From Tetramitus jugosus (Eukaryota; Protista; Heterolobosea): DNA of 64,000 nt. The stretch spans positions 1-64,000 of the forward strand of contig OW569353.1 of NCBI GenBank assembly GCA_937625935.1, in the 5' to 3' direction. The notes under the pieces are model-generated. The model did not search any database and had not been told where the DNA came from. It saw only the letters and a list, made by a program, of their open reading frames with translations. Below, in pieces: positions 1 through 64,000 of this stretch (within the stretch, counting starts at the first letter, position 1; each line of letters opens with the position of its first letter). The position numbers were made by a program, and so were the translations under genes.

Positions 1-782
1 CCAAACCCAAACCCAAACCCAAACCCAAACCCAAACCCAAACCCAAACCCAAACCCAAACCCAAACCCAAACCCAAACCCAAACCCAAACCCAAACCCAA
101 ACCCAAACCCAAACCCAAACCCAAACCCAAACCCAAACCCAAACCCAAACCCAAACCCAAACCCAAACCCAAACCCAAACCCAAACCCAAACCCAAACCC
201 AAACCCAAACCCAAACCCAAACCCAAACCCAAACCCAAACCCAAACCCAAACCCAAACCCAAACCCAAACCCAAACCCAAACCCAAACCCAAACCCAAAC
301 CCAAACCCAAACCCAAACCCAAACCCAAACCCAAACCCAAACCCAAACCCAAACCCAAACCCAAACCCAAACCCAAACCCAAACCCAAACCCAAACCCAA
401 ACCCAAACCCAAACCCAAACCCAAACCCAAACCCAAACCCAAACCCAAACCCAAACCCAAACCCAAACCCAAACCCAAACCCAAACCCAAACCCAAACCC
501 AAACCCAAACCCAAACCCAAACCCAAACCCAAACCCAAACCCAAACCCAAACCCAAACCCAAACCCAAACCCAAACCCAAACCCAAACCCAAACCCAAAC
601 CCAAACCCAAACCCAAACCCAAACCCAAACCCAAACCCAAACCCAAACCCAAACCCAAACCCAAACCCAAACCCAAACCCAAACCCAAACCCAAACCCAA
701 ACCCAAACCCAAACCCAAACCCAAACCCAAACCCAAACCCAAACCCAAACCCAAACCCAAACCCAAACCCAAACCCAAACCC
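1..782 (+). repeat. Telomere, (CCCAAA)n, about 130 copies; G-strand TTTGGG
   Basis: Perfect hexamer array from base 1, C-rich strand 5' as expected at a left chromosome end. Confidence 0.98.
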
Positions 783-784
783 TA

Positions 785-1288
785 GTGTGCATTTAGGCGG
801 AACCAGCTGGTTCCACTGAAAATGTCATATTATAGGCGGAACCAGATAGTTCCACTGACAAAGTCAAGTTTTAGGCGGAACCAGCTGGTTCCTCTGTAAA
901 GTCGAAAATTTAGGCGGAACCAGATAGTTCCTCTGAAAAAAAGCTCTTTTAGGCGGAACCAGCTGGTTCCGCTTGTTTGTCCAAATTTTAGGCGGAACCA
1001 GATAGTTCCTCTGTAAAAAAGCTTTTCTAGGCCGAAATGCCTGGTTCCGCCTATTTTTTCGACACTCATCAGTCAATAGCTCATAGAGATTTGGGTTTTC
1101 TGAGTTCAAAACCCAACTCCATATCACAGTTTGGGTGATAGTTCAGAATCTATAGTGAGTTGTTTCATACAAAGCTTAAGTTGAACATTCCAGACCATAA
1201 AGAATACAAAAACAACGTTTACAAAGTACGGTTGACTGTATTAAGGCATTCTTGGTTTGCCGATATGTGACAACCCAAACCCAAACCC
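785..1288 (+). mobile_element. Telomere-associated module 1 (array + ~230-bp tail + telomeric seed), truncated by the telomere
   Basis: Near-identical to 2098-2599; ends TATGTGACAACCCAAACCCAAACCC. The duplication is seen; mobility is inferred. Confidence 0.6.
794..1053. repeat. 39-bp palindromic tandem array, copy 1 (7 units)
   Basis: TAGGCGGAACCAG(CTG/ATA)GTTCC starts at 794, 833, 872, 911, 950, 989 and (degenerate) 1028; exact 39-bp period; CAGCTG and CAGATA cores alternate. Confidence 0.97.
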
Positions 1289-1735
1289 TACCATGAGAAA
1301 GCTCCACCAGAAAAAGTTCAGTCACTGGAGAAAAGCTCCTCAGTAATTTCAGGTGGAGCCATGACAATTTTTACCTGAGAAAAACAGGTGGAGCCAAAAA
1401 GCTCCACCAGAGAAAAGCTGCCTAAGAGGAGAAAGCTCCACCAATAAAATTAGGCAGAGCCAAAAAGCTCCACCAGAAAAAAGCTCAGTCACAGAAGAAA
1501 AATTCCTCAGTCATTTTAGGTGGAGCTTTTTAGCTCCACTGGAAACCCAACTTGAAACCCAACTGGATACATGTAATTCGCAGTATAGTTCAACAACAAC
1601 AACATATTTTTTATTGATAAGCTTAGTTTGAGGGTTTCAGAGCATGACAAACACGATGTGTACTATTTCATACAACGACGGGTTTGGGTTATACAATATT
1701 GGCTTGCCTTTATGTCACAACCCAAACCCAAACCC
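1289..1735 (+). mobile_element. Telomere-associated module 2 (diverged family member)
   Basis: Tail homologous to module 1 (AAACCCAACT...ATAGTTCA; AAGCTTA.TTGA...TCAGA.CAT; TTGGYTTGCC..TATGTSACAACCCAAACCCAAACCC). Confidence 0.55.
1295..1541. repeat. ~66-bp palindromic array (GGTGGAGC-N6-GCTCCACC)
   Basis: AGGTGGAGC-type units at 1351, 1386, 1452 and 1518; GCTCCAC at 1301, 1401, 1435, 1467 and 1533. Confidence 0.85.
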
Positions 1736-2043
1736 TACCCACCCCACCCTTCTTGTATTTGTGTTTGTACTCCTTCATCCAAGTTGAACCTTCATCAAGG
1801 AGTGTAAGTTCCTTCATCATCCTTTGTTACAAAATATTTCATGTCGTGTCATTAGCCTTCTCCTTGTCCCACGTTTCTGTCCGTAGTCCATCGTCAATTT
1901 CACTGCCGTGAATGTATTCATTAGACTTGTATTCGCCCACAAAGTATTACAATCAAGTCATGAAGGAGTTCAATCTTGTCGTTCAACCGATCTATCACAC
2001 AGCATCTTCCTTCAGAAGTTAGAAACTCCCTGACCTCAGTCCC

Positions 2044-2599
2044 AAGTTCCTCTGTCGATATCCTCTTAGGCGGAACCATCTAGTTCCTCTTAGAGATGTG
2101 TGCATTTAGGCGGAACCAGCTGGTTCCACTGACAAAGTCATTATAGGCGGAACCAGATAGTTCCTCTGACAAAGTAAAGTGTTAGGCGGAACCAGCTGGT
2201 TCCTCTGTAAAGTTGAAAATTTAGGCGGAACCAGATAGTTCCTCTGAAAAAAAGCTTTTTTAGGCGGAACCAGCTGGTTCCGCTTGTGAGTCCAAATTTT
2301 AGGCGGAACCAGATAGTTCCTCTGTAAAAAAGCTTTTCTAGGCCGAAATGCCTGGTTCCGCCTATTTTTTCGACACTCATCAGTCAATAGCTCATAGAGA
2401 TTTGGGTTTTCTGAGTTCAAAACCCAACTCCATATCACAGTTTGGGGGATAGTTCAGAATCTATAGTGAGTTTTTCTATACAAAGATTAAGTTGAACATT
2501 TCAGACCATAACGAATACAAAAACAACTTTTACAACGTACGGTTGACTGTATTCAGCCAGTCTTGGTTTGCCGATATGTGACAACCCAAACCCAAACCC
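2044..2599 (+). mobile_element. Telomere-associated module 3 (longer copy of module 1)
   Basis: Direct duplicate of 785-1288 ending in the same telomeric seed; true 5' boundary uncertain. Confidence 0.6.
2066..2364. repeat. 39-bp palindromic tandem array, copy 2 (8 units)
   Basis: Units at 2066, 2107, 2144, 2183, 2222, 2261, 2300 and 2339; same unit order as copy 1 plus one extra unit at the 5' side. Confidence 0.97.
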
Positions 2600-3053
2600 A
2601 CCATCTTGTCCTGCGAAAGGCACTCAAAATGTGAAGTAGCAATCTGATTTTTACAGAGTCGCAACAACAACAGTTGCAACAGATGAAGCACACCCGATTG
2701 TTTTATCTGTCCTATGAATCTCAATCAGAGCCATTGCATCTCCGTTCAATTCGAACTCATGATCATAAGAATGGTTGTATCAATAAAAAAAATCACAAAT
2801 TACAGACCATTTGTTCGATTCATTGATTTGATTGATTCGTTTGTTTTTCATTGTTTTTATGCGATGTTTTTGTCAAACCCGGCTGGAACCCGGATTGCTT
2901 GTTCTGAAACTACATGTGTGTTTCACATTGTGGAAGATTCTTAAATTCTTCAAATGGAATGAAGAAAAAGATAGTAATCATCTGATACCGGAGTGCAGAA
3001 GAAGTGTGGTATAATAAGGGCTGTTGCTTACGTAACAACCCAAACCCAAACCC
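2600..3053 (+). mobile_element. Telomere-associated module 4 (no array)
   Basis: Ends AAGGGCTGTTGCTTACGTAACAACCCAAACCCAAACCC; AACCC doublet at 2876. Confidence 0.45.
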
Positions 3054-3789
3054 TCGCCATGACCATATGACCATTGCTGGCCCTCCTCATGACCCTTGCT
3101 AACTCTCGTCTTGACCTTATGACCATTGCTAAGACCTTCAAGTTAGCTCTACTATGTTCCTATGTTCATCCTTTTTGCATGGCGAGGGTACCTGGCCTCG
3201 TTCATTGTTCTTTGTCTCTAATTGCTTCAGCGATGACAGTAACACGTACGGAACAATGAAGGAGGACACTCTACATACGTTCCAAGTAATAATCTCTCTT
3301 CGTGTTGGATATCGCCTTGTTGACAACACTTTCTTTTCTTCGTGCGTCAAAAAAATGAAAAAGCGGCCTGTGTAATCGTGATTACACAAACAGTCATTTA
3401 TTCATCTGAATTTTTTTATGAAAAAAATTCGACAAAGTCCAAGATACGGCTCATTTGTAGGCCTTCATTGTCTTTTTGAATGTGTAGATCACTTTCCAAG
3501 TAGAACCACTGTCGACGCCCTATTGCAGGTCTGAGTATTGTGGGGGGATTACTGGCTTGACGAAAGGTCTGGCAGTTCGTTCCAGATAGTAATTTTCTTG
3601 ACTCAAAGAAGTCTGCTACCTTCACAAGACCCAAAATCTTTGTGATCCGATATTCTTCACACTTGGTGCGTTGTTACCTGCTGTAAAACTTTTAGCGCCT
3701 GCCTGTCAATTGTCAACTTTCAAAAAAAACTTTTTTTGAAAAAAAAACAACTCACATTTTGTTCCACACAAACATCTCCAACAAGGCTC

Positions 3790-5160
3790 ATGATTCCACT
3801 TGCTTCCCTTGGTGAAGATTGGGACAATATCCAAGATTTGAATATTAGATTTGTTGTGCAGAAAGTACTACTTCCTCATCAGTTGGTTAACTCAGAGGCA
3901 ATGAGAGGTTGTATAGGCATTAAGTCAGCTCACGATAATGCAAAATTGTTGAAAACCTTGTGTGATGATGATAATTCTGCATTACGACCAAAACTCAAGG
4001 AACTAATTTCTGAGTTGGGAGACAAAGTTAAGCAAGCTGAAGATGAAGTACATAACAATAACCAACAAAGTATTAACGAGCAAGCGGAACGCTCTAACTA
4101 TGAAAATTCGGACTACAACCTGGACAATTATAATAGTGATGGAGATGACAATAGAGAAGAAGAGCATGATGGAAATTATTCATTGTATAACTCAGATAGA
4201 TCATCTGATGATAGCAATATTGGTGGTGCAGATGGGTATTCGTGTGATGATAATGATCTTGATGGTCCCGACCAATATGATACGATGAACCCAGGCCAGG
4301 AGGAAGCGCATTTTGAGGAGATGGATGAAGTTTTACAAGAAAGAATGGAAGAATATTCTACTCATAACGACATTATAAATCTCGCTGAAGATTTGGAGGA
4401 ACTTCCTGTATATGCAATATACAATCGGGTAAATGCTATTGTTGAGAAACAAAAGAAATTCGATAAGGCAATGCAACTACAAAAGAGTAATGATCGTGAA
4501 GTTCTTCATTTTGTTGAGGATTCTGATTTACTCTGTAAGCTGTTGGATATGAACTTGGAACTAGAGACAGAGGAGAAAAGAAAAAAAACAGAGAAGAAAA
4601 GAAAAGAAACATTGAGGGCACTTTATCTATCAGCTACAGAGACTTGTACAGAACGGCTGACTCAGCAACCTGGTGCAAACATGGAAGATGTTCTATGCTC
4701 TTTACGACCTATTTACAGCCTTGTTGCTAACTTGTCTGTTGCATTTACTCTATACATTTATACTATTACAGAATGTGATAAAAAAACCTCCTTTTGGGAT
4801 GAAAAAATTGTTTACATTGGAATGACCACTGACATGTGGTTCAGACATAAAGGTGGTCATGTTGCTTCATCCAAGCTGCTCGACCCACAATATGCCAATT
4901 ATCATAAGAAGGTCTATTTATGTACCTGTTGTGTTGGTAATGTACCTGCAGAGTGGCTTAAATTCTCAGACGCAGAAGCGTTCGTTCTAATTGGTGAACA
5001 ATTCTTAATTAATTATTATCAACCAGAGTTGAATATTGAAGGTAAGAAGCAACCTGTTCTCAACAAGCGAGCCAAGGAGTTATACTCCAAAGTTTCAGCA
5101 GTTCATCTCAGCAGCGCTGATCGCATCAAAACTGTTGAACCTCCAGCCAGAGGTGCATAA
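3790..5160 (+). CDS. GIY-YIG endonuclease domain protein (acidic/coiled-coil N-terminus, C-terminal nuclease)
   Basis: LYIY...VYIGMTTDMWFRHKGGH...EQFLINYYQPELN gives the YIG, Arg, His, Glu and Asn motifs of GIY-YIG; intact intronless ORF; first ATG at 3790. Confidence 0.8.
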   Translation: MIPLASLGEDWDNIQDLNIRFVVQKVLLPHQLVNSEAMRGCIGIKSAHDNAKLLKTLCDDDNSALRPKLKELISELGDKVKQAEDEVHNNNQQSINEQAERSNYENSDYNLDNYNSDGDDNREEEHDGNYSLYNSDRSSDDSNIGGADGYSCDDNDLDGPDQYDTMNPGQEEAHFEEMDEVLQERMEEYSTHNDIINLAEDLEELPVYAIYNRVNAIVEKQKKFDKAMQLQKSNDREVLHFVEDSDLLCKLLDMNLELETEEKRKKTEKKRKETLRALYLSATETCTERLTQQPGANMEDVLCSLRPIYSLVANLSVAFTLYIYTITECDKKTSFWDEKIVYIGMTTDMWFRHKGGHVASSKLLDPQYANYHKKVYLCTCCVGNVPAEWLKFSDAEAFVLIGEQFLINYYQPELNIEGKKQPVLNKRAKELYSKVSAVHLSSADRIKTVEPPARGA

Positions 5161-5503
5161 TTCCTGAGTCCATTGGTACTTCGGAAAGAGATTCTTAGTA
5201 TAGTTGGTGTTGAGAGTTTTGTGGTGTGGTTTTTTCTGCTCCTCTGAACCCTGACAAGTTCACCTGAGTCGTATAAAAGAGTTCTCTCGGTCGAGGTTTT
5301 TCTTTGTCGCGAATTGCTGCTTCAGAGGATGGATCATTGAATAAATATTGTTAACCGTATGATAGATTGCACTTCATTGACTTTTTACTGTTGGTGATAG
5401 CAACGGAACAATGTACAGACCAAGTACAGTCGCACTGTTTCTGTCGTAATTTTGTGTTTTAGGGGCTGTTTTAAAAGGTGCGACTCACACAACTGTGTCT
5501 CAT

Positions 5504-6271
5504 TCATTTGATCTGGACGTATGCCTTTACCGTCTTTTTGAACGTGTCGAGATCGTAGATCGCTTTCCAAGCATAACCACTCCTGAGCAGTCGGCGCCCT
5601 ACTTCGAGTTGTTCGGGAGTAGGTTTGTTTGGATGTATTTTGAACTCGATGAATAGAGCACCAAACCGTTTGTTCTTCTTCAGAATGACGTAATCAGGGT
5701 AGCCTTTGAGTCTACCATTGCGCCTAGCCTTTTCTGTGCATGCCGCAATACCAATTCCAGCAATGTCAGCATTAACCACAATTCCAGGATAGGCTTTGCA
5801 CATGTGCGCATGAGCGTCGGACTGAAGCTGGTCCTCTTTGCCCATTTTCTTGGGATTGATACCTTTTATCTTCTTCTTTACTGGTTTCGACCCGTACATA
5901 AGTATGTGATTCAAGTCTTTCTCTTTCAGTTCAGACACAACCCTCTTTCTACTAACTGAAAAAGGGGACACAGCATCCTTGCGCATCCGGGTCATTTTCG
6001 CAGGCTTCTGTATGCCATTTTTCGGTTCCCTCTTCTTTGGATCCGGCTTCTTGGTTTCTCTGGTTTTGACTTTCGCGGTAATCTTGGATACCACTTCAGA
6101 CGATTTCCTAACTGCTTTCCTGGATGGAGACTGTGTTTCATTGACTTCTGTCACCATCTTGCGTTTTACCTCTATGATCTTCTCTGGCTTCTTGATACCA
6201 TTCTTAGGTGGTGTTTTGGCCGGTTTGGCTTTTGGTGTGGGCTTCTTCTCTGTTTTGACCGTTGTAATCAT
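5504..6271 (-). CDS. VRR-NUC family PD-(D/E)XK nuclease with Lys-rich N-terminus
   Basis: KEDQLQ...KGYPDYVIL...LFIEFK..NKPTPEQ...L...GY is the stand-alone VRR-NUC pattern. Confidence 0.85.
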   Translation of the reverse strand: MITTVKTEKKPTPKAKPAKTPPKNGIKKPEKIIEVKRKMVTEVNETQSPSRKAVRKSSEVVSKITAKVKTRETKKPDPKKREPKNGIQKPAKMTRMRKDAVSPFSVSRKRVVSELKEKDLNHILMYGSKPVKKKIKGINPKKMGKEDQLQSDAHAHMCKAYPGIVVNADIAGIGIAACTEKARRNGRLKGYPDYVILKKNKRFGALFIEFKIHPNKPTPEQLEVGRRLLRSGYAWKAIYDLDTFKKTVKAYVQIK

Positions 6272-6336
6272 GTTGTGTTTCTATTCCAGCTTCGAAGTGA
6301 ATATGTTGATTAGTAAGTGTTGTGTAACATTTGTGT

Positions 6337-6678
6337 TTATTCTCTGATTATGTGGTTGAGACATTCAGCATACTGGCGAATCTGTATGCATGACCGATCT
6401 AGTTCGGGTCTGAATGATATCAAGCCGTAGCGTGTCCGCTCTCCAGTTGTCTTAATTTCGAAGATACAGACCCATTTCAAAAATATCGCATTGGACTTGA
6501 GTGCCAACGCATACACTTTAACGTGTTGCGTCTCATGGACATGCTGGAGGACTTCAGCCTTCTCTGGTTCACCAGGTACTTTGGATGCGAAGAAGATGTT
6601 TCCATTGGGGTACATAGCCATACGGACTGATGTCTGTGCGAATGCATCAAGGTCCCATTTCCTGTTGCTCTGGTTCAT
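6337..6678 (-). CDS. Hypothetical protein (ORFan)
   Basis: ATG overlaps an upstream stop (ATGA, 6675-6678); co-oriented with neighbours; no recognised motif. Confidence 0.45.
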   Translation of the reverse strand: MNQSNRKWDLDAFAQTSVRMAMYPNGNIFFASKVPGEPEKAEVLQHVHETQHVKVYALALKSNAIFLKWVCIFEIKTTGERTRYGLISFRPELDRSCIQIRQYAECLNHIIRE

Positions 6679-8798
6679 TTGGGTGGTTTTGTTTCTGGGC
6701 TCTGTGAACAGAATTCTTGTTTAAATAATTCCCGGACGTCGGGCTTGAGCATGTTCAGTGTAGATTATCTAGGATGCGCTTGGGCTCATACACAACAGCT
6801 TCTGTTGCATGTGTTAGTTCGTGCGCAATCTGAAACCCTAACAGAGCAAATTGGCTGGTTCTGTCGTACAGCGTGCTGAACATGGGTGTGCGTAGGATGC
6901 CGGGTGGAATGGTGACTGAGTGACTTTCTGGTTGGTACCACGCATTGGTGCTGGTTGACTCATCGTATGTAATGTCAGTAGAAACAGTTCGGCCGTTTAA
7001 CATCAATCCACCATCAGAGTCTAGCCACGACGGCCGGAAACGCATGTACACTCTGTCAGTGATTGCTGTTACAATGTTGAGTCCAAAATTAACGGATGAT
7101 ACATCCATGTTGTTCTCTGCCTCAAGTAACAGTTGGGGACCGTTTTCACCGTATGTATCTGTTGTCAACTTGCCAAGAGAACACTCGCCGACCGACACAC
7201 GAAGGCTGTCGAGTTGGGTCAAGAGTTTGTCACGAGTATGTTTGTTTGTTGAGCACCATAGATCGATTTTCACCTTTGTCATTGATGAGAGATTTTCGCG
7301 TACCTCCCAGAAGAATCATATCTCTGTACGTGTGACGAATCTCGTTGGCGATGTATGTTGCTTGTTTCTGACGTTCTGATGATTCAGCATCCATCTCTAC
7401 GAACGCATTGCAGTATGACAGAGGAAAAGTGTGTTGTACGGTGCGAGCACACATATCAACTAACGATCCAGGTTCTTGTGCAATTCGGGCGGTTGCCTGT
7501 TGTACGAGCTGTGCACTCTGGATGAAAATAGAGTCTGACGTTGTGTGTTTATCTATCACGAGTGGAGAGACACCTCCGTGAGACATCACACTACTGCTTA
7601 TATCTGGTACAGCACGCAAAACATGTTCGTACATACACACCATGAGGTACGACTTCCACGTACTCACTTCCATGTGTGCGAGGGCTCGGTCCAAATTGAG
7701 CATATGTTGATTGGAAGCCACGAAAACATTATCAATGTTCGTGGATGTCAACTTTGGGCGGACTCCTGCCTCTGGAAACATCAAGCTTTCTGGAGCAGAG
7801 AGTTGGTTTCTTCCATTTCCGTCCACATAGTTCACCTTGTCAAGACTGTGCAGAAAATGGCGCACTTCATAGGCGTCACAGAGCATGTTAATGATGTCGA
7901 CCATGTGGTTTTGATTTTCAATGCCTATATGGAAGGCATATGATGCAATAAAGGTGGATATATCGCTGTGAGATGGTCTTCCAGGTCTAATGACCAGAGT
8001 GGTGTCAGACGTCTCGTTCCTGTACTCAAAAGAGTGCATCTCTACTCCTATGCCTCTGTACGCCATGTGAAACAATGTGTCAACAACACCCTGTTTATCC
8101 TTCACCAAATTGATCATTCTCTCTATTCCTGTCACAAAGTCGAGCAGAGGTTTCCAACGAATGACTTCTGCGAGATGTAGCCGCCACTTTTTGTGAAATT
8201 GGGACGCACTGCGTAGTGTTGTGATTTGTGTGCCTGGTGATGCTGATAGAGCTTTGTAGTGCGTCACACATGACGTGAGCAGCTTGTGCATGTTATTGTG
8301 AGTATTGTACTTGGCGGTATTTTCTGCGATTGGCTTAGAGCTACTGAACTTGGTGATACGACCGCTCTCCAGAAACGAGTGGAGGCGCGAGATATCATGT
8401 GCATTCTCGCTCATTGTTGTCACTATGAAGCGATTGAATGGTTGCTTCCATCCGCTGCACGCATGCTCGTAAAAGCTGCTGCAAGGATTGATTTTCTTGT
8501 CCAAGAGGGTTTCACTGGCTGTGCTTGGGTAGAAGAACCGATGAGTGCTCTCCGGGTGGTTGTCGTCTTGTTCTTGTTCGACTTCCCTGATCAGCCCATC
8601 AATTAGAGGCATGCGTTGTGTGGTTAGCTTGTTCCATTTCACAGTTTGAGAAGCACGTGGGAGATCTTTGTGTCGTAGTACAAGATCCCAGACAAAGAAT
8701 AGGACTGATAGAAGCAAAAAAGTCCCACCAGACGCAAGCAGAGCGAACGCCACGATGGTACTTGTTCTTGCACAAGCATAAAAACGCACAGAGACCAT
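6675..8798 (-). pseudogene. M13 (neprilysin/ECE) zinc metallopeptidase, frameshifted
   Basis: N-terminal TM anchor; INPCSSFYEHACSGW; NAWYQPESHSVTIPPGILRTPMF; IAHELTH. Split over ORFs 7230-8798 and 6755-7282; downstream ENxAD motif not seen. Confidence 0.85.
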
Positions 8799-9079
8799 GA
8801 TTCTCGGTTAGTAACTATCTAGTTGTGTTTCCTATTTACAAAGTGGTTCTTGAATGTTAAACGCAACGCAATATGGATTCCCTATTTAACGTCGTCCTCT
8901 GGTTCCCCGGTGTTTCCGTAAAAGTTGTCATAGTTGATGTCCGTGTTCTTGCGTCGTCTTGGTGACTCTTCCTCCGGAGCAGAAAATACCATATTTGTTA
9001 TAATAGAGATCCTGTAGTTCCAGATTATTAGGACCTCGTCATATTACTCCTAGTTTGTTGATATTCAACAACAAACAAA

Positions 9080-10960
9080 ATGATAGGTCGCTTGTTCAAG
9101 TACACAGGAGATATGCTGCTCGTGCGCCGCAATCCTCTTAAATTCCCTGAGGTGACGGTGGTTGGAACGTCTTCTTTGACGATCTGCGCTTTGTCTTCGA
9201 TCTTATGGATATGCTTCCGCTGCATGAGTTGTATCAACTCAAGCAGATCTCTCGTTGGTTCAACCGCTGTGTGTTCATTTATCTACACTCTGAGCGCATG
9301 AATCGTCGCAGAGCACTGCACGAACACATCGGGGCAATTGACGTAATGCTGATGCCTGGGCGTGATAAACATACCTCAGTTGGAGCTGATGCATTCGTAC
9401 TCAGAGCCCTCATTGGAACTCAGACAACCCATTTAACACTTGAAGAAGGATGTTGCAGTAGTCAGGTTCAGAGAGATTTGTGTGTACCACGTGATATGTG
9501 TGTCTTTGTGAATGGGAAGCAGAATTCGTGCATTACAGATTCTGACTTGTTCCCTGATGTCAGCCAAACATACAAGTATTTTGTTCTCATGAAGGCCGGT
9601 GGTTGGAGAGAACGCTCTCGAAAATCAAAAACACGTTACTTTTACTCTGGTGACCAGATGGTGAACACGGAGACCAAACGATTCGTGGTGCTTGCTGATG
9701 AGAGAGCACGTATTGCCAATCTCATCACACTCAACAGAGGCACTCACAAGACCACTGGCCTGTGTTACGTGGGCATTTTTGGCCAGATTATTGAACCACC
9801 GAACGTCAGGGACGGTACCGTCCTTGTGGCACAGGATCAAAATACGCCACTGATGTTCCTCATCCGGACACACGGTACCGTCAAAAAACTGAGCCTGGAA
9901 AAGTGTGTTGCTGACTTGTCTGTTCGATCCTTCATCGGCTATCGTATGCGTGAAGTGAGAGGGTCTTCGCTTGAGACCATCCAACTCACTCAATTTGGAC
10001 ACGGACTTCGTGAACTTGATCTCTCCAACACAACTCTCAATAACACTGACCGTTCCATTCACATCTGGAGGAAGTATGCCTGTCCGGTGTGAATGGAATC
10101 GACGATATGCATGTGCGCATGATATTTAAGATGCTGGTTCTTCTGGAGAAGCTCGATGTTAGCCGCTGCTCTGGCGTTACAGCAAAATTGTTCCTCCGGC
10201 GGAGGATGAACACCTACGAACTTGTACAGGATCCATTGGCAAGCTCAGATACAGTTAGATCCGTTTTTGAATGCAACTACAGACGAGCTCTGGCTTACCA
10301 AAGTCCATGGGCCAAGGGAGAGTGTTCAGATGCCACGAATCTGCGTCGCTTCTTTGCTAACAAATCTCTCTCATCTGGGTGGCTAGAAGGTAGAGGATTC
10401 TTCCAGAAGTTAGTTTGGGTTCCCCTCATCTCACCAGCCTATACCTTTCCGGATCTCTGTGTAGATCGCTGTTTCCAATTCTGAATTCATGCAACAAACT
10501 GAACATTGTACACTTGGACAATCCAACTTACTCGTGGGTTTTGAACAATGCACATGTGAAGACAGTATGTATGTATGCTCCACACCTCGAGGTGTTGAAC
10601 CTGGCTGGTTGTACTGGATTGAATTTGAGTGCTGTGTACTACATTTCCCAATACGCGAAACATCTGAGACATCTAGATCTGAGCAACAATCCAAACATGA
10701 CATCGTCAGTCATTTCCATTCTGATGACTGGAGAAGAACACAGGCCATACAAACTCAAAGAGATGTGTGCAAGAGCGAACGCTATCGCTCATATATCTGA
10801 CAACCAAACAGAAGAAAAAGGTGCCATCCCGGAGAATCCACTGCTCAGACTAAGACACCTCAATCTGATTCTCTTGACAGGATGTTCTGAAGTCAACAAG
10901 AACGAACTCGGTATTGTTGCCAGTTTCGACATGTACAAGCACATCTCGGTTGTGGTTTAA
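9080..10960 (+). pseudogene. F-box / cysteine-containing LRR protein, several frameshifts
   Basis: F-box-like DLMDMLPLHELYQLKQISRWF; LRRs LRELDLSN, LEKLDVSRCSGVT, LEVLNLAGCTGL and LRHLDLSNN lie in three successive frames. Confidence 0.75.
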
Positions 10961-10961
10961 T

Positions 10962-11213
10962 TTATTTGGATGGTGTAAAACAGAACACAATGAAGATGAT
11001 TAACATGGTGCAGATCGAGCTCGTATAGAAACACCAGATGTGACGCTCCCCTAAGTACGCAACGGTTAGCTCTCTGAGACCGGCGTACGAGTCATGTTGC
11101 ATGCTTGAGACAGTAATGTCCATCTGCTCGTGTAACTTGTAGTCGGATTCTTCTGGATGTTGCATTTTGTGGGTTTGTTGTGGTACTTGAACAATAATGC
11201 CTGTTTCGCTCAA
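10962..11213 (-). CDS. Small hypothetical protein with C-terminal TM helix
   Basis: Fills the gap between neighbours; hydrophobic C-terminus; start codon uncertain. Confidence 0.4.
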   Translation of the reverse strand: MSETGIIVQVPQQTHKMQHPEESDYKLHEQMDITVSSMQHDSYAGLRELTVAYLGERHIWCFYTSSICTMLIIFIVFCFTPSK

Positions 11214-11262
11214 TAAAGATCACTCTCTAACGCTCTACGTTTGAACGAGAAACACAAGCAAC

Positions 11263-11889
11263 ATGACAGAAGAAGCCCGTAGCTTATATGATGCATATTG
11301 CCTCCGACTTTCACGAGATCCTGTATGTGTCGGTCGTCTAGTCAGTCTTTGGTTCCAATACCCTTTATTCGTGACATGCGAACCGTGTGTAACGAGACCG
11401 GAGCTTACAAGGGAGATGTCCAAGTTTCGGCTTTGTGGCACGGACGTGCTCTCTATATCTGACGGTAGAAGTGATATATTTGCACACTTCCTCGAATACG
11501 TGCTGTTCGGAACAGTCGACCTGAGTGTAGACAGTGACGGAGTATATCTTGACGAAGATCGAGTTCTCTTTGTTCCTATCACTGAGATGCAGCTGTATGA
11601 TTCGCCAGAGAGCAATGACTTAAGTGAAGTAATAGCAATCTACAAGCAGTGGATTGAGCGAAATTCGGAGTTCTTCGAAAACCGAGCTCACGTCATTTAC
11701 CAGTGTTCGTATCGAGAGTACAAGGGAAACAGGTGCGTCAATGGCAGACCGCGAATGTTACCCGTGGAGTTAGTGTGGGCTGTGTGTGTCTCTTTCCTTG
11801 TGTTCATTCAACGAGAAGTGCGCATAGCGTGGGGATTCTACTGGTTACAATCATCTAACCTATCGTTGTTCCAGAGAAAAAGAGTTTAG
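11263..11889 (+). CDS. Hypothetical protein (ORFan)
   Basis: 208-aa ATG ORF, globular composition, no recognised family. Confidence 0.55.
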   Translation: MTEEARSLYDAYCLRLSRDPVCVGRLVSLWFQYPLFVTCEPCVTRPELTREMSKFRLCGTDVLSISDGRSDIFAHFLEYVLFGTVDLSVDSDGVYLDEDRVLFVPITEMQLYDSPESNDLSEVIAIYKQWIERNSEFFENRAHVIYQCSYREYKGNRCVNGRPRMLPVELVWAVCVSFLVFIQREVRIAWGFYWLQSSNLSLFQRKRV

Positions 11890-11891
11890 TG

Positions 11892-12287
11892 ATGCACATT
11901 GTGGACAAGGTGATGGAAGAGAAGAGGATGATGCAGGTGAATGCGTTGTCCTCTGACGAGTACCGGGACTTACAAATTCTTCAGGACGAATGTATCACTG
12001 AAGTGTACAACGGAATCGTTTCCTCGCTGACCACGGCGTTCATGCGCCGCTCTTCTGTTCGGGACTTGGATCCCAACTACGCCACAAGATTGGCGATCAT
12101 GCGCACGGTGACGTGTAAACTAGAAGACTTGGCTATGGAACACACGAACTCGATTTCGCTGACAAAACCTCAGGCAAATCACGTGTCTCAAGAGTGGACA
12201 AGGGTACAAAGAACAGTAATGCAGCAAAAAGACAGGGCTATCTCCTTTATGGATGATAAGTACGGCATCTTCAGCCGGTTTTGGTGA
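11892..12287 (+). CDS. Hypothetical helical protein (ORFan)
   Basis: ATG 2 bp after the previous stop (TAG TG ATG). Confidence 0.55.
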   Translation: MHIVDKVMEEKRMMQVNALSSDEYRDLQILQDECITEVYNGIVSSLTTAFMRRSSVRDLDPNYATRLAIMRTVTCKLEDLAMEHTNSISLTKPQANHVSQEWTRVQRTVMQQKDRAISFMDDKYGIFSRFW

Positions 12288-12388
12288 TTTAAACTGAAGC
12301 CATTCTCAAAAGTTCCGCTGTCATTTCATTAAGATCGTCCAAGAACTTGCACATGGTACGATTGTTATTCAAATCTTTACTGGTGGGC

Positions 12389-12802
12389 TCACCAGTAAGG
12401 GCAATAAGTGACACATCGTTCTTTTACGCCGTGTTGAGTAATCCATACCAATCGACACTCAAGTTCTCTTTCCTTCATGGTCTGTATTTCGACGAGAGAA
12501 GAGAATGAATCATCAATGTAGTACAGACCTTCGAGGTATTGAATCACCAACAGGATTGAGACCTGGTGTTGAAGATTGGCAAGCAAGTTTTGGGTGAAGA
12601 ATTGACTCCTGAGTTTGAAAACAAAAGTGGCACTCTGCTTGGTGAGCAAATCTTGATACAAATTCCTTGATTTTCTGAAATTCTCCTGTTGAGAACTCAC
12701 CCGAGGCCCAACAGAACTTGAGATGTAAAATATTCCCTTGCAACAATTGCGCCAAAAATTCCATTTTTCAGATTTTCCTGAGTTTGTTCCTGTCAGCAAC
12801 AA
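12389..12802 (-). pseudogene. Probable degraded ORF of unknown family
   Basis: Overlapping ORF fragments in two frames filling the gap in the compact cluster. Confidence 0.3.
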
Positions 12803-12835
12803 AAGTTCTAAAAAAACAACATAAAAGATCTCAGG

Positions 12836-13518
12836 ATGTCCATTCTTTCCAAAAAATGGTTTTGGTACCCTTTGGCCATAATCTTACTTGCAGTAATTTT
12901 CAAAGAGCAGTTGGAAACATGCATGCGGGTATGCCCCCAGAACAACTACGAGTACCAAGCAACAGCCACAAAGGAACAAGAAAGAGAAGTGTTTGTCAAA
13001 TCTCAACAGCTGCAAGAAGAAACAGAGGAAGAACGAACTCATCGAGAGTACAAAGATATTGCCCGCCAATTGCGAAAGAAGAGGCGAGAGAGGCAGCGGT
13101 CCGAAGAAGCTCGGATTTTACCCAGAAGGACAATGTTTGCCTGTGTGGGCGACATCGTGCGAAGTGTCACGCATTTGCTGCCTTGCTGTCAGACAACCGC
13201 TTGTCAAGGCAAGACGTGACACTGAACTTATCGAGCGCTCAGCTGTGATTCACTCACAACGAAACCAGCAAACAAGTCAACGCTTTGCGTGATTTGGAAA
13301 CAAAGAACCGTCAAATCAGAATATTCTTCACCCATAAAGTAAAGTGTTTTAACAATGAACTGGCCAGACGTCTACGTGCCGAATGCACCCAAAAACATTT
13401 CCAACAACCCATGTTTGATTTCGAGTACCACAAGAAGATGACGGGGATCGCGAGCCCAGTCCAAAGTTTTGAATCGCCAACAGAGATTGATTCCCTGGTT
13501 TGGGGAGTGAAGGATTGA
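12836..13518 (+). pseudogene. Membrane-anchored coiled-coil protein, frameshifted
   Basis: N-terminal TM WFWYPLAIILLAVIF, charged helix, continuation in ORFs 12993-13292 and 13285-13518. Confidence 0.45.
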
Positions 13519-14699
13519 TTCCAAGCTCTGAAGCACAAGATAGTGATTTCAAGGTGTTGAAAATAAGAAAGTTGGCGAAGCCTGGCGCTTGGAGAAAGAG
13601 CTGAAAACGCCAAGCCAGGCTTTGCAATTTTCAGAGTTGGTGATCGAGTGACAATCGAGTGTCAAAGATTGTGCTTTGCAACCAACAAGGCGTCACACCA
13701 AGGATGGATTGTGCTTTGCAATCTCGGGTCTACAACAACGAGCAGGATTGATTTTGCAATCAAGGATGGATTTAACAATGGTTTCGAGGCGAAGCCAAGC
13801 ACTTGGGACAGAAACGAGGGACACTCTGATGATCAACCACTCGAAGGTACAACCACCGGTTTGTCACAAGACAATCGCAATCCTGTCAGGTTTCGAAGCA
13901 CTGAACAATTCAACCCTGTAAGGTTTTGTGATCACGTGAGGTTTGGATCATCAACAAGGTTTGGATCATTTATTTAGGAGGTGTTGTTCTGATAAAGAAA
14001 TCAATTGTTATTGAACTTCCTATCAAAGAGGTTGGTGTAACCCGCAGGTGTAAGGATCGGTAGATACCTGATAGACAGGCTGCGGAACTGTTGTAGATTT
14101 ATTTGGCGGAGAAATCTCGGCCACACAACGATTTTTTTGCGATACAAACAAAACATGAAGATTAAAGCAGTATCGTCACCAACCGCCGCCTCCTCAGGTC
14201 CTTACTAGTAATGATATTGTTCTCCATTTGTCCTATGTGTTGGTTGAAGAAACAATAATAGATGTATACACAAGTTTTTATTCGTTTGTTTTGTGGCTTT
14301 GTTTGTTGGGCTTTGTTGATGAGTGTGTGAAAGCACCTTCTTATACCACACGTTCATGTTTCTCTCATTTGACCTCATTTTGTTCACACGCTCACTTTTC
14401 TCATATCTGACCACTTTTTGGCCACACGTTTCTCTTATGTAACTTTTCAAGTTTTCCCTACAATTTTTCATACGAACTGTGTGAATAGGGTGTGTGATAT
14501 AGAAGATTCATGACAAAAACTCACATACCGCATTCACTTGCTTTCGATGATAGAGTGGCAGTGTCACAGTCATCACAAGATTAAGGGTTGGATTCTGATA
14601 TAACAAGCAGAAAGAAAGTGAGTGTCAATCAACAACATTTCGATGAATAAAGACATATCCAATGATTTTTGTTTGTTGTTCCTTTTAGTTTTGTTGAAG

Positions 14700-14885
14700 C
14701 GGGTGGATTGACAACCCTGCTAAAACCCGGTTAGGAGCTGAACTGACAAATCATGAACAATGGACCAAATGAATGCTTAAACCGAGATCTAGATGAAAAA
14801 CAACAAAGTATCCCCATCGAGAGATTGAGTTATTGTTTGCTCCATAGTCAAAAGGGCCATGGCTTACGTGATAACCCAAACCCCA
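14700..14885 (+). repeat. Fifth copy of the module terminus with telomeric seed
   Basis: 14852-14883 matches 3016-3047 at 27/32 ungapped positions; AACCCTGCTAAAACCCGG (14713) matches AACCCGGCTGGAACCCGG (2876) at near-identical spacing from the seed. Confidence 0.75.
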
Positions 14886-15016
14886 CCCGCGAGGGTGATG
14901 GCTTCCATTCTTTGGTTTGGGTTTAAGAGTGCAGTGCTCATGTGCTTTTCGCTCTCCTTATCCTTATTTTTTTTATTTGAGGTAGCCAACAGCCAAGCTG
15001 GCCACAAGCGTAAAAC

Positions 15017-15739
15017 TCAATTCAGAGTTGGCCAAACGTATGAAAATTTTATTGAGGCAAGAGTTGTTCTCTCTTCCTGGCGATTCATTGGCTTGCGATG
15101 ACCATGGAATGACCAAACCATCAAGAGGAGCGACAACCCTAACCAAGTAAGTGAACATGGGATGGCAGCAAAGCGAATTAGCTTGAGTATCAAAGGCAGA
15201 GTATTCGTGACTGGCAGACCAAACACTGACATAAATGCAAACACAAAAATCACCAGTCATCCAGAGCAGTACCAACAATCAGCCACAAGAAGAAGATGAT
15301 CATTCGAACCACAGAGTTGCTCAAGCCAGCAGATGAAGGAAACCATATGCAGTAGACTACCCAGAATGGTTTCTCAACAACAAACACAAGCAGAGATGCG
15401 AAGGCAGTAGCCATCAAAGACCTCGACACCGCTTCACTTGCTGTTTTTACAGCATTTGATAAGAATTGTAGGTTTAACGTCGGCGGAGTCGATGATTTTT
15501 GCAGAGTAGTCATCAAATCCAGCACTCTTCTGTTGAGAAGAAGAAGATGTAGATGACTTCAAATTGACACTGGCGCGATTCGGGTTCACATCCTCTGTAA
15601 AATCAAAGAATGAAGTCGCATTGGACGATGTTCTTGCTCTAGTGACTTCAATCTTTGCTGGATTGTGAATCAATTTCTGAATGGGTTGTGGCTCTGGCAA
15701 ATCAGAATCAAAGTTCAGGGTTGTTCTGGATGATGGCAA
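15017..15739 (-). pseudogene. Possible degraded multi-pass membrane protein
   Basis: Chain of short hydrophobic ORFs in different frames. Confidence 0.3.
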
Positions 15740-16193
15740 TGTTCAAGTACGTTGCAAAAAGTGTCCATCCCAGATAGGGCACCATCAGCTTAACTGAATT
15801 CACCGAATTCTTTGCGAACGAGAACATGGTCAAGATTATGAAGGAATTAAGAGCGAGAACTACAGCCAGGGCCTTCTTCGGGTTCTTTTGCTTGAAGAAC
15901 ACAGCTGACCAATAGAAGTTCAGGAAAAGTTGTGAAATGAAGAAAATCGTACCTGATGCAATGTTCTTCTTTGCCTTTTTCATCTGGCGGATCCACATGG
16001 CCAATGCTACACCCATCAACGAGTAAAGAATTGTCCATACAACCGGAAAAATCCAGCCAGGCGGGAACCATTTGTTCTTCTTGAGGACTTGAAACCATTC
16101 CTGTGATTCCTCTCTGGAGATGTAGAGCAAGGAGTACGCTGTGGATAACAACAACGGAGCTGCAGCTATGGCAATTTGATGTAGAGCGATCAT
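15708..16193 (-). CDS. tspO: TspO/MBR translocator protein
   Basis: WFQVLKKNKWFPPGWIFPVVWTILYSLMGVA, QLFLNFYWSAVFF and LMVPYLGWTLFATYLN are TspO motifs; likely start MIALHQ. Confidence 0.95.
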   Translation of the reverse strand: MIALHQIAIAAAPLLLSTAYSLLYISREESQEWFQVLKKNKWFPPGWIFPVVWTILYSLMGVALAMWIRQMKKAKKNIASGTIFFISQLFLNFYWSAVFFKQKNPKKALAVVLALNSFIILTMFSFAKNSVNSVKLMVPYLGWTLFATYLNIAIIQNNPEL

Positions 16194-16329
16194 GTTTGTT
16201 CTTTGCATCCGATTGATCGGAGATCTGGGACTAAATGATGATGCCTCCACCCGCAGCTGTTTTTAGAATTTTGTTGTAGACTGAGGAGAATTAACATGAC
16301 ATATGAGAATGAACAAACTGTGGATGAGA

Positions 16330-16801
16330 AAAAATGTTTCTCAAATAACAAGGCTCTGAGAGTCGGATCGCCCATCGTCATACTAAACACTTGCGCACAA
16401 TTCTCAGAGCAGTAGCAGATGGCATAAACTTCTCCACCCATGGATCGAATATCCTTCAAACAATCATTGACCTGTCTCAGATACAATGGACAATTGCCAC
16501 ACCAAGTTCCACGATAGAAGAAGAGAACAGTGAATTTGGAGAGAGGAGCAATGGTTTGCACCCATTTATCCCTCTTCTTCTTTCGTGCGAGTTTCAGTTT
16601 TTCATCCTTCTGCTTGCACCTCGTGCACTCACCATCTACAGTGGTAGAGTACTCTGGATGACCACAGTCAACATTCTTAATCAACTTGCAAGCATCCAAA
16701 GTTCCGAACAATATCGGTACAGCACTTCCCATGTCGTTGTTTATCACCTGTTGAATCTTGTCATGTTTCAATTGAAGTTCGACAATCTTGTTTCTCAACA
16801 T
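16330..16801 (-). pseudogene. Peroxiredoxin-like (AhpC/TSA, PRXL2-type) domain, C-terminally truncated
   Basis: TVLFFYRGTWCGNCPLYL...IRSMGGEVYAI; similarity lost afterwards. Confidence 0.65.
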
Positions 16802-17036
16802 GTCAACTGCTTCACTTTCAGTGGTACCTGCATCAAGAATGAGCCGATTAAGTTGGTTCTGGGCTTGAATGATCTCATCCTCAGTTTTAGTAGCTTTACA
16901 ACATTGTAGTACGAGGTGATAACTGGTTGTTCATGGTTATTTGGGGCATGTGTTTTGGTTTGTGTTGTGTGGCTATGCCAGTGTCATCTAACTTCAAAAC
17001 GCCCGTTATGTGATTTACGGGTAAATACAGGCCACA

Positions 17037-18124
17037 TGGAGCAGGCGAATCGAAGCAGCTCATCTTTTGCACCACTGATCATGTTTCATGACGCGAGTCA
17101 ACCACTCATCCAATTGCTGGGCAATGACTGGCAACAGTTGTCACAAAACTTGGATACCATTCGAAAGCTGACCATCACACCGGACGAGCAAGTGGCACTC
17201 AATAGTCAGCTGACCCAACTGGATCAAGTCAAGTCAGGGCAGCTCTTGGATTGTGAGCAAAAGAGTCAAAGCAGCTTGGCATCAGAAACGACCATTGCTC
17301 AATTGACAGACACTGTGCAGCAACTGTCTGAATCGACACGACAGCGGTCTGAGGCTGGACAACAATTGCACCAGGTTCGCCAACACTGAAAATTCAACTC
17401 TTGCTTTGCGCATCGAAGAGTTGGAGAGTCAGCTGTCCAAGTCAATGCCGAAGCTCAGCAAGTCAGGCTTGATGCAAGTCAACACTCGAGGCAACAACAA
17501 GAAACGATCGTGGTGCTTCAAGCCAGAATCGGTATCGCTGAACAGCAGTTGAGTCATAGCCAAGAAGCGCTTGCACAGGCACAGCGAGAAGCAGACCAAT
17601 GGAGGCTGCAATTGAATGAGGTCAAAAGCGAATTGACACAAGAGCGATCCAAGCAGGAGCGACATCAGACAGATCAGGAGCTCACCAGGCAATCGATGGA
17701 AGCATCCCTGAGCAACCAATGGACTGAGCACCAGAAAGAATTGTCTCAGTTGAGAGAACAGCAACAGCTTGACTTGGAGGCACTGCGCCAAGAGTTGACG
17801 GTTGTGCATCAACAACAAATCTCGAGTGAGTATAGTGCCACGAGGCAATGTCAATCCTTGTTGGAGCAAGCACAGGCAGACAAACAGTTGATGGAGCAAC
17901 GACTGAGCAGTGAACAAGCCAAGTTACTTGATGCCACCGATCTCATCACCCAACTCAAAAATAACATCTTGACTGGGACACAAGACACGGCAAGCCTCCA
18001 AATTCGACTCCAACTGGTAAGTAAACTTCACTTCAAGCAAGAGCAAACAACAAGTTTGGAGTATCAGCTTTCCTTGTTGAAACAGAGTGAGAAAAGGCCA
18101 GGGCAGAGAACACTCGCTCATTGA
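17037..18124 (+). pseudogene. Gln/Leu-rich coiled-coil protein, frameshifted
   Basis: Two consecutive heptad-rich ORFs (16916-17389 and 17510-18124) in different frames. Confidence 0.5.
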
Positions 18125-19869
18125 CTCCACTCGATCAGCTTGCCTTGCAGGTAGATCGCTTGATCCAAAGCCTGATGATCGAAAAAGAGTTTGTTGCAAG
18201 GTAAATACCCTGGAGTTGGTAAGAGTCGCTCCTGGACGAGGAAGAAGAAGATGCAATCCGTAGCTTGGCAAATGATAGAGAATAAGAAGATTTGTTGGCT
18301 GATGTTCCGTTTCCCGACATTAAGGAAGCAACTAATTTGGCATAAGCATCATTCTCAATTTAAGTAGCAAAGGATCAAGCATCGTATGTGTAGAGATGCA
18401 AACCCAACACCACGAATAAAACGAGCCAAACAACAAAGACAACCAACAACAATTGACGGAATTTCGTTGCTCGATTAATTCACACCCAGAATCAAAGAGT
18501 TGTCGGGAGTTCATGAAGGAGAGAAACCACGTCAAATGGAGTTGAGTAACAATTTGGTGGAATTAACAGTTCAATACTTATCTATGCTCAAAGATCGAAA
18601 TTGAAGTACTCGGCCTACAGAATAATGGATATGTTCGTGAATTAGATTCAACGACAGAGAGTCTATGTTTGTCGTCGCAAAGTCAAACGGAGGAGCAGTA
18701 GTCACTGTCCATCCGAATTGCTTGAAGTGTAATTGTGTTCTCTATCAACACAGCAGATTTTGCTCTTGTATGTGTGCTCTTTCTAAATTGAGGAAGGACT
18801 ACAGTCAAATACGAACCATGGTCAAAAAGAACAAATCAACGTTAAAAGCGCTACTCAGTGCTGGATGTCAGCGGATTCTGTGTCTCCAGTATATGATCAT
18901 ACCTTAGCCAATTGTGGAGACGCTGAGGTTTTGATAGCAAAAGTCAAGTCTGCAAAGAAGTGTATTACAAATTGTCTCGGATTATTGCTACCTATTCCTT
19001 GGAAACCTAACTTGCCACAAGTATTCCAATACAAACCGATGATGATTTCCAGGGCACAAAGAAGCCACCACGATATTGATTCGACATCAGAAGAAAGCTT
19101 GGAATGATGCAAAGCTGTATGTAGATTTCTTACAACATTCATTGCCAGATGAAATCGTTGAACCCAAAAGGAGAAAAGACTATAAGATTCTAGTTGTTCA
19201 TGACAACGTGTAGTTCCACTTTGCCACACAACTCAGTGATCTATGCAAGAAGGATTATGGTACCTCATTGTTTACCGAATGCTACGGCTCTATACCAACC
19301 ATTCGATGAAACTCTACCAAGTCTGTCTAATCATCCAAGTGTGCTTTTGTATACTCCAGAGAGATTCAATGTTCCAGTAATCCTACCTAGTTTCAACTTT
19401 GAACTAGGTATATTAGTGAGCGCTGTTGCCTGCTTGATCTCTTTGTTCCTTGATGATGGCTTCTTTACCTTCTATGTTCACCGCAGCACGAACTCCATTT
19501 CCACACTGATACCAGAGAACGCACTCCACTTTTGTCCCTGGTTCCAAGAAACCAATACCCGGTGCGAACCGCAGATGAAATTGTTGCGGACCCAAGCATG
19601 GGATATTGGCAGTCGCCGCGAACGAATTGATGTCTTTCCAAGCGATGATAGTGCAGTTACTGATTGTTGTGCTGATTCTCGGGCGTATGAACACACTCTG
19701 GTTGATCGAAATTGGTAAGAAAATCAGCCCAATGCAAAAAATACAGCATAGGATTCCAATGTTGGCACAGGTCCTTATCATCTGCATCATGACGCTCCTG
19801 TGTCCGATACTTTTGTGTGTGTTGATGGTCAGAATTTCTCAACGTCCATCCCCTCTGGATTTCTAGTGC

Positions 19870-19995
19870 GTTGTTGTTGCCAGCTAAATGTGAAAAAGCT
19901 TGATCTGTGATTTGAATACGACCACTGATATTGAGTGAGTGAATACCAGTCAAGTGTCGAAATGCATTGTCTGTGATCTGAGTGCAACTCATATC
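19870..19995 (-). pseudogene. LRR fragment
   Basis: CTQITDNAFRHLTGIHSLNISGRIQITDQAFSHLAG, about 1.5 repeats, no complete gene. Confidence 0.65.
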
Positions 19996-20150
19996 GTCTT
20001 ATCTATCACTTTGTTTCAGGATATCCCGATAGAGCTTGATGTCGATTTGACAATAAGCCGATAAGATTTGCTCGAAGCTGTTACTAATTATGTGAAGCAT
20101 GTGCCTCTGATATTTACTAGACAAAGAATCTTGTTGGACATGCAATTATG

Positions 20151-21329
20151 CTATTGTAACACACATAAATCCTCTCGCAACGAACTCCAAATACTCTTGC
20201 CCCTCAATTGTTTTTCTTCCCAATTTTGAACAAATGATTCAGCAATCTCAACTGCCCGACTCAAAAGATCAAGCGCTAAATTCTCAACACTTACTTCGCG
20301 TTTGTCCCACTGGGTGTAATTTTGAATTGGCTTCACCTTGTCAAATGCCAGATCAAATGTATTGAGGAGTTCCTCCTTCTTGCAGTCATAGAGATGCGTA
20401 GCTGCATATAAATCTCCCTCCTCTGCACCGTGACAATCAATTTTGGTCACTGCAAACAGTGGCTGGTATCCATACTCTACAAATAAATTTACAAAGTCTT
20501 CAAGTTCTGCAGGTATACGTCTCTGATTGGCTGGCACAACAAAAACGACACAATGAGGTACATCCCCAATGGATGCCTCTCCCTTGGCATTCCCATTGAG
20601 ACAGTCAGGGTCCAGGATAGCTGCAGGATTGCGAGACATGATCGAGTATAAATGATCCCACAGTGTCCAACTAGAGTAAGGTTTTTGTGTAATTTCGACA
20701 TCGTCTCTTGCTCTGCCATCTCTAATCGCTCGCACCTGTTCAATTTCTTCACCCAACAAGCTCTCTAGACCTCTCGTATCATATCCCTTGATCGTGTGAC
20801 AAGTATTGAGATAATAACCCTTCTTTTTCTTTGTAAAACTCATTGTTCTTGTATTTCCTACTCCGGCAACTGGCATTAGACCATAGTTTTGATGGAGAGC
20901 ACGATGAAAGGTTGATAGCAAACTCGATTTACCAGCTCCCTTCTCTCCCACCAACAAAATATTTAAATGACTGAGTGGAGGAGAAGCCAAGCGGTGATGA
21001 AGAGAGGACGATGTCCCGAATGTCTGATCGTCCCAATCACTTGATAACGCTGCATCATTGTCATCGAGTGTACCATCATCACCATCACCGCGATAATGTG
21101 AACCCACTTGGTACGTGTTCAAGTATTGAATAATGGAAGAGTTGGTCTGTGATGTGTTTAGATTATTGTTGTTGCTGCTACTACTGCTACTGCCCTTACT
21201 GCTCTTCATGTTCGACTGTTGTTGCTGATTTCTTCTTCTTGGTGGTGAAGAAGTTGTTGTTGTTGATTTTTTTGTGACTGATGAGCCATCCTCATCATCA
21301 TGATCTTCCACGTTGGTGGACCTTCTCAT
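20151..21329 (-). CDS. IFI44-like P-loop GTPase
   Basis: NILLVGEKGAGKSS (G1), YDTRGLE (G3), HCVVFVVPA, VTKID (G4) and IQNY follow the IFI44/IFI44L pattern. Confidence 0.75.
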   Translation of the reverse strand: MRRSTNVEDHDDEDGSSVTKKSTTTTSSPPRRRNQQQQSNMKSSKGSSSSSSNNNNLNTSQTNSSIIQYLNTYQVGSHYRGDGDDGTLDDNDAALSSDWDDQTFGTSSSLHHRLASPPLSHLNILLVGEKGAGKSSLLSTFHRALHQNYGLMPVAGVGNTRTMSFTKKKKGYYLNTCHTIKGYDTRGLESLLGEEIEQVRAIRDGRARDDVEITQKPYSSWTLWDHLYSIMSRNPAAILDPDCLNGNAKGEASIGDVPHCVVFVVPANQRRIPAELEDFVNLFVEYGYQPLFAVTKIDCHGAEEGDLYAATHLYDCKKEELLNTFDLAFDKVKPIQNYTQWDKREVSVENLALDLLSRAVEIAESFVQNWEEKQLRGKSIWSSLREDLCVLQ

Positions 21330-21483
21330 TGTGTTGTGCTGTTCTGTTTTGGTTTATGTCAGTTTTTTCTTTTTTTTTGATGTTTGGGGCGATCTTCTGT
21401 CTTTCAAAGGCGACTCAGAACACAGTTTATTCCGAATGTGATATCTCCCGATTCCATAACACCAGACGTCCCTCCAAAGGGTA

Positions 21484-23001
21484 TCATATTTCAAAAAGTG
21501 CAGCCTGAATCCAGTTCGTTATATCAGTAATCACTTCCCTTAAACTCTGATCCCGAAGTAAAGCATGCTTCGATCTCGAATAAAACTTGATTTGCTTTAC
21601 GGAGCAAGGACTTGACTGGTAGAAGCGTAGAGCAGAGCTTTTCAAAGTAATGGTATCGCCATTGCAACAAGCCACGAATATGGGAAGTGCGACTCTAACT
21701 TTTGAGCTGAGTCCTACGTACTGTATAATATTTTGTACAATATTCTCACTCATTTTGTTCTTGATCTGACGTTCATACAAATTGGACGCCTGTTGTATGA
21801 CGTATTCAATACTTGAGTATTGACTGAAATTACCTGAGAGTAGAGCTATAACTCCAGAGTTTCGACTCATACTTTCAGGCTCATCTAGAATCCATTGATT
21901 CAATAGAATAAGACCTGAGACATTGATACCACATTCGTTGAAAGTGATTGGATTGGAGATGAACTGAACGGCCACAGATGCACCTAGTCCATTGCCACAA
22001 ATAAATAATCTTTGGTGTCGCAACAAGTGCGAAATTTGACTCTCATGTATGATATGACGCAGAGATTTGCAAAGTATTTGAGACACGTAGCGAATAGAAT
22101 CCACCTGAAACAAGTCTTGATACTCAAATTGAATTGATATGACATGAAATCCTTTGGAAACGAGATGTTTGGCAATTGGAGCAAAGCAGTCAATTGTCTC
22201 TGCAAAATTATTCAACAAGACAACGACGCCATTCTGTTGCATCAGAGATGTCGATATAAAATACTTCCAATGTGTCCACAAGGACCGCTCATTGTCAATC
22301 TCCATCGTACAGTCTCCATATTCATAACCCTCAAATGATAATGTTTTTGATTCTCCTCTGCACTCATTATCATTATTCGTAACATCATGTAGCATCATAT
22401 GATCATTCTCATCGTCAATATTCTCATCATTGTCATTCTCGTCATCATCCGGCATATCAAACATGCTCGACATGTCAACATGACCCATAGGAGTCCGTAT
22501 TGAACACGAGTCATGCAACAAATCTTGCATTTCAGAATATTCATCCGATAGATCATTCTCATCTTGCATGACCGATGTCGTCATCATCATTGTCGATGGT
22601 TTTGATATTGTTGTTGTTGTCGGTGCTGTTTTAAATGAGCTATTGTGATTGACTGATGCTCCTCCATGGACAGTATTTGATGGTGCATGATTCCTATGAC
22701 CTAAATTTTCATTATTGATGTAATGACTGTATGGTGTCGTTGATGATGTCAACAAGTTTTCATTGACCCAAGTCTCATTGTTCTGCAAAAAGGCGGCAGT
22801 GTCTTGTTTTTGCTTTTGACATTGAGTCCTATAGAGCATCACATCACGTTCATACGCTTGTCTCTCGGGAGTCGTATGACTTGAAGGCAATGGTGAAGGG
22901 GAGGAGAAGGAGGGGGAACGAGTGGAAAGAAACATGTCATTGTCTGGATCGAGTGAGTCTCTGTCCGACTCACTCACACTTGAAAACATTCTTTTCATCA
23001 T
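21484..23001 (-). CDS. Alpha/beta hydrolase (monoglyceride-lipase-like), probably inactive
   Basis: GVVVLLNNFAE..., LVSKGFHVI, LFICGNGLGASVA, GLILLN, NGDTIT, SKHALL; nucleophile Ser absent. Confidence 0.75.
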   Translation of the reverse strand: MMKRMFSSVSESDRDSLDPDNDMFLSTRSPSFSSPSPLPSSHTTPERQAYERDVMLYRTQCQKQKQDTAAFLQNNETWVNENLLTSSTTPYSHYINNENLGHRNHAPSNTVHGGASVNHNSSFKTAPTTTTISKPSTMMMTTSVMQDENDLSDEYSEMQDLLHDSCSIRTPMGHVDMSSMFDMPDDDENDNDENIDDENDHMMLHDVTNNDNECRGESKTLSFEGYEYGDCTMEIDNERSLWTHWKYFISTSLMQQNGVVVLLNNFAETIDCFAPIAKHLVSKGFHVISIQFEYQDLFQVDSIRYVSQILCKSLRHIIHESQISHLLRHQRLFICGNGLGASVAVQFISNPITFNECGINVSGLILLNQWILDEPESMSRNSGVIALLSGNFSQYSSIEYVIQQASNLYERQIKNKMSENIVQNIIQYVGLSSKVRVALPIFVACCNGDTITLKSSALRFYQSSPCSVKQIKFYSRSKHALLRDQSLREVITDITNWIQAALFEI

Positions 23002-23263
23002 CCTTGCGTGCTGATAAATAAATAAACATTCAAGTTTTGGTTGGTGGGATGATCGAGGTCAGGATTTTGAGTATGATATGGTTGGATGATGATGGAGTGT
23101 TGTGTGGTGGGTGGTGTGATTTGGATTTTTGATTTGGGGTGTTTGTCAGTTGATTTGAGTGGCTTTTGTTTGTGTGGGCGGTTTATCCCTTGTGTGTTTC
23201 CAGTTTATGCGAGAATCATGATTGGTTTATTGATTGGGTTGTTGGTTGTGTGGACTAGTCTTG

Positions 23264-25888
23264 TTATCCATTGACGAAATACCTCCAGAATTCCTCAGGT
23301 TCTTCATCTTGTTCGACAATGACAACCTTTGTCGTGGTGGATGCCATTTGCTTGTGTCTCAGGAAGTCATCAGCAACCTGTTGACCTGCTTCTTGGAAGG
23401 ACTTGTTAACTTCACTCGCAAAGCCTTCACCAACCCAAATATACAGCAAGTTTTGGTCCAACCGTGGATGGAGAACATATGCTTCATCATCATTCAAATC
23501 TTCACTATCAAAGTTATCTATCATTTCCATTCCAGGATACACATACAGATCGGCATTTTCCAACTCCTCATCACTATCGTCAAGCTCCTCTTCATTGTGT
23601 TGATTTATAGGGGTGGCATCTGGTTGAGTCACGTCCGGTTCCAGATCCAAATAGTCCAAGTCTGGATATGGTTGAGCTGCATCTGCACTCAGCATAATCT
23701 TGGTATCAATTTTAACTGTACTTCGTGCAGATTCAAACTCTGATGTCTCCTGTCCCTCCTGTATGATCTTAATGCTTGTTTCATCATTACCCATATACAA
23801 TTTAAGTTGTTGAACAAACTTTTGAGCTTCAACAATTATGTTCTTGCTCTTTGACCCGACCCACAGATAGATGATGTTCAATGGAGAGCTATGCAACACA
23901 AAGCAAGTTCTTGAATCCAAAACATTGGTATAACACAACTTTGGTACGCAGTGCTTATGTTCCAGGTATCTATCATTCTGTGGAGAGATGCGGAATAGTT
24001 GGGTGTGTGACTCCAGAATCATTTTCTCCCATTGAATCAGCTGCACGATAAATCCAGGATTTGGAGAGGCAACAGGACGTCTCAACTTGACATCCTCCAT
24101 CACAGTATTAAACTTTTGCTTCAGCTTCCACATGAGATATGAAATTGTTAATGTTGTGGAGCGAGAAACTCCCTCATAACAATGAATATAAACCTTTCCA
24201 CCATTGATTCTTGCTTTCTCAATAAAGTCGATCACACCAAAGAAAGTACCTAGAATGGATTCATTTCCGGCATCATACAAATTCAACACATGATAGTTAA
24301 AGTCGTCTGGGAAGTACACATCACAAACTACCTTGGCTGCGTTGACAATATGCGTTATTCCATTCTTTTGCAAGATTTCCTTGTTTCTTGCAACCAAATC
24401 ACTGCCTAAATATACATAATCATAAATCTGAGAGCAAACTTTTCGATAATATACAACAAGCTCATTTCCACTCAAGCATCGCTCAGGAAGGGTTTGTTGT
24501 TGCATCCTTCTGGGTGTTGGAGAAGGATCATGTCTTTCACCGAGATCTACACTACCAAGATTGACACGCAACCTATCTCTGTCAGTGCTCATGGATCTAC
24601 CACTTGAAGGTAGAGAGGTTGGAATGGATCTAGGTGTTGACAATGAACTTGGAGTACCTTGTGAGTCAACAGAAGACAAAGTCTTCAACTGACGCTTAGA
24701 GTCACTTGTCTTGATGCCTTCTGGTGGGGGTCTCTTTCGAGGCGATGGTAGATTTAAAGATGGCATTGCAGTAGGGATCTTTGCCATTTGAATTTTGAAA
24801 GTTTTCGGTAACACTTGAGAATAACTGACAGATCTATCAAATCGGAGCTCTCCAGCATTCTCCTGCAAAGGATTGGCCCTGGAGGTTGTGGGTCTCTCTG
24901 GTGAACTTTGAGGAGAATTCATTGGTGATGCTTTCATATCTGTATCATCATCATCATCTGACAGCGCACTCATACCGTCAATACTGAGGAACGACTGATT
25001 ATTATCACCTGGTGGTAATTGCAACAAGGATCTGAATGCGATATCTGGCTCATCCTCACCATCTTCTCCAGTCTCTCCACTACAATCATTCTTTGCCAAA
25101 CTTCTGAACAAGTGACAATGTTGATACAGAGACATGAATAGGGCAACTGAAGAAGAAGATGTGTTGTGCAATTGGGCTGACTTTGAACGAACTGGAGGTA
25201 CATCATCCACAAAGTATCGAGTAATGGTTTCTGGCTTTCCAGCATAAAACATGTTCTGAGTGATTTTGTTGTTCAACAATCGTCTCTCCATCTCATATCC
25301 CTTGGTAATAGCAAATGCTTGAGTGCTCACAGAGGATGACTTTCCGTGCCACAAATACAAATCATAGTGAATTTCCTGTTGAGAATCACTTTTGGTTGCA
25401 CCAACATTATTGGGATTGTAAATTCTACTATTGAAAAATATGGTTTGGAGGTCATGAGTTGAAAATTTGTGCTCTGTTCCTCTGGGAGTCAATTGCTCTG
25501 AAGTAGAGATGGCCAATTTCAAGAGAGAGGACTGCAATTTACCCACATTCTTGTCCTTGCTGCTCATGTGCAGAGGAGATGGCTCAACAACAGTCTGTAC
25601 ATTGGACACATGTGAAGAGGAGCGATTTTTTTGTCGGAACAAATGAAGTACAATGTAGCATTGTGTGCTATCAAAAGAGGAAAAGCTATTGTTTGTGAAA
25701 TCTACTGGCAGGGTATCAGACTCTAGTGGGTCATCTTTGCGCGCCTTAAATGCCCATGCCTTTATGTTGCTTGAGAATTGTGAACAATCATCATAGTCAA
25801 CAGTGTCAGTGGAAGCGGATTGAGGGTCAAGTGCAAATAAGTCACCCAGAGAACGAGGACAAGTATCAACTGATATGTGATTGCCCAT
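23264..25888 (-). CDS. Dual-specificity (MAPK) phosphatase with gelsolin-like repeats
   Basis: VYIHCYEGVSRS and SPNPGFIVQL; gelsolin motifs LDSRTCFVLH..IYLWVG and LYIWVGEG..EPEEFW. Confidence 0.9.
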   Translation of the reverse strand: MGNHISVDTCPRSLGDLFALDPQSASTDTVDYDDCSQFSSNIKAWAFKARKDDPLESDTLPVDFTNNSFSSFDSTQCYIVLHLFRQKNRSSSHVSNVQTVVEPSPLHMSSKDKNVGKLQSSLLKLAISTSEQLTPRGTEHKFSTHDLQTIFFNSRIYNPNNVGATKSDSQQEIHYDLYLWHGKSSSVSTQAFAITKGYEMERRLLNNKITQNMFYAGKPETITRYFVDDVPPVRSKSAQLHNTSSSSVALFMSLYQHCHLFRSLAKNDCSGETGEDGEDEPDIAFRSLLQLPPGDNNQSFLSIDGMSALSDDDDDTDMKASPMNSPQSSPERPTTSRANPLQENAGELRFDRSVSYSQVLPKTFKIQMAKIPTAMPSLNLPSPRKRPPPEGIKTSDSKRQLKTLSSVDSQGTPSSLSTPRSIPTSLPSSGRSMSTDRDRLRVNLGSVDLGERHDPSPTPRRMQQQTLPERCLSGNELVVYYRKVCSQIYDYVYLGSDLVARNKEILQKNGITHIVNAAKVVCDVYFPDDFNYHVLNLYDAGNESILGTFFGVIDFIEKARINGGKVYIHCYEGVSRSTTLTISYLMWKLKQKFNTVMEDVKLRRPVASPNPGFIVQLIQWEKMILESHTQLFRISPQNDRYLEHKHCVPKLCYTNVLDSRTCFVLHSSPLNIIYLWVGSKSKNIIVEAQKFVQQLKLYMGNDETSIKIIQEGQETSEFESARSTVKIDTKIMLSADAAQPYPDLDYLDLEPDVTQPDATPINQHNEEELDDSDEELENADLYVYPGMEMIDNFDSEDLNDDEAYVLHPRLDQNLLYIWVGEGFASEVNKSFQEAGQQVADDFLRHKQMASTTTKVVIVEQDEEPEEFWRYFVNG

Positions 25889-26356
25889 TGTGGTGTGTTG
25901 CTTTGTGTGAGATATTATACAACTATAATAATATTATTACAGAGTGATTCTTCTTGCTATTCTGACAGTTGTTTTTGTTGGAGTCACCCCTCAAAAATTG
26001 AAAACTGATGGCAATTCTCCAACGTCCAGCGGAGAAACAGAAGAAGCGGTTGAGGCAAGGCCGTCATTCGTGATGCACTATCGACGAACATGGATGCTCT
26101 CGGTGGTTGGTACCAAGTCTATGTTAGTTGAAAGCGACTCTGCATCGCTCTCCTGTCTTTTCTGAGATGTCGTCCGTTGGTTCACATACAAAATTCTTTG
26201 CTCGATTCGAACATGAACCTCAGGAATGAAAATAGATGTTGAGAAGACCTCATCTTGATTTTGATAAAAAAAAAGCATTCAAATCTCAAATCACAAACAC
26301 CAAACAACAAGCATCACCTTTGTCCACCACACTCACCAGTGCACACATCAACAAAA

Positions 26357-28803
26357 ATGAATGTCAATCGATTCAAGAAGGCTATGGCAGCCAATTTGAA
26401 CAAACTTGATCAAAAGTTTGACGAGTTCAAATCCACTGCTTCTCAAAACTTGCAAAATTTTCAACGTTCTAGAGAAGATTGGGGTGCTGAAGATTTGAAT
26501 CCCATGGGTAGCGCCAACAATTTCCCAGTCGATGTTCCACCAACGTTGGACATCAATGGACAAACCTATCGTATTACAAAACTGTTGGACGAAGGTGGTT
26601 ATTCATTTGTTTTTACTGTACGTGATGTAAACAGTGGAAAGGAGTATGCATTGAAGAGATTATTGATTCAGGAGGAAGAAATGATGAAGGTTGCAATGAA
26701 CGAAATTAAAGTGATGGAGCAAGTGAACGGACATCCTAATATCATCAATTTTGAGGGGTACAAGAAAATTGCAAAGGGCAATAATCATAATGAGCTTTAT
26801 ATTCTGATGGAGTTGGCAGAAGGTATGACGATGACTGTGTTTTTGTTTCTTTGACGACACACATAGAGGATTATTGCGTGTGACTCATCATTATGTTCTT
26901 CTGTTGTTCTTTTTTTTTTCAAAATCATGATGATTGGATCTATGATGTCTAAACGAATAATCTGACAGATTCCTTAATCTCTGTCATGCAAAAGAAGGCA
27001 GACTATGGTGAGCATTTTAAGGAGGATGAATTGTTGAAGACCTTTTTGCAAATATGTAAGGCTGTGAGTCACATGCACTCACAAAATCCTCCCATCTCCC
27101 ACAGAGACTTGAAGGTGGAGAACGTGTTGATCAGTTCCGACGGTTTATATAAGCTTTGCGACTTTGGCAGTTGTACAACAGCTGTTTACACATTGGAGGA
27201 CAAGAGTGAGAAGATGATTGCTGAGGAAGATATTCAAAAAAATACAACAATGGCTTATAGAGCACCCGAAATGGCAGATCTATACAGTGGTTGGCCAATT
27301 GATGAGAAGGCTGATGTGTGGGCCCTGGGCTGCGTTTTGTACAAAATGTGTTACTTTGTCGGTCCATTTGAAGAGGCTTCAACTCTTCAGATCATTAACT
27401 GTAAGTATAGAATTCCAAGCGACAATGTATACTCGAACAAGGTGTTGGATTTGATCAAATATATGCTGGAGGTGAATCCAGAGAAGAGACCATCTGTTTT
27501 TGATGTCCTTGAAAGAGTAGCAGGACTGTTGGGAGTAGAGGTAAGCGTGAGTAGACCTGCTGCTAGAACGCGACCAACCAAGCCTGTCGCATCATCAGGA
27601 CTGAATGTCAGAGCAAACAAGTCATCTAATACTACTGTGAGAAGACCTGCTACTCACAGCAGAACAAGTAGCTCCTCCGGCAGTTTCTCTGCTCCAAAGA
27701 GTAATAATGCACAAGCAAGTGGTGGAGATTTGTTTGGAATGATTGACTGGTTCGAAAGCGATGGCAAGACTGTGCAACAAACTTCCAATTCACCTGCCCC
27801 AAAGGTAACTGTATCACCAACATCCAACTCCTTTAATGGTTTTGGTGATGAAGATGATTCATGGACTGCTGATTTCTCTCAATTGGAAGTCAGTCCTGCC
27901 CAAGAAAGACAACCTGTACCACAACTATCAAATGTGAAGAGAGTGTCTCCTATTGCACCACCATCACCAAAGGGAACTCCATCACAACATATTCGTCAGC
28001 CAAGTAACACCAGTTTTACAAGTATTCCTAGTCCAAAGAGCGGTACTAGTCTTGGAGATGATTTATTTAACCAATTGGATTGGCAAGATAGTGGCAGCAA
28101 CAGCAGCATCAGCCCTCAAGCTGTTACCTCACCTCATAGAAGAACACAAAGTTCACAGTCAGGTGATTTCAATCTGGACAGTCTGTTCTCCGTTCCAGAT
28201 AGCGAACCAAGTATCGGCAAGATTCTATCATTACCTGGAAATAGAGCTTGTGCCGATTGTAACACTAGAGATCCAAAGACTGCTATTGTTAATTTGGGTA
28301 TACTCGTGTGTGATGCATGCGCCAATGTTCATCGTACTTTGGGTGAACCAGTGAGTAGAGTAAATCCATTGGATGATACCCTCACCAGGGATCAAATCAA
28401 ATACATGTCCAGTGTTGGTAACGATAGAGCAAATCAATTTTGGGAAGCCACACTGAATGATCCGAATGTAAAGCCTCAGAACTCTGCTAACGTTGGTGCC
28501 CTGAACACCTATATCAGAAACAAATATCTTGGCAAGAGGTTTGCACCATTTAACGCTCATAGAGTGGGTCCAATGCCTCGCAGTGTATCTGGTGGTCTAA
28601 ATCCAGGACCAATGGCAAACTCCGGCTTCCCACAACCTCGTCCACAACAACAGGGAATGATGATGAATCCAGGACCAAATCACTTCAACAATACCTCTCC
28701 AACAGGCATGATATCTCCCATGTCACCACATCACCAAAGAATGAATAGCAACAGCAGCAGCGGAAGTGACATAAGCTTTGATGCGTTCAAAATCATGAAA
28801 TAA
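26357..28803 (+). CDS. NAK-family Ser/Thr kinase with C-terminal ArfGAP domain; intron 26823-26968
   Basis: EGGYSFV, HRDLKVEN, DFGS, NTTMAYRAPE; CADC-x16-CDAC..HR; the GTATG...CAG intron restores the frame. Confidence 0.92.
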
Positions 28804-28922
28804 AGCTTGTGCTTTGTCAAAGGAACCTGGACTGTTTGTGTAGATGTCCGACTGGCTCGGCGAAATTAAAATTGTAATGGGTGTTTGTAAGACAAAAAAA
28901 ACGCAAACACACAAGAGAAAAA

Positions 28923-29540
28923 ATGTTGTCACGCCTTTCTTCTTTCGCTGTCAATGCAGCCAAATCATCATCTGTTCGCAATGTTCACCGTGCAGTTGTT
29001 CCATCACCATTATCATCAGCAATCGTATCAGTGAGAAGATCTTACACTACTCTGAGCGCTGAAGAAATCCACAAGCAATTGCTCTCGAAAAAAACAGCAG
29101 CAGTCAAAGCACACTCTGCTGAGCCAGTCGAAGTTGATGTCGCTGTTCAATCAGTCAGTAACGAGCAAGACAAGGCAGCTTTCAAGACCCTAACTGGTCT
29201 TCCAGAGAAGCAACACAACAGAAAAGTCATTATTCATCAACCAGCGAGAACTGCAATGCAACAAGGTGTTGCCAAGCATCAAAAATGGAGAATGGAATGG
29301 GTGAGAGATGCTGATTATGGTAAGCGTTGGGCTGATCCATTGATGGGATGGACCGCCTCTTCTGATCCATTGAATACAACTTACTTGTATTTTGACTCAT
29401 TGGAGAATGCTGTCAAGTATGCTGAGAGACTCGGTTATACCTATACTGTGGAGGTTGCTGCTGAAGATAATGACATACCAGAAAGGGCATACTCTGACAA
29501 ATTTACCTATGTGAAACCAGAGGAATCGGAACAATGGTAG
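28923..29540 (+). CDS. NDUFS4: NADH dehydrogenase Fe-S protein 4, mitochondrial
   Basis: PARTAMQQG, RWADPLMGWTASSDP, FDSLENAVKYAERLG; transit-peptide-like N-terminus. Confidence 0.95.
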   Translation: MLSRLSSFAVNAAKSSSVRNVHRAVVPSPLSSAIVSVRRSYTTLSAEEIHKQLLSKKTAAVKAHSAEPVEVDVAVQSVSNEQDKAAFKTLTGLPEKQHNRKVIIHQPARTAMQQGVAKHQKWRMEWVRDADYGKRWADPLMGWTASSDPLNTTYLYFDSLENAVKYAERLGYTYTVEVAAEDNDIPERAYSDKFTYVKPEESEQW

Positions 29541-29834
29541 AAAACCAACAACAACCAACAGCAATAACAATAAGCAGGAGAGAGCTCAACTCAACCACTC
29601 GTCAAACCACTCACATACACACAACAGGAAAGAGATTTAAACACACAAGGCATTATATTCAACAAAGGAGGAGAAGAACTTATTTCGTGTAAAATCAAAA
29701 CGCCTAACCTTCACACAACAGAATTGACTCAACAAATTCTCCGTCCTCTTGTCAATCAAACTTGTAAAAAAACAAACAGGTCAGTGACACCAAAAAACAA
29801 ACAACAACAAAAAGCACCCGAATCATTTGTCGTC

Positions 29835-30251
29835 ATGTCATCTTGGTCAGAGGTCTTAGATGAGAACCTGATGCAATCAGGTCATATCCACGGATGCATG
29901 ATTGTGGGACACGATGGTCATTGCTGGGCCAAGACTGAATATTTTGCGCCTGTGATCCTAACGGAGAACGAAGATGAAGTATTGCACCCGGATTTGTTGT
30001 CACAAGTGTTGAATGCCTTTGTGGATCCAAATCACTTTTTAGAACATGGATTTATCATGTTAGAAAATCATTATACAATTCTGCAGCAGACAGAGCAATT
30101 GATTGTGGGCAAGAAGGGCTTCAATGGAATATTCTTGCTGAAGACGAATCAAACAATCGTGTTTGCAGTGTACAATATGGACAATCAACCATCCGAGTCT
30201 GCTCTATTAGTTGAAAAGTTTGCTCACTATTTGCACTCGCAAAGTTTGTAA
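29835..30251 (+). CDS. Profilin
   Basis: MSSWSEVLDENL..IVGHDGHCWA..GKKG..KTNQTIVFAVY. Confidence 0.9.
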   Translation: MSSWSEVLDENLMQSGHIHGCMIVGHDGHCWAKTEYFAPVILTENEDEVLHPDLLSQVLNAFVDPNHFLEHGFIMLENHYTILQQTEQLIVGKKGFNGIFLLKTNQTIVFAVYNMDNQPSESALLVEKFAHYLHSQSL

Positions 30252-30378
30252 TCAATCTCTTGACTTTGTGGAATGCATGGAGCCACCCGTTTCATTAATG
30301 AACAGAGTTGATACTGTAAAAAACATGTTTTTTAGTTTATATTGAAGTGCAATATTTTGAATGATGGAGAATGCTGAT

Positions 30379-31206
30379 TTATTGCATGTGTTGATGAACG
30401 AGTTGAATGCACTGGGCATATTCCTCATCACTGAACGTGCACTCGACAAAGCTCTTAGCATCTTGTGGTTGGTTCAAACATCTGTGCAATACTTTACCGC
30501 ACAGGTTCGATCCATAGCAGTGCGCTGCATCGACTAATAGCAATGAATGAGTCAGAGCGTTGTCTTGATTTTCTTCTATTCCTTTGAATTGCTCGTTCAT
30601 GCGATCGACATAGGGCTTGCATGCCGTATTCTTGATGTCCTGTACTTTTTGGTGCACGGCAGATGGGGAAGCACTCGCCAATTCTCTGAGATCAGCGTTC
30701 TTGTTCCGATTCACCATGTCAATGAATGGCTGATACGCAGCATCGACTCTCTTCTTGTCCATGGAGCTCATCCTCTGTTGAATGGTTTTCCAGCTGCTCA
30801 CATTGTGCTCAAAACAATTCTCAGCAGCAAAGGAAACCTTGCTATTGGCAGCATCACTCATCTCAATTCTCCTGTCCGAGTACTTGTTGCTCAGGCGCTC
30901 AAATTCCTCCACAATGTCATTCGGCAATTCAATTTGTTGCTGTTTCATGCAGACATAGAATGATCGATCGACATAGGGAAGAATACACATGGAATAGAAT
31001 GCCTGAGCCCAATTACTTCCACTGTGTTCACTTGTCAGGTAGTGAGCAGTTTTGTTTTGGATCATTTGAGAGTAGCGTTGCATAATGGATCGACAAGGGG
31101 TGTGGTCCAGAAGCATCATTCGATCCAATAGTTCTCTGTCGGACCATTCCTTGGCAGAGCATGGAGGAGGAAGGTCCTTGATCTGATAATGATTGTTGTT
31201 CTGCAT
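30379..31206 (-). CDS. Hypothetical protein with Cys-rich helical C-terminus
   Basis: Long intact ORF; no recognised family. Confidence 0.6.
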   Translation of the reverse strand: MQNNNHYQIKDLPPPCSAKEWSDRELLDRMMLLDHTPCRSIMQRYSQMIQNKTAHYLTSEHSGSNWAQAFYSMCILPYVDRSFYVCMKQQQIELPNDIVEEFERLSNKYSDRRIEMSDAANSKVSFAAENCFEHNVSSWKTIQQRMSSMDKKRVDAAYQPFIDMVNRNKNADLRELASASPSAVHQKVQDIKNTACKPYVDRMNEQFKGIEENQDNALTHSLLLVDAAHCYGSNLCGKVLHRCLNQPQDAKSFVECTFSDEEYAQCIQLVHQHMQ

Positions 31207-31296
31207 TTTTATTGTTGTTGGATGTCTCTTTTGTCTCAGAGGGATCAATCGGAAAATATTTAGTAATTTGGGTGCAGTGGGGAACAATACACTTGC

Positions 31297-32559
31297 TTAC
31301 TCCCTAACATTCGCAAACAATAACTTGAGTTTTTCTTCGAGGATGTCGAATGTAGAGTCACGAATGACAAGTTCCATTCTTGTGTAAAGTCCAGGTTCGA
31401 GACCAAATCCATCACCAGACCACGTATTCAAGCCAACTTTCTGGAATAATTGATAACAAGTGATTTCCTTGTTAATTACTCTCTGTGAAGTGCACCGAAC
31501 GAGCACGTAGAATTGGTTGGGTACAGAGGTTATTTGAAAGAATTGAGTATTCTGGAAGGTTGCTTGAATTCTGTTCCATCTCTCGGTCATTGTATATCTC
31601 ACATAGGAGAAGAAGGTGTCATCATTGTCATTGTTCAAATATCTCAAGAGTTGCAAAACTCGGTATTGTGTGTCCACTGATGTATGAATTTGGCTCGTAG
31701 AAATAAACTTGTTCATCAAAGTTGCTACTTGATAGTCACTCACCAATGCCCAACCGAATCTAGACCCGGCATGCCCTGTCAACTTGGACATACTGAATAA
31801 CATGATATCAAAGTTCATCTTCTTTTCGACCTTTGTCAGAGATGGCCAATAATACACCATGTCATGTACAATGTATGGAGATCTCGTATACACTGGATCT
31901 CTGAGTTCGCCTGTTGGGTTGTTCGGATAGGCAACATACTCAATAACAGAGCTTGGATCTGGGATATCCATGGACGAATTAAACACTGTTTGTGACGGAT
32001 ACATGCTAGCCCAGTCTCTATAACCGCCATAATATGGTATCTTTGCAAAAACAGAGGCAGGTCTTCCTTTGGTTTTTTCATGAAATAGAGTACTGAGTGC
32101 CCACATGCTTGCAGCAATCAAATTGGTACCTCCAGTGCCAAACACGATATACTTGTTCTCTGTGTTTGCATTGCCAATTTTGTTATGCAGTCGAACAATT
32201 TCGTTGTACAGTGTTTGGTTCAATAGTCCAGTGCTGTATCCAGTTCTGTACGATGGTTCGATATCCACTTGGAACTCTTGAATTCTTGTCAGATTGGCCC
32301 AGGATGATGCTCTGCCAAGCCAATACTGTTGAAACATCAATGGATCTCCACCAACATCAACTATAGAGCATTGATCATCAGGCAGCTTGATTTGACACCT
32401 GTCACCTACGTAGCACTGAAAACATTCACAGATAACGGCATCTTGTTGTTGCAGGTTTACGTCAGGATAGTGAACTCCATGCTCACAAGGCTGTTTCGCG
32501 TTGACAGCAAGAATGATTACCAATAGGATCAGAGTCACAACAAAAAGCAGCTTCGTCAT
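31297..32559 (-). CDS. Alliinase / tryptophan-aminotransferase-related PLP enzyme with EGF-like domain, secreted
   Basis: Signal peptide; CEHG..CECFQCYVGDRC; GGDPLMFQQYW; PNNPTG; HDMVYYWP; SKLTGHAGSRFGWA. Confidence 0.93.
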   Translation of the reverse strand: MTKLLFVVTLILLVIILAVNAKQPCEHGVHYPDVNLQQQDAVICECFQCYVGDRCQIKLPDDQCSIVDVGGDPLMFQQYWLGRASSWANLTRIQEFQVDIEPSYRTGYSTGLLNQTLYNEIVRLHNKIGNANTENKYIVFGTGGTNLIAASMWALSTLFHEKTKGRPASVFAKIPYYGGYRDWASMYPSQTVFNSSMDIPDPSSVIEYVAYPNNPTGELRDPVYTRSPYIVHDMVYYWPSLTKVEKKMNFDIMLFSMSKLTGHAGSRFGWALVSDYQVATLMNKFISTSQIHTSVDTQYRVLQLLRYLNNDNDDTFFSYVRYTMTERWNRIQATFQNTQFFQITSVPNQFYVLVRCTSQRVINKEITCYQLFQKVGLNTWSGDGFGLEPGLYTRMELVIRDSTFDILEEKLKLLFANVRE

Positions 32560-32599
32560 CTTTGTTTGTCCTGCAGGTCAGACAGAAAATGGGGCAAAA

Positions 32600-32670
32600 T
32601 GCATCTGCCGGGATTCGAACCCGGGTCGCAGCGATGGCAACGCTGCATGATACCCCTACACTACAGATGC
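32600..32670 (-). tRNA. tRNA-Gly(GCC)
   Basis: GCATCTG/CAGATGC acceptor stem, anticodon loop TTGCCAT, GGTTCGAATCC T-arm. Confidence 0.96.
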
Positions 32671-33143
32671 TCATATTTGTTGTTTTCTTTTTGATGTTTT
32701 GGGGCGTGAACGCCGACAGAATAAAAACAACTCCGCCGATACTCATGGATCTTTGAAGGAACATAAAAAAAACAGGACTCCAGAGATTCAATTGGGAGAA
32801 GATGTGGTGGATTCAAAAGGAGTGTTTGGGAGGTGTCTGATTTTTCACATGAGCGTCCGTTTAGGGTGACCTGCTGGAATGGTTCGTTGCTCAAGTCAAA
32901 AGTCGTACACTTCACACAAAGGCGGTAGTGAAGAATCTCAATAGTGTGGAGGACATGGATACGACATGTCCGAATGCAATTTCGAGCAAGAGACAGTTCT
33001 TCACTGTCTCAGTTAGAATCACTTTTTGGGAGGAAGTTTCCGGAAGTCGTAGTTATTTCCGCGCCAACCAAAAAAGATCAAAAAACAACAAATAACAATT
33101 CCACCAATAGAAATCAAAAAAAAAGCTATCACTTACATATACA

Positions 33144-34612
33144 ATGAACAATCAACAGCCAAATTATTGGTGTCATCAATGTAATTGCAGAGTCAAAGCA
33201 ATTTCTAGCTTAGAGGATGGTGAACCTATTTGTCCCATTTGTAAAGAAAGTTTTGTTGAATTGTTGGAAGAATCACAAAATAGCAACAACAATAACAACA
33301 GCAGTAGCACGAATCAAGTGATCAACATGGATGATATGCTTGATTCTGCATTGGAAGGAATCTTTCAACAACAACAAGACGCTGATCAAACAACAATTGA
33401 GGCGAATACAGCTGTGAGTGATGATGATGATGATGAAGGTGATATGGATTTAGAGACGGCCAATGCTTTCTTGGATGCAATCTTGTTGAATCGTCAACAC
33501 CAACAAACACCTAATAGCAACAACAACAGTCAACAACAACAACCCATTCCAGATTTACTAACGTATGTGCTACTACTAGCGATTTGCGGCAACAACAAAA
33601 TTTCATGTCTATAGAATCAACAACCACTGTAATCTCACACACACACACTCTTTTTTTCCCATACATACATAGCTTAATGAATCAAATGTTTGGTACTGGT
33701 GTAGGACTGGGTCTCGGTGCACGAAACAACCGCAACAACAATAATATGAATGTGAATAATAATGATGGTCAACAAGACTCCAATGTACAACAACACCAAC
33801 CACAACAACAAGCCAATGCTCAAAACAATAATCCAATGGACTTTATCAATACACTTGTGAATAATCTTGGTGTTGCTCTGGGTGGTGCAGCAAACACTAA
33901 TATGAATGCTGCTACTACAGGTGGTACAGCCAATCCAACCAATGTATTTTCATTCAATCTCAATGATGTGTTCAATCAGATCAATACGGGAGGTGCACAA
34001 CTCGGTGATTATTTCCTAGGTGACAATCTACAACAATTGATTAATCACTTGTTTGATCATTCGGGAAGCTCAGGACCTCCACCTGCGAGTAAGAGAGCCA
34101 TGGACAGTTTGCCCATTCAAAAAGCAACAAGTGAATTTCATGACAAGGAATGCACCATTTGTCAGGATCATTATCAGGATGATGAAGAGATTGTCACGTT
34201 GCCATGCAGTCACGTATTCCACAAGGATTGTTTGTGGCCATGGTTGAATAGGCATGGTACTTGTCCTACGTGTCGATTCAAATTGGAGACAACTGAAGAA
34301 GCACCCAATCCAGATGCCATCGATCCAAATCAACAACCGACGGACAATAATAACACCAACATCAACAATAATATGAATGCGAATTTAGGTGCGGGGCCAA
34401 TGAATCCATTTGCCAATTTGTTCAATTTTGCAGGAATGCCACCACCGAACAACACTAACGGAGGGCCACAGGTTTTCCAATTTTCTTTCCCATTCGGCAA
34501 TCCTAATCCCAATGTGAATAATGATAATAATCGTGACAATAATAATAATACCAACAACAACAATAATAACAATAATAACGGAAGTGGAGGCAATATGAGT
34601 TATTTCCTGTAA
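33144..34612 (+). CDS. RNF126/RNF115-like RING-H2 E3 ligase; intron 33562-33672
   Basis: N-terminal Zn ribbon YWCHQC..CPICKESFVE; PPPAS; CTIC..LPCSHVFHKDCLWPWL..CPTCR. Confidence 0.92.
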
Positions 34613-34633
34613 AAATGTACATTGTTTACCATG

Positions 34634-37148
34634 TTACTTTTTTGATCTATTTCTGGGTGCAATACTTCCCAATTGTCTGGTGTTCGATGGAGATCGAGCG
34701 CTGTTGGTGGACGAAGATGATGTAGGCCGTTTTCCATTTCTCGAAGGCGGGGGCTCAGGTGTACCAGTTGCTGCCTCCAGTTCTTTCATCTTCCGTTTAA
34801 GCAGTTGTGTATCACTTTTGTCGGCTTTGATCTTCTCCTTCAATACACTCAGTTTCTGTTGTTCGCTATTCAATTGCTGAAGTAGTGGTTGATTTTCTTC
34901 TCTCATGTTTTGTGTTTGTCGAACCACTTCATCCTTCTTGATGGCAGCTTGTTTCTTTAGCTTCGATATTCGATCTCGTTCCACTTCTATCCTCGATTCG
35001 AGCTTTCTCTGTTGTTTTATCTTCTCTTGCAAATCACCACTGATTCTATCCAGTCGATGATCTGACTCTGTTTCGAATCTTTGTCTCTCGTTCTTCTTGT
35101 TCTCCAAATTTTGCTTCAATTGCTCTGTTTCCGCATCAATCTTCTGTTTCAATCGTTCCAAGTTTTCTTGAGCCTCTTGATAAGCTCTTTCGGCTCGTTG
35201 TGTGAGTTCTATCTCTTTTTCTATTTCTTCATTCACTTCCATCAGTAACCACTCATTCTTCCTCAGATCTCTAATCTGATTTTGTAATCGATTTGTTAAT
35301 CCTCCTTTGAAAGATTTTGTGTTCCGTTTCAAACCTTCAGTTATGCCCACGAAACTCTTGTAATTAAAATTATTGAATGCAAAGTCCAAGTTCATTAGGG
35401 TGGAGTTATGTCTCAGAGCTTCAGCAAAGTGCTCACCTGCAGTTCTCATATCATTCTCCTTTATGATCAGAGTTTGTAAGGTAGAGTTGTGCATTAGTAC
35501 ATTTGCAAGATTTGTCCCTCCTTTATCACCTACTCGGTTGTGAGACAAGTCGAGGAGAGTAAGGGTCTTGTTCTGCCGTAAAGAACTGGAGAACGATTTT
35601 GCACCTCCATCCTCTACATAGTTATGACTCATGTCCAACCGTTTTAAGTTCGTATTACCTCCGATTGCTTTGCCAATCAATCTTGCTCCTTGATCTTGAA
35701 TAACATTTCGCGAGCATATTAGAGTTTGTAAACTTGTGTTAATCTCTATCATTACAGCAATAAGTTCAGCACCATCATTACCAAAGTCATTGCAATCCCA
35801 TTTCAGAAAGTTCATAGTTTTGTTGATCTTTAGCATATCACAAATGTCTTTCAGACCTTCTGGAGATATTCTATTTTCTGCGATGTCCCAGTACTCTAGA
35901 ACATTATTCGAATTATCAATCATAGCTTTCGATAGAATGGATGCCCCTCGATCTGATATCTGATTTCTCTCCATTTCCAATCTGGTAAGCCTGCTATCAA
36001 CAAGAACCTTAGCAATGTACTCACAACCTAGAGGACCTACATTATTCGAACTGATATTTAATTCTGTGATGACGTGATTGCCTCTCAATCCTTCACATAA
36101 TAATTTGATTCCCTCTGATCCCATTCCATTGCTTGCCAAGTTCAGTTGACAGAGAATTCGATTTACAGACAACATCTCTTTCAACGATTGACTACCTTTT
36201 AGTCCAATGTGATTCCGATTTATGCCAGATAATCCACTCAAATCCAAACTGGTCAGTGTTTCATTCTTTTTGAGTTTTTCAAAAAGAGCAACACCACCCT
36301 TGCCTCCGATATCATTACTCCTCAAATCTAACCTAGTAATCGTATCATTCGTTTCTAAGAGTTGAGCTAGAGCCATTGTTCCTTCATCTCTGAACCTGTT
36401 TCCACAAAGTTCAAGAACTGAATAGGACTTGTTTGTGGCTAATACTTGGCTGATGGCAACTCCAGAATGCGTTCCGAGCCCATGTTCTTTCATTGAAAAT
36501 AATAATCCGATACAACTCTTGTGTATTAACTCAACAAATCGTTCTTCTCGTTTTGGTATGACAGAGAGCTTTTGATCCTGTTGTGATATGAAACGTGAGT
36601 TTTATGCTTTGTTAAAATACGACATACAAACAAGAAACTGTTCAATCAATACACACTTGGCACTTTGCATGGTACAACTTTCTAATATCTTGCATTGACA
36701 TACTCACTCTCGTATCATCTCCCATATCAAACAATTTTTCGCTTCGAGTAAAGACTTGAGCGTCACTATAGTCAAGTATGGTGTCATCATCCATCGCGCA
36801 ATTGTCGTCATCATACAAAACCATCTCCTCTCCATTATCTTCATCATCATCATCATACAACATATCATCATAATCTTGATCGCCATTCGTACGGGCATTC
36901 GCCGATCCGGGAAGCGCTCTCGATTCACTCACAGAAGTTCGAAGTGAGCTAGAATTGGAAAGCTGTTGAATTCGAGAGATGGATTTCGATCGATGAGTAG
37001 GGGATTCAGGAAGAGGACTCGATTTACTTACAAACATCATCGAGTTGCTGTTGTTGGCTCTGCTGTTCTTTGGTGATAGTTCATGTTCACGTGGATCAAC
37101 TCTCATCATGCTATGATGACTCTGAGAAGAGGATGTGAATGATTTCAT
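34634..37148 (-). CDS. RNI-like LRR protein with C-terminal coiled coil; intron 36578-36656
   Basis: 28-aa LRRs (LDLRSNDIGGKGG...); the GT..AG intron joins both ORFs in phase 0. Confidence 0.88.
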
Positions 37149-37258
37149 AATGGTTCACAAATAATAACACCTTTACTTCTTCCTCCTGGTAGTTCTTCTT
37201 CTCTCCGAAAGCAAACTCGAGGGTAATTGATTTCTGTAGCGGCGGTTAGCGCTGATGT

Positions 37259-40129
37259 TTATTCCGACTTTTTACGATTTTTGGTGTGTTCTGTCACAGA
37301 GTTCACCCATCGTTGAACCGTACCGGTATACATTTGCGATATTCCAAATAGAATAGATAAGAGTACAATCATAATGTTACCAATGGCGAATCTGCTGATA
37401 CTGTTACCAATCTCTAACCAGCTGCCTGTATCTTGAACCAGGATGAAGAAATTGATCGTCATAATATCAAACAATGCAACAACAATGCAAAATACAGCCA
37501 CTTGTGGTGTCCTAGTTACCCTGAGTACGGCGCTAAACGACACAGTACTGATAAGCAGAGGTGTCATTAGCTTTAGGATCAATATTGCTGTCATGAGGAA
37601 TGGACTGAACACTGTGATGAATCGATAGACTGACTTCAATTCAAAACTAGCGATTGTGGCGAGATTTCCTGTGCCAAAGAAGCTCACATTGATGAAAAAT
37701 ATAAAGAGGAGGGCTGTAGAATAATCCACTGCATTGATTGCTCGTAGCTGGACTAATGACCGAGAAGATGAATTACCGCTAGCCTTATTTGACTCTCGAG
37801 CGTTCACTTCTCTTCTCGCCCAGAGTACCATGAGTACATCCAGTGCTGCATAGAATAGTACTTCATAATTGACACTCAGTAATATAAACGGACATGCGAA
37901 GGCCATAATTACACTTTGCATCCTCATTTTGAAAAAGTTAGGACTGAAGAGTGGTGCAAATAATGAAATGACGCTGATGGACCAAGATATGATCTGATTT
38001 CTTCTTGGTAGACCCTCTCTAGCAGATAGAGATTGCTCGGTGTCATATACAGTATAGATTGCTAGAAAAACAAGTAGCAACTGCAGACAGAAGAGGTAGC
38101 GACCCTTTGTAGTCTTTTGCGGTGAATGAACATAAATCCGTCGCCAAATAACTTGCAACATTATGAATAATAATCCTCCTGAGATAACGAGAAAAGTGTC
38201 TGATCCATAATCAGCGGGGAGCAATGTGAACAAACTGGAGCATATGCAAATCAAGATCCAACCAAATCTTGGATGGAAGGACATTCCAAGCAACGTAGGT
38301 GCAATTCCTAAAACAATAAAACAGCTCGAAAATACTCCTCGTTTAAAATAACCTAGCATCATGACCTCCAACGCCACCAAATACATGACACACGATATTA
38401 TGACAGTTGTCATGTCTTTTGACTGACTTCGGATGTAGAATGATATGAATCCAACGTTGCGACACAAACTATTCACAAACAGAATTGGGAATACGAGATA
38501 GCAGTGGTAGAGCAGTGGACTACTCTGCATATATAAAAACATATGGAGTGACGCACCAAGCACGACTGTTGAAATATGAACAAAGATATTCCATACTTGA
38601 CTGGTGTGCTTCTTCTCGTTGTATGAAAACTCGCCATAATGCTTCATTGTTTGAACAAGCAAAAATCCAATCCACGAAAGATAACCGACAGTGATAATTG
38701 ACATGAGTACAGGCCAATCATATGTCTGGTAATAGGAAAGGCCGTTTGTGCTATAAGTAATGAGTTCATGGCACTTCTTCTGGACTCTGTCATATTGTTT
38801 GGTTTGAATCATCGCACTTATGTCATCGACCATACCTTTCTCTCTGTGCGAAGAGTCATACTCTCGGAAGAAGAAGTGAGTTTTATACTTCTTGTCTTCT
38901 TCTTTCACTTTTAGTTGCTCCAATATTTGAAGTGCGTTAGCGAATAAATGCTGTGTTTTCAATTCATCAGATACACTCAGATAGGAGAGCGGCAAAGTTC
39001 CAACATTGTTCACAGGATATGGAAGCCCCAGTAGAGCGGTTAATAAAGGAGCAACATCAGCCTGTCTTATATCCTTCCGATTGTTTGGATCAAGATTCCA
39101 TTGTTTCCTGGTTAAATTATTCTCATGTTCAGAAGACAACCGAACATCATCAATCACGTTGAATGATCCGGCTGAGCCCTGTTCGATACCCTTGCCCCAT
39201 GCGACAAAAGGTGTTCGTGTACATTCAGGATTTCCATCTCCATGAGCGCCCTTGGATGACATTCCATGATCAGCTGTGAAGATGAATGCAGTGTCATTGT
39301 CTCCAAAAAATTGATGGATCGCTCGAGTGACATTCCGTACGCCCTGATCCACATAAATAACATTATCCAGGTAGCCTTTGGTTCCAGGACGATAAGCGTG
39401 ACCACTCGTATCTACACCCAGCAAGTGCAAAAATATTACGACTCCATTATCATGTTGCTTCAGTCGTTGCTTGATTGTGTCATTATTCGCAAACACATTG
39501 TCCAATTGATCAAACACCCACTTGTCTAACACAGTGGGATCAGCAGATGCAAAATCCTCCATCTCTGGTTCATAGTACAAACTATCCATATTGTCTCCCT
39601 TGAATATTTTGACAACGTCGGGTGATCCGATTTGCAGCACATAATTGGACTGATTGAAAACACTGTCAAAATGCACTGGATTTTCCTTCCAGCCAGTTGT
39701 CACAGCACTCACATCTTCATAAAATCCAGCAAACATGGCCACGTGACACGGTCTTGACTCTGTGGGCACTCTTGTGTGCGAGACGCCCCAACTGGCTTCT
39801 TTGCTACGAATAAGACTGTGCAAGAAAGAATCGGAAAAGTTCTTGTGCAATTCAAACAATGAATCAGCTCTCAATCCATCAGACACAATAAAAACGACAC
39901 GTTTTGCGGCGTGTGACGACTCATTGCGTATGAGATTGTCGTGAACAGTTGAACTGTTGCTATTGTTGGATGGAGGAGATTGTGCACGATACTGTCTCAT
40001 TCCATGCACCAATGGCGATTGAAAGTACACATGAATAATACTGTACAGATAGATTGCATGAAACAAGATGCCTAATAGAACGATTGTCCACAGAGAAAGA
40101 CCAGCTTTGGGTTGTGGTGCTTGTCTCAT
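37259..40129 (-). CDS. PIGN: GPI ethanolamine phosphate transferase 1
   Basis: DGLRAD, SHTRVPTESRPCHVAMFAGFYED, FLHLLG.D..GH, TADHGM, GSWLEIGNSISRF. Confidence 0.97.
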   Translation of the reverse strand: MRQAPQPKAGLSLWTIVLLGILFHAIYLYSIIHVYFQSPLVHGMRQYRAQSPPSNNSNSSTVHDNLIRNESSHAAKRVVFIVSDGLRADSLFELHKNFSDSFLHSLIRSKEASWGVSHTRVPTESRPCHVAMFAGFYEDVSAVTTGWKENPVHFDSVFNQSNYVLQIGSPDVVKIFKGDNMDSLYYEPEMEDFASADPTVLDKWVFDQLDNVFANNDTIKQRLKQHDNGVVIFLHLLGVDTSGHAYRPGTKGYLDNVIYVDQGVRNVTRAIHQFFGDNDTAFIFTADHGMSSKGAHGDGNPECTRTPFVAWGKGIEQGSAGSFNVIDDVRLSSEHENNLTRKQWNLDPNNRKDIRQADVAPLLTALLGLPYPVNNVGTLPLSYLSVSDELKTQHLFANALQILEQLKVKEEDKKYKTHFFFREYDSSHREKGMVDDISAMIQTKQYDRVQKKCHELITYSTNGLSYYQTYDWPVLMSIITVGYLSWIGFLLVQTMKHYGEFSYNEKKHTSQVWNIFVHISTVVLGASLHMFLYMQSSPLLYHCYLVFPILFVNSLCRNVGFISFYIRSQSKDMTTVIISCVMYLVALEVMMLGYFKRGVFSSCFIVLGIAPTLLGMSFHPRFGWILICICSSLFTLLPADYGSDTFLVISGGLLFIMLQVIWRRIYVHSPQKTTKGRYLFCLQLLLVFLAIYTVYDTEQSLSAREGLPRRNQIISWSISVISLFAPLFSPNFFKMRMQSVIMAFACPFILLSVNYEVLFYAALDVLMVLWARREVNARESNKASGNSSSRSLVQLRAINAVDYSTALLFIFFINVSFFGTGNLATIASFELKSVYRFITVFSPFLMTAILILKLMTPLLISTVSFSAVLRVTRTPQVAVFCIVVALFDIMTINFFILVQDTGSWLEIGNSISRFAIGNIMIVLLSILFGISQMYTGTVQRWVNSVTEHTKNRKKSE

Positions 40130-40456
40130 GATGTGATGATTGTTTGGAAATATTTCTGACCAAGGAATTAATTCAATTGAACAATAGGTTCTATCTCTTT
40201 GGGATCGGTGATTGTTTTTTGTTGTTGTTGTTGTTGGCGAATGTTTCAAAGAACAAAATGGAATTATGTGTGATCACGCGGTCCATTCAAAAGAGACGCT
40301 AAAAATACCTGAGAAAAAAAAAGTGATTGTTCCATCTGTTTCGTGAACCAAAGGGGACAAAATCAATTTTATTGCCCGGCTGTCTGTGGTTTGCCCAACA
40401 CAAAATTCAAGATAGACAAAAAGACTAACACCCTACCCACGCAGTTTAGCTTATTG

Positions 40457-43400
40457 ATGATGAGCAATCACCACCACCACCACCAGCCACCTTCACCCTC
40501 ATCATCAGCTTCCTCCTCATCCTCATCACCACGCAACTACTACCGACCCACCACTGCATCCTCTCCTTCATCATCGTCAATCGATATCACCACTGTTAAA
40601 ACTCCGTTCACTGTCCCTTCCAATGTCAATATTCAAATTTTGAGTTTTGGTCGATTGCACAAGGGAACAAATCATGCAAAATACAAGAGACGGAGGAACA
40701 ATGAGTACTTGCATCCATTGCCCATTGGTTATCATGCCACTATTAAGATTCATGATCACACGTTTGATATGAAGATTAAAGAAGGTGAGAATGGACCAGT
40801 GTATCAAGTGAGAGACATGAAGACAAAGCGTGTTTTTAGAGGGCAGAGTGCTACGGAGCCATGGACTGAAATTTATGAGTCAATGAGTTTTGTTGCTGCG
40901 CCCGTTGGACCAGGTGTATGTTGTCATTGGATAATACTAATTATTTTCAACAATTGATTGTTGTTGTTGTTGTTTTTATTGCTCTTGTTGTATATATAGT
41001 TGGACATTTTTTGCTGATGTATCGTATTCATTCTTCATTCATTTTGTTCAATACCCTTTGTTGTGCATGTGCTTTTTATAAAATGCAGTTGTTTGGTTTT
41101 AGTGATGAACAAGTACAAAACATTTTGAGGAGCATGGAGAAGGAGGCCAATGAGACGAATATTGTGTTTTATAAGAGTGAGGATGCCGCATCGCCGAGAA
41201 GAAACTCTGTAATTGTTACAAATGTCGATCGAAAACAAACGATGACAAAACAGATACAATACAGACCTTCGTCGACAGAAAGCAATCATGATCAAACAGC
41301 CACAAACAATGAGTATCATGAAAATGATAAAATGACAAAACATAATCTTCATTTTCATGGAATGACTCCCGAACAATGGCTAGAATTATTGGGACGTTAC
41401 AAATTAAAAATCAACAGTGAGATTGAAGCACTGGGAATGAGAGTTAATCGATTACGGACAAAAAATAACAAACGATCACGACCTGTGGATGACTTGACGA
41501 GACAAAACGAAAAACGACAAAAGGTGGACAATCATAGTACACTACCACGCGAATCACAAGAATACGACATGATGTTGGACACTACTTTGTTAAACTTGGT
41601 ATCGAATAGCAGTCGTTCTTCTCGTGCAGACTCACATTACTATAACAACAATATCGCCCAAGTGGTGGTAAACAACTCTGTTGTAGACAAGCAGATAAAT
41701 GCAGCAGAAGAAGATGATCCGGAACCTGTCACGACATGTGTTCCTGAAAGCCAATTTGTTGAATCTGAAGTGGAAACAAAGCAAAAGTTCGATAGTATTA
41801 GACATAGGTTAACTTTAGAGAGTGAGCCTTACGTTGAGATCACAGATGGCGCAGCAATAGAAAGCCACAGTTTTACCGAAACTCTGGTCGTTGACTATAC
41901 GAATGAAACAAATATACTTCAATCATCACCAAAGGGGACGCAAAACAATGAAAATGAACGAGTCGATCATGTGGTTGCTACTGTGGAGACCCAACTTAGT
42001 ATAGATGATACATTATCGATTATTAATCATATTACCGAAGAAAAAGATACCCGAGCTAATCAATCTATAATTAACACCACCATTAACTTATCTCCTGAAT
42101 TAATACAGGACAATGTTCAAAAATCCATGAACAAGTCAAGTAGTACTCTCTTTTCGTCAGGCAATGTCTCGCTCTTATTAGATGATGATCATACAATAGA
42201 TTTAGAAACTCTATGCTCTCCAGTCCCCGGAAGACCAGCCAACAACTTATTTGATGAAAAACAAGATGATTTATTCCAAACAGTGGAAATTCATCTGGAT
42301 CCAGTCAGTAGCAAAGGGGTGACACAAGATGACGATGATGATGATAGGGTTATCGATGACGAGACAGTGACTGATATTCGGGCGGTAGTTCAAGCTTTAC
42401 CGAGAGGAGAGTCTGAACCCAAGCAAAAAGTAATCATCGGAAGTTGCGATCTGTTAGCCGTCTTATCTGGTACTCAGGTGCCAACATCTCCAAAAGGTGT
42501 TGACCTTTCAACGAGCAGTGATGAAGATGATCATAATGTTGAGGATGATCCCGGTTCCCCAATCATAGGATCGTTATCACCTGACACGGATGAGGACGAT
42601 CCAACACAAGTTGATACTGTTGATCAACAAGAGAATGATAGAGTTGATAACGCAACCAATAATGTCAATAACTCAACATTGGGTACATCTACACCTGTCC
42701 CCAGCTATGTGAAGCCCAAAATGTCGCAACACTCGTTACCGCGCCACGCAATCACCAAAATCAATACCCAAAACCCTCTTTTGGTACATTCCAAGTTCTC
42801 ACTTCATCAACCAGTGCAATCGATACGTTTCAGTCCGAATCCTGCACTAGCCACATTTGCGGCATGTACATCCAAGTTTGCAGCAGTCTGGGACCTGAAC
42901 AAGGAGACATGGGAGATGATTGAAGAGTTTGAATTTAAGCAAGAAGGAGAATGCATTTCAAACATTCAGTACACGCCAGATGGAGAGAAATTGATTGTCG
43001 CCGGAATATTTGCTGACTCTGTTCAAGTGTCACAGGATTTCACTTTGAGCACACCACCTACTCAATACAACTATACGAGTCAAATTCGAGTCTATGAACT
43101 CACAGGAGAATCCATGGTTCGTCATGCAATGAGGCAAAAAATTGATCCAATATTAACGCTCAAAGGTCATCAGGGGAAAATACTAGATATGATCGCAAGT
43201 TCCAATTCTTGCTGTTTGATCAGCACGGATGAAACTGGAATAGTTTTAAAACATACATTCGACGAGGAATGGACTCAAAGAGAAGAAGTAATAGAGCTGA
43301 GTCAAACATCCATTAACAGAGCAGATGCTACAACGAAACAAGCTGTGGTTTCACTTTCATTTGTTCCAGGTGGAGGGAAGTTTCAACGATTGTTGGTCGG

Positions 43401-43929
43401 TTTCACTCGCTCCTCTGCCATTCTGTGGGACTACATGTCCTGCCGATGCATTCAGAATATTACAATTCCAATCATCTCAATATTCAAGGGATATGTGGTA
43501 GGGGTTCAGTTGGAAGAGCCCAATTCAGGCATCATTCCAGTTCTTGTCTTCCGCCAGAATACTCTGAATCAAGATGACCAAGGAGTGAAACGCACAGGAA
43601 TGTTCTTTGTGGGTCATTCATTCTCCTCCATTCGTCAATATCAAAGATCAGAAACGCCACAATCTCAATCTACTCACCCTTCCACACAACCATGTAGAGA
43701 CAACATTCTAGCACTCACTGTCCATCCAAACACGGCATCGAGGTACTTGGTGTCAGGAACCGATAGAGGCAGAATTCTCATATTCAACTATAGGACATCA
43801 CAGTGTGTGGGAATTATGATGGACATGCATGAAGAACCTATCTCAGCACTTGACTTTCATGAACACTTGCCTCTATTGGCGGTTGGAGGACAGAATGGAA
43901 CCCTTTTGGTGTATTATCAGAGTGTATGA
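40457..43929 (+). CDS. FYR (FYRN/FYRC) domain protein with C-terminal WD40 propeller; intron 40916-41088
   Basis: ILSFGRL..PIGY..GPVYQV..FRGQSATEPW..GPG|LFGF; WD repeats LKGHQGKI, LVSGTDRGRI, LLAVGGQNG. Confidence 0.75.
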
Positions 43930-44402
43930 CAAGTTAGTAAAAAATTCGTGCCGTTCACAATCCCACAACGCGTTCAGAGAATTCTACAGCCATGTTGAAA
44001 ACTGATTGAAGTGCTTTGCAAAATTTGAAACATCCCATTTGACACAAAGATCTTCATCCAATCTTTCACTTTATCCCGCTGATTTCTGGAACATATTAAG
44101 TCTCCATCAGCATCATACTCAACCGACTGTTGGTATGTAGCTTATAATGGACAACACATTTAGAGTAATAGGATCCATGGACAAATGTTCATAATATTTC
44201 TCAATGACGTCTTTTGAATCAACAGGAGGCCTCACATATGGGTCCAAACTCCGACTAAATAATTATGGCAAGGAGGCGACCGCACTGTCCGGTGCTTTCG
44301 GTTTCAGGCAAAAGTCCTCCTTGAGAAATTCCGGACATTGGAGTTCTATCAGGGATAGATTGCTTGGTGAAACAAACAAGCAGAAAGAAGTATTCATCTC
44401 CC

Positions 44403-45545
44403 ATGTCTAAAAAACTACGATCCTTAATCTATCTCAGCTCTATCATCGCAGTTTTGGTTGTAGGTGGGTTTCTTTTGGATTATCAACTGTTGTTCTCGAA
44501 CTTGTCCATTCCACAACAACAAACTCCTACATCGAGCATAATGCCCACACCTATCAAAGGAACAAACTCATCCCAATCTACCACGACTAAAAAGTATCTT
44601 ATTGTGTTAGGGAAGGGAGGCCTTAACAATTACATCCTTGCTCTGAGTAATGGAGCTTACATTTCTAAAATGTTGAACAGAACTCTATTGATACATCCAT
44701 GTGTCCAAAACGACCACATGGGCACAAAATCTTTTCATTATTCCTCAAGTCGATTGATCCTCAATTCGGAGTGCCATTCAAAGGTTGACTTTCGTTTTCT
44801 ATATCGTGTCTATGAGGATGCCCCATATGAGATTGCCACAAAATCCCATTCTGTATGGAACTCCGGGGAATTGAAGATGTGTACTGGAGCTAGAGGAGTA
44901 TCCAATTTCAAACTCGAAAAACTTTTCAGGGATTGTGAGAGTATGAATGAGAAAGAAGATGTCTTGATCTTGGATGATCTTTTGTACTTGGGAAGGTCGA
45001 AAGTCTTTGACTTCTCTGAATTAGTGTACGACTTGGTGCGCCAATCCTTTACTCATCAGAAAATTTCGCTCGAACAATCAATGGTAGTTCACATTCGTCT
45101 AGGTGATTTTGATCGGTATTGTTCCTCTCGCAAGGGCTGTTATCTTACACTTTCAGATATGGAAACAGAGTTAGTGTTGATGAAAAAGAAGTGGAATGCT
45201 TCTAAACTGATTATTCTGAGCAATTTTCAACTACCTCATAACATCACGTCTCGAAACAATTGGATTCATGCAACAGATATCCTGAGGAAATACTCTTCTT
45301 TTACAGGTAACGAACTCATGAATGATGGTAATCTCCAAGTAGCGTTAGAGATGGCAACAGGTGTTTTGGCAAAATACTTTATCGGAAACGTTTACTCCAC
45401 CCTGTCTGGAGTCATCGCTACACTCAGAGAACGGTATCATGCAGACTACAAAAACACGACCACTTCGATATCAGCCATGATGGGTTTTCGCAATGACACG
45501 TCTTATGTCAATGTACTGGAACTCCTAAGCTCGGGTGATGTATGA
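44403..45545 (+). CDS. O-fucosyltransferase-family glycosyltransferase (type II membrane)
   Basis: GGLNN..A..LNRTL; VHIRLGDF; AKYFIGNVYSTLS. Confidence 0.82.
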   Translation: MSKKLRSLIYLSSIIAVLVVGGFLLDYQLLFSNLSIPQQQTPTSSIMPTPIKGTNSSQSTTTKKYLIVLGKGGLNNYILALSNGAYISKMLNRTLLIHPCVQNDHMGTKSFHYSSSRLILNSECHSKVDFRFLYRVYEDAPYEIATKSHSVWNSGELKMCTGARGVSNFKLEKLFRDCESMNEKEDVLILDDLLYLGRSKVFDFSELVYDLVRQSFTHQKISLEQSMVVHIRLGDFDRYCSSRKGCYLTLSDMETELVLMKKKWNASKLIILSNFQLPHNITSRNNWIHATDILRKYSSFTGNELMNDGNLQVALEMATGVLAKYFIGNVYSTLSGVIATLRERYHADYKNTTTSISAMMGFRNDTSYVNVLELLSSGDV

Positions 45546-45834
45546 TCCTGATCGATAGTATAACAATTCAAAAGAACAAACATTGAACCAAATAATTTGC
45601 TACATTCATATCATATTTCTCGTTGTTGTTTGGTGTGGTTCTCTGGTTTCATTTGATTTCGATTCTTCTACTTTAAAGTGCTACTGCTCTGTACATTGAC
45701 TTCAGTACAGCTCGAACGTTCGACAACTTCATTTTTTTCCATGTTTGCTCCTTCAATGGAAATCTGTCGAAAATGCCATTCCTTTTAGTCCGGTTCCACT
45801 AACATTTTCCCGATACTCCTTCGAAGAAACAAAA

Positions 45835-47814
45835 ATGCATTTCTGTGAGCTTCCCAAGCACATTGTTCGCCATCTTTTGTTGTACATTCCCAAGCAACAC
45901 GATCTCTTTCACACGATTAGTAAAACTGATTCATTGCTATGTCAGTGCATTTTTGAACCTGAGCTTTGGCAAATGAGACGTCTCACCATTGATTTCTCTC
46001 TCATTCATCTGCTTCACTCATCGTCCATGTTCTCTCAAGTGCATCACTATTTGCATGGTATTGAACTGGTGGGTGTATCTGTTGAGTATCAAGATTTGAT
46101 TCGATTTTTGCATGAGACGAATTGTAAACGATTGTGGATTGATGATGAACGTGTGGATATTGTGATGAATTCTCAGAATGATGAATTTATCGATGATGGT
46201 GGTAGTGGTGATAATGATAATGATGATAATGATGGCAATAGGAAAAGAAAGGAGCAATCATTAGAGCCAATGATTCGCCTAAACGAACTGAGATCAATTG
46301 TTTGTCATTTCCCTATTATTCCAAGTCAAATGATTCATTTGTTGAGTGAAAAGTTGGGACGCATCTTGCTTGTTAATTTTTCATTTCGAGAACTAGAGAT
46401 GTTTATTATCAATAACAATCGTCGAGAATTACTGGGCTGCGATGAGAACAATGAGAATCAATTACCACTGACAAACGGATTAGATATGATCCAATTGCAG
46501 CATCCATTTCCTGCAAAGAATCTGATTGAACTCGTGTTGTTCCGTGCTGAGATGAACGATAATGACTTGTATAAAATTGTGTCTCAGCAGAATGCATCAT
46601 CCAGGTGGAGATTGAAGACTCTTCGGCTAATTGATTGCAGTGAGATAACGAGCAAGTCCCTCAGCGTAATTACTGAATATTGTAGCACTCTTCAAGAGTT
46701 GCAAATTGAAGTGATGGATATGAATATGTGGTTTGGATATGATGATGAAAGTGACAGTGATTCTGACTATTCACCACAAGATGACTCATTAGTTCTTCAT
46801 CCCTTGAATGAACTTTTATCAGTCACATTGCACTGCGTCTCAAAATCAATCACAGAACACTTTTTGAACACAGTCATTCAGAATCCGTTGAAAGAGTTGG
46901 ATATTCTCCACACAGAGACAACACTAACTGACCTCAATGAGAATACGAGAGCACGGCTGATGCACCTTGAAAAACTAACAATAAGCGACAAAGTCCTGTC
47001 AAAGCTGGACATTTCATCCCTCATCACACCACAACTCAAATCCCTGAAACTATTTGGAATGCATATCAATTCCCAACTTTTGAAACAACTCGAGCATATA
47101 GAGAGTTTAGAATACGAGGAATGCATATTTATGAGTGACAGTGTGTTTCTTCAATCGTGTGCCCTTCCCAAGGTTCAAGAAGTATTCATCAGCTCTTGTT
47201 CTACCGATGACTCGATGGAGGAACCATTGCTCTCCATTCAGTATGAAGTTGCGAATATCAACTTGGAAGTTCTTCAGATATCTGTTGAAGAATATTGTTC
47301 ATTCTGTGATCGTGTGCTTGAAATAACGGAGAATGCGCCTAATATGAAAAACTTGGCACTAGACTCTCCCTCGAGCAGCGGTCGAGAAACAGCAGATCTT
47401 CTCTTGTCACTCTCTTGTCAAGAACTGCCTGAAGATCTATGTCTAAGATACACGTTGTACATACATGAGACTGGATTGATGCTCAGCAAATTTCGAATCA
47501 AATCTATTGAACTGTTCGTCGCAGCCACGTACTACACACAACTGATAGACATTGAATATTTTGATATAGTCCTACTTATTGCAATATGCTGCCAAGAGGT
47601 CCAAGAAGTGAAAATTCGCCTGTCAGACCAAATACAGGAATCGGTGAGGAAGATAACCAACGACATGGGTTTGAATCTCGCGATCCAATCCAGATTACCC
47701 ATCGTTGCAGAACAGATCACAGCCATCGATCGTAAAAGAATAGAAGAATCAAGGAAATTCTCCCCTTCGCAAATCAAGAACCTTGAACGCTGCTTAATAT
47801 CAATGATAAAATAA
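45835..47814 (+). CDS. F-box / LRR protein
   Basis: FCELPKHIVRHLLLYI F-box; LKTLRLIDCSEITSKSL LRR. Confidence 0.8.
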   Translation: MHFCELPKHIVRHLLLYIPKQHDLFHTISKTDSLLCQCIFEPELWQMRRLTIDFSLIHLLHSSSMFSQVHHYLHGIELVGVSVEYQDLIRFLHETNCKRLWIDDERVDIVMNSQNDEFIDDGGSGDNDNDDNDGNRKRKEQSLEPMIRLNELRSIVCHFPIIPSQMIHLLSEKLGRILLVNFSFRELEMFIINNNRRELLGCDENNENQLPLTNGLDMIQLQHPFPAKNLIELVLFRAEMNDNDLYKIVSQQNASSRWRLKTLRLIDCSEITSKSLSVITEYCSTLQELQIEVMDMNMWFGYDDESDSDSDYSPQDDSLVLHPLNELLSVTLHCVSKSITEHFLNTVIQNPLKELDILHTETTLTDLNENTRARLMHLEKLTISDKVLSKLDISSLITPQLKSLKLFGMHINSQLLKQLEHIESLEYEECIFMSDSVFLQSCALPKVQEVFISSCSTDDSMEEPLLSIQYEVANINLEVLQISVEEYCSFCDRVLEITENAPNMKNLALDSPSSSGRETADLLLSLSCQELPEDLCLRYTLYIHETGLMLSKFRIKSIELFVAATYYTQLIDIEYFDIVLLIAICCQEVQEVKIRLSDQIQESVRKITNDMGLNLAIQSRLPIVAEQITAIDRKRIEESRKFSPSQIKNLERCLISMIK

Positions 47815-47933
47815 CAACTCGCTGAACTTTGATGTGATTTTTGATTAACAACTCTCGTTTGCTTCACTTGTGAATTCAAATAAATTTAGCTAAAAAAAGA
47901 TAAATTTGTCCAAATTTAAAAAAGATGTGTTCA

Positions 47934-48031
47934 GCCTCTATAGGTCAGAGGATAGACTATCGGTCTCCTACCCGCCCAATGTTGGGATTGAGTAAAACCG
48001 GGGGTCGCGGGTTCGAATCCCGCTAGAGGCT
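47934..48031 (+). tRNA. tRNA-Arg(CCT) with 25-nt intron (47971-47995)
   Basis: GCCTCTA/TAGAGGC acceptor stem; TCGGT-CTCCTA-intron-A-ACCGG; GGTTCGAATCC; T-run downstream. Confidence 0.92.
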
Positions 48032-48046
48032 CGTTTTTATTTTGCC

Positions 48047-49663
48047 TCATTGATGGAATACAATTCGGTTTGGCCTCTCTTCGATGAAGTTGTTGGTCAT
48101 GCTCCATCCACTATCTGTCAAGCCTTGGACCAGATTATTGATCTGATCATTGGTTGTTTCCAATGTATGCTGAACAACATCTTGGCTGTTATTGTTCTCG
48201 ATTGACCCTGAACCGAACAGTTCTCTCCGAATCAAACTAGAGTGCATAACTCCTTTAACCACGTCAACAGTCGATGCACCGTGCAAGAAAAGTAGGTTTA
48301 CTACTTGCTTCTCCGAGTCAACTTTGATTAAGTAATTCTCTCCACTAAAAATCTTTCGCAAGTCTTGCACCTGTTGAATCATAGTCGACGATTGACCATT
48401 GTCGACAAACATATCAGACAACTTGGGATTCATTTGCAAGCGACCCGGAAATGGTGACCGATATGGGAATATAAATTTTTCCTTTTGACTGATTTCTGAT
48501 GGCTTAAGAACGATCGCAGTACTTAAAAAATGAGCCACGACCAATTCTATTCTTTGTAGGTTCAGTGTATCTAGCTCGACAAGTGTAACAGCTCGGTACA
48601 GTGCATACAGCTGAACAGACGACAGAACCAAAAAGGTTGGAAAAACTGCAGAAAAGCTCGCACCAATCAGCGGCGAAATGATGACTGCCAATCCTGTACC
48701 AATCAGACTCGAGGCAATTGCCTGTGATCCAGACTTTCCAGTAATATCAGCCAAGTTATCCATCTTGACAAACGAATTATTGATTGCTGCTCTGGTCGCT
48801 GACGATGCCAGACACGATATATTCTTGCCAATGTTTGCAATGGAAGCCAATGGCAAGAACAAACCTGGAAACAGAGGCGTACAAATCTCGAGTAAAGTAG
48901 AGCTCATGAGAGCCAATTCGCCTCTGACTCTCCACTTTTTTGGATCCGAATCAAAATTGGTGCTCACTCGACTCGCAAACAATACGCCTCCCAATTGACC
49001 GAGACCATCCTTGATGACCCAATTGAGAGCAGCAGCCAGTGGAAGACTGCCTGATCCAACACCCACAGCATAAAACATGCTCTGCATGGACAAAACACCT
49101 CCCATCGAGCCCACAATATACTGCAGAGACTGCCACTTGCAAAACTCCAAATAATTTGATTTGACTGAGTCGGGATACTTGTTGGGCAACAAATAAATCA
49201 GTGCATGATTCCATATCCAATCCCTTAGAGATTCCTTGTTCAATGTCGCAGCAGTAGCATCATTCTTGCCATAGCTATGATTGGTGGGAGATTGCACCAA
49301 TTGGACTCTATCTTCCCAATCTCTTTCCCTGCCATGATTAGCACCCTTGTCTCCAACAGCCGCACTTTTCTTGTGGTTCCACGTATAAACTGTTTCTTTG
49401 GTAAAGTGAGTCTCATGCATCATTTGAGTTGCAAATGGAAAATGTTCTTGTGGTGGTGGTGGTGATGGCAATGACGATAGAGACTCATCATTCTTCTTTG
49501 CAATGAGTGTTTCTTGTGAATGAGCGACGGTTGGTTTTGGTGTTGTTGCTGTTGCTGTTGTTGTGCAGATTATTCTCCTTTGGTGCGAGTGATGATTTGC
49601 GATGGTAAAGATTGGAGATGATCGACATCGAGTGTGGATGTGTGAAATGAACCTTGTCGTCAT
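48047..49663 (-). CDS. RUS1/DUF647 family protein
   Basis: YPDSV..YL..WQ; AAALNWVIKDGLGQLG; FDSDPKKWR; NLADITGK; TLNLQR. Confidence 0.93.
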   Translation of the reverse strand: MTTRFISHIHTRCRSSPIFTIANHHSHQRRIICTTTATATTPKPTVAHSQETLIAKKNDESLSSLPSPPPPQEHFPFATQMMHETHFTKETVYTWNHKKSAAVGDKGANHGRERDWEDRVQLVQSPTNHSYGKNDATAATLNKESLRDWIWNHALIYLLPNKYPDSVKSNYLEFCKWQSLQYIVGSMGGVLSMQSMFYAVGVGSGSLPLAAALNWVIKDGLGQLGGVLFASRVSTNFDSDPKKWRVRGELALMSSTLLEICTPLFPGLFLPLASIANIGKNISCLASSATRAAINNSFVKMDNLADITGKSGSQAIASSLIGTGLAVIISPLIGASFSAVFPTFLVLSSVQLYALYRAVTLVELDTLNLQRIELVVAHFLSTAIVLKPSEISQKEKFIFPYRSPFPGRLQMNPKLSDMFVDNGQSSTMIQQVQDLRKIFSGENYLIKVDSEKQVVNLLFLHGASTVDVVKGVMHSSLIRRELFGSGSIENNNSQDVVQHTLETTNDQINNLVQGLTDSGWSMTNNFIEERPNRIVFHQ

Positions 49664-49995
49664 CTGTGATGTTTGTTCTTGATAATCTTATGCTTTTTTC
49701 ATGTGTGACATCTCGAGGCAAAATTTGTTTTATTGGGGTGTGAACTTTTTCACACGTGTCCACACGAAATGCAATATTGGTATGGTCGTTCAATATAATT
49801 GTTGTATTGATGATGCTCAAAAAGTTGCTTCTTGTGATAGAAATTGGGTGACGACAACTGATGGTATGCCTCACACAATTTCTCTCACACGAGAATGTAA
49901 CCTTGGGTCATTGAAGGGGTTCGGCTGAATAAGTTTTCTCTCCTACGACTCTGTCGCAGGGTTTAGTGAGCTACGTCCATGAAGAAATGATGAAT

Positions 49996-51648
49996 TCACG
50001 TACTTGCTCCATCATTCGCATAAATATTCATGGATTTTAGCTGTTCGATATCAGATGCCTCGGAATCTGATGATGATGACTCTGGTGGTCGAGATAAGAT
50101 AAGACGAGTCTGATGTTTTTCCTCATAGTGCTCCACCTCGTCCAACTCTCCCGATAAAACAGTACGATGCACGGTAGAGAATCCTAGCCACCACCAGCAG
50201 CAACATAGAGGTTCATTCTTGATAGTACGGGCAATCTCAAAAATCTTGTCGTCTACGAGTTTGGCCACGACGAAAATAATGCCCATGATTGCACTGTTCA
50301 ATAGGAACATGTAACTAGATGCTTTAAACGATCCAGCAAGGTCAATTACACGGAATCCAGTGATTGACCACGTACACACATAGAACCATAGAGTACTTAA
50401 ACCGATTGAACCAACAATAAATAGAGTCAGAAAGAATAGGACGACTACAGCCATTGTACAAAATAAATTTCTCTTGAGGCGCTTTTCCAAATAGTTGAGG
50501 CCTGGTTCGAAAAACGGAAAACAAAAGCATGGCTCGCCCTCCACATCTCTCAACGCATCATCAAAGTGGGAATCAGAGAATGATCCATTGTCAAAATACA
50601 CATTCCTCTTCAATCGCTCTCGACTCTTGCTTGCACCGCCTGGATTTTGACTTGTCGGACTCGCTGACTTACGATCTCCATTGAAAATACCAGAGGCAAA
50701 ATCGGAGATAAATGTTCTCGCATCAGACAATCCCTGTTTCACAATTTCCTTGGCAGCAAAGTGAGGAGATGATCCAGCAACTTTTGCTCCATATGGTTGA
50801 ATAGGCGAAATGGTGGGAGACAATTGAGGTGCAGGACTTCTTCTCCTGCTATTACCATTGATAGTCTCGTTGTTATTGTCGTCAACATAGTCCGTACCAC
50901 AGATCAGACCATAATGATCATCATATTTATCATCCTCTTCATCTTGACTATTCAACTCTTCATAACCATGGTTATGGTGCTTGTGATGACGATGATGATT
51001 TTTACGATGGCGATTGCGATGATGATGTCTCTTCTTTTTTTGTGTTCTCAGTGGTTTAATGTGCCTATTGGTACGACCCTTGAGATTCATTTGCATTGTG
51101 ACGAGGAAAATGAAGGCCATACCACCAATGCACAACACAACCATCAGAATCATCTTGACAAACTCTAGTACTGTCAATAACAGTGAACTAAGAAAGAATG
51201 TCTTGATGGTGAAGGGTGCTCCTTGACCACCATTACCACTACCACTACCACCACTACTACCATTGGAAAACACAGATGGGTGAAACATATAAATAATGAG
51301 GGCGCAATTGAGAAAAGTGATAAATGGTAGAACGACACCCATGTAGATTAGATAACGTATATTGTTGTCCATGTAGTGATACCTGTGATAGTAGTTGGGT
51401 TCAGGTGGAGTAGAGTAGTGGATCACTGGATAGTGCTTGTCCTTGATGACAGTGATGGATGGAGAGACAGGACTAGATGATGAGGAGATGGAAGATGCAG
51501 AAGAACTAGAGGATGAGGATGATGAGGATGAGGAGGATGATGATGAGGAAGATGAGGAAGAGGAAGAGGAAGAGGAGGATGAATTGGAGAGTGAGATGGA
51601 TGAAATTGATTTGATCAGCTTGGAAGGAAATGGCTCAATTGTTTGCAT
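49996..51648 (-). CDS. Multi-pass membrane protein of unknown function (poly-Ser, His-rich)
   Basis: 550-aa ORF with several hydrophobic helices. Confidence 0.7.
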   Translation of the reverse strand: MQTIEPFPSKLIKSISSISLSNSSSSSSSSSSSSSSSSSSSSSSSSSSSSASSISSSSSPVSPSITVIKDKHYPVIHYSTPPEPNYYHRYHYMDNNIRYLIYMGVVLPFITFLNCALIIYMFHPSVFSNGSSGGSGSGNGGQGAPFTIKTFFLSSLLLTVLEFVKMILMVVLCIGGMAFIFLVTMQMNLKGRTNRHIKPLRTQKKKRHHHRNRHRKNHHRHHKHHNHGYEELNSQDEEDDKYDDHYGLICGTDYVDDNNNETINGNSRRRSPAPQLSPTISPIQPYGAKVAGSSPHFAAKEIVKQGLSDARTFISDFASGIFNGDRKSASPTSQNPGGASKSRERLKRNVYFDNGSFSDSHFDDALRDVEGEPCFCFPFFEPGLNYLEKRLKRNLFCTMAVVVLFFLTLFIVGSIGLSTLWFYVCTWSITGFRVIDLAGSFKASSYMFLLNSAIMGIIFVVAKLVDDKIFEIARTIKNEPLCCCWWWLGFSTVHRTVLSGELDEVEHYEEKHQTRLILSRPPESSSSDSEASDIEQLKSMNIYANDGAST

Positions 51649-52446
51649 ATTCTTCTACGATCATAGCTTTTAAGAAAATGAGATTTGGTTGTTGTTTTTG
51701 TAGTGTTGAGTGATCACGCCTCTTGAGAGTAGTGGTTTGTGTGAAAAGTCACTTGTGTGAAATGTGTTGGAATGTGTGGTGCTGTGTGGTCGAATGACGA
51801 ACAATAAAGAAAGAATAGAGAAGGGGACTTGTGATTGAAAGAACGATAGTTTTTTGTTTAACAGAGTGGGTTGGAAATGGCCACAATTTGGTTTGATAAG
51901 CTTTTGCTGAATGTTCGTTCGAACAGTTGTTCTTGGTCGTGCAAGAGCGGTCTTGCTGCCTCAATTTGCCACGTGCAAGAGCGGTAAAAAAGTGGAACAA
52001 GCGGCGATGAAGGAAATTGTTTCGAACGGTCACCAGTGACTGATAAAAGTTCCTGAACTGAAGGTGTTTGGATCTAACAAGTGATGACTGTCAATGCAAC
52101 TATGCACTCACAAAGTTCAAAGAGACATCGGCCACAATTGATCACACGTGATCATTCTGTGTGAATCAATTATCCAATAGAAATAGAAAGCGGAGAAATA
52201 TTTTTGCATTTCAGCGATTGAAGGTGGCATTCCTTGGTTGAGGTTCAGTCAACCATCTGCGTCAACTTTGAAAATTTCTTTGCGCCACAAAACGTAATCT
52301 CTAAAAAAAACAAAATTAACTAACCACATACAAAAACATAAGGTATGATTTCGATTGATGTGGACCAACCGCCATGAATGAAAATATTTTCTCAGTTCAA
52401 TTTGAAAACGAAAAAACTAACTCACAATTATAAATTATAGTCAAAA

Positions 52447-52773
52447 ATGAAGGTTGTCGCTGCATACTTGCTCGCTGTTTTGGGAGGAAACCAATCTCCA
52501 TCCGTTAAGGACGTCAAGAAGATCTTGAGCTCAGTTGGTGCTGATGCTGAAGATTCCCAAATTGAGAACTTGATCAACCAAGTTGGTGACAAGAACGTCT
52601 TCGACTTGATCGAGTCTGGAAAGGCTAAGCTCGCTTCCGTCCCAACCGGTGGTGCTTCATCCGGTGCTGTTGCTGCTTCTGGATCTGCTCCAGCTGCTGC
52701 TCAAGAAGAAAAGAAGAAGGAAGAATCCGAATCTGAAGAAGAAGACGACGATGCATTCGGTGGTTTGTTCTAA
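52447..52773 (+). CDS. RPLP2: 60S acidic ribosomal protein P2; probable 5'-UTR intron 52343-52440
   Basis: MKVVAAYLLAVLGGN...EEEDDDAFGGLF; GTATG...ACTAAC...TAG just upstream of the ATG. Confidence 0.97.
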   Translation: MKVVAAYLLAVLGGNQSPSVKDVKKILSSVGADAEDSQIENLINQVGDKNVFDLIESGKAKLASVPTGGASSGAVAASGSAPAAAQEEKKKEESESEEEDDDAFGGLF

Positions 52774-52999
52774 ATTGTTTCTCATAAAAAATTTTCTTCA
52801 AAACTTGATCATTGCTCTTCATCTTTTTTCATCTGCGACAAGTGTGCTCTCAGCATCGTGGTGTTGAATCTGTCTGTTGTGAGCCATTTCCATTCGAAGT
52901 TTCATTCGACCTTCAATATTTCTCTGCATCTTGAACATTTTTCACACAAAAAATTTTTTCTCGCCCAACAAAAACAAAACAACAACACAACACTGACCA

Positions 53000-55900
53000 A
53001 TGTCTAATCTCGAGAAGCAACTTCAGTTCCTTAAATCTACATTTCCACAGGCAACTGCACCAAAAGTCAAGTCTGGTAAGGAATCTTTCCTCTTCTCAGC
53101 GGAGAAGGCAGGTACTCTGTCAGTGGAGGACATTTATACCATTGGTATCAATGGCGCGCAACAGTTGAGTGAGATGGACTCTCGTTTTGGTCAATACCTC
53201 GACACTCTCTTCCAGAAGAAGAGCACAACTAGAAACAGAGAATTGCAAACAAAGCAAGAGAATGAAGAATTGGATGCACAATTGAACCACTTTTTGTTGT
53301 TGCTTGGATCCTATTTCTTGTTGAAGCCTGCTCACATGGCTCTTGAATATTTGATTCGTCGATACAAGTATGTCATTTTTTGTTCTTTTGATTGTTGTTG
53401 TTGTCGCGACAATGTGTGAAATCATCATCATCATCATTATCGGTAGTAGTCCTCATTGTGGTAATCATTGTAAACTAACACTATTCATCTGTTTGTTCAC
53501 GCGTGTAACACAGAATTCAAGTCTACAATGTGGATGCCATCATGACATGCATCTTGCCATATCATGGCACACTCTTGTTTACTCGTATGGTTCAGATTAT
53601 GAACATTTCAGAGTCCAAGTGGCACTTTTTGGAATCGATTCAAAAGACTGGTTCTTCCATCTCCAGGGATTTTCTCGTTCAGAGATGCCACACTGATTTC
53701 AATATTTTGGAGTTTGTTTGCGAGATGACAATGAAGTGTGTGATTCAACATCAGATGGATCACAAGACAATGATCAGTTTCTATGCCGCAATGGTCATCC
53801 AGTATGTTGATATTGCTGCCGAGTCACAATTGAAGGACGTTTATCTGAAGAGATTGTTCTCATTTGTGTTGGCTGGAGCCAAGTCGCGACACTTGGATTA
53901 TCAGAGCGCTTCTTTCATGATTTTGACTCAGATTGCTTCGAGAAAATCATTGTCGACTGTTGCACTCGACTCATTCTTGAGAGAAATTGCATCTACATTG
54001 AACAAGTATACCAGCCCTGATCACGCACTGTTAACCATTGTGTTCCTGTGTCAGAGTCAACAGATTGGAAAGTTGAATCAAGAAACGTATGAAACACTTG
54101 TTTCATTGGAACAGTTCACATCCAAGATTCATCAATTTATGAAGACATATGACTTGAAGAACTTTTTGGACGCGTTTATCGCGAGCGTTGTTGAACAATC
54201 TTTCCACAAGAAGAGTTTGACTCTGTTGGAAAAGTATAGCACTGAGATTGATATTCACCAACAAATTCCATCCATTGTTTTCAAATTGTTCCACTTGTAC
54301 TCTCAGGACCAAAGTTTGGAATCATTTGTCAAGCAGGTTTTGTTGACATTGGAGAGAAAATATCCAAAGCAAATCGATGAAGGTATCAGTTTGAGTCTCA
54401 ATGGATTGAATGACCAAGAGAAACAACTGGTCTTGCAGTTTACAAGATTGACCTTTAGAGGCACCCAGCACGAAATTGTCGAGCAGGTTAACACATCACT
54501 CTTCCTCTGTTTGGAGCACAGTGATGTGAACATTAGAATGCTCGCTTTGAATAAGTTGAAGGATATTGTCGCCAGTGGAGATTCTCTATCCGAACAAACA
54601 AAGGAGTTTATTGCTTCTTCATTGGCAATGAAACTTGCTGATGACGAAGAAGCTGTGCTCGATATCGTTTTGTCTTTCCCTAACTTATTGACTGTGATTG
54701 ATACTGCAAAGTTCATCCCAGCATTGGCAAAGCGATTCATGACTATGGACAAGGAATCCAAACTCAAATCCAAGGTTCTCCATGTGCTCATGCAGGAGTC
54801 CATCGTGAAGAATGACCAATTGCTTGATTTCGTTCTACCAGTTGTTTTTGCTAATTTGTTCACTGCTGAGGGCGTGTCCTTCGATGTATTGGCAATTTTG
54901 AGCAAGTCCAAACATCCACTGATTAGAAGTTTGAGCGTCACAAAGGGAACAACAATGGACATGAGATACCAAGTTGTGGATGCTGTCTCCAAGAATATTG
55001 CAGGACACATGGATGAAACCATTCCTTATTGCGTGAACATGTTTGCTCAGGAGGGTGCTAGAGTATTTTTACTGCTCGCCCTCAACTTTGCCCTTGCATC
55101 TCATGTGAAGAACGAGGCTGCCAAGTACAGAATTTCCAATACTATTCTGTCCTTGATAAAGACTGAGAAGATTGCCGATGCTGTACTTCATCTAGACATG
55201 CTTCAAAAGAGCTCACTCAATGGCGACGCATTGACATTGAGTGACCTGTGCTTGTTCAGTTATTACAACATCATTCAAAAGTTGCCAGAAAAGAAGGTTG
55301 ATATGTCATCATTGCCAGCATTTGCTAGAAGCGAGATAGTCTCTACCAATCATACCTTCATGGTGATTGAATTATTTGCTTTGATGGCGGGCAACACTCA
55401 CTTTGCTCCATTTACCAAACACATTGATGCTCTGTTTTCAAGATTTGTTGGAGATAATGCAGTTTGGTTCTTATCCCTGTTCTGGTCATCCAACATTAGT
55501 TCATTCACAGAGTTGGTTCAAATCAGAGCATTGCAGATTGCCTACGTATTCTTGTCTGCATCTCCTTCCTCCAACTATCAGAATTTGATTCCAAGTTTGT
55601 TGGTCTGCTTGAGTAACAATCCTCAATCCATCAAACAATATGCCTTGAAGTGCATTGACGCGCTGATTAATACTCGCTCTGCTACTGTCAAGGTCAATCC
55701 ATTGTTGAATGTTCCTTCCAAGAGTCAAGGTGAGCAATTGTCTCAATTCTTGAAGGCTATATCAGAGAACAGAAAGCAAATTTTGATCAACAATCGAGCT
55801 CTATCCGATCTATTCCAACTCAATTTCAACACTGTTGCCAACTTTGTTGCAGAGTCAGCAATGGGAAGTGCACTCGATCATCCAAAGGCAGTGCTATTGT

Positions 55901-58900
55901 CATTAATCCAGAATGTCAAGGACGACAAGTTGGTTGATAGAGTTGTGACTTTTGGCTCCAAAATTGTTGAAACACTTGGATCAACCATTTCGCCAAATAT
56001 TGTAGGTCAGTTGTCTGCCTTGAGTTCAGTCGTCAAGGTGAATGCTGGCCGAGTGTTCACCACCACTTCTGGAGTGAAGTTGGTACACGAACTGTTGAGC
56101 AAGTATGAGAAACTTTCCGTTGAGGGATCAAGCGAGTATATGATCCCTGCTCTATTGATTACTAGTGCCATCACAGAACAGACGTTTACTTTGCTTGGAG
56201 AGGAAGGAAAACAATCCTTGCTAAGAAAAGTGGCATCTGTTCTCCTCACTACTGGTCAACCTGATGTTACCGCAGCATTGCAAGAGGCTATTAAGCCTTT
56301 GCCAGCATCATCAACACATTTGATTGCTTTGATTCCTCGTGTTGATCACTTAGTCTTATCCAATGATCAATCGATGGACTTGGACGAAGATCACTCTGAC
56401 ACCATTGATGAACTTGTCAATGTTTTGGAGATTATTCAAATCATGAGTCAAGTATCCAACAAGCAGGCATTGATTGAACCTTTGTTCAATATCCTTTCAG
56501 TATTTGAAAATGAGAATTTGGATATTGAACTGGAAAAGATTGATTATGCTACGAACATGATCTTTTCGACATTGAGAACCATCATTGAATCATTTGGAGC
56601 CATGGACGAAGCTATCAAGAAGCAAGTTCAATCTAAATTCAATATTGAGATGGTCATTCGTGCTCTCCAGAGTAACAAGTCCTCTCGTATTAAGAGTCAT
56701 GCAATTATGCTCATTGGTGAGCTTGCCAGAGTGTTCCCAGTCGACATCTTGACTCACATTGTAACTGTCATCAGAACAATGGAGCATGCAATCAGACAAA
56801 AGGATAACGTTACATTCCAAGTTATTCAAAACACTGTATTGCAAATTGTTCCTGAAGTTCTGCTCATGGGATCCAGTCCAGACACAATCATTTCTATTTT
56901 CGTCAAATGCTTCGACTATATCCCAGGAGAGAAGAGAATGGAATTCTATTCCAATTTGATCAAGGTTGTTTCCAGGAAAAAGTTGTTTGTTTTCATTGCA
57001 ATGCTTCTGTTGAAGAATGCTGAGTCAGCTAATGTTCAGGACGAAGAGAATTATGGATCTGATATTCTCACTTTTGCTCACGCTTTTACCGAATACTTTA
57101 AGATTCCAAAGCAATTGATATGCTTGTTGAGTTTGTCTAAGATTGCACTGAACATTGCAACAGATTCCTCAGTTCAACAAAGTGGATTTGATCTCTCTCA
57201 GCTATCTGCTGAGCAAATCAATAATCTATTGGAGGAGATTGTGACCTTTATTTCTACTCACTTTGCTTCAGTTGAATTCTTGAAGAATTTGATCGCTTAT
57301 GAACAGGACGACAGCACCCATGTTTGTCAGAAGCATTTGACAACACTTACAGAGACCTTGGTGTTGTCATGCTGCAAATACGGAGAGAAACAAACAGCCA
57401 ACATTGTTGCCTCATACACTAGAATTCAGCAATTGCTCCATGGAGATAGCTTTATCAGATTGATCAACAATCTTCTCAAGAACAGCGAGAGTAATGTGAG
57501 AGAAAAGGCGCTTGAAATCTTCAATGCTCAATTGGCTGACCTGACTCCTCAGGCCAACAGATTGGTGCGCAGTTCACAAGATTTGTTCATTGGCATGATT
57601 CCTGCTCTAGTCAAGATCATCTCATCTCAAGATGAAATCATGCTTAAGCAAGGAGCTATCATCTCTCTCGAGCTATTGTCAAGAAAGTTTGCTCAAGAGT
57701 CATCAGAACCATTGGTGAACTGTCTGCCTGTTGTTTTGAAACAACTAGAGGACAACTACAACGCACAAATCTCTTCCAGTTGTGCTCTCTGTCTGGCAAC
57801 CATGATTGTCGAGTTGGGTATCAACGCTCTGGAATATCTCCCATCCATTGTGAACACCTTGTTGAGAATCCTCCAAGCTACTTTCCCAAGCGAGAACGCG
57901 AAGAATCCAAGCAAGGGAATGCAGTTGCTGCAGATTACCAGTTTGAGTGCTATTGACTTGTTGATCAAGAAGCAATTGAACTTCTTGAGTCCATACATTT
58001 CCCAGATCTTGTCCACTTTGTTGCACCCTGTCCTGTTGCAATCATCCATCAAGAAGGTGAAAGGAAAGACTGAAGAAGTTTTGACATATTTGGCTGAGAA
58101 TGCTCAACTGAGACACATCTTGAAACCTTTGATCAAAACCTATGATGCATGTATCATGTTGGGAGACAATTCTGTGATCAGATTGTTAACATTGCTCAAT
58201 ACTGTCTTGGTCAACCCTGATGTCAAGGCAACCGAATCTCTGTATGATGAAGTTTCTGCATTCTTGATGCGCCTGTTTGATCATAGAAGACTGCACGATG
58301 CTGAGGATATTAGTGTGGTTGAGGAGCATATCTGCTCTCTATTCAAATCATGGATCATGAAGTTGAGTGAAAACATGTTCAGACCAATGCTCATCCAATT
58401 AATTGAGTGGGCTCGTGAGTCTAATCTCGATGGAGCATCTCAAAAGAAGCGCACTACTGGTTATGATGAGTACAGTGATGATGAGGAGGAAAACAATGGT
58501 GCAACCAACATTAACCGCTTGATCATGTTCTACAAGTTGATCAACACTACATTGAATGTTCTCCAGAGCATCTTTGTTCCATATTTCTCACTGTTGTTGG
58601 AATACTGTGCTACCGATCTGCAAGTATTGAATTCTGCTGATTTGGAGGTGCTGTCCGGTGATAACAACGCAACCTCGGGTCAGAAGAGAAAGAGAGAACA
58701 GATGACAGCATCTCGATCTGATATTGTTATTGGCGAAACCGAACACGAATGTATTTTGTTGATTGTGTCTGCCCTGCTCCTGTGCTTCACTCATGATGAT
58801 GATGGATTTATGCAAGAACAATCCAAGTTTGATCAAATTATGCAACCATTGGTTGATCAGTTGCAGAACGTTGGTGATGAAGACGGAGATGCTCAATACT

Positions 58901-59232
58901 TGGCTAAATACAACATTAGGTCAAAGGCTGTTGCAAAGTGCTTGGGCAAATTGGCAACTGTTGTTCCACATCAAACATGGAAGACCTTGCAATACCAAGT
59001 TCTCGTACAAACACAACGTACCACAACTCCAATCAAGTGCGGTGCTATCGGTACTCTCATTTCATTGTACACGACTGTTGGTCAAGAATTCGTATCAATG
59101 CTTCCAGAGTTGTTGCCATATATTGCTGAGTTGTTGGAGGATGATGACGACGTTGTCGTTCAAGAAACTCAACGATTGGTCCAAAAGGTTGAAGAGACAT
59201 GTGGTGAAGATCTTTCCAGATATATGAAATAA
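53000..59232 (+). CDS. UTP10: U3 snoRNP protein Utp10 / HEATR1; intron 53368-53513
   Basis: SFLFS..A, YFLLKPAHMALEYLIRRYK|IQVYNVDAIMTCILPYH, KLSENMFRP, LPELLPYIAELLED. Confidence 0.96.
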
Positions 59233-59352
59233 ACTATGTATCTTAGAACTTATGATTTATTTTCCATGCATGATTTAAGTGAAACTTCCTTTCAGAATCA
59301 TAATTCACAAGTCGATACGCGTGAGCTCTTTATTATATTGTTCCTAGTACTT

Positions 59353-61527
59353 CTATTGTTGCATTGCTCGAATTTCTTGATCGCCCAACACAGATCCCAT
59401 GTCGGCAGTCTCTGACTCGGGGGTGTTCATCTGCTCGGCAGCCTCCATCAATTCTCTATGTTTCAATTCAACCTTGAGCAACAAGATTTCTTCCACTTCA
59501 TCAACACTCAGAATGGCACGGAAACCAATTCTGTTGTGAGTGGAATTTGGATCCAATTTCCATTCGTCAGATGAATTGGAGGAATCATCCTTGGCAAAGA
59601 ACAGATTACCATAAGTTTTGCCTCTTTGAGACACCTCGGGCAAATATTCCTTGTGAATAATGTTGTTGACATCAATGTCACCATAGCGATACGATACATG
59701 CACGTACTGGTTTCTGAGAAATCCCTTTCTCTTGCAGAAAATGATTCTCTCTGTGGTCATGCAGTACATAATGTTCAGTCCTCGTAGAGAAATGGTGTAG
59801 TAGACGCCGGCAGCCAATGGAATTACACATGCAAAAACACCCATCGACGAAATGACAAGCGCTTGATTCAGAGGTGCAATAAATGCTGAAATGACACCAA
59901 ACAACAGACTGAGACACATGCTCATTGTGATAAAAATCAACGCATTTCTCAATGTCTTGCTGTGCTTGTAAGAATAGAGAGGAACATCGGCCCAATACAG
60001 TGATTCACCTTCGTGCAACTGTGACAACAAGTATCGACCGAGTTCATTCTCCGTACGCTTGTTTGTGTCCATAAAGTCCTGATTCTCCTGTCTTGCCTTC
60101 TCTACAGGATCACTCACACGTTGCCTACGCTTTGCCTTGTAATGATGAGACACCATTCTTGTTTCCTGTGCCTCGTTAATATCAGTAAATGATTTCCATG
60201 AGGGCAATGAGAGAGAGCGAGTCATATTGGATGACGCATCCTTGCTCGTATTTTTGTTAACAACAGAAACGCTGCCATTGGGTCCAATTCCACTCGTAAA
60301 GTCCTTTCTTGGTGTTGCCAACACTCCTGCTAGTGACGAAGATGATGAAGAAGCCACTGATGCACCAACCTGATTGTTTTGATCATCACGTGGCGATGGT
60401 GTACTCAACGCCTGTAAATTATCAGCAGAGTAGAATGACACTTTGGATGCAGCCTTCTTCTTCTTCAACACATTCCCGTTCATGTCCACTTGATCTCCAC
60501 TGCTGCTCATACTGCCAGTCACAGACTCACTGAGAGATCTTCCTCTACCGGTAGCAATCGGATCTACGATTGGTGGTACTCTCAACTGCATGTTACTACC
60601 ATTGTTATCAATGGAAAGACTGTCACTATTAAAATTCTTAAATGTCACTGTAATGTTCTGATGTTGATTGCGCTGCTGCACCATATCATTTACTCTACCA
60701 CTATGACCATCATCATCATCATCGTCATCATCATCAATGTGCTTGTGTCTTGGATGATGATTATTACTCTTATCAAAGTAACCTACATTGTGACCTCCTA
60801 TACCATGTGGACTCAAATCAATATCATCATTCAACACATTGATACCACCATTCTCACCATTCTCGTTTTCATCATTTTTATCATTATTCATTTTAATCGC
60901 AGTAGAAGTGTTCACATGAGAAGAACGATGCTGATGATGATTCGTGTTGGATACATTAGATGATAAATCATCATCATCATCATAGTCATCATAGTACTCA
61001 CCCTCAAAATCAACACCACCACCATCCTCCTTTTCTTGTTGTTGTCTCTGTTGCAAGTGTTGATTGGCCAAATTGGACAATGTCGTCGTAGAATACGAAT
61101 GAACAATTCCCGCGCTGTAAATTTTTTCATCCATTAATAGCTCAGCAACAGATGTTTCATTGAATGCACTACCAGTCTTTCTTCTTTTTCTCACATAGTT
61201 GCTTCTTCTTCTGTGATAAGTGATCATGGCTGCGAGAGAAACGAGTAGTGCCAATAGGAATAGTGCAATGGAAGGAGAAGAGTAAATGACAGTTTCTTTG
61301 GTGAAGGGTCGACCATCAAAAACGGTAGAGTTGGAGGCGCCGAGTGAATAGGATAGAGAGGATGATGAAAATGATGATGATGATGATGATGGATCCATTG
61401 GATGAGCATGTTGTTGTTGTTGTTGTTGTTGTTGGTTGGGATGAACAGGAGAGAAATGATGGGATGGTGATGAAGAATAGTATGAATGACAGAATTGTGT
61501 CATGTCATCATAATCCATGATTGTCAT
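59353..61527 (-). CDS. Membrane protein with long disordered loop and possible bacterial-PH-like C-terminal domain
   Basis: N-terminal TM, two further TMs, then YCMTTERIIF...YGNLFF. Confidence 0.65.
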   Translation of the reverse strand: MTIMDYDDMTQFCHSYYSSSPSHHFSPVHPNQQQQQQQQHAHPMDPSSSSSSFSSSSLSYSLGASNSTVFDGRPFTKETVIYSSPSIALFLLALLVSLAAMITYHRRRSNYVRKRRKTGSAFNETSVAELLMDEKIYSAGIVHSYSTTTLSNLANQHLQQRQQQEKEDGGGVDFEGEYYDDYDDDDDLSSNVSNTNHHQHRSSHVNTSTAIKMNNDKNDENENGENGGINVLNDDIDLSPHGIGGHNVGYFDKSNNHHPRHKHIDDDDDDDDDGHSGRVNDMVQQRNQHQNITVTFKNFNSDSLSIDNNGSNMQLRVPPIVDPIATGRGRSLSESVTGSMSSSGDQVDMNGNVLKKKKAASKVSFYSADNLQALSTPSPRDDQNNQVGASVASSSSSSLAGVLATPRKDFTSGIGPNGSVSVVNKNTSKDASSNMTRSLSLPSWKSFTDINEAQETRMVSHHYKAKRRQRVSDPVEKARQENQDFMDTNKRTENELGRYLLSQLHEGESLYWADVPLYSYKHSKTLRNALIFITMSMCLSLLFGVISAFIAPLNQALVISSMGVFACVIPLAAGVYYTISLRGLNIMYCMTTERIIFCKRKGFLRNQYVHVSYRYGDIDVNNIIHKEYLPEVSQRGKTYGNLFFAKDDSSNSSDEWKLDPNSTHNRIGFRAILSVDEVEEILLLKVELKHRELMEAAEQMNTPESETADMGSVLGDQEIRAMQQ

Positions 61528-61976
61528 GATGATGATGATTTGTTGTTGTTTGTTATGATGTCACGTGTTGTTTGATATTTTTTTTTTTGAAGATTTCTTT
61601 CTTTGAATCTCAGAAACCAGTTTCGGAGGAAAAAGCCGGAGTATCAAAAACCGTAGTTCGGCTACCTGTGGATACCTTACGGATGTGCAAAGGAAAATGG
61701 ACACCGATACCGTATTATGTTGATAAGTTGCTTGGACATGAATTTTTATCATAATAGTACATTAAGTTAGATATAGGTCGTTTTCATCTCGCCCAGAATC
61801 TGCAGGAGAAAGCCGATAGAATACTCAAAAATGTCTCTCATTTGTTTTGAACAAAGGAAGGAGACTACGGACAGTAAAAGTAGTTTTTGCTTTGTGGTGA
61901 TAGTGGTAATAGCGAGCTAGCTAGAGAGCCACAAGCAACCACGAGCAAATCAATATTGAGAAAACTCACTCGTCTC

Positions 61977-63210
61977 TCATTCAATCAAGGAGCCCGAGTT
62001 ATGAGGAGTGACCGATGGTTCCACCTGTTGACGCGATGCAACACTCTCAAACTGAACAGTCACAGAAAAGGTCTCAGGGTACTTTTTGTTGTGCTTTGCA
62101 TCCTTGTAAATCTTGTCCAATTCCAACTTTGGCAGAGTAATCGTATAATCGTCAATAAACTGAGTGTTCAACCAGAATTGACCCAACTTTTTATACTTTG
62201 CCCCATCTTGCTTCATCAACATAATCTTAAAGTCATCACTGACCACCGTGTTACACTTCATTTCAACGCTTGCATCAGTGACATCATATGCGACACCTTG
62301 AGTATGATTGGACGACTTGGCATCATCACTCTCATGATACTCATAAGTCACCTTGAACTCTGAATTGTAGACGCGGAAACTTAGTTTGGCTTTGAAGAGT
62401 GGAGCCGGATGCAGAGTAATCTTCTTGATGCGGAGTGCTTGATTGTCCGGATGGGGCGTCTCGAAATGACCATCCCAATTCACATCCTTGTTCAACTCGA
62501 GAACACGTCCCAAGTAGCGCACATAGCGTTGTTGACTAGGGATCGTTACGCCCTTCTTGTTCAGAGTTCTCGCAATGGCATAGAACTGTAGTGAATCAGT
62601 TGCAGTGGGCTGCATCTTTGAAAATAGCATGTAGGCGCAAATCATGACACCTGTTCGACCCTTTCCAGCCTTACAATGAATCACACCAATGTGTTTCTCA
62701 TTGTCCAACAACCATTTGTGAACATCTTGACAGAATGGAACAACAATGGACCATTTGGGTGCTTCATGATCATAAAATGAAAATGATTCTTCTACTCTAC
62801 CAAAAAATCTCTCCTTTTTATAGTGTCTCTCTGCACATAGATTATAGAGCTTGTAGCAGTCATTGTGTCTCGTGTTGAGAAATCGTTGAACTTCAGGCAT
62901 TGGATTTCTGAATAATCGTTCATAGTTTTCACTTGGAAAACCCATGGCAATAATATTATCAGTTACATCTATACATACATACATACATATATATATTATT
63001 CATCAAATATATCATCATTATTATGGATACAATTGAGGGATACATGTGAGTTGCGTGTCAGTTGGTTGTTTTGTCAATTATTAGATGATTATATGATGAT
63101 TATATGATGATGATAGGATACACACAAGTTAAATCTAGGTCAAAACCATGTTCATTGTCTTGATATCGTTTCTTCTTCTTTGATACGAGCCTCCTGAGTA
63201 CAATGGACAT
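61977..63210 (-). CDS. PTEN: PTEN phosphatase; intron 62969-63125
   Basis: VSKKKKRYQ..GFDLDLT|YVTDNIIAMGFP; HCKAGKGRTG; GVTIPSQQRYV; C2 domain with FWLNT. Confidence 0.96.
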
Positions 63211-64000
63211 TTTTCTTTGAGAAAATATAAATAGAGCTGTTTGCTTGCTGTTGTTGTTTGTTGCTGTTTGGTTTGTTTTGACTGTGCAGTGTCTGTCAAA
63301 AAAGTGCTGTCTATATCTCAAAGTGGGTGGTGCCTATCGTCTTGGAAGTGCTCTCTTTTTTGTTTGTTGTTTGCACGGTAAACAACCCGAATACGGTTTG
63401 GGAATTTTTTGGTCTTTGGCCAGAGTATTGAGAGGAGAGCTCTCTGTCCGCTGTTGGGAAATGTTGATGGATGATATGTTGTAAAAAATGGATTGCAACG
63501 ACATGAAAGGAGGCGGCGTTAGGAATGTCAAAAACAAGAAGAGACCAATAGGGAACAACAAGTAACAATGAAAGCCACAAGTTGACGAAGCGCAAATAGT
63601 TGATTGCCAAGGTATCGCCTGGCAGGGATAGCACTGGTGGAAGGAAGAACGTCGCAAAGTTACTCTTGACCGGCAACATTCATTTTCGGTTGAATGGCCA
63701 GCTTGGTCGGTGTTCACTTTTCAAGCGATGTGACATGTGATGGCTTCATATTTTCGATCAGGCACAAACAACTGCGTATTGTCGATCCATTACAAATAGA
63801 TGCTTCTCTTTTGGAGCACAGTAAGGATGTGGTGCACCAGCAGGACAGCATTTCATGTGTTTCTCTTGCCCTTCCATCAGTATCAAAGTTTTTACTCTTA
63901 CGGCACTTCCAGCAATTGATGGAACCGTAGCTCACCGCTTGATTCCCGCCACCACCAAAACAAGCATGAAAGAAACAGCAACACACGCATTTTGGACGAC

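Follow-up and report, generated by a model that had tools for sequence, protein, structure and literature searches.

Stacked repeat units ending in a telomeric seed behind the telomere of a Tetramitus jugosus chromosome

How did a chain of short repeat units, each closing with a telomeric seed, come to stand directly behind the telomere of a Tetramitus jugosus chromosome, and what kind of element could these units be? We analyzed the first 64,000 nucleotides of contig OW569353.1 (referred to as the window here), in which a first-pass annotation had proposed nonautonomous units added to the chromosome end by RNA-templated synthesis, akin to the Penelope-like Athena/Terminon retroelements. The pattern of telomere-seeded units at this chromosome end is real. 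The units are best explained as a family of end-adding repeats that is built on a shared design and split into at least three or four diverged lineages, and they are probably mobile. They suggest chromosome-end extension, and RNA copying, a DNA transposon, and recombination are all compatible with a single window.

Results

The window opens with a terminal telomere array, (CCCAAA)130, which occupies positions 1 to 782 of the + strand with a period of 6, 130.3 copies, and 100% matches. Given that this is the C-strand repeat (complement, TTTGGG), the + strand of the window is the C-strand and the 3′ ends of the units face the centromere. TTTGGG has reportedly been proposed, from genome data, as the telomere repeat of Naegleria gruberi; the host studied here is a heterolobosean amoeba related to Naegleria. 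Directly behind the array, four units without coding capacity (U1 to U4; 506, 447, 864, and 454 bp) follow each other head to tail from 783 to 3053, while the tail of a fifth (U5) lies 11.8 kb further inward, with housekeeping genes starting directly after it. The head-to-tail stacking described earlier for all five modules is thus correct for the outer four and not for the fifth. As claimed, polarity is fixed, with 5/5 units in the same orientation within the window, and the layout consists of a tail of ∼210 nt, followed by the box TAYGTVAY and then by a C-strand telomeric seed.

The outermost unit, U1 (783 to 1288, + strand), is a 5′-cut copy of the U3 type and consists of a 39-bp palindromic minisatellite (792 to 1050), a tail (1051 to 1271) ending in TATGTGAC, and a 17-nt seed (1272 to 1288). 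U2 (1289 to 1735, + strand) carries GCTCCACC/GGTGGAGC hairpin repeats at ∼1298 to 1540, a doubled internal AAACCCAAC box (1543 to 1564), a tail ending in TATGTCAC, and a seed at 1719 to 1735. U3 (1736 to 2599, + strand) begins with an irregular C-rich start (1736 to 1749) and a unique part (1750 to 2044), which are followed by the 39-bp minisatellite (2045 to 2361), the tail, and the seed (2583 to 2599). The tail of U4 (unit 2600 to 3053, tail 2767 to 3036, + strand) is homologous to that of U5, contains an internal AACCC doublet (2876 and 2887), and ends in TACGTAAC before the seed at 3037 to 3053. The recognizable part of U5 (14346 to 14889, + strand) comprises a 38-bp minisatellite (14346 to 14428), a tail (14612 to 14872) ending in TACGTGAT, and a degenerate seed, AACCCAAACCCC-ACCC (14873 to 14889). 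The minisatellites contain perfect palindromes. Between the fourth seed and the U5 minisatellite lies an inner block (3054 to 14345) with genes in both orientations, namely, a GIY-YIG nuclease gene (3736 to 5160, +), a VRR-NUC-like nuclease gene (5504 to 6271, −), an M13 peptidase gene (6758 to 8807, −), an LRR gene (9151 to 10957, +), and open reading frames (ORFs) without an assigned family (11245 to 13974, +). No telomeric tract was found inside this block.

The five co-oriented ends carrying TAYGTVAY-AACCC are all present at the positions reported in the first pass. In 64 kb we counted exactly five instances of this combination, always on the + strand (1264, 1711, 2575, 3029, and 14865), while 0.01 occurrences are expected from shuffled sequence. 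TAYGTVAY was fitted post hoc and is informative solely through its adjacency to the seed, the box alone being found at chance frequency (20 found versus 21.4 expected). Beyond the terminal array, + strand matches to AACCCAAACCC are confined to the five unit ends. The seed is exactly 17 nt long and identical at 17/17 positions in U1 to U4, while that of U5 is degenerate, with 12 nt followed by CACCC instead of 17 nt. This constant length argues for a seed that is part of the unit rather than a telomere remnant, which would be of arbitrary length. For a neutral 17-mer at ∼55% identity, the probability of staying identical is near 4e-5 per pair; given that the tails of different lineages are only 47 to 58% identical, the 17/17 agreement implies that the seed is either constrained in the source copies or rewritten with each addition. 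The only decayed seed is the innermost and presumably oldest one, in keeping with units being added one after another toward the tip and then decaying neutrally. The bases directly after the seeds, i.e., the old ends, are C-rich (17/40 versus a background of 21%; P = 0.0015), as would fit priming at G-rich 3′ ends. Stacked seeds were found at 0/17 other metagenomic contig ends with a terminal (CCCAAA)n, showing that the stack is not a general feature of TTTGGG telomeres.

A further AACCC was said to lie 160 to 163 nt upstream of each seed, and we measured 162, 163, 162, 161, and 160 nt for U1 to U5, respectively, at a background density of 0.44 AACCC per kb. The internal C-rich boxes are located on the + strand at 1108 to 1116 in U1 (AAACCCAAC, 162 nt before the seed), 1543 to 1564 in U2, 2419 to 2427 in U3, 2874 to 2891 in U4, and 14713 to 14728 in U5.

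Both z-scores and identities of the tails bear out diverged sub-lineages, in line with the at least three subfamilies suggested previously. U1 and U3 are the closest pair, with 785 to 1294 matching 2098 to 2604 at 95.3% identity (94 to 95% in the tails), followed by U4-U5 (z = 6.5) and U1-U2 (tails T1-T2, z = 5.9). In a local comparison, the U4 and U5 tails scored 79 versus a shuffle mean of 29 (standard deviation, 3.8). Similarity is weak, albeit above that of shuffles, between the groups U1/U2/U3 and U4/U5 (z = 1.9 to 3.3), and T2 and T4 share 18/30 of their last 30 nt. Given that U1 and U3 are 94 to 95% identical, that U2 is related to both, and that U4 is related to U5, the five tails do not represent five independent observations. 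Scanning the window with an nhmmer profile built from the five tails yielded no further copies, and no relatives of the units turned up in public collections, which do not include this organism.

The identity between U1 and U3 continues through the seed and is gone within ∼6 nt beyond it, where the downstream sequences are unrelated. At the other end, U1 starts inside the minisatellite, at the telomere, and U3 reaches ∼350 bp further. The expectation of a fixed 3′ end with variable 5′ ends is therefore supported at the 3′ boundary of this pair and only partly at the 5′ side, where truncation is seen for the outermost unit alone and would also be explained by plain erosion and healing. This 5′ comparison covers the single same-lineage pair U1/U3, since U2, U4, and U5 belong to other lineages. 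Apart from (A)CCAT, which recurs but is assigned with uncertainty, no motif was seen to be common to the 5′ starts.

We searched the window for enzymes with Pfam models, using 86 stop-to-stop segments of at least 60 amino acids from 0.8 to 15 kb (E ≤ 0.1), 53 segments of at least 110 amino acids from 15 to 64 kb (E ≤ 0.001; 25 of 30 families listed), and 10 further long ORFs (E ≤ 0.0001). In agreement with the first-pass annotation, no reverse transcriptase (RT) domain was present among the matches listed for the 0.8- to 64-kb segments; an RT partner may be encoded elsewhere in the genome. Among the matches listed for the window there was also no Rep/HUH (Y2) or Pif1-like helicase domain, both of which ORF-less Helitron derivatives would themselves lack, and no endonuclease/exonuclease/phosphatase family domain. 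Rfam gave no hammerhead ribozyme in 700 to 16000, whether at E ≤ 5 or at the gathering score, and the CUGANGA core is absent from the + strand of all units. We found no conserved RNA structure in the tails (RNAalifold, −4.2 kcal/mol): the best hairpin has 73% of its cells paired, a value equally high in 45/500 shuffles, and, U2 excepted, terminal hairpin folds are no better than shuffles (z of −0.6 to −1.1). Stems close at the tail/seed boundary in 4/5 minimum-energy folds. The units end in TAYGTVAY and the seed, without an A-run that would represent poly(A).

Discussion

The likeness to Athena/Terminon elements put forward in the first pass holds for the terminal location, the polarity, the chains, and the telomeric 3′ repeats, and it breaks down at the hammerhead and the linked Penelope-like element (PLE) RT, neither of which was found. 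EN-deficient PLEs, i.e., Athena of bdelloid rotifers, Coprina of fungi, and the giant Terminons, have reverse-complement telomeric repeats at their 3′ ends and form head-to-tail chains of 5′-truncated, telomere-capped copies with host genes trapped between them, and in Athena/Terminon elements a hammerhead ribozyme accompanies the 3′ telomeric repeats (PMC6431247; PMC8557442). The units described here are likewise terminal, with 3′ ends toward the centromere, chains with short telomeric tracts between copies, a 5′-cut and telomere-capped outer copy, and host genes between copies; as reported for some Terminons, an ORF for a GIY-YIG-like nuclease whose N-terminal part is coiled-coil-like lies nearby. 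Unlike EN-deficient PLEs, they have no PLE/TERT-like RT among the Pfam matches listed for the 64 kb and no hammerhead upstream of the seed. Further differences are that the units of the stack are noncoding and small (0.45 to 0.86 kb), that a palindromic 38- to 39-bp minisatellite stands in front of the tail, that the seed has a constant length of 17 nt, and that the host is a heterolobosean. No telomere-associated element of Heterolobosea was described in the literature searched. Telomere-specific non-LTR retrotransposons (PMC5537684) were considered as well. HeT-A/TART/TAHRE of Drosophila and SART/TRAS of Bombyx form similar head-to-tail terminal arrays with centromere-facing 3′ ends and variable 5′ truncation, carry gag and RT, and have a poly(A) end or insert by endonuclease within long arrays. 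We rejected this identity given that our units have a telomeric seed in place of an A-rich end and that no RT or endonuclease/exonuclease/phosphatase family domain is among the Pfam matches listed.

Our leading reading, which we hold tentatively, is RNA-templated addition; recombination at interstitial telomere tracts and telomere-targeted Helitron-like elements account for the picture almost equally well. A + strand transcript would end in the seed and pair through it with the G-rich 3′ terminus of a chromosome end that had shortened or lost its cap, whereupon an RT encoded elsewhere, or telomerase itself, would extend the chromosome end along the transcript. Each unit would thereby lengthen the chromosome outward, its own 3′ end lying toward the centromere, and the new end could later be eroded and healed by telomerase or take the next unit, so that repeated rounds would build the stack from inside to outside as U5, U4, U3, U2, and U1. 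Architecture, polarity, the 3′ boundary, and seed invariance are observations, as is the noncoding nature of U1 to U4; an RNA intermediate, its priming, and the enzyme are inferred. A C-strand seed at the centromere-facing end of co-oriented units is what G-overhang priming predicts, and the single design kept across lineages (terminal box, AACCC at 160 to 163 nt, and upstream minisatellite) supports RNA-templated addition. Against it stand the lack of an RT, a hammerhead, and a conserved RNA structure in our searches and a 5′ cut limited to the outermost unit, and a DNA element or recombination would account more readily than one transcript for the palindromic minisatellites before the terminal sequence and for the both-strand genes within a putative 11.8-kb U5. 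The more specific proposal that these are SINE-like, noncoding, telomere-annealing retro-units of Heterolobosea, which would lack a hammerhead, be trans-mobilized by an unlinked PLE-like RT or telomerase with the seed and terminal box as docking signal, and represent an independent or anciently diverged form of RNA-templated end extension, appears unlikely to us.

Somewhat unlikely, in our judgment, is an origin by recombination, in which a short telomere would invade a seed tract of a sister or another end, break-induced replication would copy subtelomeric blocks outward, and erosion and healing would trim them. Blocks of this kind, such as yeast Y′ arrays and fission-yeast STEEx, are bounded by telomeric or homologous tracts and arise at eroded telomeres without an element-encoded enzyme, their amplification being documented (PMC5700057), and a Terminon review expects break-induced replication of such chains (PMC6431247). 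Our units resemble them in being tandem, co-oriented, and separated by short telomere-like tracts of one orientation, and the need for no RT, transposase, or ribozyme matches the absence of all three; minisatellites and both-strand genes are common in subtelomeres. U1 could have been copied from U3 via invasion at the seed (2583 to 2599), erosion into the minisatellite, and healing, and the seeds would be perfect because junctions are rebuilt from fresh telomere. However, residual telomeres should differ in length, and 4/4 junction tracts measure exactly 17 nt, although four junctions are few; 17 nt is also short for Rad51-dependent invasion. Recombination predicts no conserved box beside the seed, and the adjacency, in the most dynamic region of a chromosome, of four lineages that are ∼50% diverged and have yet kept box, 160- to 163-nt spacing, and seeds, unlike in Y′/STEEx, looks like selection on source copies and not like local duplicates in decay. 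The blocks here are, moreover, far smaller than Y′. Even less probable are breakage and healing scars, with telomerase-added tracts trapped between unrelated sequences, or an assembly artifact, which we consider highly improbable: chromosome ends are difficult to assemble, and the C-rich bases proximal to the seeds are as at healing sites, but upstream of the seeds the sequences show homology to one another and a common terminal box, while healing would follow unrelated sequence. The seeds are alike in length and phase, and 47 to 58% identity is too low for collapsed or misjoined reads of one repeat.

A DNA-transposon origin, with ORF-less Helitron-like derivatives that target telomeric repeats and are mobilized by rolling-circle transposition with Rep/helicase supplied in trans, is in our view quite unlikely. 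Typical of Helitrons are families in which the 3′ end is conserved and the 5′ part varies, as well as the capture of genes in either orientation, and such gene capture would fit the 11.8-kb U5 block. The perfect palindromes of the minisatellites suit hairpin-recognizing HUH enzymes, and the stems closing at the tail/seed boundary in 4/5 minimum-energy folds point the same way. The closest precedent is a telomere-targeted class first described in 2026, in which Helitrons cap the germline chromosomes of Paramecium aurelia with the left end facing the tip and the right end the center; satellites of ∼39 to 44 nt lie shortly before the right end, which has a stem-loop sequence and then always a short same-orientation telomeric tract, and many copies are ORF-less (PMC13085455). 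This published layout agrees with ours point by point in satellites (∼40-nt units), terminal sequence, telomeric tract, and orientation, and ORF-less copies predominate here too. What separates the two is the lack of a Rep/HUH or Pif1 helicase gene among the Pfam matches listed, of a CTRR or CCAA terminus, of statistical support for a 3′ stem-loop, and of a conserved left terminus, the starts of U1 and U3 being different, although the outermost U1 may be eroded. In addition, the constant seed length suits a unit-encoded sequence, while the Paramecium flank varies in length (PMC13085455), and the sole precedent comes from ciliates, a different host lineage.

PLEs that join chromosome ends have been considered kin, and perhaps precursors, of telomerase. 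Were the units a third telomere-seeded set with a structure of its own, this one in Discoba, end extension from seeded templates would be either widespread among eukaryotes or repeatedly invented. The host chromosome also carries a normal telomerase-type array of 780 bp. Given this array and the absence of a ribozyme and a linked polymerase, the locus would offer a simple system in which to ask which enzyme copies the units and when, for example, whether they serve as a backup when telomeres are critically short. Should the units be products of recombination, they would make up an ordinary, though neatly organized, subtelomere; should they be RNA-templated retro-units, they would represent chromosome-end extension in a deep eukaryote branch that also has ordinary telomerase repeats.

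Telomere-seeded units behind a chromosome end

The window begins with 130 CCCAAA repeats, all of them perfect (1-782), and thus represents a chromosome end in C-strand reading; TTTGGG has been named as the candidate telomere repeat of Naegleria gruberi in a genome survey (PMC3622300). With this terminal array excluded, AACCCAAACCC is found on the + strand of the window at only five sites, the C-strand telomeric stretches (seeds) that close the units. Each seed is directly preceded by a terminal box, TAYGTVAY (at 1264, 1711, 2575, 3029, and 14865; 0.01 expected), an 8-mer that was fitted to the data, occurs alone at chance frequency, and is meaningful only by its place beside the seed. An additional AACCC lies 160 to 163 nt upstream of all five seeds (background, 0.44 AACCC per kb), confirming the arrangement described in the first-pass annotation. 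In four of the five units the seed is the identical 17-mer AACCCAAACCCAAACCC, while that of the innermost unit, U5, consists of 12 nt plus a degenerate CACCC. The head-to-tail stacking claimed earlier holds for U1 to U4, which abut one another in this order (783-1288, 1289-1735, 1736-2599, and 2600-3053), but not for the U5 tail (14612-14889), which lies 11.8 kb inward of U4, immediately ahead of the first housekeeping genes.

The units follow a common design, in which upstream repeats are succeeded by a tail of ∼210 nt containing the AACCC box, the terminal box, and the seed. The upstream repeats are a 38- to 39-bp minisatellite in U1, U3, and U5 and hairpin repeats in U2, while U4 is too short for this part to show. 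The AACCC box is doubled in U2, U4, and U5, with the copies 11 to 12 nt apart. Inspection by eye revealed no complementarity between unit starts and ends that would indicate terminal inverted repeats. The seeds flanking a unit may also represent a 17-bp duplication, which would have the same appearance in these data. The internal AAACCCAA box was considered as a telomerase-RNA-like template and dropped, as ACCC alone is invariant across lineages, without supporting structure.

From ∼14.9 kb inward, the window carries compact, intron-poor housekeeping genes, including those for TspO, a peroxiredoxin-like protein, a dual-specificity phosphatase with a gelsolin domain, a kinase-ArfGAP, an alliinase-type aminotransferase, PIG-N, UTP10, profilin, and NDUFS4, as well as two tRNA genes (32600-32670, − strand; 47934-48031, + strand, with a 27-nt intron). 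The closest named relatives of PIG-N are from N. gruberi (50%), Willaertia magna (48%), and N. lovaniensis (48%), with the following matches at 40%, and the best named match of the aminotransferase is from Acrasis kona. Together with the telomere repeat, these affinities place the host among the heteroloboseans, but in none of the genera named. The GC content is ∼0.41 in core genes further in, compared with 0.44 to 0.46 at 6000-14000, part of the subtelomeric block.

Kinship of the units and their flanks

U1 duplicates the 3′-most 510 bp of U3, with 95.3% identity. This identity extends through the seed and is gone within ∼6 nt beyond it, as expected from the proposed fixed 3′ boundary, and the sequences past the seed (U2 behind U1, U4 behind U3) are unrelated. 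On its distal side, the telomere cuts into the minisatellite of U1. When tails were compared with the seeds left out and z scored against dinucleotide shuffles, U1/U3 and U2 shared 54 to 58% identity (z = 5.9), U4 and U5 shared 57% (z = 6.5), and the U1/U2/U3 group shared 47 to 51% with the U4/U5 group (z = 1.9 to 3.3). The units effectively amount to four lineages, 47 to 58% identical to one another, which share a faint ancestry or a design, in agreement with the earlier claim of at least three subfamilies. Of the mapping of tails proposed in the first-pass annotation, the part within the window was carried out, and an nhmmer profile found no further copy there.

The minisatellites of U1 (792-1050) and U3 (2045-2361) have a 39-bp period and a 78-bp higher order, with alternating cores (perfect 16-bp palindrome GGAACCAGCTGGTTCC / GGAACCAGATAGTTCC); the palindromes of U2 are different (GGTGGAGC...GCTCCACC). 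Both look like binding sites of a dimeric protein, or hairpins. The positions directly behind the seeds (1289-1296, 1736-1749, 2600-2607, and 3054-3061) are rich in C (17 of 40; P = 0.0015), CCAT recurs there (TACCAT, ACCAT, and TCGCCAT), and an irregular CCCACCCCACCC run follows seed 2. These bases may belong to the 3′ end of a unit or to the 5′ end of the next, or may reflect microhomology at the old chromosome end. At the U5 seed site, an inverted telomere-like pair is formed by AACCCAAACCC (14873-14883) and, 29 nt away, its singly mismatched complement (14913-14923). The order is reversed in U2, where GGGTTTGGGTT (1680-1690) lies ahead of the seed at 1719, giving a hairpin with 24-nt arms.

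The block between U4 and U5

The stretch between seed 4 and the U5 minisatellite (3054-14345) carries genes on both strands and contains no telomeric tract or internal seed. An open reading frame (ORF) of 474 amino acids (3736-5160, + strand) starts 0.7 kb beyond seed 4 in the same orientation as the units and has a GIY-YIG-type nuclease domain made up of its last 115 residues. This domain matches phrog_16890 and has 39 relatives at an E value of ≤1e-3 among 1.84 billion representatives, mostly metagenome proteins of ∼235 amino acids, in which Y, G, R, GH, E, and N are invariant; a word-index search with the whole protein yielded no homologues. Convergent with it is an ORF of 255 amino acids (5504-6271, − strand), whose lysine-rich N-terminal part precedes a VRR-NUC/Holliday-junction-resolvase-like C-terminal domain (phrog_824 at 3e-15, phrog_5702, and phrog_93; weak PDB match, 4qbl). 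Two phage-like nuclease genes are therefore adjacent in the distal subtelomere. An M13 (neprilysin-type) peptidase with HExxH follows on the − strand (6758-8807) in two overlapping frames (6758-7315 and 7233-8807), the split being due to a short intron or, alternatively, a frameshift, and a leucine-rich repeat (LRR) gene spread over three frames also lies in the block. Terminon arrays are described as trapping host genes between their units (PMC6431247), and the block may represent the body of one giant, Terminon-like U5 unit of 11.8 kb, host genes trapped in this manner, or a copy from another chromosome end.

Enzymes, ribozymes, and RNA structure

Among the matches listed for open segments of the whole 64 kb there were no reverse transcriptase (RT), Rep/HUH, or Pif1 helicase domains, which for the RT upholds the initial reading of the window. 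Rfam models applied to 700-16000, at the gathering threshold and at E values of ≤5, identified no known RNA family apart from chance microRNA-like matches on the palindromic minisatellite. A hammerhead motif is reported for all Penelope-like elements examined (PMC4209133) and lies directly upstream of the telomeric 3′ repeats in Terminons and Athena (PMC6431247). An explicit core search of 1-16000 found no CUGANGA core in any unit and one chance match inside the gene block (7376-7426).

Single folds, RNAalifold, and pair counting revealed no RNA structure common to all lineages (consensus energy, −4.2 kcal/mol), and the best terminal hairpin (73% paired) was equaled by 45 of 500 shuffles. Four of the five minimum-energy folds contain a stem that closes where the tail meets the seed, leaving 6 to 13 nt of the seed unpaired. 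These terminal stems are suggestive only; the terminal fold of U2 alone clearly surpasses shuffles (z = −4).

Relatives elsewhere

The box-plus-seed pattern had no match in any of the metagenome, prokaryotic-genome, and viral collections. Scanning metagenomes for (CCCAAA)5.5 yielded 120 loci, 17 of them with terminal arrays, mostly AT-rich and ciliate-like in appearance; none of these 17 ends showed tail homology or stacked seeds. The only metagenomic locus with spaced tracts, L073 (1-1700 of contig Ga0209979_1012002), looks like a prokaryotic contig unrelated to the units, with an intergenic repeat, TTAAATTTTAACCCCAAACCCAAAC, that recurs ahead of genes and has grown to nine CCCAAA repeats in a single copy. 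No telomeric context was seen on the contigs that encode the closest relatives of the GIY-YIG protein (L121 to L128), and the literature searched yielded no telomere-associated element for Heterolobosea.

Possible modes of addition

With an evidence base of one chromosome end and effectively four independent tails, RNA-templated addition, a DNA element, and recombination all yield the same static picture. We tentatively rank RNA-templated addition highest. A + strand RNA would end in the seed, the seed would anneal to the G-rich 3′ end of a chromosome whose tip is short or uncapped, and the paired RNA would be reverse transcribed onto that end, placing the 3′ end of the unit toward the centromere, the orientation known from Athena, Coprina, and Terminons (PMC6431247; PMC8557442). 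Recombination ranks second and seems rather unlikely. In this reading, as in Y′ or STEEx amplification (PMC5700057), the tip of an eroded telomere would invade a telomeric tract in the interior and be extended outward by copying, a route by which U1 can be derived from U3. Toward recombination or a DNA element lean the minisatellites, with their palindromes, and the presence of genes on either strand of 3054-14345. However, four junctions carry a seed of exactly 17 nt, identical across lineages whose tails are about half diverged, this seed adjoins a conserved box and keeps a conserved spacing to the internal box, and only the innermost copy has decayed, all of which favors a seed encoded by the unit, be it RNA-templated or a DNA element, over recombination.

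A telomere-targeting DNA element resembling the Helitrons known to cap germline chromosomes in Paramecium is less probable still. The layout is strikingly similar, since these Helitrons point their left end to the chromosome tip and carry satellites with ∼44-nt units; within 42 to 168 nt of these comes a right terminal sequence, invariably succeeded by short, co-oriented telomeric repeats, and ORF-less copies are numerous (PMC13085455). However, their Rep/helicase is missing from the matches listed for the window, no left terminus like theirs is recognizable in the stack, where erosion may have removed it from the outermost unit, and the constant seed together with the C-rich old ends leans toward priming on an RNA 3′ end. 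Healing scars or an artifact are very improbable, and a small remainder of the probability is assigned to no reading. In its apparent working, the stack resembles an Athena/Terminon chain, but we do not file it there because two defining features that were tested, RT (in the 64-kb window) and hammerhead (in the units), are missing. We rate the units as a variant of telomere-seeded, end-adding units, a kind already known.

What the first reader, a model, noticed from the sequence alone, without database searches (positions are those of the whole stretch)
794..1541. Two different arrays share one dyad through compensatory substitutions
Seen: the 39-bp array dyad is GGCGGAAC-CAGCTG-GTTCCGC and the 66-bp array dyad is GGTGGAGC-CAAAAA-GCTCCACC (also GGTGGAGC-TTTTTA-GCTCCACT). 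C>T is mirrored by G>A, A>G by T>C, and the 6-nt spacer length is kept (consensus GGYGGARC-N6-GYTCCRC). Both arrays sit at the same place in homologous modules. Inference: symmetry itself is being conserved, either as an RNA/ssDNA hairpin or as a dimeric protein site whose specificity has diverged between subfamilies.
Basis: partly seen in the sequence, partly recalled or inferred. Interest (0 to 1): 0.75.

Follow-up and report, generated by a model that had tools for sequence, protein, structure and literature searches.

The report
Mirror-site arrays in telomere-docked modules
Next to a single-celled eukaryote's telomere, two related repeat arrays carry versions of one mirror-symmetric DNA motif that is kept as a sequence and likely binds a two-part protein rather than folding into a hairpin; only one of the two claimed compensating changes holds up.

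Summary
The window is a eukaryotic chromosome end ((CCCAAA)n, 1-782). Behind it lie stacked segments ("modules"), each ending in a 16-17-nt telomere tract. At the C>T/G>A pair the left arm is C in 15 of 15 A units while the right arm is T 8, G 4, A 3, so it does not covary. The inner A:T>G:C change is real (13 of 13 distinct units paired) but is one event, later amplified. Both arrays end in a unit with an inverted spacer, a template-switch signature that can mirror a mutation in one step. The site is still constrained: modules 1 and 3 differ at 10 of 100 linker but 1 of 168 dyad positions, and unpaired site positions are largely conserved too. Best reading: a likely dimer-binding site array in Y'/STR-like telomere-docked modules (0.5). 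No RT, ribozyme or Rfam match was found; no outside homologue; the scan had not reported this on other DNA.

The parts
1..782 (+). Terminal telomere, (CCCAAA)n on + (TTTGGG towards the end)
   Evidence: 130 perfect copies
783..1288 (+). Module 1 (A family), truncated at its telomere side and capped by the telomere
   Evidence: 95% identical to module 3 over 510 bp, and shorter than it
793..1026 (+). A array: six forward 39-bp units, half-site TAGGCGGAAC, spacer CAGCTG/CAGATA alternating, right arm GTTCC(A/T/G)C
1027..1066 (-). Terminal A unit in inverted orientation (a full left half-site plus linker reads on the - strand)
   Evidence: inverted repeat I23
1272..1288 (+). 17-nt internal telomere tract closing module 1, joined to the B array at a 2-nt overlap
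   Evidence: B copies elsewhere continue with other letters before the same point (table 5c)
1289..1735 (+). Module 2 (B family), truncated inside its array
1289..1543 (+). B array: about 33-bp monomers in a 66-bp higher order; full dyads at 1387-1408, 1453-1474 (imperfect) and 1519-1540 (spacer inverted); centre-deleted units at 1327 and 1428
1719..1735 (+). 17-nt internal telomere tract closing module 2
1736..2599 (+). Module 3 (A family), probably near full length: telomere-variant letters, a 300-bp region with three CCTTCATC motifs, A array 2045-2365 (8 units), spacer, tract 2583-2599
2600..3053 (+). Module 4: second end family, no dyad array, tract 3037-3053
3054..14888 (+). Module 5: 11.8-kb segment whose last 250 bp are homologous to module 4 (z=6.9); carries virus-like genes; degenerate tract 14873-14888; 38-bp non-dyad repeat at 14346-14428
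3790..5160 (+). ORF with a C-terminal GIY-YIG-like motif set (seen by eye, unconfirmed)
   Evidence: no Pfam hit; phrog_16890 E=3e-9, phrog_1111 endonuclease E=0.012; fold failed, pLDDT 33
5504..6271 (-). VRR-NUC-family nuclease with a Lys-rich N terminus
   Evidence: 137 relatives; 6 of 11 relatives scanned pass the PF08774 cut-off; PHROG Holliday-junction resolvase E=1.6e-7

Best explanation
The two arrays are homologous tandem copies of one mirror-symmetric site (half-site GGYGGARC, 6-bp spacer) that is conserved as a base sequence and likely binds a dimeric protein on double-stranded DNA, inside non-coding modules that likely dock onto shortened chromosome ends through a 17-nt telomere tract. 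Shown: module anatomy, homology of arrays and spacers, constraint on the whole 24-bp site, one mirrored arm change, one inverted terminal unit per array. Inferred: (1) the A:T/G:C change arose once in a founder monomer, most simply by polymerase template switching between the arms, and was then amplified; (2) the constraint comes from a sequence-specific subtelomeric factor (chromatin, replication or end-protection), as for Tbf1 sites in yeast STRs or SPE2 sites in Plasmodium; (3) modules spread between ends by recombination or break-induced copying primed at the tract, then erode from the telomere side and are healed. The binding protein is not identified, and whether A and B bind one tolerant factor or two is open.
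For: Module 1 vs 3: 10 of 100 linker, 12 of 236 unique and 1 of 168 dyad positions differ (p=0.0003 and 0.010), and the one dyad change is uncompensated, at the very position claimed to covary. Among six regular units 12 of 12 paired and 9 of 13 unpaired site positions are invariant against 1 of 14 linker positions. Unit-specific linkers stay in register between modules 1 and 3, so wholesale homogenisation does not explain it. In 148 X1 and 12 X6 contigs laid on the B array, none of 17 listed variant places falls in the arms of the three full dyads. Typical A units fold weakly as DNA (-2.7 to -4.7 kcal/mol). Spacers CAGATA and CAAAAA differ by 2 directly, while terminal spacers match only when inverted (A 5 direct vs 2 inverted; B 5 vs 1); template switching is reported to cause arm homogenisation and spacer inversion (PMC8604942). 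By analogy only: 5 of 5 phage ORFs tested that contain tandem GGAAC-N6-GTTCC dyads are lambda O-type initiators. Four of four intact junctions have the same 17-nt tract with different neighbours.
Against: No binding data and no candidate protein. All three full B dyads form 8-9-bp hairpins on the - strand, the imperfect one through two G-U pairs, and two are followed by T-rich tails; 3 of 15 A units are also rescued by G-U on that strand. The covariation score exceeds 499 of 500 shuffles, though that control ignores relatedness. The units are not independent, so the p values are optimistic. Spacer inversions in yeast were seen only for arms longer than 9 bp (PMC8604942), and these arms are 5-9 bp. 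Modules 4 and 5 end the same way without the dyad, so it is not needed for docking. The variant table omits changes near contig ends and copies under 80% alike; loose ends show B copies with other left flanks.
Confidence: 0.5

Rival explanations
1. The dyads act as hairpins in a telomere-directed (G-strand, TERRA-like) RNA or in single-stranded DNA exposed at resected ends, and pairing is what selection keeps.
For: One clean A-U to G-C change in 13 of 13 distinct units; B dyads pair fully on the - strand with G-U rescue, -13.5 to -17.4 kcal/mol as RNA; the arrays as a whole fold far below shuffles (z -5 to -13), although any dyad array does.
Against: 8 of 15 A units have a mismatch at the outer pair on both strands; the loop and unpaired flank are largely conserved as well; centre-deleted B units keep only 4 bp; no Rfam match near a gathering score among 10 weak hits; no RNA run was laid.
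Confidence: 0.2
2. The dyads have no function: short inverted repeats repair themselves by template switching, and arrays expand by slippage and unequal exchange, so symmetry and a mirrored change are by-products.
For: [quoted passage not shown]
Against: Self-repair would make the outer arms match, yet they stay mismatched in most A units, and it does not explain fixed unpaired letters.
Confidence: 0.17
3. The modules are non-autonomous telomeric retroelements (MoTeR2- or Athena/Terminon-like 3' ends) and the arrays are their internal promoter or RT-loading sites.
For: Fixed 3' end with a reverse-complement telomere tract, variable 5' truncation healed by telomere, head-to-tail chain: the geometry described for Terminons (PMC6431247) and MoTeRs (PMC7367193).
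Against: No RT in 81 ORF translations from 783-26000 scanned against Pfam; no hammerhead core on the + strand in the first 16 kb; no shared 3' fold among five ends (-2.3 kcal/mol). An RT elsewhere in the genome could not be looked for.
Confidence: 0.13

Closest known systems
Yeast Y'/X-STR subtelomere elements (PMC7374410, passages)
   Same: Tandem modules separated by short internal telomere tracts, mosaic by recombination, with small repeats that carry factor-binding sites (Tbf1).
   Different: Modules here are 0.45-0.86 kb and non-coding, come in several families stacked together, and carry hyphenated dyads with one inverted terminal unit; no helicase gene was found.
Pyricularia/Magnaporthe MoTeR2 and subtelomeric tandem repeats bounded by interstitial telomeres (PMC7367193, PMC8381367, passages)
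   Same: 5' ends towards the chromosome end, 3' ends on a short telomere tract, truncation healed at 1-7-nt seeds, identical tract lengths read as break-induced copying.
   Different: No RT-bearing partner is seen in the window; no sequence similarity was tested or is claimed.
Terminons / Athena endonuclease-deficient Penelope-like elements (PMC6431247 and 10.1101/2021.04.23.441226, passages)
   Same: 3'-terminal reverse-complement telomere repeats, head-to-tail truncated chains, accessory GIY-YIG-like genes in a long member.
   Different: No hammerhead ribozyme next to the tract, no RT, and genes of module 5 lie on both strands.
Leishmania LCTAS (PMC8621916, passages) and Plasmodium SPE2/PfSIP2 arrays (PMC7374410, passages)
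   Same: Telomere-adjacent conserved blocks in protists, proposed or shown to bind proteins.
   Different: Not described there as 6-bp-spaced dyads in two diverged families.
Lambda O-type origin iterons
   Same: Tandem hyphenated dyads with the same GGAAC-N6-GTTCC core lie inside 5 of 5 O-type initiator genes tested; dimer binding by O is recalled, not from a call.
   Different: Found by a pattern chosen to match; no blastn or tblastn similarity to the window; 22-24-bp period, inside a gene. An analogy, not a relative.

Membership tests
Covarying structured RNA/ssDNA hairpin family | Several independent compensatory changes in the stem | tested here: not met
   2 pairs with two-sided change vs 1.3 shuffled (194 of 500); one of them unpaired in 9 of 13 distinct units
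Covarying structured RNA/ssDNA hairpin family | Unpaired positions freer than paired ones | tested here: not met
   9 of 13 unpaired site positions invariant vs 1 of 14 linker positions
Covarying structured RNA/ssDNA hairpin family | Transcribed or single-stranded in vivo | not tested
Terminon/Athena PLE | 3' reverse-complement telomere repeats, 5' truncation, head-to-tail chain | tested here: met
Terminon/Athena PLE | Hammerhead ribozyme beside the 3' telomere repeats | tested here: not met
   No core on + strand; the only core-like hits (- strand 1072, 2383) lack stem III by my reading; no Rfam hammerhead
Terminon/Athena PLE or MoTeR | Reverse transcriptase in an autonomous member | tested here: inconclusive
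   None in the window's first 26 kb; rest of genome not held
Y'/STR-like subtelomeric modules | Modules bounded by short internal telomere tracts next to the terminal telomere | tested here: met
   five tracts, 1272-14888
Y'/STR-like subtelomeric modules | Many copies, mosaic between ends | tested here: inconclusive
   Many variant contigs, other neighbours behind the tract, and single-contig depths about 7-10 times that of the 2720-3039 contig in X2; depth is no copy number and chromosome positions are unknown
Y' proper | Helicase ORF and ARS | tested here: not met
   No helicase family; origin activity not testable
Dimeric protein site array (iteron/STR type) | Sequence-specific binding to the duplex | not testable with these tools
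   Only the conservation pattern was tested

The most novel reading that the evidence does not exclude
The modules are the ends of an undescribed RT-free, telomere-docking mobile element of protists whose long member (3054-14888) carries virus-like nucleases; the dyad arrays are iteron-like initiator sites, and the A and B families have split into two binding specificities, like plasmid incompatibility groups at eukaryotic chromosome ends.
Probability: 0.1. Interest if true: 0.78.

Novelty: new variant of a known kind. Interest (0 to 1): 0.36.

Why it matters
If the site binds a protein, it gives a ready probe for a subtelomeric factor in a protist lineage with no annotated near relative and an unusual TTTGGG telomere, and a natural pair of sites (GGAAC and GGAGC) to ask whether subtelomere repeats and their binder drift together. 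It also shows how one template-switch event plus array amplification can look like covariation. As a covarying hairpin, the finding does not stand.

Tried and rejected
Whole genome not held, so genomic copies could only be seen through contigs laid on the window. Module-end and A-dyad patterns: 0 hits in viral contigs and 0 in metagenome contigs. A joint A/B dyad pattern gave 21 metagenome loci, each a single match, none with blastn similarity or telomere tracts: chance. Two-unit dyad patterns gave 29 and 11 viral loci without similarity to the window. X16 and X17 had no contig on the B array, which is no proof of absence. Rfam: 10 weak hits, all far below gathering scores. Hammerhead-like core on the - strand at 1072 and 2383: wrong strand for Athena, no stem III, absent from module 2; rejected. 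Telomerase-RNA gene idea (tract as template): rejected, since copies are many, subtelomeric and share no fold. CATCTA/CATCTG as a flipped A spacer: ambiguous (2 direct, 2 inverted), not counted. No relatives for the GIY-YIG-like ORF or the ORF at 11263; no viral loci for the VRR-NUC, P0001 or the M13 peptidase; single-sequence fold of the GIY-YIG-like domain unusable; the ESM Atlas gave no answer, so the domain stays unconfirmed. Lineage not assigned: a host gene found only three unnamed relatives at 48-63%. Paper searches for TTTGGG subtelomeres in amoebae or protists gave 0 and 5 unrelated listings, and one search listed no description of these arrays; the Terminon and LCTAS primary papers were not held.

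Full report
Setting. The window begins with 130 perfect CCAAAC copies, a telomere. From about 20 kb on it holds ordinary eukaryotic genes read in the standard code. Near-identical DNA occurs in groundwater, soil and freshwater metagenomes (X4 and X6 were laid). The lineage was not assigned. No whole genome is held.

Anatomy. Five internal tracts of AACCCAAACCC type lie at 1272, 1719, 2583, 3037 and 14873, all in telomere orientation. The letters before each tract are conserved and those after it differ, so each tract closes a module. Four of four intact tracts are the same 17 nt. Modules 1 and 3 are 95% identical; module 2 is a diverged homologue (z=8.6 and 10.7); modules 4 and 5 share a second end family (z=6.9) and align to the first no better than chance in the spacer (z -0.9 to 1.3). 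Module 1 is a shortened module 3 capped by the telomere. Module 2 is cut inside its array: other B copies continue past that point, and the overlap with the tract is 2 nt (table 5c). Contigs of four runs show many variants, deletions and other neighbours behind the tract. In X2 single contigs have depth 235 on module 2 and 333 on module 3 against 33 at 2720-3039, which suggests many copies, though the tool warns that depth is no copy number.

Checking the dyads. The three quoted strings are present. The A string is 2 of 15 A units. Facing the left-arm C (15 of 15) the right arm has T in 8, G in 4 and A in 3 units; on the 13 distinct units of both arrays this pair is C-G 2, U-A 2, unpaired 9. 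The inner pair is A-U 10, G-C 3, never broken. Pairs with two-sided change number 2 against 1.3 in shuffles (194 of 500); the covariation score is 0.140 against 0.091 (1 of 500), but that control ignores relatedness and the three G-C rows are one family. So there is one real mirrored change. The B array has two perfect and one imperfect dyad; two further units have lost 3-4 bp of the centre, so spacer length is not strictly kept. A loose end in X6 shows an A-type outer base with the B-type inner base on a left arm, again uncoupling the two positions.

What is conserved. Between modules 1 and 3, 10 of 100 linker, 12 of 236 unique and 1 of 168 dyad positions differ (p=0.0003 and 0.010; 0.0008 if the 2-bp indel counts once). 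The single dyad change is uncompensated. Across the six regular units of module 1, 12 of 12 paired, 9 of 13 unpaired site positions and 1 of 14 linker positions are invariant. In 160 contigs laid on the B array none of the 17 listed variant places is in the arms of the three full dyads (changes near contig ends are not listed). This is the pattern of a sequence-specific site. Against it, the three B dyads fold fully on the - strand with G-U rescue, which keeps the hairpin rival alive.

How the mirrored change could arise. The forward spacers of A and B are homologous (CAGATA vs CAAAAA, 2 differences). The last unit of each array has its spacer inverted (A: 5 direct vs 2 inverted differences; B: 5 vs 1), and in A the linker is inverted as well. 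Template switching between short inverted repeats homogenises arms and inverts spacers (PMC8604942, abstract and passages; there inversions needed arms over 9 bp). One such event in a founder monomer followed by amplification accounts for the A:T/G:C difference without selection on pairing. The shared plan of several forward units plus one inverted unit may also be inherited and functional; I cannot tell these apart.

How the modules move. The geometry matches Y' elements separated by internal telomere tracts (PMC7374410, passages), MoTeRs and subtelomeric tandem repeats of Pyricularia (PMC7367193, PMC8381367, passages) and Terminons (PMC6431247 and 10.1101/2021.04.23.441226, passages). No RT was found in 81 ORF translations, no hammerhead core on the + strand and no shared 3' fold, so I favour recombination or break-induced copying primed at the tract; an RT elsewhere in the genome is untested. 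Modules 4 and 5 lack the dyad, so it is not the docking signal.

Neighbouring nucleases. The VRR-NUC call is supported through relatives; the GIY-YIG call rests on motifs seen by eye and weak PHROG hits. Both lie in module 5, a family without the dyad, and nothing ties them to it.

Outside comparisons. No homologue of the modules was found in viral or metagenome contigs. The bare core GGAAC-N6-GTTCC forms tandem arrays inside lambda O-type initiator genes (5 of 5 tested) and between genes of giant-virus bins. This is an analogy from a chosen pattern, not homology. Searches listed no description of these arrays. PMC8621916 (passages) gives LCTAS as a protist analogue; passages of PMC8311970 and PMC9498494 added nothing. 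The scan's notes held nothing for this genome or sequence; two fungal notes on palindrome arrays in chromosome-end units are unchecked parallels.

Verdict. Observation partly confirmed; interpretation partly supported. A real, constrained, two-family dyad array in telomere-docked modules of an uncharacterised protist, most likely a dimer-binding site (0.5); not a covarying hairpin on present evidence. New variant of a known kind; interest 0.36.

Noticed in passing
window 3054-14888: An 11.8-kb segment bounded by telomere tracts carries a virus-like, intron-poor gene set on both strands (GIY-YIG-like, VRR-NUC, an M13 peptidase and an LRR gene each in several frames, orphans) and shares its end with the 450-bp module 4; possibly a long cargo-bearing member or a captured viral fragment.
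   Followed up: partly
window 14338-14490: A 38-bp repeat with CCACACG motifs lies about 450 bp before the module 5 tract, a similar distance to the A and B arrays in their modules, but has no dyad.
   Followed up: partly
window 1680-1729: Module 2 has an inverted telomere motif 28 nt before its tract that could fold back and mask it; not conserved in modules 1 and 3.
   Followed up: partly
window 1092-1121, 1544-1563, 2876-2899, 14712-14730: All module families have one or two AAACCC-like motifs about 160-190 bp before the tract end; in the A family they form a 9-bp-arm hairpin.
   Followed up: no
window 3058-3135 and 1772-1818: A 22-bp minisatellite directly behind the module 4 tract, and three CCTTCATC motifs at about 20-bp spacing in the outer part of module 3.
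   Followed up: no
L023, L025, L028, L029, L030, L039, L041, L049 near 5000 (L039 near 5): Intergenic arrays of GGGAAC-N6-GTTCCC dyads, 34-55-bp period, spacer in both orientations, six of the eight loci in giant-virus bins; two lie beside actin genes. Not homologous to the window.
   Followed up: partly
L027, L033, L034, L042, L044 near 5000: Tandem GGAAC-N6-GTTCC iteron-like arrays inside phage O-type replication genes.
   Followed up: yes
window 14889-20100: A zone of short or broken ORFs (TspO, AhpC-like, coiled-coil fragments) between module 5 and the first ordinary host gene, with an inverted telomere-like motif at 14913.
   Followed up: no

What the first reader, a model, noticed from the sequence alone, without database searches (positions are those of the whole stretch)
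3054..14885. An 11.8-kb cargo block bracketed by direct copies of the module terminus
Seen: AAGGGCTGTTGCTTACGTAACAACCCAAACCC (3016) and AAGGGCCATGGCTTACGTGATAACCCAAACCC (14852) match at 27/32 without gaps. A second shared motif AACCC-x6-AACCCGG lies 161 and 160 bp upstream of the respective seeds. Between them are the GIY-YIG gene and the whole virus-like cluster. Inference: the block arrived as one unit, either a giant terminal element carrying cargo or a DNA that integrated through telomere-like ends. Position 14885 may be a former chromosome end.
Basis: partly seen in the sequence, partly recalled or inferred. Interest (0 to 1): 0.8.

Follow-up and report, generated by a model that had tools for sequence, protein, structure and literature searches.

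The report
Stacked telomere-tailed modules trap foreign DNA
At a chromosome end of a protist (likely a heterolobosean amoeba), the two matching ends that flank an 11.8-kb block of decayed, possibly viral genes are two distantly related members of a family of short telomere-tailed modules that were likely attached to broken chromosome ends one after another, so the block is likely captured DNA lying between two old chromosome ends rather than one inserted element.

Summary
The 27/32 match is real and extends about 450 bp (56% identical; 0 of 500 shuffles reach it). The window is a chromosome end with five modules of 450-530 bp, all facing the same way, each ending in a 16-17-nt telomere-complementary tail. 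Contigs of public runs show three other copies of the right-hand module that end at 14883-14885 with unrelated flanks, so this is a true element end and a likely former chromosome end. The two ends are not a bracket: they are far less alike than copies of the right-hand module are to each other, other copies share only 14350-14883, and another strain joins the left module to 14801, a non-homologous position. The DNA between them is a mosaic: a GIY-YIG-like nuclease gene, a compact GC-richer cluster with a broken M13 peptidase and a VRR-NUC-like gene (viral origin not shown), and a spliced segment. The fixed tail length favours templated attachment to broken ends, as in Terminons or MoTeR2, but no reverse transcriptase or hammerhead was found. 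New variant of a known kind; mechanism open.

The parts
1..782 (+). Telomere, (CCCAAA)n, C-rich strand on +
   Evidence: 130.3 perfect copies; TTTGGG is the candidate telomeric repeat reported for the heterolobosean Naegleria gruberi (PMC3622300, passage)
783..1288 (+). Module M1: 39-bp palindromic array, ~250 bp unique, 17-nt tail; capped by the telomere
   Evidence: 481 of 504 columns identical to 2098-2599; tail 17 nt
1289..1735 (+). Module M2: diverged relative of M1 with hairpin repeats; 17-nt tail
   Evidence: 1500-1718 v 1051-1271 scores 128, shuffle maximum 96, 0 of 500; tail
1736..2599 (+). Module M3 (about 2050-2599) preceded by a 310-360-bp unique spacer; 17-nt tail
2600..3053 (+).
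   Evidence: homologous to M5 at 263 of 471 columns; joined to 14801 in run X5
3051..3188 (.). 138-bp segment with a perfect 11-bp terminal inverted repeat and 22-bp tandem repeats (MITE-like); its left CCC overlaps the end of the M4 tail
   Evidence: 3 of 43,600 host positions have such a repeat within 200 bp; the unique X1 contig starts at 3187 and X5 holds pieces at 3094 and 3172
3790..5160 (+). Intact 456-aa ORF with a C-terminal GIY-YIG-like nuclease domain
   Evidence: 58 relatives; Y22, Y42, G44, R52, E103, N115 of the domain conserved; 13 of 54 members weakly match Pfam GIY_YIG_2; model pLDDT 82; best folds are GIY-YIG enzymes at Z 4.2-4.6
5504..6271 (-). VRR-NUC-like (Holliday-junction-resolvase-like) nuclease ORF with a lysine-rich N-terminus
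   Evidence: PHROGs phrog_824 E 4e-16, phrog_5702 and phrog_93 E 1e-7; one relative, 64% identical; the label VRR-NUC is from recalled motif knowledge, Pfam gave no match
6702..8798 (-). Broken M13 metallopeptidase gene (frameshift near 7270; about 126 residues of the relative missing at 6764)
   Evidence: Pfam Peptidase_M13; relative P0001, 809 aa, 59-65% identical
9080..12287 (+). Frameshifted LRR-containing gene (F-box-like by eye only) and two orphan ORFs (11263-11889, 11892-12287)
   Evidence: weak Pfam LRR hits below cut-off for 10571-10957; no relatives in viral contigs for the two proteins tried
12300..14349 (+). Segment of short or decayed ORFs; covered by a 1491-nt contig of run X4 and spliced into M5
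   Evidence: X4 contig 12772-14263 and joint 14263 to 14452 with GT..AG ends
14350..14883 (+).
   Evidence: other copies align from 14350-14358 and end at 14883-14885; tandem repeat
14884..14885 (.). Junction of M5 with older subtelomeric host DNA; likely former chromosome end
   Evidence: three loose ends with unrelated flanks; bridged in X5; an M1-type terminus is joined about 80 bp further in, before 14969, in X1

Best explanation
The two matching ends are separate members of a multi-copy family of roughly 0.5-kb modules that end in a 16-17-nt telomere-complementary tail and were likely attached to broken chromosome ends one after another, and the 11.3 kb between them is likely captured DNA rather than part of one mobile unit. 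Shown: five same-facing modules; a shared terminal motif; a near-constant tail; other copies of M5 ending at 14883-14885 on unrelated flanks; different module types attached at 14885, 14801 and about 14965 in different haplotypes. Inferred order at this end: M5 was attached at 14885; M5 was eroded or broken at about 14350 and foreign DNA was joined to it; a later break at about 3053 was capped by M4, then M3, M2, M1 and a new telomere. Inferred mechanism: a module copy with a free C-rich 3' end (most likely RNA copied by a reverse transcriptase supplied in trans) pairs through its last CCC with GG(G) at the 3' end of a broken G-strand and templates extension, as non-autonomous partners of Athena/Terminon or MoTeR elements do.
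For: Tail length: all 4 internal tails in the window are exactly 17 nt; the 5 junctions displayed plus M5 give 16-17 nt with at most one or two changed letters; none of these 10 is longer, except that M2's tail is followed by short degenerate C runs. Tracts that are leftovers of telomeres vary widely: 20 to ~500 bp for yeast Y' (PMC13177704, passages), half a unit to over 20 units for MoTeR (10.1101/845669, passages), 'vary widely' for Paramecium Helitrons (PMC13085455, section 18 part 1). Attachment to non-telomeric ends: M4-type end joined to 14801, inside M5, in X5; M1-type end joined before 14969 in X1; C-run microhomology at 3051-3053. Independence of cargo and ends: other M5 copies align only from 14350-14358; M4 and M5 are 56% alike. 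The window's own junctions are real: X1 contigs 3187-5184, 5200-13644 and 13618-14758 carry 0 differences and X5 bridges 14885. The block's contigs in X1 have depth 22-26 against 35-42 for long contigs right of 14969, which fits one haplotype of two, though the tool warns that depth is no copy number. Cargo is a mosaic: GC 0.379 (GIY gene), 0.456 (5161-12300), host 0.409; CpG o/e 0.85 v 0.63. MoTeR relics show the same outcome, a truncated element with a short telomere tract internalised next to captured DNA.
Against: No reverse transcriptase in 783-20100 (motif screen; Pfam) and the genome is not held, so the copying enzyme is unseen. No hammerhead on the C-rich strand. The X5 joint has only 29 letters on its short side, at 85% likeness, in a metagenome, a case the tool flags as often spurious; it is supported only by the branch of X5 contigs at 14801-14829. 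X8 contigs have depth 2-4. X1 may be the sample the window came from, so it is not independent. Three of four internal junctions are followed by a CCAT-like word, which hints at defined left ends and so at whole-element insertion. A plus-strand spliced RNA runs from the cargo into M5, so a cargo-plus-M5 transcript could exist. Loose-end tables were cut (219 and 4 rows not shown), so the tail tally covers displayed rows only.
Confidence: 0.6

Rival explanations
1. Same stacked anatomy, but spread by DNA recombination only, like yeast Y': telomerase adds a few repeats to a break, these invade a tail at another chromosome end, and break-induced replication copies the modules outward. No element-specific enzyme is needed.
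For: No RT or other mobility gene found; M1 and M3 are 95% identical neighbours; BIR through interstitial tracts is documented for Y' and MoTeR arrays.
Against: Tails are 16-17 nt at all 10 displayed junctions, whereas Y' tracts range from 20 to ~500 bp and are absent at half of the elements; a terminal motif kept between otherwise unalignable module groups (M1 v M4 and M1 v M5 not above shuffles) suggests recognition by a protein.
Confidence: 0.17
2. One reading: 3054-14883 moved as one unit, either as a Terminon-like read-through RNA or as a telomere-targeted Helitron-like element with its left end at 3054 and right end at 14872; M4 is simply the next element.
For: Terminons carry GIY-YIG and coiled-coil/transmembrane ORFs and captured genes (PMC6431247, passages); Paramecium Helitrons have the same polarity, satellites and short C-rich repeats after the right end; an 11-bp inverted repeat sits at 3051-3188; spliced RNA crosses from cargo into M5.
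Against: The interior lies on unbranched X1 contigs at one low depth, and other M5 copies part from it at about 14350; genes face both ways and are decayed; composition shifts inside the block; no RT, Rep/helicase or hammerhead.
Confidence: 0.15
3. A viral DNA with direct terminal repeats bearing telomere-like tracts integrated by recombination with the telomere (the herpesvirus HHV-6 pattern, recalled, not looked up).
For: Direct orientation of M4 and M5 with telomeric tails; compact intronless cluster of foreign composition.
Against: Terminal repeats should be identical on integration, but M4 and M5 are 56% alike; both occur without the cargo in other contexts; no capsid, polymerase or packaging gene; the X5 joint is at non-homologous positions.
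Confidence: 0.05
4. Assembly artefact: the block was misjoined to a chromosome end.
For: No single contig spans the whole stretch, and X1 shows no contig over 14884-14968.
Against: X1 contigs cover the block with 0 differences and bridge the cargo-M5 junction; X5 bridges 14885.
Confidence: 0.03

Closest known systems
Athena/Coprina endonuclease-deficient Penelope-like elements and Terminons (PMC6431247, PMC8557442; passages read)
   Same: Head-to-tail, left-truncated units at chromosome ends; a short reverse-complement telomeric tail on the centromere side; GIY-YIG and coiled-coil/transmembrane ORFs and captured genes nearby.
   Different: No RT and no hammerhead before the tail here; modules are about 0.5 kb; the GIY-YIG domain lacks the two cysteines between GIY and YIG described for PLE endonucleases (one Cys only) and its relatives are 230-250-aa stand-alone proteins.
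MoTeR1/MoTeR2 and MoTeR relics of Magnaporthe (10.1101/845669; passages read)
   Same: Non-autonomous partner with shared termini; truncated copies internalised with about 1.5 telomere units at the 3' end and captured DNA at the truncation boundary; same polarity.
   Different: MoTeR junction tracts vary from half a unit to over 20; an autonomous RT/endonuclease partner is known, none is seen here; modules here attach to non-telomeric DNA.
Telomere-targeted Helitrons of Paramecium (PMC13085455; section 14 and part 1 of section 18 read)
   Same: Right end towards the centre followed by short C-rich repeats, internal satellites, ORF-less derivatives, a terminal stem-loop.
   Different: There the flanking repeats vary widely and are not part of the element, the right end is CCAA and the stem-loop is on the top strand; here tails are constant and the hairpin folds better on the G-rich strand in 4 of 4 lineages.
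Yeast Y' elements (PMC13177704; passages read)
   Same: Subtelomeric tandem units with telomeric tracts on the centromere side, variable among ends and strains.
   Different: Y' are 5-7 kb, encode a helicase, and have tracts of 20 to ~500 bp or none.
Subtelomeric giant-virus insertions of Acanthamoeba (PMC12210455; passages read)
   Same: Strain- and allele-specific, degraded, chimeric gene clusters near canonical and degenerate telomeric repeats, without mobility genes.
   Different: Viral origin of this cluster is not shown (no hallmark gene, no named viral relative); here the borders are telomere-tailed modules.

Membership tests
Athena/Coprina/Terminon (EN-deficient Penelope-like) | Short reverse-complement telomeric tail at the 3' end, facing the centromere | tested here: met
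   16-17-nt tails at 10 of 10 displayed junctions
Athena/Coprina/Terminon (EN-deficient Penelope-like) | Head-to-tail arrays of 5'-truncated copies capped by telomere | tested here: met
   five same-facing modules; M1 lacks the leftmost ~40 bp of M3's array and is capped at 783
Athena/Coprina/Terminon (EN-deficient Penelope-like) | Hammerhead ribozyme just upstream of the tail on the C-rich strand | tested here: not met
   no CTGAnGA core on + in 783-3053 or 14330-14890; no relaxed hammerhead in 1-20000; Rfam none at E up to 5
Athena/Coprina/Terminon (EN-deficient Penelope-like) | PLE-type reverse transcriptase in the element or a partner | tested here: inconclusive
   none in 783-20100; whole genome not held
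MoTeR-type site-specific telomeric non-LTR elements | Autonomous partner with RT and restriction-like endonuclease sharing the termini | not testable with these tools
   genome not held
MoTeR-type site-specific telomeric non-LTR elements | Insertion inside telomere tracts, leaving junction tracts of variable length | tested here: not met
   constant tails; attachment at 14801 and before 14969, outside telomere tracts
Paramecium-type telomeric Helitrons | Right terminal sequence towards the centre followed by C-rich repeats; satellites inside | tested here: met
Paramecium-type telomeric Helitrons | Stem-loop on the top strand before a CCAA/CTRR end | tested here: inconclusive
   top-strand hairpin beats shuffles only for M4; ends read ..CAA or ..TAA before the first CCC
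Paramecium-type telomeric Helitrons | Rep/helicase transposase | tested here: inconclusive
   no HUH or Walker A motif in 783-20100; genome not held
LTR-like or direct-repeat-bounded insertion | Near-identical terminal repeats | tested here: not met
   263 of 471 columns identical
LTR-like or direct-repeat-bounded insertion | Empty or excised allele joined at homologous positions, or a target-site duplication | tested here: not met
   X5 joins 3049 to 14801; 3049 aligns to 14885 and 14801 to about 2967
Endogenous giant-virus fragment (cargo 5.2-12.3 kb) | Viral hallmark genes or closest relatives in viruses | tested here: inconclusive
   no hallmark gene; closest relatives are unnamed metagenome proteins; none in IMG/VR apart from one 34% match over 58 residues; one weak hit in prokaryote genomes
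Endogenous giant-virus fragment (cargo 5.2-12.3 kb) | Compact, intronless, compositionally foreign, decaying gene cluster | tested here: met
   about 81% covered by my five gene spans; GC 0.456, GC3 0.48-0.64 v host 0.36-0.47 for 12 host ORFs beyond 20 kb; broken M13 gene
GIY-YIG nuclease superfamily (ORF 3790-5160) | Conserved Tyr, Tyr-x-Gly, Arg, Glu, Asn and the GIY-YIG fold | tested here: met
   residues conserved in at least 90% of 54 sequences (motif roles recalled); top three folds T4 EndoII Z 4.6 (rmsd 3.3, 80 aligned), I-TevI Z 4.6 (3.7, 77), UvrC Z 4.2 (3.2, 70), only modestly above RuBisCO small subunit Z 4.0; Foldseek PDB none at E 0.001; viral library best hits GIY-YIG at E 0.01

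The most novel reading that the evidence does not exclude
The modules are a ribozyme-less, protein-less class of chromosome-healing RNAs: each ends in a fixed 17-nt telomere-complementary tail beside a small hairpin and is copied onto any broken end by telomerase itself (or an unknown TERT-like enzyme) using the module as an alternative template, so that each break-and-heal cycle traps whatever foreign DNA, including viral DNA, was ligated to the open end.
Probability: 0.12. Interest if true: 0.85.

Novelty: new variant of a known kind. Interest (0 to 1): 0.5.

Why it matters
Telomere-attaching elements are known in rotifers, fungi, diatoms and ciliates; my searches (listings only) found no description in Heterolobosea. 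Here the tails mark successive chromosome ends, so the order in which foreign DNA was captured and sealed in can be read from the sequence. That gives a concrete, testable route for the subtelomeric, allele-specific virus-like insertions reported in amoebae, for which no mobility mechanism is known (PMC12210455). A constant tail without hammerhead or RT also makes the question of which enzyme heals these ends directly testable in the full assembly.

Tried and rejected
Collection scan for the terminal motif in metagenome contigs: 33 hits, none similar to the window by blastn or tblastn, all taken as chance. Ungapped conservation of the last 180 bp across all modules: 12 four-way invariant columns against a null maximum of 12 (3 of 5000), but shifting M4/M5 as a block gave 14 at another offset, so a shared fixed-spacing scaffold between M1/M2 and M4/M5 is not established. 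A 2.07-kb duplication flanking the GIY gene: only 3457-3510 v 5519-5581 matches (E 0.002; tblastn E 0.049); the longer alignment scored 224 against a real-background maximum of 235. Homology of the 1740-2050 spacer to 13.8 kb: score 34, background maximum 35, dropped. A minus-strand CTGATGA..GAAA word in M1/M3 lacks stems I and III by inspection; rejected as a hammerhead. Parts without cover, which the tool says are no evidence: X5 has no contig on 5505-12464 or 13045-14204; X4 has depth 0-4 on 5.5-12.4 kb against hundreds on the GIY gene and 12.8-14.7 kb, and its contigs stop at 14662, 210 bp short of the tail; so 'the cluster is silent' and 'RNA does not reach the tail' are not claimed. X9 and the other small-share runs say nothing about habitat. 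Word search of 5.8 billion proteins with the whole GIY ORF: 0 of 3384 candidates. Exact look-up: 0 of 9 window proteins. Single-sequence fold of the GIY domain failed (pLDDT 33). The protein Atlas gave no answer. The primary Athena and Terminon papers were not held; their features are taken from a review and a later paper. A four-term search for M13 peptidase plus VRR-NUC in giant viruses returned 0 papers; that such genes occur in giant viruses is recalled only. No supplements were read.
Full report
Setting. The window starts with 130 copies of CCCAAA followed, beyond about 20 kb, by long, intron-poor eukaryotic genes. TTTGGG is the candidate telomeric repeat of Naegleria gruberi (PMC3622300, passage), so the host is probably a heterolobosean; this is an inference, no genome is held and none of nine window proteins is on record exactly.

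The observation. The 27/32 match and the motif 161/160 bp upstream are as described. The similarity extends over about 450 bp: with the telomeric part removed it scores 189 against a maximum of 160 in 500 shuffles and in 970 real host windows, at 263 of 471 identical columns. Outside the telomere the perfect 11-mer AACCCAAACCC occurs only at five plus-strand tails (1272, 1719, 2583, 3037, 14873) and once inverted (1680). These tails end five modules: M1 783-1288, M2 1289-1735, M3 about 2050-2599, M4 2600-3053 and M5 about 14350-14883. M1 and M3 are 95% identical, M2 is a diverged relative, M4 and M5 form a second group, and the two groups share only the last 20 or so bases and the tail.

The right end is a real breakpoint. 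Contigs of five public runs were laid on the region (X1, X4, X5, X9; X1, X4, X5, X8; 5 of the 17 runs listed). One contig of X1 and two of X8 match M5 to 14883 or 14885 and continue, after completing the tail, into 177-255 letters unlike the window. Summed X1 depth over 14805-14879 is 150-197 against 22-26 on the block, so M5's end has several copies, though depth is no exact copy number. In X1 another contig carries an M1-type terminus joined to host DNA before 14969. In X5 a contig runs unbroken through 14885 (14801-15427), so this junction is shared; left of it X5 has two paths, one following M5 to 14358 and then leaving the window's sequence, the other joining 3049 (the M4 tail) to 14801. 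That last joint has a 29-letter short side in a metagenome and is weak alone.

The ends are not a bracket. Terminal repeats of one inserted unit should be near-identical; M4 and M5 are 56% alike while other M5 ends differ by 2-4 letters over 56-81 bp. An excision between them would join homologous positions; 3049 aligns to 14885, not 14801. Other M5 copies align only from 14350-14358, and the interior lies on three unbranched X1 contigs with 0 differences, one of which (13618-14758) bridges the cargo-M5 junction. So the shared unit is about 0.5 kb, and 3054-14349 is DNA peculiar to this end. Its depth (22-26) against 35-42 on long contigs right of 14969, with the alternative junction at 14969, fits one haplotype of two; X1 may be the window's source and is not independent.

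The tails. The four internal tails are each exactly 17 nt. M5's is 16, and the five junctions displayed from other contigs are 16-17 with at most one or two changed letters. None of these 10 is longer; M2's is followed by short degenerate C runs. Telomere leftovers vary widely in Y', MoTeR and Paramecium Helitrons. A constant tail, joined to non-telomeric DNA at C runs (3051-3053 is also the start of an 11-bp inverted repeat), points to a donor with a free end at the last CCC. A small hairpin that includes the first tail repeat folds on the G-rich strand in all four lineages (RNA parameters: 6.0%, 2.0%, 0 of 300 and 4.3% of shuffles as stable; on the C-rich strand only M4 passes; the 27-nt window was chosen after looking). 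Against a Penelope-type identity: no hammerhead and no RT in 783-20100.

The cargo is a mosaic. (i) 3054-5200: a MITE-like 138-bp piece, a decayed copy of the end of the neighbouring nuclease gene, and an intact ORF whose C-terminal domain belongs to an uncharacterised GIY-YIG-like family (58 relatives; 53 of them aligned; 13 of 54 weakly match Pfam GIY_YIG_2; modest fold matches). (ii) 5200-12300: a compact cluster, GC 0.456 and CpG o/e 0.85 against 0.409 and 0.63 for the host, with a VRR-NUC-like ORF, an M13 peptidase gene broken by a frameshift and a 126-residue loss, a frameshifted LRR gene and two orphans. The sole relatives of the first two (64% and 59%) include proteins that each lie on a JGI contig of 18,938 bp, probably the same contig, so the genes are likely neighbours elsewhere too. 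Viral origin is plausible but not shown. (iii) 12300-14349: short ORFs without family. Run X4 behaves as RNA (uneven cover, an adapter remnant, joints with GT..AG and CT..AC ends; inferred) and shows a plus-strand splice from 14263 into M5 and a minus-strand 71-nt intron inside M5, so M5's left part is transcribed on both strands.

Mechanism. Shown: polarity, shared terminus, constant tail, multiple attachment points, mosaic cargo. Inferred: M5 attached at 14885; later loss of its left part and joining of foreign DNA at about 14350; a later break at 3053 capped by M4 and then M3, M2, M1 and telomere. MoTeR relics give a documented case of truncated terminal elements internalised next to captured DNA. 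I put this reading at 0.6, with RNA-templated attachment by an enzyme in trans as the likeliest copying step; recombination alone 0.17; one giant element 0.15; viral integration through terminal repeats 0.05; artefact 0.03.

Comparison. It works like the non-autonomous ends of Terminons or MoTeR2, but fails or leaves open defining features of each family and is not filed under any. Earlier notes of this scan on other genomes describe a similar stack with a nuclease gene in a diatom and a priming-site hairpin in a mushroom; these are unchecked leads. Papers: PMC3622300, PMC6431247, PMC8557442, PMC12210455, PMC13177704 and 10.1101/845669 were seen as passages; PMC13085455 as passages, section 14 and part 1 of section 18; all others as listings only.

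Noticed in passing
window 3051-3188: MITE-like 138-bp piece with a perfect 11-bp terminal inverted repeat and 22-bp tandem repeats; the last 7 letters of its right repeat also occur at 14889, just after the M5 tail.
   Followed up: partly
window 14873-14925 and 1680-1735: Each is an imperfect palindrome with telomere-like arms (a C-rich tail and an inverted G-rich tract 30-40 bp apart).
   Followed up: no
window 14264-14451 (+) and 14458-14528 (-): Overlapping introns on opposite strands in run X4 contigs: the left part of M5 is spliced in both directions; neither spliced form gives an ORF over about 85 codons.
   Followed up: partly
window 12470-12620 and 13620-13650: X1 contigs at about twice the block's depth join 12493 to 13627 and 13647 to 12596: short pieces with rearranged relatives elsewhere in the genome.
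   Followed up: no
window 1740-2050 (-): Spacer between M2 and M3 reads like a frameshifted protein-coding fragment; no relative in the window.
   Followed up: partly
window 14884-20100: Older subtelomeric zone of patchy multi-copy and broken genes (TspO 15708-16208, AhpC-like 16190-16801, coiled-coil and LRR fragments); X5 and X9 show an inversion joint 19439/19777.
   Followed up: no
window 3790-5160 and proteins P0004-P0061: Uncharacterised GIY-YIG-like family with an invariant GH motif after the catalytic Arg; matches phrog_16890; 4 of 54 members weakly match PADLOC PDC-S14. P0006 and P0036 share an N-terminal PHxLV word with the window protein.
   Followed up: partly
window 1254-1271, 1701-1718, 3019-3036, 14855-14872: The terminal motif contains a near-palindromic TKAYGTVA core resembling bZIP binding sites (recalled), 200 bp upstream of where minus-strand RNA contigs begin; it could be a promoter element.
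   Followed up: no

What the first reader, a model, noticed from the sequence alone, without database searches (positions are those of the whole stretch)
5385..13518. Decaying virus-like gene cluster (probable endogenous large-DNA-virus fragment)
Seen: about ten intronless ORFs with minimal spacing, ATGA stop/start overlaps at 5504-5507 and 6675-6678, TAG-TG-ATG at 11887-11894 and converging stops at 10960/10962. Most are ORFans, and they lack the poly-N/Q/S tracts typical of the host genes beyond 20 kb. Known: stand-alone VRR-NUC, M13 peptidases and F-box/LRR proteins occur in large DNA viruses. No capsid, polB or packaging ATPase was recognised, so the viral origin is inference.
Basis: partly seen in the sequence, partly recalled or inferred. 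Interest (0 to 1): 0.7.

Follow-up and report, generated by a model that had tools for sequence, protein, structure and literature searches.

The report
Fresh, decaying viral fragment near telomere
An 8-kb piece of foreign DNA, likely from an unclassified large DNA virus, sits next to the telomere of a single-celled eukaryote and is already broken by deletions, while a near-identical copy that is unbroken at one site (and probably at two more) occurs in a freshwater metagenome.

Summary
The block is real, foreign and decaying, but it holds about 7-8 genes, not ten. It lies about 4.7 kb inside a (CCCAAA)n telomere and differs from host genes in codon use (10 of 10 pieces versus 0 of 19). Its VRR-NUC nuclease, M13 peptidase and LRR protein each have one relative cluster among billions of proteins (49-65% identity, intact). 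Two of these relatives lie on contigs of the same length (18,938 nt), probably the same contig. Against them, M13 has a frameshift plus a ~126-codon deletion that removes a zinc ligand, and the LRR gene has three frameshifts. Freshwater and groundwater runs hold 95-100% identical pieces; one carries the six residues missing at an LRR break. The TAG-TG-ATG junction is probably another frameshift. No capsid, polB, ATPase, integrase or terminal repeats were found, and no close relative in IMG/VR or GTDB. Viral origin (about 70%) is therefore inferred and the lineage is unknown. This is a new member of a known kind, the Acanthamoeba-type subtelomeric viral insertion. It is notable for its likely recency and possibly extant donor.

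The parts
1..784 (.). Telomere, (CCCAAA)n; context for the block
5504..6271 (-). Stand-alone VRR-NUC-like PD-(D/E)xK nuclease with Lys-rich N-terminal tail, 255 aa, frame intact
   Evidence: PHROG 824 E 2.9e-15, phrog_93 endonuclease and phrog_5702 Holliday junction resolvase E 3e-7; Pfam VRR_NUC below cut-off, E 0.075; sole homologue P0001, 63% over the domain
6337..6678 (-). ORFan, 113 aa; its ATG overlaps the native M13 stop
   Evidence: block-like codons; no relative in IMG/VR
6675..8798 (-). M13 (neprilysin/ECE-like) membrane zinc peptidase pseudogene: frameshift near 7265 and deletion at about 6764 of homologue residues 663-788, including the ENxAD zinc-ligand motif; HELTH retained
   Evidence: Pfam PF01431 and PF05649; tblastn with the intact 809-aa P0002; motif positions
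8882..8992 (-). Tentative 36-aa ORF with A-rich leader
   Evidence: no family hit; one synonymous difference in X6; weak
9113..10960 (+). LRR protein pseudogene (F-box-like start seen by eye only), four collinear pieces, frameshifts near 9160, 10060 and 10424; an upstream in-frame ATG lies at 9080
   Evidence: sole homologue P0003, 635 aa, 46-49% over the three long pieces; weak Pfam LRR hits; low-confidence model matches LRR folds
10962..11165 (-). ORFan, 67 aa, hydrophobic C-terminus
11263..12287 (+). ORFan, probably one gene split by a frameshift into 208-aa and 131-aa ORFs
   Evidence: no homologue; X5 contig is 7 letters longer across the junction region; frame offset fits
12390..12770 (.). 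Host repeat fragment interrupting the block (diverged copies elsewhere in the organism's runs); identity as a retroelement end is recalled by eye and was not confirmed
   Evidence: partial contigs and loose ends at 12440-12723; host-like composition at 12501-13000; no Pfam hit
12836..13518 (+). ORFan with N-terminal hydrophobic segment and predicted coiled coil (127 aa) plus a downstream 89-codon open stretch; probably part of the block and possibly broken
   Evidence: block-like codons and 3-mers; identical X5 contig at 12771-12938

Best explanation
The block at about 5.5-13.5 kb is foreign DNA, likely from an unclassified large DNA virus of this protist, that was probably captured recently near the chromosome end and is being inactivated by deletions. 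Shown: subtelomeric position, foreign composition, lesions in two genes, intact environmental relatives, and a near-identical environmental copy that is unbroken at one LRR break. Inferred: the piece was pasted in passively by break repair during an infection, since it has no integrase or terminal repeats and could not move or make particles. In the donor, the nuclease would cut branched DNA, the M13 enzyme would be a membrane-anchored zinc peptidase, and the LRR protein would be a substrate adaptor for host ubiquitin ligases. In the host the M13 copy has lost a zinc ligand and is predicted to be dead.
For: Composition: leave-one-out codon score favours the block model in 10 of 10 block pieces and 0 of 19 host ORFs; CpG odds 0.85 against 0.47-0.75 in 11 host windows. 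The 3-mer score is zero or above in all 14 windows of 5501-12500 and at 13001-13500, and negative in all 18 out-of-sample flank windows. Homologues: one cluster each for VRR-NUC, M13 and LRR (phmmer over 1.84 billion proteins). All are intact single ORFs from metagenomes. P0001 and P0004 both lie on an 18,938-nt contig, which suggests synteny. Lesions. They are not window-only errors: an 8,445-nt contig in X1 and X2 has 0 differences (these may be the source sample), and a 235-nt piece of X4, another sample, crosses LRR break 2 with no gap. Integration: an X4 contig (12772-14263) bridges the right edge into flanking DNA. Recency: four X5 pieces total 825 nt with 6 substitutions. One X5 piece ends in 21 letters that, read by eye in frame, give ICSFMK, which equals P0003 residues 326-331, the stretch missing at break 2. 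Two other X5 pieces have net +2 and +7 letters, matching the frame offsets at the M13 break and the 11263/11892 junction. 7 of 14 listed coding differences are synonymous against 22% expected (P=0.02). The mix of a phage-type stand-alone nuclease with eukaryote-type LRR and ECE-like proteins, without introns and with host-type A/C-rich leaders, fits a eukaryotic large DNA virus. LRR and F-box proteins are common in giant viruses (a virus-only library). The pattern matches Acanthamoeba insertions (PMC12210455).
Against: No hallmark gene in any ORF scanned. No close relative in IMG/VR: 7 of 8 scans confirmed nothing, and one gave 12 weak nuclease matches at 26-52% with no other block gene nearby. 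The identity of the 18,938-nt contig is unknown and the shared contig is inferred from length only. The LRR homologue sits on a different, 3,143-nt contig. Environmental contigs are short and of depth 2.3-4.1, and they could come from another host strain. Five of the seven nonsynonymous differences come from one contig in the Lys-rich tail. The subtelomeric TspO gene outside the block also scores block-like in codons. The host is itself gene-dense and its leaders look the same as the block's. M13 peptidases in giant viruses are recalled only; searches listed no paper showing it.
Confidence: 0.7

Rival explanations
1. The block is foreign and decaying but the donor is not a virus: a eukaryotic plasmid or large DNA transposon, a compact-genomed parasite or prey, or an intracellular bacterium with eukaryote-like effectors.
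For: No viral hallmark and no classified viral relative. LRR and M13 proteins occur widely in cells; M13 hits in plasmids and PDB exist but only at 21-27% in the eight plasmid rows shown.
Against: No relative in 185,579 prokaryotic genomes in two scans. Leaders are eukaryote-type with no evident Shine-Dalgarno (by eye). Most genes are ORFans, unusual for a bacterium. No transposase, integrase or terminal repeats.
Confidence: 0.15
2. The genes are old, lineage-specific host genes in a labile subtelomere; the 60%-identical relatives are orthologues from a related protist and the environmental copies are other host strains.
For: Host-type leaders; the host is intron-poor and dense; neighbouring subtelomeric host-like genes are also broken (17036-18124, 19200-19992).
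Against: Sharp composition edges; no low-complexity runs; no NCBI or UniRef protist hit and a single hit; stop/start overlap and 1-nt convergence; a stand-alone nuclease whose best profiles are phage families.
Confidence: 0.11
3. The block is an assembly artefact: contaminant or episomal DNA joined to a chromosome end, with sequencing-error frameshifts.
For: No single record bridges the left edge (contigs break at a repeat at 5181-5294); X1 and X2 may be the source sample.
Against: 0 differences over 8,445 nt in two runs; X4 crosses one break unchanged and bridges the right edge; a ~380-nt deletion and a ~22-nt deletion are not typical read errors.
Confidence: 0.04

Closest known systems
Subtelomeric giant-virus insertions of Acanthamoeba Neff and C3 (PMC12210455; passages and section 6 read)
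   Same: Clustered multi-gene chunk near canonical and degenerate telomeric repeats, pseudogenised, no mobility genes or terminal repeats, composition shift, interrupted by a host repeat.
   Different: There the ORFs have best hits to known viruses (for example Medusavirus); here none do. Methylation and silencing were shown there and are untested here. Here a 95-100% identical environmental copy exists.
Giant endogenous viral elements (Chlamydomonas and Euglena GEVEs; search listing and abstract starts only)
   Same: Integrated virus-like DNA in a protist genome with erosion.
   Different: Those are typically far larger and carry hallmark genes (recalled); this is 8 kb with none, so it could not reactivate.
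Endogenous polinton-like viruses, e.g. OmPLV of Oxyrrhis (PMC12721341; passages read)
   Same: Carry a VRR-NUC domain and show frameshift fragmentation.
   Different: OmPLV has TIRs, MCP, A32 ATPase, pPolB and a BRO-N fusion; none is found here, and an 809-aa M13 plus a 635-aa LRR protein are not listed in the passages read.
Neprilysin / ECE-1 (peptidase M13)
   Same: N-terminal membrane anchor (by eye), HExxH and, in the intact relative, ENxAD.
   Different: Very divergent (best PDB match E 1.5e-12, C-terminal domain only); the window copy lacks the third zinc ligand.

Membership tests
Nucleocytoviricota endogenous element | Hallmark genes (double jelly-roll capsid, A32 ATPase, polB, VLTF3, D5 primase) | tested here: not met
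   None among ORFs of 3.8-23 kb scanned in Pfam, nor among the 3.8-14.5 kb ORFs scanned in PHROGs, Pfam and NCBIfam; the rest of the genome is not held.
Nucleocytoviricota endogenous element | Best hits or GVOG profiles assign genes to a giant-virus lineage | not testable with these tools
   No GVOG or ViralRecall library here; IMG/VR scans gave no close relative; the fold hits come from a low-confidence model (pLDDT 35) in a virus-only library.
Mirusviricota integrant | HK97 capsid, portal, terminase, triplex, maturation protease | tested here: inconclusive
   No such hit in Pfam or PHROGs, but no mirusvirus-specific profiles are available and the ORFan model was unusable (pLDDT 33).
Polinton / polinton-like virus | Terminal inverted repeats, pPolB or helicase, integrase or recombinase, capsid | tested here: not met
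   No terminal repeats; no such genes.
Acanthamoeba-type decayed subtelomeric viral insertion | Subtelomeric cluster of intronless foreign genes with composition shift | tested here: met
Acanthamoeba-type decayed subtelomeric viral insertion | Pseudogenisation; no mobility genes or terminal repeats | tested here: met
Acanthamoeba-type decayed subtelomeric viral insertion | Homology to recognised viral proteins | tested here: inconclusive
   Only the nuclease matches viral (phage) profiles; the close relatives are unclassified metagenomic proteins.
Acanthamoeba-type decayed subtelomeric viral insertion | Silent, methylated, strain- or allele-specific | not testable with these tools
   Only contigs were available; no run is on record as RNA.
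VRR-NUC nuclease (PF08774) | Profile match above cut-off | tested here: inconclusive
   Pfam 13.5 bits against a cut-off of 23.8; PHROG nuclease families E 3e-7; GxPD...EFK motif intact by eye.
Peptidase M13 | PF01431 domain with HExxH | tested here: met
   49.8 bits against a cut-off of 24.5; HELTH present.
Peptidase M13 | Third zinc ligand (ENxAD) | tested here: not met
   Deleted in the window copy; present in P0002 at residue 708.
F-box/LRR protein | F-box domain | tested here: not met
   No Pfam F-box hit for the window piece or, at E up to 1, for P0003; resemblance by eye only.
F-box/LRR protein | Leucine-rich repeats | tested here: inconclusive
   Sub-cut-off Pfam LRR hits; alternating strand and helix pattern in the model and LRR fold matches.

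The most novel reading that the evidence does not exclude
The donor is a still-circulating freshwater and groundwater large DNA virus of a lineage absent from IMG/VR. This genome names its host and records the first stage of endogenisation, in which deletions have already broken most long genes while substitutions are still near 1%.
Probability: 0.4. Interest if true: 0.65.

Novelty: new member of a known kind. Interest (0 to 1): 0.48.

Why it matters
Decayed viral inserts in protist subtelomeres are known, so the kind is not new. This one has no classified relative, yet near-identical DNA occurs in two environmental studies and an intact sister (49-65% identity) exists in metagenome assemblies. 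If the donor is a virus, the block is a ready probe to assemble an unknown virus lineage and tie it to a sequenced host. It would also give a rare before-and-after pair for measuring how fast deletions disable newly captured DNA.

Tried and rejected
Whole genome not held, so no search for other pieces or hallmark genes elsewhere. ESM Atlas gave no answer. The metagenome contig scan with P0001 found only one spurious locus, so the 18,938-nt contig was not read. IMG/VR: 8 scans, no close relative. GTDB: 2 scans, none. Phage records: no match for P0001. Exact look-up: 0 of 6 window proteins in the collection. ORF 11263: no homologue and an unusable model. Expression: no RNA holder listed. X4 shows GT..AG-type joints outside the block and only short low-depth pieces across 5.4-12.7 kb, with long pieces at 3775-5184 and 12772-14263; contig depth cannot rank genes, so silence is not claimed. 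X5 shows no long piece in the flanks; lack of cover was not used as evidence. Lower X1 depth over 3.2-14.8 kb (22-26 against 36-42 further in) might mean one allele only, but depth is no copy number here. Programmed frameshifting or RNA editing: considered and not favoured, because environmental DNA carries extra letters at or near three breaks. Introns as the cause of the breaks: rejected, since sequence is missing rather than added. The Mimivirus early promoter motif (recalled) is absent from 0.8-20 kb. A zf-RVT reading of 12513-12764 was not confirmed. One search was an uninformative comparison. Four look-ups of earlier findings returned nothing. Papers with nothing bearing on this: PMC10827195 (0 term hits), PMC12768974, PMC11702301, PMC1847700 and 10.1101/2025.04.19.649669 (passages). 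No supplements were read; genome-wide surveys of viral regions may list this locus there.
Full report
Setting. The window begins with about 780 nt of (CCCAAA)n telomere, then tandem and duplicated subtelomeric repeats with short telomere seeds at about 1270, 1717, 2581, 3035 and 14871. Beyond 20 kb lie ordinary genes of an intron-poor microbial eukaryote. No whole genome is held.

Observation. The ORFs and junctions are present as described. Genes cover 95% of 5504-12287 against 86% for host ORF spans, with a median gap of 65 nt against about 275 nt. There are no amino-acid runs of four or more in 2,243 residues, against 27 in 11,409 host residues. Composition sets the block apart. GC is 45-46.5% per kb in 6-12 kb against 40-42% in eleven 7-kb host windows, and CpG odds are 0.85 against 0.47-0.75. 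A leave-one-out codon score favours the block model in 10 of 10 block pieces and 0 of 19 host ORFs. Of four further ORFs, 12836, 13249 and the outside TspO gene scored block-like and ORF 3790 scored host-like. A cross-trained 3-mer score is zero or above from 5501 to 12500, negative at 12501-13000, positive at 13001-13500, and negative in all 18 flank windows not used in training.

Gene content. Each of three genes has exactly one relative cluster. The nuclease matches P0001 at 63% over the domain. The M13 matches P0002/P0004, 809 aa, at 59-65%. The LRR protein matches P0003, 635 aa, at 49%, the only hit among 1.84 billion representatives. All come from metagenome assemblies. P0001 and P0004 are each recorded on an 18,938-nt contig; I infer the same contig and hence synteny, but could not fetch it. 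The first two searches use a word index and a length range, so distant relatives can be missed. Of the other ORFs, 11263 had no homologue, 6337 had no relative in IMG/VR, and the rest were scanned only against family libraries, without a significant hit.

Decay. Against P0002, the M13 gene is in three collinear pieces: residues 1-494, 495-662 after a frameshift near 7265, and 789-809 after a deletion at about 6764. The deletion removes the ENxAD zinc-ligand motif. The native stop still overlaps the next ATG at 6675-6678. Against P0003, the LRR gene is in four pieces with frameshifts near 9160, 10060 and 10424. An 8,445-nt contig in X1 and in X2 is identical to 5200-13644; these runs may be the source sample. 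A piece of X4, another sample of the same study, crosses the second LRR break unchanged, and another X4 contig bridges the right edge. The count of ten ORFs thus falls to about 7-8 genes, two certainly and up to four probably broken.

A near-identical environmental copy. A freshwater run (X5) and a groundwater run (X6), from two other studies, hold short pieces at 95-100% identity. X5 had 6 records laid; 4 fit over 164-317 nt and 2 were short partial matches that I set aside. X6 had 5 records laid, all in the block. The X5 piece at 9889-10064 continues with 21 letters absent from the window. Read by eye in the frame of the preceding piece they give ICSFMK, identical to P0003 residues 326-331. 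That copy is therefore unbroken where the window has lost about 22 nt. The X5 piece across the M13 frameshift has 166 letters over 164 bases, and the piece across the 11263/11892 junction has 324 over 317. Both differences match the frame offsets, though the gap positions were not printed. The second suggests that TAG-TG-ATG is a break within one gene, not tight packing. Of 15 listed substitutions, 14 fall in coding frames and 7 are synonymous against 22% expected (P=0.02); five of the seven nonsynonymous ones are in one contig in the Lys-rich tail of the nuclease. These contigs have depth 2.3-4.1, so single differences may be errors, but the six-residue match is not plausibly one. Whether this DNA is a free virus or another host strain is not settled.

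What it likely is. Shown: foreign, subtelomeric, broken, with intact relatives. Inferred: a large eukaryotic DNA virus as donor. A phage-type stand-alone nuclease lies beside eukaryote-type LRR and membrane M13 proteins, intronless, overlapping, mostly ORFan, with host-style A/C-rich leaders. No prokaryotic relative was found. Giant viruses carry many LRR and F-box proteins, but that library is virus-only and the model was weak, so it shows precedent and not origin. With no integrase or terminal repeats, passive capture by break repair at a labile chromosome end is the likeliest route. The piece could not make particles. I put the viral reading at 0.7, another foreign donor at 0.15, old host genes at 0.11 and artefact at 0.04.

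Comparison with known systems. It works like the subtelomeric viral insertions of Acanthamoeba, which are clustered, near canonical and degenerate telomere repeats, pseudogenised, without mobility functions and colonised by host elements (PMC12210455; passages and section 6 read). It fails the hallmark-gene tests for Nucleocytoviricota and for polinton-like viruses (OmPLV, PMC12721341; passages), and mirusvirus membership could not be properly tested. That M13 peptidases occur in giant viruses is recalled; three paper searches listed nothing showing it. I did not search for this locus in print by organism, and unread supplements of genome-wide surveys may list it.

Verdict. A new member of a known kind, interest 0.48. 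The added value is the possible link between a sequenced host and an extant, unclassified virus, and a case of deletion-driven decay at about 1% sequence divergence.

Noticed in passing
window 3790-5160 (+): Intact 456-aa ORF with a GIY-YIG-like C-terminal motif (by eye) and a phrog_16890 match (E 7.5e-8). Its codons are host-like, so it is not part of the block; an X4 contig (3775-5184) covers it closely. Possibly from a mobile element.
   Followed up: partly
window ~1270, 1717, 2581, 3035, 14871: Five short telomere seeds, each preceded by a shared 20-25 nt context (D4/D5). They could mark healed ends or ends of a telomere-targeting element. The GIY-YIG-like ORF and the virus-like block lie between two of them.
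   Followed up: no
window 791-1051 and 2104-2362: 39-nt tandem repeat with a palindromic core next to the telomere, duplicated at 1,311 nt spacing.
   Followed up: no
window 15708-16208 (-): Intronless TspO/MBR gene (Pfam E 9e-37) with block-like codon bias, overlapping a broken-looking AhpC/TSA ORF; possibly another acquired gene.
   Followed up: partly
window 17036-18124 and 19200-19992: Broken coiled-coil gene and fragments of a multi-copy LRR-like repeat; many variant contigs lie here.
   Followed up: no
window 12772-14452: An X4 contig runs from just upstream of ORF 12836 to 14263, with a GT..AG joint to 14452; if X4 is RNA, a block-derived ORF may be transcribed into host flank.
   Followed up: partly
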